This document shows, piece after piece, positions 1 to 64,000 of a stretch of DNA of 64,000 bases. The notes under the pieces are model-generated. The model worked only from the letters and a program-made list of their open reading frames with translations. It did no database searches and had not been told where the DNA came from. The DNA comes from Takakia lepidozioides (taxonomy: Eukaryota > Plantae > Bryophyta), in NCBI GenBank assembly GCA_030704615.1, contig CM060734.1, forward strand, positions 45,632,001 to 45,696,000. Direction: 5' to 3'. Within the stretch, counting starts at the first letter, position 1, and every line of letters starts with the position of its first letter. Position numbers and translations under genes: made by a program.

Positions 1-305
1 ATTGTGAAGCTTTTGCTTGAGTGTGGCGCTGCGATCACTCTTGCAAACAAGGTATTCTTACGCAGTGAATGGAGGGTCTAAGAGAGTAGATGGGGAAGAT
101 GAATAGGGCAGGTGTGAGCAATTCTCAGATGATTGTCCTTGTCTTTGGTCCTCTTAGACCCTATGCACTGTGGAAAGACAAGAACTGACAAGTTTTTGCC
201 CATGTTTTGTGGCAGGATGGCAACACACCAGTCGATATGGCGGTGTCATATAGCCTGGGTTTTGGATTCTCCAATATATATGATCTGCTGAAAACACGCA
301 GTTAG
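1..305 (+). CDS. 3' end of an ankyrin-repeat protein gene (EMB506/AKRP-like C-terminus); exons <1-51 and 216-305
   Basis: 1-51 reads IVKLLLECGAAITLANK then GT. After CAG, 216-305 reads DGNTPVDMAVSYSLGFGFSNIYDLLKTRS*. Joined, this gives the ankyrin consensus (VKLLL..GA....N.DG.TP). The gene starts before the window. Confidence 0.7.
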
Positions 306-492
306 GTGTGATTGGACAAACAAACTCTTTACCAGAGAAAACATTGGCAGACTGCTTGGCAAAGACAAGCAGCATGAGTCAGTAAATAGTTGATGAAAGA
401 GCATTAGCACTCCTCCAGAAGGGTACTTGTGAATTTAGGATACTCTTCCCCTGCCTGCTTTTCTCAGTTTCTTGGATGTGTGTATGGACAAC

Positions 493-669
493 AAAACAAC
501 CAACATGTAGCCCATTGGTAAGGGCATATACCCTCTTGGTTGTGGGTTCAAACCACCCTGTTGGTTGTTACAAGGGTGTCCACCTTCCTACCGGAAGGCA
601 GTAGCCCTACTGGGTCAAGTGACACCATAAGTTACTCTTGCTTCGGCAGTGCGCCCACCTTTTTTTTTA
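493..669 (+). mobile_element. tRNA-derived SINE with poly(T) tail and 9-bp TSD
   Basis: A-box-like TAGCCCATTGG, B-box-like GGTTCAAAC, T9 run at 660-668, and direct repeat ATGGACAAC at 484-492 and 670-678. A related head lies at about 29015-29072. Confidence 0.75.
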
Positions 670-916
670 ATGGACAACGAGAGGTCACATTGTACAACGT
701 AAGAATCATAACTTGCATGTCGGTGTCAGCATTTAGCTGATCTCTGAATTGGAGGGAAGTTGGCGAACATCAAGGAGTTGGGAACAAAAAACAGCGCCCA
801 CCTTGTAAGAGGGTTGGACTGCAGAGCGAAGAAGATGGAGACCACAAGAAGGACAAACACGGGACAGAAGAGTATAAATGAGACAAAACGTAAAGGTATT
901 ATAAAGGTATTATTTC

Positions 917-1050
917 AGTTCTAGCGACGACCGAAGGTCGGAAGCTAGTTTAGCGTAGAGCAGGAATAGGGTGCCAAAGTGCCACGTTTTTGTCGCCACG
1001 TCATCGTTGCCACGTTTCATCGCCACGTTTCGTCGCCACGTTTCGTCGCC
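917..1050. repeat. Helitron-like terminus (CTAG-bounded hairpin) followed by ~14-bp GCCACGT tandem repeats
   Basis: CTAGC-GA-CGACC-GAA-GGTCG-GAA-GCTAG hairpin at 921-948. It recurs at 5763-5803 and inverted at 53003-53047. Confidence 0.5.
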
Positions 1051-1350
1051 AAATTCTGTCGAGTCTGCCCGAACTGCCCGAACTTGTCACTCACGCGCTC
1101 GCCCTGCCGCTTCTTTCTCGCTCGCTGTCTCTGTGCGCGTCTGCCTTTGTGCGCTAGGTGTGGTTGCTGGAATCATGTGGTGTGGAGGGATAGCACCAAC
1201 AATGCACGAGAAATTCACAACGAGGAGGAGAAGAAGCATTTGGAGGGGGGGAGGTCACATTAATCTGAAAGTGAAGGGTTAGGTAATGGAAGCCCATGGC
1301 ATTTTTGTAGAGTTTGTTTCCCTGTTGGCCTTGAAGTTGTTAGGATCGTA

Positions 1351-3400
1351 GAGAATGGCACTTCTGGGCATGTGAAGATGCTTTGTGCGGCAGGCAGTCT
1401 GACAGAGCCTCTACAGACTTTAAACCAAGGAGGCATTTTAGCAGATTCAGATACATATGTCTGTCTCTTGCTTAAGTGCATCAAGATGGAAGGTCTGGAA
1501 GCTGGAAAGCAGATGCACACTCACATTATCCAAAGTGGATTCGCGCCAAAAGTTTTTCTACTCGACACCCTTGTCAACATGTACCAGATGTCATCCTGAA
1601 CATTGCCCTGTTGGACCTGTATGTCAAATGTGAATGCATCGAGGATGCAAAGGGAGCGTTCGACAGGATGACTGAACGAAATGTGGTGTCGTGGAATTCA
1701 ATGATCGCAGGATATGCCCAGCATGGTTGTCATAGGGAGGTCCTGCAACTATTTGAAGGAATGTAAACGAACGGCTTGAAGCCGGACAGTATCACCTTTA
1801 TATGTGGTCTCTCTGGAAGATGGTCAACTGAATGCAGCAGTTGCAGCAGCACAGTTGATGAAATAAGGCACCTCATCCATGGCCGCATCTTCTGAAAGAG
1901 GATCAAGAGAGGGAGTCCACAATACCTCTTCTGGCACTTCTGGGCATGTGAAGATACTTCGTGCGACAGGCAGACTGGCAGAGGCTCAAACCAAGGAAGC
2001 ATTTCAGCAGATTCAGATACGTATGCTTATCTCTTGCTTAAGTGCATCAAGATGGGAGGTCTGGAAGCTGGAAAGCAGGTGCACACTCACATTATCCAAA
2101 GTGGATTCACGTCAATTTTTTTTCTACTCAACTCCCTTGTCAATATGTATGTTAAGTGTGGGAGCATCATGGATGCTCACCAAGTGTTCAACAGAATGCC
2201 TCAACGATGTTTGATCATGTGGAACATTATGTTGGCAGGATTTACCAAGCACGGGTGTGGTAGGAATGCTTTGGAGACCTATGAGCAAATGCTGCCCGAA
2301 AGGGTGAAGCCCAACCACATCACATTTGTTTGTGTTTACAATGCGTGTGCAAGCTGGGGAGCTCTGGAAAAGGGGAAAGAGGTCCATGTTGACATCGTCA
2401 AAGCTGGAATTGCACCAGATGTCATTCTGGAAACTGCTCTGTGGACATGTATGCCAAATGTAGGTGCATTAAGGATGCGAAGGGAGTTTTCAACACTGGC
2501 TGAACGAGATGTGGTGCCATTGGACGCGATGCTTGCAGGGTATGCACAGCAAGAACGTGGTATGGAGGCTTTGGAGACTTATGAACAAATGATGGGAGAA
2601 GGGGTGAAGCCCGACCACATCACGTTTGGGTGCGTTTGCAATGCGTGTGCAAGCCTGGCAGCTTTGGAAAGGGGCAAAGAGGTCATGGCAACATCTTCAG
2701 AGCTGGAATTGTACCAGATTTCATTCTGAACAATACCCTGGTGGACATGTTTGCAAAATGTGGGTGCATCTAGGACGCAATGGGAGTGTTCAACACTATG
2801 GCTGAACAAGATGTGGCGTTGTGCAAGCCTGGCAGCCCTAGAGAAGGGCAAAGAGGTATGGACAGCAGGGACGTGGGATGGAGGCTTTGGAGACCTATGA
2901 TCAAATGATGTGTGACGGGGTGAAGCCCGACCACATCACGTTTGTGTACGTTTGCAATGCGTGTGCAAACCTGGCAGCCCTGGAAAAGGGCGAAGAGGTG
3001 CATGGCGACATCGTCAGAGATTGTACCAGATGTGATCATGAACTCTGCCCTGGTGGACATGTATGCCAAATGTGGGTGCATGGAGGATGCAAAGGGAGTG
3101 TTCTACAATATGGCTAAATGAGATGTGGTGTCGTGGAATGCAATGATCGCATGATATGCACAACATGGTTGTCATAGGGAGGTCCTGCAACTATTTGAAG
3201 GAATGCAAAAGAGCGGTTTGAAGCAGTATGTGTTCTCTTTGCACGCAGCCTGCACACTGGCCTTCTGAATGAAGGTAGACGCTACTTCAATTCCCTGATT
3301 CAAGATCATGGTGTCACTCCGACAGTATAGCACTTTGGTTGCATGGTGGACCTTCTTGGATGTGCGGGACAACTGGATGAGGCAGTGGACCTGATTGCCA
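1351..3400 (+). pseudogene. Fragmented PLS-class PPR (E-type) gene relic with internal duplications
   Basis: Motifs GKQVHTHII, NSLVNMYVKCG, WNSMIAGYAQHG, GVKPDHITF and CMVDLLG..GQLDEA. Many frameshifts and stops. 1356-1583 is repeated at about 1933-2150. Confidence 0.85.
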
Positions 3401-3402
3401 AC

Positions 3403-3496
3403 GTCAGTCCGCTGCTGGCCAGTCCGCTGCCCAGCAATCTGCCAGTCCGCCAGTCTGCCTGCCAGTTCGCTGGCCAGTCCCCTGCCATCCAGTCCG
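3403..3496 (+). repeat. Degenerate (GCCAGTCC..)n minisatellite
   Basis: About 7 imperfect CCAGTC(C/T) units directly after the PPR E-motif fragment. Confidence 0.6.
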
Positions 3497-4059
3497 ATGA
3501 CGGCGCAGGATCGCCACCGTCCATTCCCATAACCCATCCGAGCCCTCCATTTTTAGGGCTGCGAAAATGGCAATGATCTTCCCACCAAATCCCGGCCGCT
3601 CTCTATTGACAGCTGTTTGTTGTCCGATGTTGCGGTAGGCGTTTCCATGCACGCGACTATTCCTCTTTTGCGCGCGATGTTCATGATGATGATGAAGCGT
3701 GTGCTTGAACATGAGAGGACTGTCTGGGCACTACAGCCACCATCGTGCATATGCTTCCACTATTTTTGCCTTCTTGTTGTGCTTTCGGGAACCTTCGTTT
3801 TATGGTTTGGTTCTATGTCATAAATATGGAAAATGCGGACATCTGTCGTCGATAACGTCCTCTGCTTGTGATCCGTCATGATACGTTTAGCCCCTTCGTA
3901 CTGCATCCCTCATGAGAGCCTTCACAAGTTTAGTTCGTTAAAGGAACCCATGGGTAACATGGGCGCGAAAATGGTGGAAGCGTATGCACATGGGGGCGTG
4001 TATTGCAGATTTTGTATCGGACGATAGGACTGTTTATGCGACCAAATATAGCGGCTTGC

Positions 4060-4890
4060 ATCACATTTGACAATGTTGCCATGGACCTCTTTGCCCTTTT
4101 CCAGAGCTGATAGGCTTGCACACGCATTGCAAATGTACACAAACGTGATGTGGTTGGGCTTCACCCCTTCCCCCATCATTTGATCATAGGTCTCCAAAGC
4201 CTCCATACCACGTCCCTGCTGTGCATACCCTGCAAGTATCGCACTCCACGACACCACATCTCATTCAGCCATGGAAACTCCCTTCGCATCCTTAATGCAC
4301 CCACATTTGGCATACATGTCCACCAGGGTAGTGTTCAGAATGACATCTGGTACAATTCCAGCTTTGACAATGTCACCATGGACCTCTTTCCCCTTTCCCA
4401 GAGCTCCCAGGCTTGCACACGCATTGCATCCTGCCTACATTATATTCCACGTGACCAAAGATCGTTGAGGCATTCTGTTGAACACTTGGTGAGCATCAAT
4501 GATGCTCCCGCACATAACATACATGTTGACAAGGGTGTTGAGTAGAAAAACATTTGACGTGAATCCACTTTGGATGATGTGAGTATACACCTGTTTTCCA
4601 ACTTCCAGACCTTCCATCTTGATGCACTTAAGCAAGAGACAGACATACATATCTGAATCTGGTGAAATGCCTTGTGTTGTGGTTAGGCTTCATGCCTTCC
4701 CCCATCATTTGCTCATAGGTCTCCAAAGCCTCCATCTCGTGCCCCTATTGTGCATACCCTGCAAGTATCACGTTCCACGACACCACATCTCGTTCAGCCA
4801 TAGAGTTGAACACTGATCCCTTGGCATCCTTGATGCACCCACATTTGGCATACGTGTCCACCAGGGCAGGGGCAATGTTCAGAATGACAT
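4060..4890 (-). pseudogene. Second PLS-PPR relic, opposite orientation, rearranged
   Basis: Minus-strand ORFs 3922-4257 and 4435-4650 carry the same PPR motifs at high similarity to 1440-3100, in a different order. Confidence 0.85.
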
Positions 4891-5726
4891 TTGGTAATCT
4901 GATAGGCATTCACCTTTTGGCCTCGGTTGTCCCACCATTGTCTGGGGTCAGAAAAATATTCATTCAACAGCTTCTCCTCGTATCTGTTACCTGTTTTTGG
5001 ATACTTTCATGTTGTCACATTGGCAGTATCATGTCAAAGTCATTCCAAACTATCCTAGATTCACTCAACCAGCTAATTTGCAGAATTCAACATGAAAATT
5101 TAGGGCCGATTCTGATAGGAGGGGAAAACAGGGTGAAATGTGTTGAAGAAGGTGCCTTCATCAGCAGTGCCTGATTTTATCAATTGTGCATTAGTACAGA
5201 TTAACGTTTTTATGACTATGGATATCACTGCATTTGCAGTGACAAGTGCTTTTACGACTACCTCACTCTATAGTGACAAACACGAAGTCAGTTCTACCAT
5301 GACTACGGAGTGATAAGTGCGAAGTCATGGTCGTCACTGAGGACGTGGCATGGGATAGTGATGCAGGGTTTGGTGATGTAGTCATAACAGAAATAACTAG
5401 TCCCCCAAAAATTTGATTGGTCGTAGGGCTCAAGGTTCACATAAGCATTTTGGTTGGTTCAACTTTGGACGGGGGGGAGGGACGGACGGAGAAGGGGAGG
5501 GGGGGGGGGGGGGGTGTGTCTGCATACCAATCAAAAGGGGCAGAAAAGGGGGTTCAAATCCCCCTCACTTCTTGGGCATAGATAGGGGTATGCCTATGAC
5601 TGTTATACTTTTGCATTGTTCCTCATGTTTTCTGCATAGTATATACTTCCAATTATCAAAAGAAACACGTATGCGTGGGGATTACCCGCCCCTTTTTGTG
5701 CCAATTGAACGTAGTTCTCAGAATTC

Positions 5727-5830
5727 GCCGCTAGTAGTGCGGAGCAACGCGATGCCCTAGTTCTAGTGACGACCGAAGGTCAGAAGCTAGTTTAGCGTAG
5801 AGCTAGTGCCACATCATCATCGCCATGTCA
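5727..5830. repeat. Adjacent Helitron-like end motifs
   Basis: GCTAGTAGTGCGGAGCAACGCG..CCCTAG (also at 28962-28992) is directly followed by a copy of the 917-961 hairpin motif. Confidence 0.45.
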
Positions 5831-6424
5831 TCGTAGACAGGTCATTGTCGTCGTCAATTTCTTTGAAACATGCCCCAAATGCCCAAAAATAACTGGCAGC
5901 GCGGGGAAGTGACGATAATGGCTTGAGTGCTGACGGGTGTCACTCACGGATCTCGGGTTTTTACAGATAACAAGGCAGTAAAGGGGTTGTGGTGAGGGCT
6001 GGAGTTGGCTGCTTGTAGGGCGTCGGGGCTGCGAGTTGGGGGACGAGCCGATCAAGGCCGGCTCACCGGCGTGGGGCCCACACTGTTGCACAGCGGCCGC
6101 TTAGCGCTGCTACCGCTGTCGCTACTGCCAACACCTCCACTAAGTTGGCGGCGCTGCAGGCCTTGCCGAGGTCTGGCGGCGACGCTGCTCATCGTACTTC
6201 TCGTGTCCACGCTCGTCACACTCAAAAAGCCCCGTTGTTCACCGAGGACAACTTCTTGAGAGAGAGAGAGGGAACAAGGCGACAGCGTACTTAGCGTGGA
6301 GAGGGGAAGAGGAGGAGGAGGAGAGAGAGACGGCAACAGCAGGGGCGGTGCTGGGGGTGCCTGGCATATCTTTTGGGAAGGCCTCCTAGTTGTGACTTGT
6401 GACAGAGATCAGCAGGGGAGCACT

Positions 6425-8569
6425 ATGCAAACGTTATCTGTCACCAACTCTACAGCTGGAGGAACTGTCTCCTCCATGCCAGTTACAGATGTGCCCAGTT
6501 ATGCGTACTCAGCGGCTTGCAGAGCGTTACCCCAACAACCCTCCGTTGTGAAAATTTTGAAGCATCAGTCCCGAAAAGGTCGTGATGATTGGGGATTTCA
6601 AGAAGAAGAGATCCCCGTTATAGATTTGGCAGAGCTGAGAAGCAAGGGCGGCTCCAAATCGAAGGAGATGTCGCGGGAGATAGCTGAGGCTTGCAAGGAA
6701 TGGGGCTTCTTTCAGATTATCAACCACGGGTTTCCCCTTGAGCTCTTGCAGAGTGTACAAAGACAAGCCACCTGCCTGTTTTCTCTTCCACTAGAGCGGA
6801 AGCTGGAGATTTCTCGGGTACCGGGATCAGTACAGGGTTACCAATTCAGAAGCAATTCTGGCCCGTCAGAAGTTTTTCAAGTCAATGGATCAGATCATTC
6901 AGAAGTTGCTCATTACGCCAGCAAATTGTGGCCTGATGCTGGCCATAAGTTCTGGCAAGGCCTTACACTAAATTGACTCTCTTTCTTTACATGCTGCTGT
7001 TGAAGATGTGCATGAAAAGTATGCATGAAACATACATACAACCACGAGGGAGCTGACCGGAACTTCTGTTGGGGCTGTTTCCTTGTGGTTCTTATATCAT
7101 GTGAAAGATTGTGCACATTGGTTACTCTGTTGGTGTAGGTTGTGTATTGAAGGAGCTTTACAAGCTGGTCAATAGGTGTGGGAAAGGGTCACAGACAACT
7201 GAGGGAAAACTGTGATATATCAGGCAGAGGAAGTCAGAACGTAAGGGCCTGGTATCTTCTACCAAGCACGCCTTACTCATAAAACAGTGCCCAACTTGAG
7301 AAAGGGTTGGACTAAGAGAGTAAAGAGGCAGGAGGCAATAAGACAAGGAAATTGCACAAGGGAAAGGTAGAGTATGGTACCTGATTTTCTTGTCTTTCAA
7401 CTCACTCTGTACCATGATATTGAAACAGTGCCGTTCTAAAGGAGTATGATATGATGTCGCGGAATCTTGCAATGGAGATAATAGACCTGATGATTGAGGG
7501 GTTAGGAGTGAATCCAACACACTTTGAAGCTTATAAAAGAGACTCTGAAGGAAGCCTACGCATGAATTTTTATCATGCATCCAGTGAGCCTGAGCAAGTT
7601 CTTGGACTACCTGCGCACAAGGATGGAAACTTCTTGACAATTCTACATCAGCCTGACGTTGCGGGTCTCGAAGTGCAGAAAGAAGACAAATGGGTTGCTG
7701 TAACTCCTCGACATGATGCATTGTGCATCAACGTCGGTGACATGTTGCAGGTATTCTTCACATGATTATTCTATGCTATGGGGTCTCTCTCTCACAATAA
7801 AGTAGTTGAAATTGTGAACAGTAGTATCATAGATCACTTGGCTGGTGCTGAAGAATACACCACTAGACACAAAGAAAGAAACTTGAGTGAGATTTTTTGA
7901 CCCTCTTAAGAAGTTCTCTACATTTGCTAGGCATTAGTACTCTCATTCAAGGAGAGTTTTCTCTCAACATCATATGTCGTTTGTGTGTAACTGATTTTTG
8001 TGTAGGAGGCCAGTTCTCACTTACTACTACAGAAGCAGCGTATAACTGCAATCCAACTCGTAATCACCTACCCAACCCATGTATCTCTGATAATCTACTT
8101 CTTCAACAATGAGCACCGCTGTGCCCATCAAACTCATCCCTTGACCAAGTCTCCAGTTGGGAAGTAAAAATTCCCTCCCTAATTTTGTTGGTCTTTTTTG
8201 TTGTTTGGTTTGTCCTTTGGGTTGTGCTGACGAAAAGTTTCATTAGAGACACGTAGAGAAGTGAATTTGGTGCTACTGGTTATTATTGATCATGGTTTTA
8301 TTGTGATTTTTAAATTTCTGTAGGTCCTCACCAATGGCTACTTCAAGAGCATCCTGCATCGAGCAGTTGTAAACAAGAGTAGTCCCCGGCTCACATTTGG
8401 GTATTTTCTCAAACCTCCTCCACTTGTAACAATTGTCCCGGCTCCTGAGCTTGTGAACTCGCACAATTCATCGCTGTACAGACCATTTACTTGGCGTGAA
8501 TTTACAGAGGCCGCGATGGCCCAAAAAATCTGGCCAAGTTACCTTGATCTTTTCAAGGTAACTGATTAG
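6425..8569 (+). CDS. 2-oxoglutarate/Fe(II)-dependent dioxygenase (DOXC class); exons 6425-6954, 7429-7750, 8324-8569
   Basis: IPVIDL, ACKEWGFFQIINHG, LRMNFY, H-K-D iron ligands, NVGDMLQVLTNG.FKS.LHR and R-x-T. Exons join in frame; intron 1 needs a GC donor. Confidence 0.92.
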
Positions 8570-10222
8570 CTTTGGCAGTTTGTAATCAAGATACATTTAA
8601 GTTCCTTTCAAACCAAGGAATCATTATGTCTGAAGTTGTGTTTAGGCCTCGCTTGTGACTAATTCTCTGGTCATTGGATACTCGCAATGCGATGCCATGA
8701 CCTTTGTCTATGCTAGAACGAGCTAATTATATATATTCGCTTACTTTGCAAAATTTCAAGAAAAAACATACTAGATTATACCCAGAGTTTTCATTTGAAT
8801 GTATTATATGGACTGAGTGCTGAGCTACTGATTCATAATAGTAAAATGACACCTGTAAATCTTTGATTTTGTAACCGAGGGGTACTATGCCCGTTTGTTG
8901 TGACTTGCATGGGATAGCATTCAAAGCCAGATCTGTCATTCTTCCGAAAATTCCAGAGAGCCTGCATGGCACTGGTCCTTGTATCCATTTTGCTGTCTAA
9001 GGCAGAGGGTTGTATATGTGAGAATCTCTCTGTTCTTCGTGTGTTTAACTCTTGTTGGCATAAGCGATTAGGAGGAGTAACCAAGTATGATCAAGCTGTC
9101 ATAGCAAGTGAGATGAAACAGTGTGAGTTCCATTTTCTGAGAAAATAGGGGTAATTCTCTGCCTGCATGCCTTGTTTACTGCGACTCTCAGTCCACACAA
9201 ATATTTCACAGTTCAATCTGTAGATGTTAGACTATGCAAACAAGCAATTGAGTTGGTCATGCTTAATTCCAAGTTGCTGGCAGGTATGAACTGGACAGTT
9301 TCCTTTTCCAATGGAAGAATGCTGCATACTCCTTCAAACATAGTCACTGTGCTTTGTGTAAACCCCTCATGTTGCACTTCACAATGCAGAACTGGTTGAT
9401 TTCAAATGCTTGACATAGTCCCTTCGGTTTCCAGAAGCAAGTTGGCTGGGGGGCACAGGAAGATCAAAGGTAACCCCTGAAATCAGAAAGAGCTCCGGTT
9501 CCATTCAGCAAGCTAACTGAAGGGATGTGAAAAGCCTACAACCTTCCCGGCACATGCCTGAGGGAAAGAAATGTTGTAATATGGCATCAAACCTATGCAG
9601 GGAAGAGGAAGTAACTATCTGGAGTAACTACAATGAGATGCTTGCCCAAGCGCAGCACAGATGCAGAAAGGCACCCAGAAAATGGTTCTGAACTTTCTCA
9701 GGAAAGCAGCATGTTCCAACAGTCCCACACTACCACACCATCCTCACACCAAATTTCAGACTGAATGTAAGTGAAGCCCTAAAATCTGAGGGAGGCCTTT
9801 GCCGGCCGCTATCACGTTGCGTGGACGAGCAAGCGCGGCGTGCACGGATTCAACGCCTGTGTTTGCAGTGATCTTCTGTTGGCATTAAATGCCGCCGATT
9901 GTTGGCCAGGCCACAAGTCTTGGCTCAGAATTCTCAAATCATTAGCGAATGCGGCCAGTCGTTTGTCGGATTGTGATTGCAGTGGGATTCTGAGGACGAA
10001 GATAACAATTTCCTTAAGTCCACTCTGTAATGACAGACACGGACCTGTAAGTTCCGGGATCTTTCCACTGGGCAGTGGAGAACTGTTCCTGTAGACTATG
10101 CATAATGCTACAGAAGAATGAGCATGTGTGCATTTCATCAGTGAGAGCTTCTGCAAGGAGCGGTGCTAACTTATCACATGCTTGGCGGGACAGTCTGAGG
10201 GTAGGTGGGCGCAAAATCCAGA

Positions 10223-10260
10223 GAGGGAGGGAGGGAGGGAGGGAGGGAGGGAGGGAGGGA
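10223..10260 (+). repeat. (GGGA)n microsatellite
   Basis: About 9 GGGA units seen directly. Confidence 0.9.
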
Positions 10261-10710
10261 GGGGTTTCAGTGTATGAGGTGGTTATGACGTTGTAACCAA
10301 GATGCGGGAAGTTGAGTAGTCGGATTTCGGACGCTGCTGAGAGGGTAGATGAAGTCGGAGGGTGCACCAGAGATTTGAGCGGTGGCTTTGGAAGACGTCT
10401 TGGGCAGAGATGGAGAGGAGGAACCAAAGTCCGGGATGGGGCTAGGTTGTTCTTAGAGATGCAAGAAGGGATTCAAGGTTTCCAGGAGGACTTCAACATT
10501 GGAGAAAGGGATGTGTAATGGTCTTGTCGAGAGTACTGGTAAGATTAAGGGTTATGTGGAGGAGCGACTGATGGATTCAGAGGCCTGAGTGTGGAATCAA
10601 CCGCAGGTCCTGTCAGTAGACTGGTCGACAAAGTTTGGTGTAAGTATCTGGGATATTGAAGATATTAAGGAGAGCTGCAATTGTTTTGGTTGGGAGTGAC
10701 TCAAAGTAAG

Positions 10711-11868
10711 ATGGGTGCTCCAGAGGAACAAGTGATGGGATTGGAACAGGTCCCGGGGAAGATGGGCACCTTGGAGGAGCAAGGGACGGGTTTGAAACAA
10801 GTCTCCAAAGACTTTGTGGCAGAGCTGGATGCGCTGGGTGCTACCCATTTGCTTCAACATGAGCAGGAATCGGAATCCGAGAACGGGAGACGAAAAAACG
10901 TTGAGTACAAACAAAAGATGTCTGAGCAGGAAGATGAGGTAGAGGAATTCCGAATGAGGGTGCAGTCGCTTGAGGGGGAACTTCAGAAAAAAGTGAAAGC
11001 TCTCTCTGCCGCAGAAATGGCACTTGGGGCTGAAAAGAGGCTTCATGAACAAGAGAAGGATGAGAGGGGCAGGATTATTACCAGTAATGGAAACGGCGCT
11101 ATACACCTTTCAAGGTCACTGTCCAGGTCCAACAGTTTTGTGGGCCCGATGTCCCCCAGATCGAACAATCGAGAGGCACCGGAGATAGTTGAGCTGCGAG
11201 AAAAGGCCAAATTTCTGGAGGCTGCTTTGAAAGCCAAATCTATGGAAAAGGAGTCGATGAAACGAGTTTTTCACGAAAGGGAAACGGATCTTCTTGACAA
11301 GATTGAGTGTCTAGAGCTAGCCAATGAGCAGCTTTTAGAGGGCGGAGCGGATTCTGGTCTCGAGCAGTTACAGATGGAGCTGACACGATTGCAAAAACAA
11401 AACACTTTGCTAGCGCAAAGAGAGCGCGAGCTCCAGTTTCAACTGAGCACCAAGGACATGCTCCAGAAAGAAGTGCAACATCTACAGGAGCTAAACGAGC
11501 AGCTGCTTGACAACAGGCTGCAAACGGACACAGAGGTTCCAGGGGGACAGCTGGCGGAGAAAATTGTTTCCCTTGAGACAGAATTGGCTGAGGCTCTGGA
11601 GGTCAACAACATGTATAAAATGCAGCTTCATACTGCATTTGCTGATCAGCAGTATGTACTAGCTGCAGCATTGAGGAACTTTGGCGATGTGGAACAAGTG
11701 ATTACTGAGCTCCAACAACTGCGACAGCTAACCAAGACCCAAGAGACTGAGCTGCAGGATATGCGGGACAGATTCTTCGTCATGAGTATTCGCCTTGCCG
11801 AATCTGAAGCCCAGCGAGAGGAGCTCATGATGAAGCTCAAGAGGTTCCATAACTCAGCTAGACCCTGA
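10711..11868 (+). CDS. Coiled-coil protein with the conserved C-terminus of plant NT-C2 / myosin-heavy-chain-related proteins
   Basis: Uninterrupted E/K/L/Q-rich ORF with LETELAEALEVNNMYKMQL and ELQDMRDRF..MS..LAE.EAQREELMM.LK. The start is uncertain and no N-terminal C2 exons were recognised. Confidence 0.75.
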   Translation: MGAPEEQVMGLEQVPGKMGTLEEQGTGLKQVSKDFVAELDALGATHLLQHEQESESENGRRKNVEYKQKMSEQEDEVEEFRMRVQSLEGELQKKVKALSAAEMALGAEKRLHEQEKDERGRIITSNGNGAIHLSRSLSRSNSFVGPMSPRSNNREAPEIVELREKAKFLEAALKAKSMEKESMKRVFHERETDLLDKIECLELANEQLLEGGADSGLEQLQMELTRLQKQNTLLAQRERELQFQLSTKDMLQKEVQHLQELNEQLLDNRLQTDTEVPGGQLAEKIVSLETELAEALEVNNMYKMQLHTAFADQQYVLAAALRNFGDVEQVITELQQLRQLTKTQETELQDMRDRFFVMSIRLAESEAQREELMMKLKRFHNSARP

Positions 11869-13062
11869 TTGCCATTCTTGTAATCATATGTTGAAAATAC
11901 TGATTAAGGCCCATGGAAACTTCAGAGTTTGTCTAAGTGAAGGAAGTTGGCTGTCTGTCAGGTTAGGAGATAGGATGTAGGAACCTGTGGAGTCATGAGG
12001 CTGGCAATCAATGCCCTTGTGGTTGAGTTTGGCCCGGTTGTGTTGTGTTTTCACTATTTGGTATATTATGAGCCGCAAAGTGGCCTTATTAGTATAAATG
12101 GTGTACTTTTCCTGGTCCCTTGCCCGAGGCAAACATGGTTACAATTGGATAGCCAGCCCCAGGGTTTGAGACGCACGAGGTTATCCCATTGGTCATGTGT
12201 TATGTACAACAAGATAATTTAAGGAGATCCTCCCATTCTCTGTCAAGGTGTTTGCACCTCTCTGTTTTTTTTGTAAACTTTTGTTCACATTTACCAGCAA
12301 GGTACCACTCCTAAATGGATTCAGCCCACTTGATAGTGTGGATTCAGATTGCAACCACGAATAGGAGTGCCCACAGAAGCATAACAGCAAAGAAGTAGGC
12401 CTGACTGTGCTCACGTGCTAGGACAACCACTCACATTCAATACTAGAACCTTGGTAGAGTCTTTTGTCAGTCACATGTGGCATTCACACCTTAAAAGATT
12501 GCAGCTCCTCCTGCCCTGTTTGTCTCTAGTAGAAAGGGTATGGCAAGCAAAGTATGATATGGACATTCTCATCTCCTTGCCCAAATTCCAAGTACTGGTG
12601 GCAAACAATGTCTTTGGGAGTCCCTAGAACAACAGGTACATTGTCACATTTGAAACAGCGGTGCTTGATGACATTGGTAAGATTCGGTTATCATTCTGAC
12701 TACATGAATCAGAATTATGTTAATCAGTTCAAAACTATGTGTCAACTGAGAACAGAGGTTCAAAACTAAGAAGAAATTTGAAATACTCCTCTTCTCCAAT
12801 TCAGTCCAGCTATGGACTAAGGGCAACATGAGTCGACACTATAGGCATTTTGATTTCTATCTACTCCCTTGGGAAATCAAAATCCTTTGCAAAGTGTCAT
12901 GGGCTCAAAGGGTGTAGGCCCTTTGAGGTAACTCTTGTTATAGTTCTCTTAAACTGAGTAAGTCAACATCCTCATTGGATGTGGCAGTCTCTACTCTTTT
13001 CCAGGCAACTTTAAGGTGAGGTATGGGGCTCAAAGGGTCCTGCTGACAATATATACATGTTT

Positions 13063-18828
<5,766 letters not shown>

Positions 18829-20659
18829 TGCTAAGCAAATTTGGCTATGATCAACCAGAGGCTGCTTTTCACCGCAGATCCCACGCACAACCCAGGGACA
18901 CTGGGAAGAGCCTTACCTCCCTGTTCACTCTCCCAAGGGGTGCGCCTGAGATCCCAAGAGCTGCTGCAACCTTTCAGGGGCGCATTGCCTACACCCTTCT
19001 CGCTCCCCTTTTAGGTGTCATTTGACATACACCCATTGGGGTGGGTACAAAGTCTGAAAGGGCGTGAAGAAACCACCCCCCCTCCCACTGACCATCCACA
19101 TTCTGGCCCACTCGACCTGACTGTCACAGTCCTTATCCAGCTAGAGCAGCAGAGAACCTGCAAACAAATCGGAGAAATAAATCGAGACGGAGAGTATCAA
19201 CGATTCCTTCGAGACCCAGAGAGAAAATAATAGGAACCGTTCTCTTCCAACTTGAACACCGTCTAAGCCTTAGACGGTGATCAAGTTGGAAGTGAATGGT
19301 TTCTCTTCTCTAAGGTCAGACGCATTCCAACGCAAACCAAAGAAAGACTGAGGAAGGAGAACGTGAACTCCCATCCAACACGGAAATCCAAAAGAGAAAG
19401 AAAAGAGAGCATGGCCAGCTTGGCAGCGACAAGTAGACCAATTCATCTCTCTACGACCTGGGGTTTTGAGTCTGACATCCACCTAAGTAGAGACATCGTC
19501 TATCCTTTGTCCATAAAAATTGCAAACCCATGTACATTGTGACCCGAAAAATGGTGGGATCAGACTGTCAACAACCTCAAGCGCTTGGCAGTCATTCTTT
19601 TTCGTATGGAAGTTAGAGCTTTGAGGAGTTCTGAACTCAAAGTTAGAAACATTCTCTAACAATTGTGGCCCAACAAAGCTGTTGCCACTGTAAGTATACA
19701 GTCAGCTGTTATTAACATTTGTAAAAATACACAGTCAGCTTCCATACAGTGAACTACACCTATCATGCCTCTGTCAAGCCCACGTCTTATTGGGCAGGTA
19801 TGTCTTGTCGTCCGGAGGCTAGTGTGATCATCCAAAGATGGCATCCTTCTGACAATAATGATGGCTCACCAGCTGGAGAATTGGGTGGTGGTTTCAAAGG
19901 TTGGATGAGTGTAGGCCTCTCAGCTGCTGCAATGGGTGCACATGATGTACTGTATTTCATTTCTTCTGTAAACATGGGGCGTATTACTTTTATTTTGAGG
20001 GGCGTATTACAAGCCCACACACTGGGTGACGGCACACTACTATACATACATGTTCTCTCGTCTCGGATGCAAACTCAAATTTGCTACATAGTGGTAGGTG
20101 GGATGTGCCCATCTTCACTTACAATCTCAGCAGCTTCCCATCACCTTGCAGTACAGTTACTTGCACTTGCTTGAATTTAGACCACTAATGTCACGTCCTG
20201 CAGACACCGAATTATACGGGGCTATGGCTCCAGAAAGTTGCAGGCCAGGACGGCGGTGAACGCACCGACCATGTTGTCCTAGCATGGATTTGATGGCCTT
20301 CATCGGCGTTAGGTACATGCCAAAGCCTTCCTTACAACTCCGAGTGCTCTTCCCTCATTAAATCTAGCTCCATGAGTGGTATTATCTTCCCCAGCAGCTC
20401 CCTAAGTGATTCTGTCCCACTGTTATCTAGGATGCTACATAGTTCGAGATTGTAGTTTTTATCTCGAACAAGCGCCATTTAGTGTCAAGCATGCTTTAGT
20501 TTCCGTAAAACACTGGCAAAATTTTTTCTTTATAATTCAAGCAACCTCCCTGGCCGCAAGGTTCCCCCGATTTACGGGAAGTACCTTCCGCGTTTGGAAG
20601 GGTCCCCCGATTGGCGGGGCAAGGAGCGGGAAAGAAAAATTTCCCAGTTTTTCACGTTG

Positions 20660-20763
20660 GGGAAGGGTCGTTCCCAAGGCCCTTCCTGAATTTGAGAGCA
20701 CCGGCAACGAGGGCGTTCCGGGTGCTCTCAAATTCAGGAAGGGCCTTGGGAACGACCCTTCCC
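20660..20763. repeat. Perfect 43-bp-arm inverted repeat with 18-nt spacer
   Basis: 20660-20702 is the exact reverse complement of 20721-20763. Confidence 0.95.
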
Positions 20764-21474
20764 TAATACATAACTTGATAAAATTGCACATACGACTTCA
20801 GATTTTTCTCTCCTGTAGTGTCCAGAAAACACCCTGGGCACTGAGTTTGTCCTGATGCAAAATTCTGGAATTCAACTCCATCGATCTGAACGTGCTCATG
20901 TGACCTCACAACCCTTTTCTAGATCTCAAGCCCTGCTCTATTTTCGTATGCATCTGAACAAACTCTTGTTCAAATTTGAAATCGATAATTTTCCTAGCCG
21001 CTGTTGATCAGCTCTGAAGAGCAGCCTGCCAGAAACAGTAATTGTGGTGAGAGTCACAATCATCTCAACCTCATCTCTAAATCATGTACAGCAAAGTAGC
21101 CGAGATTTGCATTTACCACCTGCCACTTTCAGAAAACTAACATATCCTCTGCAGCCTTTTAATCTGATCAGCAAACAGCGACCTATACAATTTGTTGAAG
21201 TTCGAACGACAACAGAACAAAAACAGATCTAAACAAACCTTCTGATCAGGGTTCCACGAGCGCATCATCAGGATTCAGCATCAGATTCAAGGGCTCCCTT
21301 GTTTTTCATGATCGCTCTGAGCTTTTCGTACAGAGCTGCACAACGAGTTTGCAAGGCCCGGCTGACCAGCCGCGGGTCCGGGATTTACCCCCCACGGACA
21401 CTGCGCAGGAACCGCAGTGGCCCGCACGGGCGAGATTCAGCCGCGCGGTCAGCTGTCGCGGTAACATGAGCGGA

Positions 21475-21484
21475 CTATATATAT
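21475..21484 (+). promoter_or_regulatory. TATA box of the LTP gene
   Basis: CTATATATAT about 140 bp upstream of the ATG, followed by a CT-rich leader. Confidence 0.6.
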
Positions 21485-21617
21485 TAGCAAGGTTGCAGCG
21501 CTCCTCTCACAGCCGCCACCTCTCTCTCTCTCTCTCTCTCGCTCTCTCTCGTCGCTCTGCCAGCTCGAGCTGATCTGTCATAGACTCGACTCTCTTGTAG
21601 TGTTTGAAGCAGCAAGC

Positions 21618-22287
21618 ATGAAGCTCATTGTGGGTGCCAATGTGTGCCTTGCCCTGCTTGTGGGCTTTGCTGTGGTGTACGAGGTGAACGCGGCATGTGG
21701 CGACGTCATGACGCTCATGCCTTGCCTGCCGGCAGCAAAAACTGGATCTGATCCCACTACACAGTGCTGCACCTCCATCAGCAACTTTGCTTCTGGCCCC
21801 GATGGCGAGAGCTGCCTCTGCACCGCTGTCAGCAACCCCCTGGCAGCGTCTCAAGGCGCGCAGAAGCAGTTCGCCATACTGATTCCCCAGAAGTGCGGCC
21901 TCGACTACAAGGAGGGTTACGTTTGCAATGGTGTGTGTTTCTTTTCGTCTGTGTATCATTGGTTTCACTCGGTTTGTAGGGTGCGGACGTTGGATGGGTT
22001 TGTTTGGAAAACTCTAGCCCTCGTTTCAGCTGTCGAGATCTGTTTCTCTCTAGTCTCTTCCCCGTCTCCAGCAATCGGAGTCCCTCGCTATGCTAAAGAA
22101 TCTGTAATTAATATACTACACGGACCTCCAACAGTGACCTCGACGAAGAATCCATTTCTAACCAACTAATGGCTCAGAGCAAATACTAGAATTGTTCGTG
22201 AATTTTCGTGAATTTCCTGAGCTAGATGGAATGTGTGGGCCGCGCAATTTTCTTTCAGGTGATGTTGTTCCTGGAGGTCACCCCTGA
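21618..22287 (+). CDS. Non-specific lipid transfer protein, type D-like; exons 21618-21930, 22259-22287
   Basis: Signal peptide, 8-Cys motif C-C-CC-CLC-C-C, intron 4 nt after the last Cys codon, and a short tail GDVVPGGHP* with no GPI tail. Confidence 0.92.
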
Positions 22288-23934
22288 AGCGCTGAATAGA
22301 GCCACATCTCGGCCGCATCGGACTTTGTCAATAACAACCAGTGAGTACGTCAAGCTCTTCAACGTGGTGATGTCAACATGGGTGCACATGCGAGTTGTAG
22401 GCAAGCTCGAAACGCTAGGGAGGCTACATGCTACTAAATAAGAGGCTTAGTGCCCGCCATTGGGTCGAAACGGGTCGAGGATTAAACTGTTATAGTTATC
22501 GACCGGCTGTGTTTGACGTAGGCCAGAGAAAATCTCTTTACGTTGATGCCATTGGATATCGAAATATGCCCTCTTTAGCCAATCGTCCTCGGCGCTCTAA
22601 GATCAACTGGCTTAGCATCGAATTTCAGTAAGGCTTAACATTTGCAGTTTGACGAGCTCATGCTTGGACTGCGACTAGCTAGTTCTCAACTTGATAGAAC
22701 TAAGTTTTTCAAAGTTATTTTGTGGAATTGTTGAAGTCGACCGTACTAGCTACGGTATGTGGCAACAACTAACCAGACTTTGAGTTTCTTGGTAACACCA
22801 AGTTACATATGCGATTGAACACTATGGTGCTCATAGGAAAGAGACGCTGTTAAGTACTGTAATTATGTGCATCAGATACCATGGCTGCTAATGATATAAA
22901 GTCTATTAAATACGTGTGCACTTCATTTGAATTGAGTAGGAAAGGAAACCTCGACCGAACTTCTCCAGCCCGCCCCCCTGGCTTAACAGGATACACATAA
23001 TTTACCCTGGCAATCAGTGGCAATCTTAAAACTTAGGTGATCTGGCCTTGGTATAAACTGGAATGCAGTCGCCAATCTTGAAAAGCTTTCTATCAGTTAT
23101 TGGGCACCTGAGATGTTTCGTGCCTATGAGCTGTAATACTTGCTTCCATGCACCCAAGTTGCAAAGTATATCGAGAATCTCTAAGTTATATATGTTGCTG
23201 CATGGCTCCAGTAAGCCAGTATTTACAGATTTCAGCACTTTTCAGTTCACATCACGCCACCTAGACACGACCTATGGCCTGGGCCATCTATATCACGGTG
23301 AGCATCAATAATAACGTTATTGATGTTCAGAAGTCACTATCAGCAATTAGGCATGTCCTCTGTGAATGAGTATATTCACAGGAACTTACAGTACTACCAC
23401 TAATTTGCAGTTGGCCTCATGTCTCCTATCACAATGTATACGGTACCTACTATCATGAAAACTGTTCAGATATAAACTAGCCCCTGGCCGGCCTTTGACA
23501 CTACCTACTTATGTGGAAAGCTAATTTGAAACTCGGATCTTTGTCTCATCTTTGTGCCCATTCCATTTTTTCAACCCATAGACCTGTCACATATTGAGAC
23601 GCAGTTTGCCACTTAGCTCTGCAATGAAGCATTGCGGTTTGTTATGAACCTGCTCTAGTATCTATGCCCACTCACTCACTCTTCACCTGTGGGGTCTCCG
23701 GCTATGTCTTCCAACCCTCACCTTGGAGTTTCCTACATTAAGTGTTATAAAGTGATGAGGCCTTGCGCAACCAATGTCACCACCGAAAAAAAAAAATTCA
23801 GCTAGACCCAAATATACAAGCATTTGTTTTTCATTTTGTTTTACAAGCATCATTGCCACCTATCACCACACGCATGGTTGAATAAATATATCCTGGAGCA
23901 CCAATCCTCCAACCACCAATCCTCCAACCAACTG

Positions 23935-24245
23935 CCGGGAAATAATTTGAGTTGAACCAGCCGGTGGCCCTCATTCCCAGCACCAACCTGCTAAGTGGCT
24001 TGGGGAGTGGGTTCCTTCCCTTTAGTGGTAACTACAAACCAGTCAATTTCCTAGGTACATTTATCACAATTGGTAAATTTTCCTAATGATTTTCTTTTTG
24101 TTCTGCTATAAATCCGGCCATTACAAATATCACCCCGTTCATTTCCTACAAAGGAAAGTTAAAATCGGTTTCATGCAAATGCGACACAAGTGTCAAATGC
24201 ACAAAAATATGTAACTCAAACAGGTGAGAACTTTGTATCCTTGGC
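23935..24245. repeat. Dispersed repeat shared with 61044-61350 (probable transposon terminal region)
   Basis: Both copies start at CCGGGAAATAATTT.AGTTGAACCAGCC and align by eye over about 250-300 bp. Confidence 0.75.
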
Positions 24246-24249
24246 AGGA

Positions 24250-25500
24250 GTTAAAGTTTTCATTGGACGCTAATGATTCAACTTCTCTAAAATGCAAGGA
24301 CCTCAACCAAAATGTTGATACCCTTGAATTAATTTAGAAGGGTTACCTATCTAAACAACCACGATGTGTGCAAACAAACATAAGTCAAAATTGCAAATCA
24401 TCACAGGTACTTTTTGCATTTGATGGCCCACCTTATCGTAGTTTGGCTAGATACAACTCTCGATGAGAAAACAAATATCTGAAATTGTGGAGTTCTTCCA
24501 CAAAGATATGGCCTCAAGACAAATAGGTTCATAACCCTGCAGAGCGGATCTAAACAACACGAAGCACACTTTCCAAATTTTTTGTCATCAACTTGTTTTG
24601 AAATTTACTTTTGATTGGGTTTTAAATTGAGAATATGTCTCTCTCACATGCGCCGCTGCTTACACATTGAACTCGAGGAATGTCAAAAAGCCCAAGTAGG
24701 TTTCATACTTCATCGTAAAATAATGATTCCAAGTCATCATACCCAAACATCCTTGAAAGCTTTCTCCATCCACTCGGTACCTTGTAGTTTGAAAGCAAAG
24801 CTGAACTCCCGTTCCACTGCTGCTGTGTTGATAAGGGCATGCAACGTCCTTCCTCCCATCTGCCTCTCCACACCATAGTGCACACATAACACTTTCAACT
24901 CTACCACATCCTAACACACCCTAACCTGCTAACCCCACTTGCTTAGATGGTAAGTTACATAGACTCAAGATTTTGAATGCACTTAGTACACCTTCCATTG
25001 TCCTCAAATCTAGAATCCAAAGCATTGCAAACATCCTCTGCATTAAGCTTTTGGAAGGTTAGTGCTACCTCCAAATTAGCAGCCTCTGTCTTATCTCGTG
25101 TCATCTGTATACAATGAAATTTGGATCCCCTAATCTCATAGGCTAGCCGCCTCAAATACCCATTAGGCGGACAAACTCTGGAATGATATCATAACTCGTT
25201 TTCTCCTTGAAGGTGGATCGGTTCAAATTTGTGCTATCCTGAATGAAAAGCATGTGAATCTGTGCAATCTCTGTTTTAACCATGGATCAACTGTTAGTTA
25301 ATCCACAAACTTCCATTGGAGTACACGTGAGAGCAGAGATGGACTAGGTAAAATGTCAGCCAAAAAATACAAACACGAATCATTTTGAATGACCTTAGCT
25401 TGGTATATAAAAGAGGGATTAATCCATCATCTTTGGCCGTCAATGCATCTCTCAAATATATGAGAGTATGTGAAAACACTCTCAAGACTATCACAAAGAG
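24250..25500 (-). pseudogene. Possible highly decayed PIF1-family helicase (transposon-derived)
   Basis: Weak minus-strand echoes of helicase motifs (GDFxQLxP-like near 25350, EFVRLMG..R near 25160, GHQMQKV..FAH near 24400). Many stops. Confidence 0.3.
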
Positions 25501-27557
25501 ATGTCATAGCCTGCCACTTAAATAACTAACGAATCTTGTGACACCCTCGCTGGCAAATAACAAGGATAAGCGGAGCATATTTTTGGCGTTTTTCGAGGAT
25601 AGAGGTGTACGGGAAGCGGTCGTGGCAGTACGTAAATTCGATGAAGTGTATGATTAGTGGTGGGGTAGGAGTAGAGGATTGAAGGGCGTTGGTGGGAAGT
25701 CCCTAAACTAAGAGGATGTCCGGGCAGAGCCTAGCGGGACATGTGCACGTAGCATGGGGTTGGCAAATACAAGGTAATAGCCAAGATGGTACTGTATGGT
25801 CTAGGGGTCTACCTTGGTAAGTGTCAGCATTGATGAGTGAGAACCATCTGATTTCTTTATGTCGTTGTAATAGTTTGTGGATGTGCTATACAACTTGATT
25901 GTGCCTGGCGATACGAAGGCCATGCAAGACTGGGTGGGGGCATTTACTGTTGGCCAAGTGTCAGGTACTGCATGTATATGGGAGCAGAAGAGGCAGTGTG
26001 GGGATGTAAAAGTGGTTGGCCCATGATAGATGTATATTCGACATTTCAGTGATTGATCATCTTGTTAGTAAATTTGATTTTATATTGAAGATGAATTGCC
26101 AAAAACTGTTTTTTGAGATTATTTCACATTGTCAATGCAAGAATGATTCCGTAATAATACATAAGTGTTTTATTAACTAGTTTGAAGGAGTAGGGTTTGG
26201 GTCTTGACAAGTTTTAGGATTTGGTCTGGATGAGGCAACAACTCTGGTGGGGTCTCAATCCGGTGTTGTTGCTCATCTTAAGCAAAAGGTAAACCCCTTC
26301 ATGCAGCTAATCATCCATTACGTAGCACATAGGACCAACTTGGCAGCATGAGAAGTTGCCAAGACATTGCCATGGATGTTATTCGAATAACGTTGACATA
26401 CTTTTTCATTGCAAGCTTTGCAGATCGAACTTAATGATGCTCAGAAATGCCTCGCAAAGACTGTTCTCCCACCTTTCGTTCTACAAACTTTACAAAAAAC
26501 TCTATGTAGGTCATGGTTAAACTCAATTCATTCAAACTGAGTGTACCAAACATCTTTCCATGCATGCTTTTGGGCTGCCTCTACACTACTAGAAATTGGC
26601 TTGTCTCTGCCATTTGAAGATGAGGCAGATGGGACAGTAGAAGGAGACTCCTCATCACAAATTACCATTAATTATATAAGCAATGATGTTGAGGTTTGCA
26701 CTTGCACCAACTAACGTCTAAGTTATGACGATAGCCCAGCCTCGAGCCACGGAGCTATGAATATAGCTCTCAACACAAATTCAATGGTTGTAAAAACTGC
26801 AGAAGCCTTGGTGGGATGAAGTTATCAAAAACAACTAACATGGAATTGGCTAAAGATGTACTTGGGGATAGAATATTATATTATACCATTGTAAGAGAGA
26901 CTTTGAGGGATTTTTGAAAGCCTAAACACTTTTTCAAAATCATAATGAAATTAATTGTCATTCCCCAAGCACAACAGAGAGAATGTGAACTTTTGCCCAA
27001 TGGGCTATTAACTTCCAATGACTATTAATATTTATTGGGGTAAGTAGATGGAAGGATGGAGGAATTGAATTATTTTTATATTTGATTAAAGATATGATGA
27101 TAATTATATAATGATATAATAAAACATCTTTGCTATATATAATAGATTTAGTCATTTTAGACCGACCTAAATTGATGATATGCTTGATGCATGTATGATA
27201 ACAATAATAAATACATAATTAAAAATAATTAAAAATATACATATAAAGAATTTCGGATGTACTCAAGGTTTATTAATCCCGTCATTGTTATCATATGCAG
27301 AGCTATTTTCAGTGGCATCGCTAGTATCACACTCAACCACAAAGATTCATGTGAAATATAAATACAACTTACGAAGGATGATAATCTCTACCTGAGTCTT
27401 TCTATCGTTCATATTGGAAGTACCAATTGCATTTGGCCACGATACAGAAATACTATCTATCGGAATATCATCTTCATCATCTTCACATTTTTCATGGACT
27501 GTTGCAATTTTGTTGATAGGCCTTTGGTGCTATAATTTAATACCAAAAGATCCGTAC

Positions 27558-28398
27558 TAGTGTTGGGCAGTTCTTGCATTTGTGAAGGAACCTTCGGTTC
27601 CGGTTCCACGATTATTTCAAGAGACGGTTCCGGATCCGGTTCCGTTTTTTATTTATTGAGCCGGTTCCGGTCCGGTTCCAGATCCAACTTTTAAACATGG
27701 GGGCGGTTCCGGTTACCGGTTTGTTGCTGATAAAAACCATCGGTTCCGGTTCTATTTAAAAAATATATTTGTTTAATTTAATTAGATTTAAAATATTTTA
27801 TCAGTCCGGTAGATTAAATAGCAGTGTATTCACATATTTGAACTAAAATCCAACGATTTTGTTAGTTTTCACTAATACAAAAAAACAAAAAAAAAAACTC
27901 TAAATAAACTGGTAGAAGAAAATGGGTAAAATTTTATGGGTTGAAAGTACTATTCAGCTACCTGGCAAGTATTGGCATCATCAAACATTTTATTAATGAA
28001 CTTAGCCAGGATATCATGGAGCTGGAGATTAAACCCAAGATCTCATGGCGCTGAAGCATTGAGCATAGAATCTCATGGCCTTCAAGCATTGAACCCAGGG
28101 AGCTTGAGAGCATTAAAGAAGTTTTGCCCTAGGCCCAGTATTATCTCTAGTATTGTGCCATGTTATGCCAAGGCCCACCAAGGGTTCAAAAACCGGAACC
28201 TGTTTTTATCCTTGTGCGCCCCGGTTCTCCGGTTCTCACACCCAGTAGTAACTGCCGGTTCGGGTCTGCACCGATCCCATTAGGTTCGGGTTCCGGCTCA
28301 GGTTCTGTAGGAATGGGCCCAGTTCCGATCTGGTTCCGGGTAACCTGAACCTGAACCGGCGGTTAACCTAGGTCCCAGCGGGTAACCGCCCAACACTA
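27558..28398. mobile_element. Non-autonomous hAT-superfamily element (841 bp)
   Basis: 15-bp TIR TAGTGTTGGGC(A/G)GTT (14/15), 8-bp TSD ATCCGTAC at 27550-27557 and 28399-28406, many subterminal CCGGTT motifs, no transposase. Confidence 0.93.
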
Positions 28399-29014
28399 AT
28401 CCGTACGTTGTCATCATGAGCTCGTCTATTCATGTTCGTCATATTTCTCACCAAAAATAGAACTCAAAGTTGTACCTGATCTTCTTCAACATATACCCCA
28501 GCAAAATGTCTAATTTTCACATCTTTTATTGAATCAAATTCTGGAAATAGATTCATTCAAATTTATTTTAAAGGATTTTATTTTCAAAATTTGGGTCGTA
28601 GATGAAACATAGTTATGTGATCTTCTCTAGGTTAATCACGTCTTAAAAAATATTGATGAGATTCACATAGGATATAAATAAATAAAATGTAGTCATCTTT
28701 TCATATCGGTGTTTGATCCATCGATCTCATTTGGGTTCACTTGTTCGTTATTAAGCCAAAACAACGTCATTTGGATGATCTTCCATAGGAAAATGTTACT
28801 TGGAGTTGCTCCACTTGTCGTTAATTCAAGGGACCTGCCAAAAGAGTTCACGTTGGATTTATCATATCATATGTTTACCTTATGCTTTTGCATGAATGAT
28901 CGTTCTTAAAGTTTTTTACATAAAATAAAAAAGAACATTGTTCTTACTAGACTCAGTCGTCGCTAGTAGTGCGGAGAAACGCGTAACCCTACATATGAAC
29001 CAAGATAATCAAGT

Positions 29015-29072
29015 TGTAGCCGAGTGGTAATGGGCACATATCACCTCGGAAGTATTGTGGGTTCAATCCAAT
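29015..29072 (+). repeat. tRNA-derived SINE head relic
   Basis: TGTAGCCGAGTGGTAATGGGCA...TTGTGGGTTCAATCCA resembles 506-555. Confidence 0.55.
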
Positions 29073-29424
29073 GTTGGCCGGGTACCATGTTTTGAGCCCT
29101 CTTCCGGTCCTGGTTATGGCCTACTCCTTGAAAAAAATGGATGGCCGGGGCAGGGTATATCAATAGGTTTGAAAAACATCTCTGTTACAGGTTCTCATTA
29201 AACACATGAATTTTTTCTTCCGGTTCTCAATCTACCGGTTATGCCATCTTAAAAATTGCCGGGTTATGGGATTCATCCATTTCTACATTTTTACTTTCTC
29301 TAGCATTTTCGTGTATGTGTGAAAAAGTACACAAGGAGGGCTACGACCTCGTGGTAAGCCACTCGTGGATTGGCATGTGGGTCTCAGGTTTAAACGTTCA
29401 ACCCCTATCATCTATCTCTCTGCC

Positions 29425-29452
29425 TTTAGGGTTTAGGGTTTAGGGTTTAGGG
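29425..29452 (+). repeat. Interstitial telomere-type repeat (TTTAGGG)4
   Basis: Four perfect units plus one degenerate unit. Confidence 0.9.
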
Positions 29453-31099
29453 TTCAGGCTATGCCCTTGTAATACACTAAGTTTATAACTATTGTTTAGC
29501 CAAATGCCCAACTAATTAATTTCCTATTTACTTGGACATCCTCAATGTTGTGCACCTAATCTCCCCAACCATTGTAAACGTATAGTTACTAGTAAGACAT
29601 AACCAGGATCTGTCCATCTGCAATAATCTTAACTACCATCACCCTACCATCACCAACCCCTATACCTATATTATCTAGAACCGCCTGTACGCCATCCCCA
29701 TTTGCTCCGGATCCTGCTCCGGGTATAACACCCTTACAATCACAATGCGGATTCTCTAGCCGGTTAGGAAGTTGGATGGCTTTAGCCGGTTCCCTTCCAT
29801 AGCCGGTTCCTCCGGGGGCTACACTTTCCGGGTATGCATATGTGCATAACCGGCAAATAACCATGGGGTATGCATGTCCAAATGCCATACCAACAGTGGT
29901 TCATTCCATCCATTGGTGTCACAAAGGTGTCTGCCCACCTTCCTAGCAGAAGACAATAGTCCTTTTCGGTCAAGAGACACCACAATTAATGCTTCCTTCA
30001 GGATAATCATATAGTATTTATTATTTATTTATTATTATTAAAATTATTATGAACCAAGAGCACGAGGCCCGCCGGGGATCACCCCAGACCTCAGGCTCCT
30101 GCCTTGGGGGTGCTCTTGGGTTCGAAGTTCGAACTCAGTGGAAGGTCTTACCCTAGCCTACACATCAAATATTCAAATAGAACATTCTAGAGTCAACGGT
30201 TTCTGTATGTCATTAGTCTATACTCAGACTCTCTCTGACGACCGAAGGTTCGAATCTGCACGCACCTATGTTTGAACGTCAACATAGGTCTATTGTTATT
30301 TTGTAGTCATCCAAGGAATTACCTGCCTGTCGGTCATTACCATCATTATGGTCGTAGGGGTGTGCTGGATGTGATCAGCCACGTGGATGAACATTCGTCC
30401 ATGTGACCTGAGGTGGCGTGGCGCACGGTTGGGTTCACCGTCGGTTGAGTCGGGCTGGTCAATGCTGGAAAGTGTGCGTGAGTGTCCACAGTCTCACGAC
30501 TTCGGTGCGTGGATTGAGGATGCCGAGTCCTTGCTGATCGGCCATGGAAGCTGTGATCCAAGCTTGAACTGCCAAGGAGGAGCCAAGGAGAGCTGTGAGT
30601 GAAGGATTTCCTTAATGGGTCTGAGGGGGTAGACGGGGCGCCTGGAAGTTGTGTGCTTTGTCTCACCTTCAGTGGTTTTGTCTGTACAGGTCGTTGGTAA
30701 TTTGAGATGGAAACAGGAAGTCTGAGAAAGCTGACAGTGGGGGACTTTGCAGAGTGAGAAAGAGTGGGGTATGGAGGGGGAAGTAGAGAAATTTTTTACC
30801 AGCTTCCTTCTGATGTACAGAAGGCGAGGCGATGAAGGAACCTGACTGTTAACGGTCACACATGTTCTCAGGCAGATCAAAGGTTGTTCTTTGTTGAGGT
30901 GAAGGATGTATACTTGTCAACGGCACCAAAGTGAATCGAAATTCTGTCGGGCGGGTGGTACGGATGGTTATTATGATTACTGAGGGCAAAGCATGAGAAT
31001 CCCTGTGACAGGTTACTATCTTTCTGCTTCTACAAATGCAGCCTGAAGTTCCATCATTTGGCATCAATAATTTCGGGCTAAAGTACCATCTATGCGTCA

Positions 31100-31133
<34 letters not shown>

Positions 31134-31547
31134 TGGTATTGCGATACTTTCATTTTTCTCAATGAAGTTTCAGACTTTGCTCAACAAGTGGCTGGTCCAG
31201 CTCCCGTACCATGGCCATCCGTGCGCACTATGCGGCCAAAACCCTGGTAAAATATCAGTTTGGTAATCCAAGGTCAGGGCAGTAACCACAGGGGGATATG
31301 TAGGAATTTTGTTTAGTTGCAGGGCGCTGCTAGGAGGAGGGTGGCTGTTTTCAACCAGTCAGTTTGAACATATGAGCAATTCGGCAGCTACTTCCGTTTT
31401 CGGGTTCTGTACTACCAAGATCAGCGGAATTGCAAGTAGAGGAGTTGCTACAATTGTGGTCTGGCTCGCCATGTCACACTGGTGTCCTAGTGGACAGGTT
31501 TTAAGTGAAGACTGACGAAGGTGTTTTGGGAAGGAAAACTGGTCAAC

Positions 31548-34500
31548 ATGAATGTTTCCAGGACTTTGTTTGGATGGTCTCCCCCACATATGCAGCCATT
31601 GACGCCTGTGTCGGAAGTTTCGGAGCCACCCGAATCTCCCTATCCACACCTTTATGGAGGTTTAGATGCTGGAGAACCCGTGAGTATTCCAATTCACCCT
31701 AGTTGTAACTCTTAGGTTGTTCTAAACTACATAATGCTCAACTGTACCAGCTACTGCTGCTTTTCTTATGTTTTGGTTGCCCCATTAGCAGCTGGTACTG
31801 GGGTTGTTGTGAGGACATCAGCGCAGAATTGGACACATGACATCAGATGAGGAGGAGCTGTACTTTGAGCCTTTTTGGTTGCATGACACTGAAATCATAC
31901 ATGACATGTCACCTCGAATTACCTTCTGATACGGTTCTGGGCACTCTGTGCTCAGGATTTCAAGTAATTTATGGTATTGCTTTAGTCCAGCTTCAGATTG
32001 AGGCTTTGGCTCCTCCCTATGTTTTCGGCTGGTCTCTGGTCACACAGTAAGCTAGCCAATGTGTGATCGAGGCAGCAGTTTATCACCAGTTGTTGCTATC
32101 TCTCTGAAACTATGGATATGGTCAACCCAAGCTTCACTGAGCATTTCAGTGTCCGGAGCATTGTGCCACTTACCTCCATCCCTTCCTTTCACGACAGAAC
32201 TGGTCATCATAGAAATTCTATGAGGATTGGGCAGTAAGCTAGTAAAATTGTGATTGAGGTGGCCAGTTCATGACCATGCCCAACAATGTTGCTATTGCCC
32301 TGACACACTGAGTACTCAATCTTCCCAATCTTCATCAAACCCAATCTTCACAGTGAGTACCCAATCTTCATCAAACATATGCAGTATCCAGAGCATTGTA
32401 CCCCTTACCTCCATCCTTTCTTGTCATAACAACAAATTGGTCGTCACTGAACCTTAGGAGGACAGGAACATAGGCTGCTGAATGCGAAGGAGTGAAGATT
32501 GTCATGTCTGAATTTTCGTCCTCTTTCGTATTGTGGGCTGGTACTTGCCGCATCTCCAAGGCTCAAAGTTGCTTATGCTTCATCCTTCTTCGTGTAACTT
32601 GCTCCATCTTTTTTCCTTTATCTTGTCTGGTTCCCTGCATAGTCCATGAGTTAACAGATGCGGCGCACTGGAAACTTCTGCTATGATGTGCAGATAGAAG
32701 AAGGGGAGGAGGTAGAGGAAGGGGATATCCCCCATCTCCCAGCGATTCCTTTTTTCAAGCTCTTTTCACATGCAGATGCTTTTGATCTGGGGCTTATGAC
32801 TTTGGGGAGTGTGGCAGCTGCTGTGCATGGTGCTGCACTCCCTGCCTATTTATACAACTTGGGAAAAATCATCAACTTGTTAGCATTGTATCAGCAGCAA
32901 TTGAGTTTGAACAGCCAGCATCAGCTATCCCCCAGTTCACATCACATCTTGGCCAATGAGTTGTGCAAGGTGGTCTTCTCCTCTCGTTTTCCCCCTCCTC
33001 TTCCTTTTCATTGTGGTATATTTTTTCAGCGATCTGTTGAAGTTTATATTGAAGAGGGTGGTTTGTTGCATTCGATTAACACGCAACAATTTAACAAGTT
33101 AGGGGACTTTCTACTAGTCTCACATTTTCCCATGTCTTGGTGAATGCAGCGAGCCCTCTACACTTTATGTATTGCTGCATCAGTGTTTGTTGCTGGTTGG
33201 ATTGGTTAGTGTCTTCAACCCTGCCGTTTCTATTTGTGATGAGGGAGGCTGTAAGAGAGGGCATGAGGGAGGAGGTTGGGATCTGGTGTTTGATATCAAC
33301 ATAACATCTTTTTGATATGATGTAGAATTTGATATTGTGCTTATCTGGAAAAATGCTGAATGACTTGAGACAGCTGAGAGGCTTGCAGTGGAGACTGACA
33401 AGTTGGTGAGCTCCCATGCTTGAAAGTTGACATGAGTTTGTATTGCAGAGGTGGCCTGCTGGCTCTATACAGGCGAGAGGCAAACCGCGGTCATAAGGTC
33501 CAGAGGTGTACAAGTGCTACTGAAGCAGAATCTAGAATACTTTGACAATATTGCTGGAGATGGAATAGTTGTGAGCCAAGTTTCAAATGACGTCCTTGCT
33601 GTTCATCGTGCCATTAGTGAGAAGGTAAGGAAGTGGATATTTTGGTTTGTCCTGCAGTCTAAAGCGTGCCCATAGGGTTCCTTGATGTGTCATGGCAGGG
33701 AGGTTCTCTCCTATAAATCACTAACAGTTGCATTTTGTAGGAATTTTTCGAACCTCTGCTATCTATTTCCACTTAAGCTCCTTGAGACTTTTGGGAACCA
33801 TTCATAGACAATCCCCATGCCCCTCTGGCAAGTAGAGGGAACTCAGCTAAGCAGGCCCTTGCTGTGTGCATGGGCCCCTGTACAACCTCACTGGCCAATG
33901 GTTTCCCATCTGGTGGTCCTTGGTGGCTTACAAAAGTGGGGGCTAACTCAGCTGGTATAGTGTACAGTTCTTTGTAACAGTTGGAGCATGCTCTGGGTGG
34001 TTAATGCGTTCTACAGTCTCTCTAATCATGCTTTTTCTCACCTTCACCCCAGTGCTCCTTCCACCAGGCATGGGGAAGCCACAAGGCCAAGCCAATCATA
34101 GTCTAATTCATACATCTCTTTCTCTACGGATTAGAGAATCACTAGGAGTTTACTTGTAGTTTTGTGGTAGTCTTGGCTGGTTGTTGCTCCCAACTATTCT
34201 GTTCATTATATCTTCTCTTTTCTTTCTTCCGTAAGCTCTTGAGGTTCCCGTGGACATTAAGTTTCTCACTTTCTCTCTCTCCCATGTGAGATCGTTGAGG
34301 TCCAAAAGCAGCTATTGCAGGACTTATGTCCACAACTCAATGATTATGTGCAACAAATGTGGGGATAAATGAACCATTCCACTCTCCAGAAACCAATTCT
34401 ACAAAACCTTCCTTGTCATGAGAGACAGCTGCACCTTTGTGCCTTCCTACCTCTCTGCTGAGTTCCGAATGTCACTCATGCGACCAGGGCAGTTTCAGAG

Positions 34501-37500
34501 TTGGTGGAGTCTGGTCGTTGGGTGCCCATCTGTTCTACTCATGTTTCTTCTCTTGTCTTTGTTCCAGAAGCTCTCCGAGCTTCCCCTGGATGTTACGGAG
34601 GTTCTTTCTTGGTCCTCCATAAGGATAATTTTGCAGCCGAATTACCCGTCTGCAGCTCTATCTCCCTCTGTTCTAAGGGCATTTGGGAGGTTCAGGGTGG
34701 GCTCCCACCGTCTGCAAATAGAGATTGGTAGGTGGGACAACCTGCAACGTGAGGACCGCCTATACCCTGCTTGCGCTGGGAGCAACAGGGAAATCGAAAG
34801 TGAAGATCATTTCTTCTTTCGGTGCCCTTTCTATTGTGAGATCTGTGAGAGATTCAATTGTCTATTCCATGATACCCAATCTCTCAGGGAGGTCTCCTTG
34901 ACGAGGATCAGAAATGCTTGGCAGCTGGAAGAGGGCTAATCAGAGATTACCAAACAAACTTCCACGGGAAACGGATAGGGGGACCAAGGAGACAGCTCAC
35001 TGCATCTGCAATCCCATGAAGACACCTTCCTAATTAAGAAACAATCACATCATGATACCTTCCTTCCCCACTATGAAGTTGTCCACACCACTGACAAGGG
35101 CTTTTGACAACTTGCAAGTCGATTCTCACAGGATTGTATGGTCATAAACTAGCTCATAAGATAGGATGTCCAACTAATACCCCATCCCCACTACAAGATC
35201 AGGGAAAGATTTTGGTGTCTTCTGAGGGATTTCTTTGACCTGGCTCAAGTTAGGACCCAAAGTGAAATTGCAGAACCACCAATGATTGGTGATCTGGCAA
35301 CTCCTCCGGGGAATGGAGACGAGTTTGGGGGAGTGGGCACTGTGCATGGGTTCTATCTCTCTTCAATGTGTGGGGATTTAAGTTTTTCCTTAGTTTCTGT
35401 GTTGGTCCTCCTGGCATCCCAAGGACCTAATAAATGTGTACCTCTTCTTCCTCTTCATTTTTTCACACACAAACAAACATAATGATATAGCAATTTACAC
35501 AGCTCCACTTTCACTGTGTAAGGGGTTTTAGTGCACTCTTCTGTCTCCCTTCCTTCCCTGTAACTTGGGGTGCTGATCCTTCCCTCTTGAATTTATTATC
35601 TAGCTCTGACCCCTCCTCTCAGCCTGCTCAAGAGTCTATGGTTTGATGTAACAGTGAGGAGTGCGGAACTAAATGTAGCAGTTTATATTTGTGGGGGAAC
35701 CATGGAACAGGTGGGCAATTACATCCACAACATGGCAACATGTATTGGAGGCATTGCAATGGGGTTTATCAGCTGCTGGCAGATATCCCTGTTAATGCTG
35801 GGCACTGGACCCTTTATTGTTGCTGCAGGCATGGTGTCCAACCTCTTCCTTTCCCGCTTTGCTGAACATGTCCAAGAGTCCTATTCTCAAGCCGCGCGCA
35901 TTGCTGAGCAGGTTGGTGGATTCATCCTCATCTCATTCTGATGGCCTTAATTCTGAGCAGTATCAACTTGTGAAGATCTGATGCCATGTATTTTAAGATT
36001 TACAAAAGCTTTGCAGCGATGACAGTGACTGCTAAACATACGTGGCTACTGCTGCACTGTGATGTTCTCTTATGGCACGTCCTCTAGGAAGCCTATTGAC
36101 ATTGGGTGGACTTGAAACGGGAGTACATTAATGTCTCTGTGACTAAATGCCGGCCTTGTGACCTCGTGTCCTTGTTTGTTTCGACCTGAAGCGCTTTGCT
36201 TCAGGTAAGGTAGTGCATTGGATTTAGTTGGAAAGCTTGGGGCCTTTCCCTCTTTAGAATATGCCTACACGGGCCATTCCCTGCAACTCCCTGGAGTGTG
36301 ATCTCTGAATGGTAACAAGCGGACTCCTACCGCTTGGGGGCAGCCCCTCCGCCCAAATTGGGCAGTCGTATGCTCTGTCTAGCATACTCGGCACTTGGGC
36401 TCGGGTTGGTTCCTGTGCTGAAACTTATGGCCTGCGAAAACAATCAAAAATTTAGCTCCTATCAACATCAACACTCCTCAGGGTGATCCCTGGGAATTGG
36501 TTACTTATGCCAAATCTAGGGCTTCATGTGTAGTTTTTGGGGTGAATCCCAGGATGGACGATGTGTCCTTTAAAACTACATGCTCTAGCTTAGGCTTGGA
36601 TTTCATTTCTAATGGTACCATCTCGAGACTTGATAACAGGGGTACGTTGAAGGTTGCAATGACCTTTAGTGCTTCTAATAGAGTCCTGCATCAATTCAAT
36701 CTCAAAGAAGTTCGTCCCTTGACTGGCTGGAGAGCGGTCTTAGACTTTGGTGATTCAATGGGGCGCTCTAGGAAGACAACCAAGGGCAACAACTTCAACT
36801 TGAGAGTTTCTAATCAGTTTGATGCTCTGGATGAGGTTGAATCCAAACAGCCAGAAGGACAAGATGGCCCTAAGTGTACGGAACCTGAACGTCCTGAATC
36901 TGAAGGATTTGGTACTCTGAATGGCTTACCAATCCTCAAGGTTTACACAAGACAAACAAATTCTATACACGGGGTAATTGTCCCAAGCCGTCAGATGGAC
37001 AATCTGTCCCTAAGTGTGCAGAGCCTGAACGTCGTGTAACTGAAGGATTTGGTACTCTAAATGGTTTACCAATCCTCAAAGTCTACACAAGACGAGCAAA
37101 ATCTATACACGGGGTAATTGTCCCCAAGCAGTCTGACGGACAATCTGCCCCTATGTGTGTGGAGCCTGTGCGTCGTGTAACTGAAAGATTTGGTACCCTG
37201 AATGGTTTACCAATTCTCAAAGTTTACACAAGACGAGCAAAATCTACACATGGGGTAACTGTCCCCCCTTTGCAGAACGGTTGGCCGTCCAGGAGCAATC
37301 ACAAGCTACCTAGACGACAAACAATTCACACGCAAAGGGCTGGCTTGCGGCTGGCCACTTTCAACTTCTCAGGGTTGACCAACCAAAGGAACAACTTGAA
37401 GTGGGACAAGTTCTTCGGACTAATGATATTCATATCTGTGCTGGGCAAGAAACATGGGAAACGTCGGATAAACTGGTTGGAGATGTCATTGGTTATAAAT

Positions 37501-40500
37501 GGGCAGGTAAGATGTGTACTCTTAAGGCAGCCTCTGCCAAACGCGGTCAAAAAGGGTCGGATTCTTTGTCCGTGATTTCTTGTTTGACAATTGTGAAATT
37601 ATCAACAAGGGTTTGAGGTACGAGCATAGTATCTGGCTAAAACTGAATTTGAAGGGCGGCATGAGTACAAAGGACCTCTTTGTTGGTTGTGTTTACATGC
37701 CCACAGAGGGGACCCTTAGTGCTGACGCAGACAAGGCCTTCGAAGATGTAAAGCTGGACTGTGCTTCGTTCCTTGCCAAAGGTCAGGTGGTACTATTGGG
37801 GGACTTCAATGCCCGGGTGGGCAAAGGGATCCATCAGGACGATATCATTGGACCTTTTGGTGAGGACGAGCTGAATTCTAATGGCAGACGGTTAATTAAC
37901 TGTCTAGAAGAGCTTCAGCTTTTGACCTTGAATAACAGGACAAGAGGTGGCCAAGTGCAGTGGACTCGTGAGAAACCCCAAACTGGGGAACGTTCCATTG
38001 TGGACTATATCATAATGGACAAAATTTTGTTCCCCCAGTGTGCCAATGTGTTGATCGACAGAACTGATATTGGTACCTCTGACCACTTCCTGGTTTGGAC
38101 TGAGATCAAAAGGTGTTTTCCCACCACCAAGAGATCTGTGAAACGTTCGATTCGGAAGTTGCGCATAGAAAAATTCCACAATGAGGAGGTCAAGGCTGAG
38201 TACGTCCAGGCCTTGCAAGAGGCTCTCCCTCATTTTGTCCAATCGCTCCAAGAACTCCAGTCACGCTCTGTTAACGCAAGAAATGAAGTCGAAAGAGCAG
38301 TGGACTCTTGGGAGAGTTTCGTTTCCTCCGTGGCTGACAAGATCATTGGGAGGAAACTAATTGTCTGCGGTAGAGCAGTTAATTGGTGGACTACTGAGAT
38401 TAAACTCAAGATAGCTGAGAGACGAGCCCTCTATAAAGAGTGCTGCAATTTGGAAACCAACAGAGAATCGTGGGCGAGGTACTACCAGCTCCGTAAAGAT
38501 ATCAATCAGCTTGTTAGGTCTCAGAAGAAATTATACTGGGACAAGTTATACAGTGAAATAAACTCAAACCACCATGGTGGTAATGACAAGAAATTCTGGT
38601 TGGCCCTTCAACGTTTGTACAAACCGAAAAACGGTCAGCAAGTACAAGCGCTGAAGACTACTAAAGGTGCAGTGGTGACTTCATCGGTTGACATTGTCAA
38701 AACCTTTGAAACCCACTACAGTATCCTTGGCAGAACTTCTAGGTCTAACAATGAGGGGTCTTCTGCTGAATGGAGGGACACAGTTGGAAAAACTGTTCCT
38801 ATGATTCAAAACAGCCCTGATGAACTGGAGTATATTTCAATGGCTTATAATGCTCCCATTAGTTCTTCTGAGATTGTGGAAGCAATTGAACATTTAAATG
38901 GATATAAAGCTGGTGGACCTGATGGTATTGTCAACGAGCTTATCAAGCACGGTGGCGATCCCATGATAGAGGCCCTAGTTCTCCTCTTTAACCTTATCTG
39001 GAAGACTGAAATGATCCCCTTTCGCTGGCGACAGGGGGTCATTGTCAATCTATACAAGAAGGGTGACAGAGAAGAACCGGGGAACTACCGTGGCATCACG
39101 CTCCTCAATGCTGTTGGCAAGACATTCTGCAGAGTTATAAGTACTCGTCTCGAGGTTGATCTGGAGTCTAGAGGTTGTTTCCACGAAGGCCAAGCTGGCT
39201 TTCGGCGAAACAGGGGCTGTGTGGATCATATCTTCACTCTAAGCCAGATTATCCAGGGAAGGAAAAAAGAAGGGAAACCCACTTATGTCTTTTTCCTTGA
39301 TGTCAAAAAGGCTTATGACACAGTGTGGAGAGATGGCCTATGGTTCCGCCTCTGGTCTTGTGGGATCAAGGGAAAGATGTGGAGAGTTGTCCACAACTTG
39401 TATGCTCACACCAAAAGCTGTGTCACTGTTAACGGACAGAAGTCCAACTTCTTTGACATAGACCAAGGTGTAGCTCAAGGATGTACTCTCTCCCCTCTGC
39501 TCTTCAATGTTTCATCAATCAACTCCTCGAGGATGTGGAAAGTGAGGGATTTGGGTTAAGGGTGGGTGATACCACCATACCAGCCCTTATGTTTGCGGAT
39601 GACTTCGCAGGCATAGGGGAGACTCCAACCAATCTCCAGGAGTTGATTGATTGCGCGAAGAGATACTTTGATCTTTGGGGGCTAGAGGCTAATGTCAGCA
39701 AATGTGCAGTGGTAGCATCGACGACAGAGGAGAGGGAGGAAGTGATCTTAAGTGGCAGTGGGGTAGCCAAGAGATCCCGGTCCTCCCTTCCTACACTTAC
39801 CTGGGCGTTGAGTTCTCCTCCAATTGTAATTGGGATGCACATATCCGGAAAGTTGTTCAAACTGGCAAGGGCAAAGCTCTGGGGCTCACTAAATTTTTCC
39901 ACTGCAGAGGGGTCAACTCTGAGGTTAAGAAAACCATGCTTTGTCACGTTATTAGACCTGCCTTGGAGTACGGATCTGCTATATGGGTTGATAACTCCAA
40001 CCAGGCTAAGTCTCTAGAATCCATTCAAGTGGGGGTGCTTAAGGAGTGTATGTCAGCATGCTCCAAAACAGCCAATGTGGCTGTTCGGGGTGAGTTTGGC
40101 ATTCCGTCCTTAAGCTCCCGACGAGATGAATTCAAGGTCAGATGGTGGGGTCAGCTGCAACATATGCCCAACACCAGATATCCTAAATTAATCGACTCTA
40201 TATCTTGGAAACAGGACCGCCCTGTCAAACAGGCTAAGTCCTGGCAGAAGACAGTAGAAGAGATCCTCAAGGACCTGGACCTGGATCCGCAAGTCTTGAC
40301 CCTGCTGGATAAATCTGACTTAGAGGCTGTAGTGTCCTCAGCCATGTCTGTTGCCATGAGATTGTCTGATGAAAATGAAGTTAGGCAGAAAACTTCCCTG
40401 AACTTGTTTCAGTCTGTGACATGGGGGAGGACATCTTGTATGACCTCAAGGGTCTACCCACTCTCGGCACTAGACTGAAATTTAAACTCAGGGCAGGAAG

Positions 40501-43500
40501 CCTACCTTTGAACAGCAAACAGAAGCAGAGAGGAAAGGGAGAGTGCAATTGCCCGTTGTGTGGGCAATCTGAAGACAGTATTCATTTTCTGATACACTGT
40601 CCGGGGTTCTCTCACCAAAGAGACGCTCTCTTCAAATCTATTAAGGGAATTGTGCCTGTACCCCTGTTTACCAACTTTGAAAGTCTCGAGGCTGAGCCAA
40701 AAGCCCAGGCCCTCCTGAGGCCTAGTTTTTGGGCAAATCACACACAGCAGATTGATGCTTGTGTGAAGGGATTTCTAGAGGATATCTGGAAAACCCGGAT
40801 TAATTCTTTATATGGAGGTAAGTCTTACTACCAACGTCAGCCCCTGACAGAGGTAGGTTCTGTCCCTTTTGTTCCCGATCAAACTGGGCGCGGGGTCAAT
40901 GGCCACAAGGCTACGGCAAACAACGTCTTATGAGTACAATCTTATGGCATGTGGAATTGGTCAGAAAAATGTCTTGGTATATTCTTAGACATATGAAGTA
41001 TATTGTGACATTAGTGTCTCACATTTGTGCTATCTCGTTATAGGATTATGCAGCTTTATTGGAGTGTCTCGTCTCTTTGCAGAAAGATGCGTGCTATCAG
41101 CTTACTGTCACAGATTTGTGATCTCTGGAGGGTATGGCATGAGGTGTAGAGAACAGACAAGGGTGTGGTGTGAGATCCTTTGGATCAACCCATGACACAA
41201 TTTTTGATGGATTGCACCGCAGGCAATTTTGTACGTACGAACAGTATATGCGTTTGCCAATGAGACAATAGTAAAATATGCTTTCGCAAACGCACTCCAA
41301 TCTACTCTACGTTCCGGGATACAAATCAGTCTTGTCCAAGGGCTTGGACTGGGATTTGTTTATGGTATTGCCATCTGCTCATGTGCGCTGGGATTGTGGG
41401 TGGGGAGGTTTCTTATCACACATCACACAGCAAATGGTGGCCAGATTGTTATAGCGATATTTGCCATCATTCTCAGTGGCTTGTAAGCAATCCTATCCTG
41501 AAAGAGAGTAGTTATTTATTCCCCCTCTCCCCTTTCCCCTCACCCTTCTTTTCATACCCTCTTTCTCCCCTGAACGTTTCGTTCTTTCTTGTCTCAAATG
41601 TGGCGAGTTGAAAAGTTAAAAAGTTGGCTTTTTGCGTAGATTCAAGTCTCTGAAAGTCAAACTTATGTCGATTTCTTGATTGTGATAGAGGTTTAAACCA
41701 GGCGGCGACCAACTTTCAGGCTTTTGAGCAGGGGCGGATAGCAGCATATAGACTATTTCAAGTGGTAAATCGGAAGTCTCCATCAACTAATAGTGGAGCT
41801 ATTGGAGGGAACACTCTAACAGATGTACATGGCAACATAGAGCTTCGCAATGTCTACTTCAGCTATCCATCTTGCCCGGACGTACCTATATTAAGTGGGC
41901 TTTATCTTACTCTCCCTGCAAGAAAGACACTGGCACTTGCAGGAAGCAATGGTTCTGGAAAGAGCAGTGTCATTGCCCTTATAGAGCGCTTCTATGATCC
42001 AACACTCGGTGAGAGCATGATATTATTTCTGAACATGATTATTGTTCCCTTCTCCCCCTCCTCCAGATTCTCTTTTCTTCCTCTCTCTGTGTCTCTCTCT
42101 CTCACAGGCCAACGTCTTATTAGTACAATCTCTCTCTCACAGGCCCAAGGCCCTCATCCGGCTTACAATCTTTCTCCATAGATTACAGGCCCTTCCACCC
42201 AAGGGGCTCGTGGCAAGGGCCCTCGCAACATCTATGAGGCTCAAAGCTGCAGGTCTCATGAACTCCTGGTATGCTCGAGTGGACAGTTTATTCCAACGCA
42301 ACGGACTCTCTTCTGCTTCCCTATTACCAATGAATCCAGATGAGGTGGACATCACATCCAGACATGACCGTAACAGACTCATTAGGAGAGAGCTTATGGA
42401 ATTACATGTCAAGAGAACTTGGAAGCTACCCAATCTCACGACAAAGCTCCACTTCTATCGAGAGACATTCTGGGTGCTCCGAGATGATAGAATCTTGAGA
42501 CCAAATTACCTTTCAGCATCCTTATCTCCTTCCCTCCTGAGGGCAGTGGGGCGGTTCAGGGTGGGTTCCCACAACCTACGGATAGAGACTGGCAGATGGG
42601 AAAACCTGCAACAGGAGGACCGCCTATGTCCAGCTTGCATAGGGCGCAGCCAGGAAATTGAAACTGAAGAACACTTCTTCTTCTACTGCCCTCTATACTA
42701 CGAGATCCGTGGGAGATTCCACTGCTTATTCAGTGGAACCCAAACTCTCACTGATGTCTTCCACGATAAGGATCAAAAATGCTTGGCAGCCTACCTGCAC
42801 GAGGCCTTCACCCTTAGACAATCGCTAGAACATTAGTTCTTATTCTTGGGTTCTGGATTTGTTCCTCTCTCATGTTTTCTTCCATTTTGTCCCATAAGCT
42901 CTATGAGCTTTCTGCGGATGTTATAAAACACCATTTCATTTCATTTCTCTCACACACAAATATAGCCCTAACACGTACAATGCGATAGTGTCTGAATGAA
43001 GTTATCAAGCAGTACATCAATAACTGTATCTTGTGTGTTTAATATCTCACCATATTGCCCTCTTTCTGAATTACAGGTGAAGTACTTTTGGATGGAGAGA
43101 ATATTAGGAACCTTCGGGTGGAGTGGCTGAGGGACCAAATAGGGTTGGTGAGCCAAGAGCCAGCTCTCTTCGGTGGGAGTGTTCTCGAAAATATTCTCTA
43201 TGGTAGGGAAGCTACCATGGATGAGGTCGAGGAGGCTGCAAAAATAGCACATGCCCATACCTTTATCAGCTCCCTTCCAAATGGTTATGAATCGAAGGTA
43301 CTCGGCCAAGCAGTAGCTGGGTTCTCAGGTGGCTGGGAAGGGAAGAGAGGTGAAAGGAGAGAGAGAATTGGGGTGAGGATAAATGGACATCAATGACTGA
43401 AGGGCTGTGCATATATATATGCAGGAAGGCAGACGTTCAACATTAAACTAGTGGGAGATAGAGGTGATAGGAATAAGAAGTAGCAAGAGACTTGGAGGCA

Positions 43501-46500
43501 TTCTAACATCACCTTATACTTCTAGGATTGTAGCAGGAAGAAGCATGAAGTACTTAATCAATTTTGAATCTTGTTGGTGGTCAATTGGTAAGGTATTGAT
43601 GTTGTTCTAGGCAAGATGCAAGGGGTAGTTGAACCAGTGACACCTGCAACATGCTGTCTCCCATGTGCCATCTCCGTTGCCCCAAGCAAGATATGCGGAA
43701 ACAGATATCAGCTTTTCCCCCCTTAAGTTAAATTTCCACTCGATTTGTTTATAACTTTCTGGTAATGCAGGTAGGGGACAGCAGATTACTGTTTTCTGAA
43801 GAAAGGAAGTTGAAGATTGCGATAGCGCGAGCAGTGCTTAAGAACCCTCGTATTCTTTTACTTGATGAAGCCACCGGCAGCTTGGATGTAGAGGCTGCAC
43901 GGAGGGTGCAAGAGGCCCTTGACATCTTAATGTTGGGCAGATCGACAATAGTCATAGCCCATCGTCTGACAAGCGTTCGTAATGCGGATACGATTGCAGT
44001 TCTGGAGGAAGGACGGTTGGTGGAAATGGGAACCCATGATGAGCTGATGAGAATGGATGGGGCATATGCTGACCTAATTCGGTTGCAGGAAACAGCAAAG
44101 CCACCAAGAAGGTGATTTTCCATCCATGGCTTTGACAAATCCAGCCAGACCACCACTTGGCTGCTAGAATAGATGCGAATTGGGCTCTCGCGGGGCACAT
44201 GTCTGGGGGTTGAATCCTTTGAGAACTTGATGTTTATGCATCATTCATGAAATCCCTGTGCATAATGAAGTCTGGTGAAAAGGCTATGACAAGGTAACCT
44301 CTGGAAGGAAATGTGCTACATTCCTTCTTGTCACCTTTTGATACTGGGCAGGAGATACGTACAGCTGCATTTCTCTTCCTCACCTTCGTGATGCTTGGAG
44401 ATTACTTTTGGCTCTCTCTTACCTGCTGTTGACGACCTGCTTATTTGATGTCTTTATGCATGCAGGGCCCCTCCCAGGATGTTTGTATACCCTCCACCGC
44501 AAGAGAGTGTGTCCCCAAGCTACAGTAAGCCACCATCACCAAAAATGATAAAGTCACCTTCTCTGAAAAGACAAAATGCTGGTCGTGGATTGTCTAACTT
44601 TGAGCTCCTCAATGATTCGCCACCCCTTTTGACTAGCCCCCCTGCTGTCCAGAATCCTCCCTTAAATGGAGGTGGATTGGAAATGCAAGATATGAAGTCT
44701 GAGATGCGTGTAAAGCGACAGGACAGCTTCGAGAAGGCATACCTTGACTCTCTGCCCCAAATTGACATACATCGACAACGGCAGTTGTCAAATTCAGATA
44801 TTTCTGATCCAGAGTCCCCAGTCTCCCCTTTCTTGACTTCAGACCCACTGCACGAGCGATCCCATTCGAAGAGCTTCAGGAGATCCTTCTCTCAGATTGT
44901 TGAAATCCATCAGCAGGCAGATGAAGAGAAAATTGTCACACCATCACTCTGGAGACTAGCGAAGCTCAGCGCACCTGAGTGGTTTTGTGCGCTGTTGGGT
45001 AGCTTTGGGGCTGCTCTCTTTGGATCTTTCAGCCCACTGTTTGCATTCTTATTGGCCCTAGTGGCAGAAGTTTACTATTCTCCGGATGCAAGGGCCATGC
45101 GACGGGAGGTAGACAAGTATTGCTTGCGAGTGGCTGCAATGGGGTTGGCTACCGTTGCTGTCAACTTCTTGCAACACTTTTATTTTGGAATCCTCGGTGA
45201 GAAGATGACTGAGCGTGTGCGCCGACTCATGTTTTCAGGTAGTTTTGCACCAAATAACATTTTGCAATGCTTCATTCTCTCACTGTCTGGTGGCCTGACA
45301 GAGTCTCTTCCTGAACTTTGTTTTACCCCAGTCTGGAAATACTTTTGTTTTTGGCTAAAAGATGACCCAGAAGAGTTGCCACGGTGCTTCCGTAGCATTT
45401 GTGAGACTCTATAACAAGCAGCATACATAATTTCTCAGCAGCCAAATTTAAGCACAAGAATAACTACACCATGCCACTCACAGGCAAGAAAATATTATAT
45501 ATGAGCTTGAGGTTAGCTTATCATAGAAGTGTTTCAATGTCTTTCTATCTGGCATTATGTAGACTTTCTTTGAAATTCTGTTCCCCCTCGAGGCTTTTCT
45601 TTTCTGGCCTCCCCCTGAGGAGTATGCTACAACTTAGCTTGGATTTTCATTATACGGACACTGTCATTTTGCCTTTTCAGCAATTCTTCGGAATGAAGTT
45701 GGCTGGTTTGATAAGGAGGAAAACTGTGCCGAGCTATTGTCTATACGATTGGCCAACGATGCAACATATGTAAGGGCTGCATTCAGCAACCGGTTATCAA
45801 TCATCATCCAGGACATAACGGCTTTAATGGTGGCACTATCCTTAGCTCTGATTATGCAATGGCACCTTGGCCTGGTTGCCTTGATCACCATCCCTTTACT
45901 CGCCTTTGCTTCCATGATGCAGGTTTGTTCACCACTCAGCTTCATGACATTGGTGCAGTGGATATTTGATTTTTCTCATATCTTTTGTTTGGGATGAGTA
46001 TGTCCACTGGGCCCTGGCTGAAGTAACATTGATATCAGTGCAGGAAAGTTATATCTTTTCTCTATTGCTTTAGTTTGGCTTTGCTTCTTGTTACTATCAT
46101 TGTACTTACTTCTGGTACAACACATGGCTTAACCATGTGAGCCGTCTCATGTGCCTTAAACTGTTGGTAAAACCGTACAGCTTTTCGGTTTGTGGTTTTC
46201 TTTCTTGGCAGGAAGAGGCATTCTGATAACAGTCCTTTCCATAGGCCTTCTGGTCACGCACTCATATTGGGAAAAGAGAAAGAGATACAAACAATTGGCA
46301 TTTGAATGGAGAGGGCATGGTAAATGTTCCCTAGCATGGTCATAGTAGTATTCAGGTGACATACAATGATTTTTTTTTGCAGCATTTGTGGAACACAGGA
46401 TTCTCAGGAGATATGAGGGAGGCACACAAAAGCGCAAGACTGGTTTTGGAAGAAGCAGTAGCCAATATGCACACTGTGATGTCATTTTCGGGTGGCCTTA

Positions 46501-48395
46501 AAGTGCTAGACCTTTACCGCCAGGAGCTAAAAAAACCTCTAAGACGAAGCCTGAGAAGGGGCCAACTCTGTGGGTGCGCATTTGGTGCATCTCAGTTTGC
46601 ACTCTTTGGATGCAATGCTCTCCTGCTCTGGTATGGATCGGTAGTTCTCAGGAAACAGCCACATGCAAGTTTTCCCAACTTTCTGAGAGCTTTTCTAGTG
46701 TTGACATTCACAGCATTTACTCTGGTTGAAGCCTTTGGGCTAGGACCTCTGGTAGTGAAGCGGCGAAAGTTAGTCACACCAGTGTTCACCATCATTGACC
46801 GGCAGTCACAGATGGAGGCTGAGGAGGAAGGCTTACAACCTCCATATGTTGCAGGCCAAATTGAGTTTCAAAATGTGGACTTCAGGTATGAATTGCACAT
46901 TACTCAAAGCATATCATCAAACTTTGGAAGAGACAGAATCTACTTATTGACTGCTTCTTGGAAACTCTGGATGCTAAATGGTGGAGCCGGTTGTGGGGTC
47001 TCAGCCCACCCCCTTCCCTTCATCAAACACTGAAAAGCTAGATTTGTACTGGCCTTCAGATTACTCACTTGGAAGGACCCTTCCTTAGTGGTGTTACTAA
47101 TCTGAATTGCAGTCTCCACTTCTCTATGAAAATAAGAAAGGACTTCATAACATCCATCCATGGGTGGCCCCCAGAGCCCATGGCACAAAGTAGAGAAAAA
47201 GACAGCCCACCAGAGGCCGAAGGGACATGTAGAACAAGACAGTAGCACCGCAGAAAACAAAAATAACGTAACTCAAAGCTTAAGTGTTGATCAAAGGCAG
47301 TGTTCCCCATGCAGGTAAGGTACTTAAGTGCTGCCAGGAGAAATGACTGTCTAGAAAGACTGGTATCTGGGTGAGAGAAAGAAAGTGGTCTCTGGGGTGG
47401 GTCAGGGGAGCATGAGGCTCTACAAGTACATGGACTGGTTTAAGCCTGGTCATGAAGGAACTGATTCATCTTAAATGCTTTTATGAGTCTATAGGCTCCC
47501 TTCATAGATCTGTCCATTGCACGGAACTATGCATCTGGCCTTTCAAGTTGTTTCTTGCTTTGATGAGGACTATCTTATGTTGGCCGAGCTAAGCTTTGTT
47601 TAGTTCCTTTATGCACCAAGGGCTTGGGAAGTTGTTCTTATTTTCTCTACTGTCTTTTTATATTGTAGGTACCCAACCCAGCCGGATATTTCCATATTCG
47701 TGAACCTCAGTTTGAAAGTAGAGGCAGGGCAGACGGTAGCAGTTGTTGGATCAACAGGCTCTGGCAAGAGCACGGTCCTTGCTCTCCTTGAACGATTTTA
47801 CAAGCCTGAGAAGGGACGAATATTGATCGACGGGAGGGACGTGAAGACTCTCAATCTTCAATGGCTTCGCAATCACATTGGCCTTGTTCAGCAGGAACCA
47901 GTACTTTTTTTGTCGTCCATTCGAGATAATATTGTATATGGACGGCTTAATGCGACAGAGGCTGAAATCACTGAAGCTTCGAGAATTGCCAATGCACATC
48001 ATTTTATTAGCAGTTTACCACACGGTTACGACACCCATATTGGGATGTCTGGTTTGCAATTAAGCATAGGCCAGCGCCTCCGAATCGCAATAGCGCGTGC
48101 AGTTCTGAAGAATGCACCAATCCTTCTCCTTGATGAGCCTTCTACAGCATTAGAGGCCGAGTCTAACAGGGTCGTCCAAGAATCTGTGGAGCAGCTCATT
48201 ATGGGGAATAGAACCACTGTTGTAGTCACACACAAACTACAGTTACTAAGGCGTGTTGACATGGTGGCAGTCTTGCATGATGGACAGATTGTGGAAGAAG
48301 GCAGTCATGATGAGTTGATGAACAAGTGTGGGCCGTATGCACGGTTGATGCAGCCACAGTTTGCTAGATCTTTCAGACAGCGACAATCTCAATGA
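31548..48395 (+). CDS. ABCB20: Full-size ABCB (P-glycoprotein) transporter, ABCB6/ABCB20 clade; exons 31548-31679, 32694-32969, 33150-33204, 33449-33624, 35711-35911, 41223-41482, 41689-42008, 43077-43297, 43771-44111, 44466-45238, 45681-45922, 46383-46885, 47669-48395
   Basis: Clade-typical N-terminus [25 protein letters not shown] and linker [19 protein letters not shown]. Two TMD-NBD halves with Walker A GSNGSGKS / GSTGSGKS and Walker B LLLDE. All introns GT-AG. Confidence 0.93.
32047..32465 (+). repeat. Diverged tandem duplication (~190-230-bp units) in ABCB intron 1
   Basis: Both units begin GTAAGCTAG and share GAGCATTGT.CC.CTTACCTCCATCC. Confidence 0.65.
34380..35140 (+). mobile_element. 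Older diverged fragments of LINE family B in ABCB intron 4
   Basis: [19 protein letters not shown]-like..[10 protein letters not shown] at 34640-34927 is homologous to 42500-42790. Confidence 0.75.
36078..40939 (+). mobile_element. Full-length non-LTR retrotransposon (family A, RTE-X-like) in ABCB intron 5
   Basis: TSD TCTTATGGCA at 36068-36077 and 40940-40949. APE motifs (LATFN, QETW, GDFNAR, IVDYI, SDH), RT motifs ([30 protein letters not shown]) and a C-terminal CPLC..ED..HFL..C finger. The clade assignment is inference. Confidence 0.95.
36857..37266 (+). repeat. Three 141-bp (47-aa) tandem coding repeats inside LINE A
   Basis: Units start at 36857, 36997 and 37138; each encodes [15 protein letters not shown]. 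Confidence 0.92.
42111..42128 (+). mobile_element. 18-nt 3'-tip insertion of LINE family A with 17-bp TSD
   Basis: AACGTCTTATTAGTACAA (17/18 to 40922-40939) lies between two copies of TCTCTCTCTCACAGGCC (42094-42110 and 42129-42145). Confidence 0.88.
42142..42945 (+). mobile_element. 5'-truncated LINE family B with (CATTT)3 tail and 9-bp TSD
   Basis: Open frame [42 protein letters not shown] at 42133-42141 and 42946-42954. Confidence 0.88.
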
Positions 48396-49196
48396 TCGAC
48401 TAGAGCTTTCAAATTCTTTTTTTCATGCGTTGCCACACATGTATGGATATAGGGACTGCGCGTGCCAGTCTTCAGGGTGCTAGAACCCTCAAAGTCTCAG
48501 TATTCTCAGGATTAGGAAAGGTGAGGGTTACGCCTGCACTACAAATTCTGCAGTTGATTTAGCCATTGTATATTTGAATAATGGAATGAGGTGAGCAGCC
48601 AACCTGGGATACGATATGCCCATGGGACTCCGGGAAAAATGGTTGAATGCTGATAATCTGTTGTGATCCAAGTTATTCTATTTTTGGAACAATGTCGTTC
48701 TGTGTGTTCCGAAATTTTCCATCTGCCTTTCAATGAAGCCTTGGATTTCAATGCGAAAAACCTCGCACCAAGCAAAAGCTGGTTAGTGAATTTCTCTCTC
48801 CAATTCTCATTGCAGTCTTTCTGCATGTACACCTCTGCCAGTACACTCCTGACTTATTCAGGACGGGCCTGACTGTTTTGTTTCTTAGTCAATCTACAAT
48901 GTTTAATGTCCAAGAGTCTATTGCTTAAGACAGCCCATTGGAAGGCCAATGGACGATTGAAGGATTCAAAATTGAACCCGGGAAATTCTTCTGGAACAAG
49001 TATGGCACCCAAGATGAACACAGAAAAGAGAGCAAGGGAGGGAGAGAGGAAGGAAAGGAAGGTTTCCTAAAGAATGTGGGGCCCTCAACAAGCAGCCCAA
49101 AAATAGCTATTCAACGTCAGAGATCCTCTAAGGTGGACGGCCGTGAACACATGCTGCCAAGCATTTCTGGTCCTAGTAGAGGTAGAGCTAAAAGAA

Positions 49197-50515
49197 TGTA
49201 CTCATAAGACGTTTGGCATAGCCTTGTGGCCACTGACCCCGCGCCCAGTTTGAGCGGAACACAAAGGGACGGAAACTACGAGGGTCAAGCCTTGTGGACT
49301 TAGATTCAGATCCTTGAAAATCTCTGCTACCCTCTTCTGCCAGGACTTGGTCTGTTTGACAGGGCGATCCTGCTTCCAAGATATAGAGTCGATTAACTTA
49401 GGATATCTGAAATCAGTCATACGTTGCAGCTGACCCCACCATCTGACCTTGAATTCATCTAGTTGGTGTTTTGGAGCATGCTCACATGCACTCCTTGAGC
49501 CGGTGAAAGGGGATCATTTCAGTCCTCCAGGAGAAGTACAATGGCCTCTAGCATGGGGTCGCCACCATGCTTGATAAGCTCATTGACTATGCCATCAGGT
49601 CCACCACTGGTCCACCAGCTTTATATCCGTTGAAATGCTCAATTGCTTCCACAATCTCAGAAGACTAATGGAGGCGTTGTAACCCTTTGAAATATACTCC
49701 AGTTCAGTCTTGGATCATAGGAACGGTTTTTTCAACTATCCTTCCATTCTTCAGAAGACCCCTCACTGTTAGCTAGACCTAGAATTTTAGTAGTCCTCAG
49801 CGCTTGTACTTGCTGACAATTGTTAGGCTTGTACAGACGTTGAAGAGGGCCAACCAGAATCTCTTTGTCGTTACCAGTGCCGTGGTCTTGTCCCAATATA
49901 ATTTCTTCTGAGACCTTACAAGCTGATTGATATCCTTGCAGATCTGGTAGTACCTAGCCCACAATTCTTTGTTGACTTCAAATTGCAGCACTCTTTATAG
50001 AGGACTAGTCTCTCTATCTTGAGTTTGATCTCATTGGTCCATCTCTACCGCAGACAATGAGTTTCCTCCCCAATGATCTTGTCAACCACAGATGAGACGA
50101 AACCCTCCCAAGAATTCACCGCTATTTCGACTTCATGTCTAGACCTCAGAGAAAAGGACGGTAAGAAAGAATGTACTCATAAGACTCTTTTGCCGTAGCC
50201 TTGTGGCCATAGACCCCGCGTCCAGTGTGACGGAAAGATAGGGAATAGACACTATCTCTGTGAGGGGCTCAGACTTACCCTTGATAAAGACAATTAGTTC
50301 GGGATTTCCAGATATCCTCTAGAAAGCCCTTCACACAAGCATCAATCTGCTGAGCAGCCCAAAAGTCAGACCCCAAGAGGGCCAGGGCTTTAGGCTCAGC
50401 CTTGAGATTGTCGTTGGTGAACAGAGGTGTAGGAACCATGTTCTTGATGTCCAGGAGAGGGTTGATGTCCACTCTCTGGTGAGAATACCCGGACAATGTA
50501 TCAGAAAATGGATAT
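49197..50515 (-). mobile_element. Two decayed, internally deleted LINE family A copies
   Basis: 3' tips at about 49197 and 50170. Blocks match 40860-40939, 40040-40300, 38830-39020, 38280-38810 and 40580-40939. Confidence 0.85.
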
Positions 50516-51183
50516 TGGAGAGAGAGACAGAGTACTACCTGTAGCAAAATGGCTTCTTAACCTTGCAGACGCCCATGCAAAGGTGCCAGTAGAAAACCCA
50601 GCAAAAAATGTGCCAAGTCATTCGCCTTGCAAGCTGCATCTCATGCTGCACCATGTACCATAGATCAGCCTTGCAAAATTGTGGTGAGCATCCAGACAAT
50701 CCAGAGATCTAGCAGGTGGGTAATCTCGCGGATGTCTGAAGGCCAGAGGACCTTCAGAGGTAGCATTGCTGTGTGGAGGATGAATGAACGAGCAATCCTC
50801 CAGACAAACCTGTCATCCCTGCCAAGGATAACTGCCACGATCGACAAACTCTGCTCTCAAGAAGCTCCGTGCAAGCAAGAGAGGATCATCTTCTGCACTG
50901 CACAATCCAAGTGGGCCTCGAATTTGTTTGAGAGAAACGTGTTGTGCAAAACACCCTGTAGCCGCAAAGTGTTTGCCTTGTCGAACTTGTCCTTCCGTTC
51001 GAGGTGAGCCTGTTCCAGGCGTGTTAATGCCCTTCATCGTAATGGCCTTAAGGAAAGGCATGATGGGCTAAGTGCAAACTGTGCAAAATTGTCCGACGTC
51101 TGTTTGTGTGTGAGACGGAGAGAGAATTACCCCGTGCCTCACGCAGTACATGAGAGATTTCATGGGTATGGGACGTGTGAGAG

Positions 51184-51811
51184 AAATGGAAATGGAAATG
51201 GTGCTTTATAACGTCCGCGGAAAGCTCGTAGAGCTTATGGGACAAAATGGAAGAAAACATGAGAGAGGAACAAATCCAGAAACCACAATTAATGTTCTAG
51301 CGATTGTCTAAGGGTGAAGGCCTCGTGTAGGTAGGCTGCCAAGCATTTTTGATCCTCATAGTGAAAGACATCAGTGAGAGTTTGGGTTCCACTGAATAAA
51401 CAGTGGAATCTCCCACGGATCTCGTAGTATAGAGGGCAGTAGAAGAAGAAGTGTTCTTCAGTTTCAATTTCCTTGCTGCGCCCTATGCAAGCTGGACATA
51501 GGCGGTCCTCCCGTTGCAGGTTTTCCCATCTGCCAGTCTCTATCCGTCGGTTGTGGGAACCCACCCTGAACCGCCCCAATGCCCTCAAGTGGGAAGGAGA
51601 TAAGGGTGCTGAAAGGTAATTTGGTCTCAAGATTCTATCATCGCGGAGCACCAAGAATGTCTCTCGATAGAAGTGGAGCTTTGTTGTGAGATTGGGTAGC
51701 ATCCAAGTTCTCTTGACATGTAATTCCATAAGCTCTCTCCAAATGAGTCTGTTGCGGTCATGTCTGGATGTGATGTCCACCTCATCTGGGTTCATTGGTA
51801 ATAGGAAAGCA
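51184..51811 (-). mobile_element. 5'-truncated LINE family B copy
   Basis: ORF 51289-51795 is nearly identical to the C-terminal part of ORF 42042-42836. (CATTTC)n tail abuts TCTCTCAC. Confidence 0.88.
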
Positions 51812-51901
51812 GTAGAAAGAATGGAACAATAAACAATGGATCACAGCACTGGGGAGGGCCGCCGACTAGAGACCATGGACAGGCAATGCTGCTTCGGTCA
51901 T

Positions 51902-51992
51902 TTCATTCAGCCATATTGTTGAACATTACCTTTGCATCCTTAATGCACCCACATTTGACATACATGTCCACCAGGGCAGTCTTCAGAATGAC
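51902..51992 (-). pseudogene. Single PPR motif fragment
   Basis: VILKTALVDMYVKCGCIKDAKVMFNNMAE, same family as the relics at 1.3-4.9 kb. Confidence 0.75.
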
Positions 51993-52225
51993 ATATGATA
52001 CAATTGTCTTATTTTGTAATTGAGCTTGAATTGATGAAATCTGTGCAGTTGCCCAAAATTCTGATGATGGAGGTGGGAACAACAGGAGCTGAACCAGTAT
52101 AATAAGCGTTTCACTCGAGTCTTTCAAAGTCGCCGTCTCTGCGAGGTTCCGTTACAACCAACACACAAAAATGACGACGATGACGTGGCTGAGATGACGT
52201 GGTACTATGTGGCCAACTTGAAGAG

Positions 52226-52937
52226 AATATCCACTTTCTCATTCATTGTCACTCTCACCGGAGAGACCCTCTTCACATCCTTCAAGGGAATTGATCCTAT
52301 ACCTTTGTTTATCAACTTTGAAAATCTTGAGGCTGAGCCAACAGCCGAGGCCCTTTTGGGGTCTAGTTATTGGGCAAATCACACACAGCAGATTGATGTT
52401 CGTGTGAAGGGATTTCTAGAGTAGATATCTGGAAAACTCGGATCAATTGTCTATTCCAAGGTAAGTCATACTACTGGCATCAGCCCCTGACAAAGGCAAT
52501 TTCTGTCCCTGTGTGTTCCGCTCAAACTGGGCGCGGGTTCGATGGCCACAAGGCTACGGCAAACAATGTCTCATAAATACATTCTCTTTCCCCTACTCTC
52601 TTTCCCCATTGTCCAGGGTAATCTCACCAGAGAGTGACCCTCTTCGGGAACATCAAGAACATGGTCCTTTACCCCTGTTCAACAACTTGCACAATATCAA
52701 GGCTGAGCCTAAAGCCCTGGCCCTGGTCCTGTTGGGGCTGCTCACACAACAGATCGATGCTTATGTGAGGGCTTTCTAGAGGATATCTGGAAAGTCCAAA
52801 CTAACTGTTTATATCAAGGATAAGTCGCACTACTGGAGTGTGCCTTTCACAAAGGTAGTGTCTATTCCCTCTGTTTCCATCCAAACTGGGCGCGGGATCT
52901 ATGGTCACATATGGTAAGCGAAGTCTTATGAGTACAT
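52226..52937 (+). mobile_element. Two tandem decayed 3' fragments of LINE family A
   Basis: About 52226-52581 and 52605-52937 each align to 40580-40939 and end before TTCTCTTTCC. Confidence 0.8.
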
Positions 52938-53338
52938 TCTCTTTCCTCTACTGGAGTGAGCCCTTCACAAAGGTATGGTCTTAGCAGGCCGTGTTTCAAT
53001 CTCACCCTATTCCTGCTCTACACTAAACTAGTCTCCGACCGAACTAGATTGTGTGCACACAAAAAAAAGGGTCTATTCAAGAGTGATGTGACAACTGAGT
53101 GAAAGCCATACACATCATTATTTTTATTTTATTTTCTATTTGAAAAGGCAAACACCCCATAGAACCCAAATCCACCTGGGTGGCACTATCCAATTGAGCT
53201 ACCAACAGGTGGTTCATTACTCAAAACTAAACCATTCAAAACTGTCCATAATGCCCTGGAAGTTTTGAAATCTGTAGTAGAGGTGACAGAGGGTGCCCTG
53301 AGGGGAAAACAATTAGCATCCACGATTCTCCTACAATG

Positions 53339-54487
53339 TCAAATGCCAGTAATTCTGATTTCTGGTCTAAAGACTACGTACAGATCACCGCACCATCTTG
53401 CAAGCCGCTGACAATATTTGTCCTCGCCGGAATAAATTGCAAAGAAGTCGCGCAATAGCTTATCAGGAACTTCCGGCAACTGCCTCCATTCTCGAGTGGA
53501 GACATTCAATTCCCATAAACATGGAGTGCTCCACCCAACAACACCCAAAGCACTCCCAGCTACCACCTTGCGGCCCTGCCTTACAAAGAACATAACTTCT
53601 CACTGGAAACGATCGGGCATATGTGTCCTAATCTCCGTCCAAACTCCGGTGCCAATGTCGTAAGCAAACAACTGGTGGAAGGCAATGTACCATGGGATGG
53701 AACGGCAATCCAAACAGTAGATCATGACATACATGACGTTGCCAAATTTGGCAGTGCCTGTTGTCTTATAATGTCGCCCAGGACATTGCTTACCTAGCGT
53801 CATGTTTCTCGTCTCATTCCACGAGTTGGAGATGGAGTCGTAGACCAAAATTCTATGCATTTCAACTCCTTCGGTAGACTCTACTACAACCCTAATAAGC
53901 TTGTATCCTCCGGTACTGCTATCCATCACCAATTCATTCAGAAAACAACCATCGCTATTTTCTGGCGCTTTAGGTAAGCGTCTGCCACACTTTGAGATCG
54001 GATTGAACACGATGATGTACAAATCCCCAGGTATTGACTTCACTTCGATGGAAAACAACCCTCCATCTGTAGATACGGTGTAACCGCAACGTGATGTTGG
54101 CATATCTTTTGTGCAAGGTCTAAGGAATGTGAGGTCTATCTGGTGCCCGTTGCACATGCCACTTGCAGATGGATATAGAAACTCCATACGTCCTATGTTC
54201 TTTGCACCACCTACACCTAGAGTCAGGCCCCCCATATGAAAGATGAAGAATGGCTCTATATGATCGAGACCGACCTGGTTGTGGAGATGCAGAAAACCCG
54301 GAGTTGCTAGCAGGGATCGCCATCGCTTGCACACCATCAATAAGCGGCAAAGATTTCTGCAAGATAAGCATGCCAACACTCTGTCCAGTAAGTCGCACAG
54401 GAGCCTACTCCACACCTCACTATCCATAACCGTTGGTGGCTCAAGAGAGAGAGCGCCCAAGTAGCCACAATCCTTGAGTGGAGGCAT
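53339..54487 (-). pseudogene. Intronless F-box (kelch/FBA-like) gene with one in-frame TGA at 53600-53602
   Basis: MDSEVWSRLLCDLLDRVLACL..VCKRWRSL F-box, VFNPISK..RRLP and VYDS..NSW. The same frame continues past the stop to 53339. Confidence 0.8.
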
Positions 54488-55499
54488 CCTCACAGCCTTC
54501 CTGTCACGAACCTCTTTTCTACTCGAGACTTCAAGACTTTGTCCGATGGCCACAACTGTCAGTCGCCACCACAAACTCGCAATTTGTGAAGGAAGCAAGT
54601 GGGAGTCTAGAGACCTGCGCGCTTAAATGTATGTAAGGATACAAGACCCAAACTTGGGTTTGCATAAATATAGCACTTGGTTGTTACTAAGTTCGACACA
54701 CACTTTTATTGGTGTTGACGTAGACCAAATTTAACCCCGGCCTTGTTACTTAAAGATAAAGATAAAGTTTCTTTAACGTCCAGTGAAAGCCAATCTAGTT
54801 TGGGTTTTAGGTCTGCCATAAAAATCTTGGGTTGTAGACCAGGCTGATCAGAACAAAAAAGGATGAGCAGTATTACAGGTTTGCGTACTAGGCTTAACAT
54901 GAATTTATCTTTGTAGGATACCCAAAGTCTTTGACTGGGACATGCGAAGCTATAGTACATCAAAAGCCCCCTTTGTGGGCAGTGCCGGCTGAGTGAGAGC
55001 TTTTGGACATGAATATAGACAAAGGAGATACCTCTTCCGTCATCCATAAGCACCACCAACTAATTTGATGTTAGGCTATAGGCGCTACATGTTTCTGTTG
55101 ACATGGCGTCCGCTGCGTTGGCCGAATCCCACGTGGACATGTGGACTGCCACGTAGGCATGTTGATTGCCACATCATGTTGTTCACTGCCATGTCAGCAT
55201 GCTCATGCCACATCACCCTCACGCTCACGCCACATCAGCTGCTGGTCCCCTACGCTCGCGCCATGTCAGCATAGCGTGAGCGCACGCTCACGCTCATGCT
55301 CACGTTCACGCGGTAGCGTCGTTGATGTAGAACCTTGATAATTCATTGCTCGGAACGGTGATTTAGGAATGGGAGCTTTAAAATTAGTGTTTCATGGAAA
55401 ATGAGTCCTAGTGGATTTGTGAGTCATGAGAACCAGCATTGAAAACATCAAGATTGTCACAAATAACATGATATAGACGAGACATTTCATTTTCAGTGA

Positions 55500-57560
55500 G
55501 ACTAGAGCCCATTTTGATATCAGTCAAGACCTAGTCAAGATGAACAGATTGCGCAGGAGTGAGGGAACTGACCTTGGGTGCAGCCACAGATTGTGCCAAG
55601 AGATGCAATTGATCTACAGGATCATCAGACAGGCCAATGTCAGCAAAACTTAAAGCATGTTGCACCTCTCCTAAATCTGTCAATGGGGTGGCAGTGAGTC
55701 GTGCGAGGACCTGACCCTTGCGGATGGTGATAGGTATGCGTTCTGGGTTGGCAACAAGAAGTCTGAGCTCCCCTCGAAAGCCCCGATCCAGCACCCCAGA
55801 TGCAATCAAACAATGTTTGAAAAGCATCAATCGTTTCCACCCCTTGACTTCAAGATAACGACCTTGTGGACAAAAAAAAGTGAGGCCAAGAAAAACAATC
55901 CTTTGGGGGGAGGCAGGTATAACAAACTCAATGGGATTGCGAAGAAGTAGTGTTACCTGGGATTGGAATGGGAGGGCCACTCTTCTTACCAGGCAAAGTG
56001 GTTGCCACTAATACAAGGTGGAAGGAGCCGTCTTGGCAAAGTTAAAGTAACGTATCCAGTTGTATTGCTCACCAGCCTGCCGTCTTGTTTCAGCAACAAT
56101 GGTTCGCATGTGGGAGAGATGCGCAGTGGCACAACCAGCGGGCAAGGAGACAGAGTTGAGCTGCACCTTGTGGGGGGAGGAGCTGCCACTGGCAAGCCAC
56201 ATGATGTTTTCAACCACATCAATCTTGGCCCCTACAGCACACATCCAATCCAAGCCTAACAACAACTGCTCACCAATGGTAACGATACAAGTCAGTGTGA
56301 CCGACTTGCAACTGACCTTAATAGGGATGGTGACCAAACTTGGGGGTTCATAACGTGTGCCATCTGCAATGGTCACCTGCAGACCTGTGGCTGGAGTGAG
56401 TTTGAGACCAAGTAGTCGAACCACGGACAACGGAACAGCAGACATGGTACAGCCTGTGTCAACAACACATGAAAACGATAGGTGCCCTATGTGACATTGA
56501 GTCATGAGAGGGTGCACTTTTTCCCTCCTAAGATTTTTATTGGCTTCACAATGCATTAATTTGAATTCATTGGACAACATCACAAAAACAATGGAGTCAT
56601 CATTTGCAGGGTTTGTGGGATATTGACCGCTTGGCCCCTTCACAAGCGATCTGGTTCGTTTAAAGGGTGTTTGCCCCTCTGCTCGCGTTGAATTCGTTTG
56701 TGTTCTTCAATCATACCAGGGACAAAAGCGGCATAGGTGCAGAAGCGAGTCCAGTGCTCAAGTGACCCACAAATGAAACATGCCACACGTTTACCTTGAA
56801 CCTCATATCGTGGGCCAGTCTGAGTGTGGCCACGATGAGAATCAGTAGGAGGAGGCTTGGCAGGTGCGGCCCTCCAGGATCCTTCTGCCCTGACAGCCTG
56901 AAGCTGAGTATGCAGCTCTTGTTATAAGGTTTTAACCTCCTCCAGTAATGTAGGAGAGGCCTCTGTAGAGCCACCCTTAACCATGGCAACCCCATGAGAA
57001 CATTTGGAAGTATGTTGATGAGCATAATGAACAACACGCAGACAACTTTTGCCTAATTTAGCATTCTTAAACCTCATGCGCTCATCCATCATCTCTACCA
57101 TATGCCTCTCATTGCGATAAGGATGCTTCTGTAGGTAGACTTGATTAGAGGCAGGTAATCCCGGTAATGAAGTAGGTTTTAAGTATGGCAGTGCGTTCAA
57201 AAGGTACCGGAATGGCCTTGACCACCATAGTTTTCAAGTCAGTGTAATATTTCTAGATACTCTCACCAGGTTGATAAGGACGATCGGGCATGGGGTAGTT
57301 GATGGGCGTGTCTGCACGAAACAACTGAAGTGCCAACTGCTTGGCCACTCCTCATCGCTTCTAACTGACACTGAGCTTAACACGTACAAAGAAACTCCTG
57401 CTAGTCATTTTGAGTCGATTTTTGCCAGCATCGTGCGTGCTTCGGTTGATCCTAGCCTGGTGGTTGAAGTTGATTATCCGTCTCTTGGTGCTACAGTTGA
57501 ACGCATCTTGAACGCCCTGAATTGGTCCTCGACACGCCTTCTGATCACTGGGTGGCTCAG
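55500..57560 (-). mobile_element. Ty3/gypsy-type relic: gag, zinc knuckle, aspartic protease, dUTPase-like domain; RT/RNase H/integrase absent
   Basis: QPGESI*KYYTDL capsid motif (~57260), CFICGSLEHWTRFC knuckle (56739-56780), VVDTGC..LLLGLDW protease, GVLDRGFRGE..N..IRKGQVLARL. No LTR pair found. Confidence 0.85.
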
Positions 57561-60500
57561 TTTGAGTTGACCGCTACGTTGGAGGGTCTGAAGCCCACCT
57601 ACACTCCGCAAGAAGAAGCAGAGCAGAGGCGAAAGTGCATCCAAGCGTTTGAAGGGGCCAGAGCGGCCAAGGCCCTGCAGCATCTTTTTGCTGCGGAGAT
57701 AGCACGCAAGCTTCCATTAATTGCGGCCAAAAGCAAGCTATTGAAGGGTTGGCGACTCTCGTGGGCTGAAGTTGGTGTTTCGCAGTTCACAGTAGCTGGG
57801 GAGGTTTCTGGCGAGTGCGAGAACTTCCTTCCGCCCAATTTACCCAGTGCGCATCGTCTGTGGGAGCTGGTGAAAGGTGGCAGTTCTCTTGTCTTGGCCA
57901 ACCTGAGGCCTACCTGGAAACCTGACTACAATGTGGACATAACCTGGGATGACCATGTTGCAGGCATTCCCGTCTCTCGCTTTCCTCATACTATGCATGA
58001 TATTTTGATTTTCCCTGCTATTGTGTTTAGACAGGAAAGATTGGGTTACTACTTGCCTGGATTTCTTGTTAGTGATTATCCGGTGCATATACTGCTTGCC
58101 AAGGAGAAGCTTATCCGCTCCATTGTTCGAGTTGCTTTCTGGCTCAAAGTGGACGAAGAACTGTGGCACATTCTGGGTGAAGGTGTTTACATGCTTCACA
58201 AACATAGATTCATAAGTGGCTATTGCATCAAGGACTGGGAGTCCAAATTGCGGCCTGCACGCAGAAGGTAACCACTTTGTTTTTAACAGACAGACTACAA
58301 TGCCCGTCAGATTAGAAGACGAGGCCATTGTCGCAGGTTACAGAAACGCAAGAAGATACTGTGAAAGCCATGAACAATAAAAAACACGAGCGAGAAGTGA
58401 AACAGTAGAGCGCCACCATGGCAACAGTGTCAGTGTATAGCTACCTGACGTACAAGGAAGGAATGTGCAGCTAATGATTAACGAAATCATGCAACCCCTT
58501 CTCCACCAAGATTCTCGCCCACCCCGTTATTCCTCTTCCTCTACGGGTATTGAGCTATCAAGGGGATGTGTGCTCGGTAAAGCAGGCTAGCGAGATAGGC
58601 ATGAGGAGTCAGAATCATTCACATGAATTAAGAGCACATCCTCACTCACACCTTCTTCATCCAAAACTCACACACATGTACACTAGGGTTCACACCAAAC
58701 GTACACCGCCGCCTTAAGCGTCGTGTTGATCTCTTTTATAAACGAATGCCCACAATCTTATCTAACCAAATGACAAGCCCTGATTGGTTATTTAGATTCC
58801 ATCCGGGTGTCTGTCCAGATAGGACGCCACCTCATTCTATTTTAGAGATAAACTAGCTGTTAATATAAGACAATACTTAAAAATAGATTGTTTCCGGCTG
58901 GTTTCATCCAAGCCCTTTTCCAACGGTCATCATCCAGCGTCTGTTCATCCAAATATCGAAAAGGTAGGTAGAAGGAATCTAGCCATTACAGTGTGTCCTT
59001 TATGATGTGACAGGGCTGAAAGACCTACTCAACAGGTCACTTTATGACCTGCTCCATCCTTGGCGACAGTGACATTACGTTCTGCAGCGCGACCGCTACG
59101 GGCAATAGCAGGTCGCTGCGACTGGCTCGACGCTCCCGCGTCTCGCCACGCACAGCTCCTGCTACAGCCGTGCTCCAGTGCGCTACCTAGTACATAAATG
59201 GGGACTGCGGTTTCCCAGCCCTCTTAATACCCTTTCCCATGTTTAATTTGGCCCCGGTTCATTCCCTGTTCACCACAATGGAGGTACTTTCTTGTCCAAA
59301 ATATCTGAAACCTTTGGAGAAGGTGGCTGAGTCATCATGTGGAATGTGGACCACTGACCAGTGAGTTGGGTTGGCCATAAAATTACAGTGAAATGTTTTT
59401 TCTCCGCAGAAAGGGCCATGAAGGCTTAATAATTTCAACACAAAGGGGACTCAGGCTGAACAATTGGGGGCAAAGTATGGAGATACTGAACTAGTTGAGC
59501 CTAATTGCAGGTATACTGCTGAACTGACCCCTCGTTCTGAGCCCACAAGTGCAGAGATATCTGGGGCATTGCAACTAATGACAAGATGTCTGAGTGTGTA
59601 GACAAGCACCCATTGATGTCCTCTGGAAGAAGCTTGGACAATCCAAAACTTCAATGTTGTAAATACAGTAAAGCAACATCGGCATTGGTAAAGATGCATG
59701 ATGTGATGCAGTTGACCGAGCAGGAATAAACTCAGAAATCACTCTGATAAAAGAAGTGATGAGGCATGTGAGCATCACGATTATCATATAAGTGTAGCCC
59801 AGCCCTGTGGGCTTTCCTCCCATTCCTTGGTCTGCCTTGGTACATGTCTTGTCTGGCTGTTACTGGGTGTGTCTGTTGTTCCGCACACAACACATTGAAC
59901 ATTTCAGGGGAAGGAACAGCCTGAAGGGACAGTCACATGCAACAGAAGGAGAAGTGGTGCAGAATGCCAAGAAGGCATCACCAAGTATCAGAGTGAGCTG
60001 CCAAATCCTAGACCTTCAATTATTGTATCAAGCAACTTTACAATGCTCGTGCCCCTGAAGCTATTCCCACGTCTGTGGGCAAAACAAAAATTATCTGGAC
60101 TACTCCCAACAGTTTGCTCTGCAGGCTTCCTGCTTTCCTCCCCCTTTTCACTTTCCATCCAGAAGAACAAATGACAACGAGAACCTGGAAAGCTGGGAGG
60201 AATTGATTGTGCAGAAAACCCCAAAGGAAAGAAAAGGAAGGGCCAGAACTCTAAATGCGCACACATTATATCAAGAGGTGATCCACTAATGGAATCTGTC
60301 AACATAGCCCAGTTGTGAACAACCAAGCCCTTGCACGGATTGGGTACACATAAAGTCCATTCTTACTGGGAAGTGCATAGGCCTTTGATGAGACCATAGT
60401 CTGACCCCTCATTTACTAAGCCGTGTGTGGGCAGTTCGCCCAAACCCTCTTCCAAAAGAGAAAACCCAGGGATGAACCCCAGTTTCTATTGGTGAGTCAA

Positions 60501-61040
60501 GTCAATGACCTTACCCTTGAGCAGGTCGAGAACATGTTGAGCCTTCTTACAGGAACCCTGCTTGTGCGACCTCCCTCCCTCTTTTTATAAGAGAAGCCCC
60601 TTCAAATGTGAACATAGGGAGTGCAAAATAAAAAAGAATGGAGGGAGTTTGTCTAAAGTCCTGTAGACTAGACACGGTCACTAATCCAGCCCCTCCTCCG
60701 CCTCAGAATAGACGGCGCTGCTGGGGGAGGGGGAGGATTTTGCGGAAGAGGCACAGGTGGTCTCAGCGGCGGCGCAGGTGGTCTCATCAGCAACGCAGGT
60801 GGTCTCAGTGGCAGGAGGTCTCCGCGCCGGTGGCGCCGGAAGTGTATAAGGTGCCTGACAGACTTCACGACAGAATACACCGTGTCCGTCTCTGCTCCAT
60901 CGTTCGAGGAGCCATGTAGCCACAATGCCAGAGAATCCACTGCAAACAGGTACATACCACTTGTCAGAAAGAAGCCGCAAAATTTATAAAACTCTTTATG
61001 AAGCATTTTTGGCATACTTGGTAGTCAGTAGACGGACCAG

Positions 61041-61773
61041 CGTCCGGGAAATAATTTCAGTTGAACCAGCCAGTAGCCGCTCATTCCCAGCAGCAATCGG
61101 CTAAGTGGGTTGGGCAGTCGGTTGCTGCCCCTTAGTGGTAACTATACCCGGTCAATTTCCGAGATAATTTCTTTACAACCGGTAATATTCCTAATGATTT
61201 ATTTTGTGTTCAGCTGTAAATCCGGCCCTTATAAATGTCAACTGGTTGACAACACAAGTGTCAAACGCACAACAATAAGTAAATAATAATAATAATAAAT
61301 AATCACAACCAGTTTTAAGCAATTCAAACAAGTGAAGAACATTGTATCCTTATAGAAGTTGGACCTGTCAATGCCTTCAAACCACATGGAGCTGGGGCTG
61401 CGAGAGCAACGTCCAGACTTAGTAGGGTTTGCCCGCGGGCCCGCCCTCTTTGAGTTCAATATTTTTTCACCTAAACACCCTTCCTTGGATGTAACCCGGC
61501 CTGGTACGTTGGATTTATGCCATGTGGTGGACTTCGACGGCCATTTCCATTTTTTGTAATATAAGAAGGGCCTGAATCCGACCAGGCACTGCCAACTAAG
61601 GCAGATTTCCTGTCTGTAATGAAATGGAAAGGCAAATATCCTTCCTAAAAGTAGGGCACCCGGTTGATTTCCACTTCGGCCATTTTTTCCCTCGGATCCA
61701 TTTCCTGAGGTTTCATATTTCATTCGAAAATTCTGGAATTAGCATGTAACTGGCTGCCGGTTCTCCCCGGACG
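61041..61773. mobile_element. Possible non-autonomous element with 8-bp inverted ends
   Basis: CGTCCGGG ... CCCGGACG ends; left 300 bp shared with 23935-24245. No clear TSD. Confidence 0.4.
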
Positions 61774-61874
61774 TTGAGACGGACATAAGTAGATTTGCGA
61801 TGGATAAGATGAAATAGGATAATTACACCTGCACACAGGTATGTACTAGCTTGTCAGAGAAGCGCAAGAAATCT

Positions 61875-64000
61875 TATATTTGAATAATGGAATGAGGTGA
61901 GCAGCCAACCTGGGATACGATATGCCCATGGGAAAATCCGGGAAAAATGGTTGAATTGTTTGTATCTCTTTCTCTTTTCCCAATATGAGTGCGTGACCAG
62001 AGAAGGCCTATGGAAAGGACTGTTGTCAGAATGCCTTTTCCTGCCAAGAAAGAAAACCTAAACAAACCGAAAAGTTGTACGTGGTGAATCATTGAGGAGC
62101 TCAAAGTTAGGCAATCCACGACTAGCATTTTGTCTTTTCAGAGAAGGTGACTTCTTTCTGACAAGAAGCCTTATGAGGCTTCTCGTGGGCTCTCGTGGGG
62201 CATACGCTGACCTAATTCGGTTTCAGGAAACAGCAAAGCCACCAAGAAGGTGATTTTCCATCCACGGCTTTGACAAATCCAACCAGACCACCACTTGGCT
62301 CCGAGAATAGATGCAAGGGAAGGCAGATGGAACATAGATTTGAACTTACACACGTTGTTTCTCCCTTGCATTGGTCATGCAGTTTCAAAACAGAAGGTGA
62401 AGAGACAGTTCAAATGAGACTGTTTAAATTGAAGCTGTGGTCCTTCTATGTTGATTTGGAGGAGAGCCTGACCTGTCTCTCTCTCTCACACACACCTAGC
62501 CATAACACATACGATGCGACAGCAGATTACTGTTTTCTGAAGAAAGGAAGTTGAAGATTGCGATAGCGCAAGCAGTGCTTAAGTACCCTCGTATTCTTTT
62601 ACTTGATGAAGCCACCGGCAGCTTGGATGTAGAGGTTGTACGGAGGGTGCAAGAGGCCCTTGACATCTTAATGTTGGGCAGATCGACAATAGTCATAGCC
62701 CATCGTCTGACAAGCGCTCGTAATGCGGATACGATTGCAGTTCTGGAATAATCTGTTGTGATCCAAGTTATTCTATTTTTGGAACAATGTCGTTCTGTGT
62801 GTTCCGAAATTTTCCATCTACCTTTCAATGAAGCCTTGGATTTCAATGCGAAAAACCAAGATCTAATGCATTCACACCAAGCAAAAGCTGGTTAGTGAAT
62901 TTCTCTGAATGCTTGGCAGCTTACTTGCACGAGGCACTCACCCTTAGACAATCACTCGAACAATAGTTTTTATCTCTGGCTCTGGGTTTTTGTTTCCTCT
63001 CATGTTTTCTTCCATTTTGTCCCATAAGCTCTATGAGCTTTCCGCGAACGTTATAAAGCACCATTTCATTTCTCTCCAATTCTCATTGCAGTCTTTTTGC
63101 ATGTACACCTCTGCCAGTACACTCCTGACTTATTCAGGAAGGGCCTGACTGTTTTGTTTCTTAGTCAATCTACAATGTTTAATGTCCAAGAGTCTATTGC
63201 TTAAGACAGCCCATCGGAAGGCCAATGGACGATTGAAGGATTCAAAATTGAACCCAGGAAATCTTCTGGAACATGTATGGCACCCAAGATGAACACAGAA
63301 AAGAGAGCAAGGGGGAGAGACGCGGATCTGGTAGTACCTAGCCCACAATTCTTTGTTGACTTTAAATTGCAGCACTCTTTGTAGAGGACTAGTCTCTCTG
63401 CTATCTTGAGTTTGATCTCATTGGTCCATCTCTACCGCAGACAATGAGTTTCCTCCCCAATGATCTTGTCAACTACAGATGAGACGAAACCCTCCCAAGA
63501 ATTCACCGCTATTTCGACTTCATGTCTAGACCTCAGAGAAAAAGAAATTGAGAGAATGTACTCATAAGACTTTCTTTGCCGTAGCCTTGTGGCCATAGAC
63601 CCCGCGTCCAGTGTGGACGGAAACATAGGGAATAGACACTACCTCTGTGAGGGGCTCAGACTTACCCTTGAATAAGACAATTAGTTCGGGCTTCCCAGAT
63701 ATCCTCTAGAAAGCCCTTCACACAAGCATCAATCTGCTGTGTGAGCAGCCCAAAAGTCAGAACCCAAGAGGGCCAGGGCTTTAGGCTCAGCCTTGAGATT
63801 TTCAAAGTTGGTGAACAGAGGTGTAGGAACCATGTTCTTGATGTTCCTGAAGAGGGTCACTCTCTGGTGAGTATACCTGGACAATGTATCAGAAAATGGA
63901 TATTGGAGAGAGAGAGAGAGAGTACTACCTGTAGCAAAATGGCTTCATAACCTTGCAGACGCCCATGCAAAGGTGCCAGTAGAAAACCCAGCAAAAGTTG
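61875..64000 (+). repeat. Rearranged local duplication of 48569-50606 with an inserted patchwork of ABCB fragments
   Basis: 61875-61956 = 48569-48648; 62748-63312 = 48653-49038; 63325-64000 = 49940-50606. Insert pieces derive from 43-46 kb. Confidence 0.9.
62908..63068 (+). mobile_element. ~160-bp 3' fragment of LINE family B; the empty site is present at 48790
   Basis: Matches 42779-42945, flanked by TTTCTCT on both sides, and absent from the paralogous 48781-48810. Confidence 0.85.

Follow-up and report, generated by a model that had tools for sequence, protein, structure and literature searches.

Positions 36078-40939 of the 64-kb stretch of DNA that was analysed (the window) hold a full-length but frame-broken LINE of the forward strand, with an APE-type endonuclease and a reverse transcriptase (RT). 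This reference copy lies between the two halves of a perfect target-site duplication (TSD), and its features are as follows.

36068..36077, no strand: left TSD copy, TCTTATGGCA, perfect 10-bp TSD
36078..40939, +: LINE copy, full length, frame-broken, 4862 nt
36554..36842, +: N-terminal domain of the single ORF, with its probable start codon ATG at 36554, from three-frame translation
36843..37266, +: tandem array of three 141-bp repeats, each of 47 codons
37340..38100, +: APE-type endonuclease domain (PF14529, E 1.5e-6), frameshifted close to its beginning
39059..39720, +: RT domain, interrupted by a frameshift near 39500 (PF00078, E 9.5e-22 and 3.9e-6)
40544..40600, +: C-terminal Cys/His (CCHC-type) motif, kept in the consensus of the relatives
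40931..40933, +: stop codon TGA, within a conserved TGAGTA
40934..40939, +: terminal 6 nt, GTACAA (GTACAT in most copies)
40940..40949, no strand: right TSD copy, its initial TCT being the proposed one-unit tail and microhomology

The final ORF piece (40421-40933) ends at this TGA and only GTACAA separates it from the TSD, as an earlier note on this DNA had described. The same note had reported the absence of a poly(A) or tandem-repeat tail, and neither was seen in any window copy. Self-blast of the reference copy revealed no terminal repeats or LTRs, only the internal 141-bp array. With at least five frame breaks, the copy is dead.

Relatives with 43-60% protein identity (L001, L002, L039, two copies of L043, and L045) were compared with the window element. 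These close relatives came only from ENA contigs, via exact-protein look-ups; L042 comes without its 3' end. The reading of the element as a single ORF agrees with the translations: a single frame originally ran through the N-terminal part, the three 47-aa repeats and the APE domain, and the repeats are still in frame with the downstream endonuclease apart from one 1-nt indel. A separate ORF1 was rejected, as the N-terminal domain and the downstream coding sequence form an in-frame fusion. This domain gave no Pfam match in the reference copy, and shares an N-x-F-D/E-x-L motif with L002 (weak tblastx match). An apparent ORF1 in L002 is an artefact, consisting of the N-terminus and the start of the APE domain severed by a frameshift. 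The relatives matched PF03372, PF14529 and PF00078, and the endonuclease is N-terminal to the RT both in the window ORF pieces and in the relatives, the order of an APE-type LINE. In the ORFs of L045 and L003 the N-terminus, APE and RT lie in one frame. A single large APE and RT ORF with no substantial ORF1 is the RTE-class layout; the more distant relative L040/L041 has both an ORF1 and an ORF2.

Copies in the window and their common 3' end

Ten copies in the window, the reference included, end at one common 3' point with exact junctions. Eight were detected by blastn or a covariance model and two more are ultra-short. The other nine are listed here.

14342..14381, +: 40-nt 5'-truncated copy, 14-bp TSD TCTTTCTCTCACTA
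14789..14809, -: ultra-short copy of ~21 nt inside a CT tract, boundaries approximate
14968..15006, -: 5'-truncated copy of ~38 nt, 12-bp TSD CTCTATGTCTCT
42111..42128, +: 18-nt ultra-short copy with end ACAA, 17-bp TSD beginning TCTCTC
49196..50140, -: internally deleted copy, truncated near element position 2200
50171..50517, -: 3' fragment (element 4499-4862), ~30 nt upstream of the 49196-50140 copy
52208..52582, +: 3' fragment with the stop mutated to TAA
52607..52937, +: diverged 3' fragment, 25 nt behind the 52208-52582 fragment, TSD TCTCTTTCC
63556..63905, -: 3' fragment that, with 63323-63527, duplicates the 49.2-50.5 kb composite

The count of about ten copies with the same (A/T) end, given in the earlier note, therefore stands as a number of copies but not as one of independent events, because the 50.2-kb and 63.6-kb copies are part of a duplicated composite. 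The 10-mer of the common end occurs 12 times at ≤1 mismatch compared to 3.8 expected, and none of 100 shuffles reached 12. The terminal base is T in seven copies and A in two (the reference and 42111), and is affected by a 1-nt deletion in one. Copy lengths range from 18 nt to 4862 nt and TSDs from 6 to 17 bp. Variable-length TSDs, 5'-truncated copies with one 3' end and the absence of terminal repeats are together what is expected of a LINE.

Every readable TSD of the window family begins with TCT or CTCT, against a TCT background of 2.15% per position. In the five cases that read most clearly, C precedes the upstream copy of the TSD, and the T or A that follows ACA is therefore derived from the element. 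An extra TCT unit ahead of the TSD was found in none of the ten copies examined.

A two-stem structure within the coding end

Window subfamilies share 83-89% identity over the segment 22-67 nt from the end, compared to 52-67% further upstream. A candidate hairpin at 40900-40913 had been placed inside the coding sequence, and it is indeed the core of a two-stem domain lying in the final ~20 codons.

40876..40890, +: SL1, a 6-bp stem-loop within the coding sequence, with one A.G mismatch in the reference copy
40895..40917, +: SL2, the hairpin 40900-40913 (5 bp, 4-nt loop) extended by 3 bp on its outer side, all coding

For the hairpin covariation, pairs were counted only on alignment A3 and the model-fitted A6; in the first MAFFT alignment the SL1 arms of different families were not in register. 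In the 12 sequences, which represent six families, 95% of the 164 pair cells can pair, compared to 23-48% with slid partners. Both sides have changed in a compensatory manner in 4 of the 14 pairs across distant relatives, and the covariation score was 0.252 compared to 0.154 for shuffled controls, of which 0 of 500 reached 0.252. This control overstates significance: the scored sequences had themselves served to derive the structure, and the copies in the window are relatives of one another. Only about five independent compensatory events are involved. The element thus has, with a structure derived from the same sequences, the conserved 3' stem-loop with compensatory changes seen in stringent-type LINEs. 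In SL1, pairs 6/21 and 7/20 carry compensatory changes (GC/AU and CG/UA).

The conserved 3' block might instead reflect selection on the C-terminal peptide G-x-G-V-N/D-G-x-x-A-x-A only, the hairpins being incidental. This motif is recognisably kept between the window family and its relatives, and fold energies are unremarkable: minimum-free-energy folds were no better than those of shuffled sequence (z +1.1 to -1.4), and stability alone lends no support to the structure. However, the third positions of the codons GTC, GGC and GCT, which are four-fold degenerate, are invariant across families whose proteins are only ~45% identical. The two loop codons vary freely in amino acid (HK, VS, DS, GD, RN, SG) while the pairing bases around them covary, the inner pair of SL2 being C:G, G:C or A:U by family and the outer pair G:C, or A:U in one copy. 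SL1 of L043 has a wholly different sequence (CGUC/GACG, CAUC/GAUG) and still pairs. Together these patterns make selection on the peptide alone a distinctly improbable account, and argue for conservation of an RNA structure.

A candidate closing helix, P0, in which GYUC 5' of SL1 pairs with GAGU, was 88% paired, short and G.U-rich. Tentatively, the conserved TGAGTA, stop codon included, may close the domain by pairing with the GYUC just 5' of SL1. Rfam gave nothing relevant, whether for 35900-41100 (E up to 1) or for the window as a whole (gathering scores): ribozymes, HDV-like ones included, the UnaL2 3' element and tRNA-like ends were all absent from the matches. No partner SINE sharing the 3' end of the LINE was found in the 64-kb window, where the covariance model R1 matches LINE copies only.

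Tails of relatives and priming at TC^TCT

The ORFs of five relatives stop at the same TGA-GTA, and the second L043 copy at TGA-GAT. Right after TGA-GTA, the relatives carry (TTA)2-3, T(ATT)5 or TTTATTA, that is, 2-5 AT-rich trinucleotide units. The TSD of L002 (15 bp) begins with TTA and that of L043 (16 bp) with TTTA, which are their tail units. A flanking repeat of at least 52 nt in L045 was rejected as a TSD, being too long for a safe reading. Since TSDs begin with the tail unit in relatives and with TCT in the window, it is probable that the window family has a one-unit tail that is indistinguishable from target. Its copies carry at most one TCT unit, which is shared with the target.

In our preferred reading, to which we give a probability of about 0.7, the enzyme binds the structure embedded in the coding end, the nicked ...AGA-3' pairs with a single UCU just past CAU, and the one-unit tail is hidden in the TSD. 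The final ~65 nt of the RNA, equal to the last ~20 codons, would fold into SL1 and SL2, perhaps closed by the stop-codon hexamer UGAGUA, and the element's own protein would bind this domain, giving stringent 3' recognition. The endonuclease would nick at 5'-AGA^GA in the bottom strand (top-strand reading TC^TCT), and cDNA synthesis would begin at a fixed point ~22 nt downstream of SL2. The exposed ...AGA-3' would pair with UCU after ...GUACAU in a template reaching beyond the element; we infer such a read-through template because TCT follows every copy. The single unit, identical to the target, would be regenerated from it, so that the element looks tail-less.

Two other accounts of the end were weighed. 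Under the first, the endonuclease alone picks TC^TCT, the RT starts at a true RNA end ...GUACAU with no base pairing, and the element is truly tail-less. R2 can start reverse transcription at an RNA 3' end without base pairing. The C at target position -1 in most events points to a motif wider than three pairable nucleotides, and given this C, endonuclease specificity alone could explain TC^TCT; the lack of an extra TCT unit before any TSD fits as well. In contrast, the relatives' TSDs beginning with the tail unit suggest lineage-wide pairing, and a transcript ending 6 nt past the stop with no poly(A) would probably be a poor mRNA. We consider this account rather unlikely. Under the second, dedicated 3'-processing by a ribozyme or a host RNase yields a precise RNA end. 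Exact junctions in all ten copies would be expected from it, but no ribozyme or UnaL2 3' element appeared in Rfam at E up to 1, and no conserved processing signal can lie downstream of the junction, because the target DNA there differs between copies. Tail length varies among the relatives, a typical mark of priming or slippage and not of cleavage, and we hold processing to be highly improbable.

The precisely defined RNA 3' end proposed earlier is therefore retained only in part: the junction is exact in all copies, but what is fixed is the start of cDNA synthesis, not necessarily the end of the RNA. The 3' UTRs of the RTE class are unusually short and are built from AT-rich repeats with units of three, four or five nucleotides (Malik & Eickbush 1998, quoted in PMC1291365). 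On that quoted description, the AT-rich trinucleotide tails that directly follow the relatives' TGA-GTA are a published hallmark of the class, and the unusual priming or 3'-processing mechanism suggested in the earlier note is not required. As far as the same quotation describes it, RTE-class design already has this architecture in large part; the window LINE takes a known design to an extreme rather than revealing a new mechanism.

Clade and comparison with known elements

The 3' UTR is 6 nt in the window family and 3 nt plus the tail in relatives; it consists of AT-rich repeats in the relatives but not in any of the ten window copies. The only clade-informative named match was to a CFDP2/p97bcnt-type protein, the endonuclease part of which is RTE-derived. 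The window LINE most likely belongs to a lineage with RTE-class design in which the 3' UTR is almost absent, a placement made from sequence features. Like RTE-1 of C. elegans, BovB and schistosome SR2/SR3, the lineage has one long ORF with N-terminal APE and RT, a very short 3' UTR, AT-rich trinucleotide repeats directly after the stop (in relatives) and 5'-truncated copies with TSDs. Unlike them, the window family has no repeat array, the stop being followed by 6 nt and then target, and has a ~250-aa N-terminal extension with 47-aa repeats as well as the C-terminal Cys/His motif. Canonical RTE elements are not known to carry such a C-terminal motif.

This Cys/His motif would fit membership of another clade, as a microsatellite-targeting element of, for example, the Tx1/L1 group. 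TC tracts are likewise targeted by Kibi (PMC3812793), and the best solved-structure match was L1 ORF2p (E 6e-32). However, the RTE-class description is matched by the one long ORF, the all but missing UTR and the relatives' tails of AT-rich trimers, and the CFDP2/p97bcnt-type match was accompanied by no Tx1-named matches, making an origin outside the RTE group improbable. Kibi and Koshi, fish APE-type LINEs targeting (TC)n and (TTC)n, respectively (PMC3812793), resemble the window family in inserting into TC-type microsatellites; they differ in host kingdom and probably clade, and the window target is a minimal TC^TCT and not necessarily a long array. RTE-X (RTEX) families of green algae, which end in (CA)n, (CAA)n, (CCAT)n, (ACAATG)n or (CTTGTAA)n, share with the window lineage green-lineage hosts, a non-poly(A) end and short-unit tails, and LINE/RTE-X has been reported from bryophytes, including Marchantia (bioRxiv 10.1101/827881). 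RTEX is described as encoding a separate ORF1 protein upstream of ORF2 (PMC3905857); the window lineage has a single ORF, and the window family no tail array.

The stringent LINEs (eel UnaL2, zebrafish L2, R2) also have a conserved stem-loop near the 3' end, exact initiation and short repeat units that pair with the nicked target. In contrast to theirs, the window structure lies entirely within the ORF rather than in a 3' UTR. The site-specific R1/R2-type elements have similarly precise tail-less junctions, and in R1Bm and R2Bm the nicked target DNA reportedly pairs with target-derived read-through sequence downstream of the element, the idea also proposed here for the window family. They differ from the APE-type window family in clade and in using a unique rDNA site rather than a scattered 3-5 nt motif.

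A scan of JGI metagenomes gave 36 loci. Almost all of them are LINEs only distantly related (20-33% identity), whose 3' UTRs are ordinary or whose tails are of another kind. Two leads fell short of E 1 with the covariance model and were not counted: L012, with an SL2-like GCC-loop-GGCTACGG in its 3' UTR before (GTCAA)3, and L003, whose stop lies 13 nt before a (TC)n run and whose coding end contains an 8-bp hairpin. A weak match in L026 (E 0.035) looks like chance.

The family is a compact, testable natural case of the way in which both template and target are set by a LINE that lacks poly(A). Its 3' recognition module would total ~65 nt within coding sequence, with covariation visible. Sister families differ in tail unit (TTA versus TCT) and in the matching first TSD bases; a three-nucleotide swap would therefore test the long-held idea that the RNA 3' unit of RTE-type and L2-type elements helps to choose the insertion site. 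More speculatively, and in our estimate unlikely as a whole, the template-recognition RNA may have merged with the ORF end: SL1, SL2 and the stop-codon closing helix would form a three-way junction, a ribosome ending at UGA would hand the protein to its binding site (cis-preference), the distance from SL2 would set the cDNA start, and pairing of the read-through unit would pick the target triplet. If so, by changing its unit from UUA to UCU the family would have exchanged AT-rich target sites for TC tracts. For annotation, the case accounts for the 18-40-nt fragments that this very abundant plant family leaves in CT-rich tracts, and for the stacking of its copies behind its own earlier copies.

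The reading frame of the LINE

A perfect 10-bp direct repeat, TCTTATGGCA, at 36068-77 and 40940-49 bounds the LINE at 36078-40939 on the + strand. Pfam placed an apurinic endonuclease (APE) domain of the endonuclease-reverse-transcriptase type and a reverse transcriptase (RT) domain on its ORF pieces. This reference copy has at least five reading-frame changes and is dead. Its further coding features are:

36554, + strand: ATG, start of the upstream part of the ORF
36843-37266, + strand: three tandem 141-bp (47-codon) repeats, leading from the N-terminal domain to the endonuclease interval
40544-40600, + strand: C-terminal Cys/His motif

The N-terminal domain after the ATG contains an N-x-F-D/E-x-L motif. 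A separate upstream ORF1 was considered and rejected, because this domain and the 47-codon repeats were formerly continuous with the endonuclease frame. In the close relative L002, an apparent ORF1 was also rejected as a true separate ORF, since its frame already runs into the APE domain and only a frameshift ends it. In L045, another close relative, and in the more distant LINE L003, the N-terminus, APE and RT lie within one frame. Collectively, these results bear out the earlier note's description of a single-ORF element. The 47-aa repeat was absent from L002 and L045.

The 3' end, its target site and the tails of relatives

The final ORF piece is closed by TGA (40931-33), followed by GTACAA and then by the target-site duplication (TSD). 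Using blastn, a covariance model and a 10-mer search, we found ten copies in the window that end on one identical nucleotide: one full-length, five fragments of 330-940 nt, two of ~40 nt and two of ~20 nt. Examination of their 3' ends revealed neither poly(A) nor a repeat array in any of the ten. The earlier claim of a tail-less element with about ten co-terminal copies and a coding frame reaching almost to the 3' end was therefore confirmed at ten exact junctions. The fragments at 50.2 kb and 63.6 kb lie within a duplicated composite and represent one event. This composite occurs twice with a common upstream flank (49196-50517 and 63323-63905) and consists of a LINE 3' fragment, a TC-rich spacer of ~30 nt and another copy, truncated around element position 2200; it is either a segmental duplication or a piece of a larger repeat.

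Seven copies terminate in T and two in A, and this T/A after ...GTACA is the element's own base. Where readable, the TSDs are 6-17 bp long and begin with TCT, in one case CTCT. Since TCT occupies only 2.15% of window positions, such starts are far from chance. The base preceding the upstream TSD copy is C, giving TC^TCT as the target. Within a (TC)n tract at 42094-42145, 18 nt of the LINE 3' end (42111-42128) have been inserted, with a 17-bp TSD on either side.

Relatives were found by a word-based protein search of proteins from ENA metagenome assemblies, with the APE-RT piece as query. Five loci, each from a different sample, were compared: L001, L002, L039, L043 (two copies) and L045. Their protein identity to the window LINE was 43-45%, with 60% in the RT core of one. 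The called ORF ended TGA-GTA in all five loci (in L002 as a local frame; the second L043 copy has TGA-GAT), followed only by short AT-rich repeats, namely (TTA)2, (TTA)3, T(ATT)5 or TTTATTA. Placement of the stop codon only a few nucleotides short of the end is thus a trait of the lineage. The TSD of L002 (15 bp) begins TTA and that of L043 (16 bp) begins TTTA, in each case the element's own tail unit, so both follow the rule that a TSD opens with the tail unit; the corresponding TSD start in the window family is TCT. L045 has flanking repeats at least 52 nt long (~75 nt with mismatches) beginning TTATTAA (L045:435-510 and 6526-6600), which reflect either a TSD of unusual length or insertion into repeated DNA.

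A two-stem RNA domain inside the ORF

Across six families, represented by 11-12 sequences, the final ~65 nt aligned well. Two stem-loops lie within the last ~20 codons:

40876-40890, + strand: SL1, a 6-bp stem-loop
40895-40917, + strand: SL2, the 5-bp hairpin of the earlier note (40900-40913) plus a 3-bp outer stem

Pairing in SL1 and SL2, counted on the same sequences, from related copies, from which the structure was derived
MAFFT alignment A3: 11 sequences; 94% of pair cells paired (slid partners 24-47%); both-side changes at 3 of 14 pairs; covariation score 0.222 vs 0.149 shuffled, reached by 0 of 500 shuffles
Model-fitted alignment A6: 12 sequences; 95% of pair cells paired (slid partners 23-48%); both-side changes at 4 of 14 pairs; covariation score 0.252 vs 0.154 shuffled, reached by 0 of 500 shuffles
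SL1 pair 6/21 (A6): G:C to A:U
SL1 pair 7/20 (A6): C:G to U:A
Outer SL2 pair 27/49 (A6): G:C to A:U
Inner SL2 pair 36/41 (A6): C:G, G:C or A:U

A loop codon's first base and the last base of the codon after it make up the inner SL2 pair, which is kept though these codons encode HK, VS, DS, GD, RN or SG depending on the family. The flanking GTC, GGC and GCT codons have invariant third positions, while the proteins are only ~45% identical. In L043, a quite different sequence forms SL1 at the same place (CGUC-GAAA-GACG; CAUC-AAUC-GAUG in the second copy). Among the window subfamilies, identity is 83-89% over the stretch lying 22-67 nt from the end, compared with 52-67% for upstream coding sequence. 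On sequence comparison, the covarying pairs, the invariant third positions, the L043 SL1 and the conserved block together argue for selection on the RNA, beyond the peptide alone, at the 3' coding end. Minimum free energy z-scores were unremarkable. GYUC, 5' of SL1, may possibly form a weakly supported closing helix with GAGU of the conserved UGAGUA.

Proposed priming and comparison with other LINEs

We propose that the element protein binds the SL1/SL2 domain and that cDNA synthesis would begin ~22 nt downstream. The endonuclease would nick the bottom strand at 5'-AGA^GA, and the exposed ...AGA-3' would pair, by analogy with the relatives, with a template UCU after ...GUACAU. Every genomic copy is followed by TCT, so that any transcript running past the element carries the UCU unit, which would be regenerated at each insertion and concealed within the TSD. 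The match of tail unit and TSD start, new here, thus explains the apparent tail-lessness of the window family. Also new are the covarying two-stem domain within the ORF and the TGA-GTA end conserved across relatives. An RNA that ended 6 nt past the stop and lacked poly(A) would serve poorly as a messenger, which likewise favours longer transcripts on which initiation would be internal. Since target position -1 is constrained, endonuclease specificity probably contributes to target choice as well. What stays constant is thus the point where cDNA synthesis starts. Special 3' processing is not needed, and none was detected, an Rfam search having turned up neither a ribozyme nor a LINE 3' element of known type. 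The earlier interpretation was therefore half right: the covarying SL1 and SL2 support a recognition signal inside coding sequence, and exotic priming or 3' processing need not be invoked.

The architecture is RTE-class in design, and the window family is an extreme form of it, with a UTR of 6 nt and no tail array. One match named CFDP2/p97bcnt, the single ORF and the short AT-rich tails of the relatives hint at RTE; the C-terminal Cys/His motif and the best match among solved structures, L1 ORF2p, hint against it. The proposed way of working resembles that of the stringent-type LINEs (UnaL2, L2, R2); unlike in these, the recognition structure is confined to coding sequence. The preference for TC tracts is reminiscent of the fish elements Kibi and Koshi (PMC3812793). 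In green algae, RTEX families terminate in units such as (CA)n and (CAA)n (PMC3747384), and LINE/RTE-X has been reported from a liverwort, Marchantia (bioRxiv 10.1101/827881).

More distant LINEs were also inspected. L003 (JGI metagenome, 31% identical) has a single 1652-aa ORF whose stop is separated by 13 nt from a following (TC)n run (L003:5140-5250), with a perfect 8-bp hairpin ~50 nt ahead of the stop; it is present in one copy only, leaving its 3' end undefined, and may be an independent instance of the same design. The GC-rich L012 (RT identity 33%) has an SL2-resembling GCC-loop-GGCTACGG motif 3' of its stop codon, followed by (GTCAA)3 (L012:5263-5320); the covariance model did not detect this motif. 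L040:3988-4074 and L041:3863-3948 are two copies of a relative (31% identity) with ORF1 and ORF2. Their 3' UTRs of ~50 nt are identical and are followed by (TGTA)n in one and (TA)n in the other, so tail units can vary among copies of one family.

Host genes and other coding fragments in the window lie at 2034-2729, 6296-6976, 44479-48395, 53600-54598 (-) and 56008-56643 (-). These intervals hold PPR repeats, a 2OG-dioxygenase N-terminal domain (DIOX_N), ABC-transporter exons (ABC_membrane, ABC_tran), an F-box ORF and a gag-type aspartyl protease fragment of an LTR element, a gene content characteristic of plants. The ABC-transporter exons are closely followed downstream by several LINE fragments.
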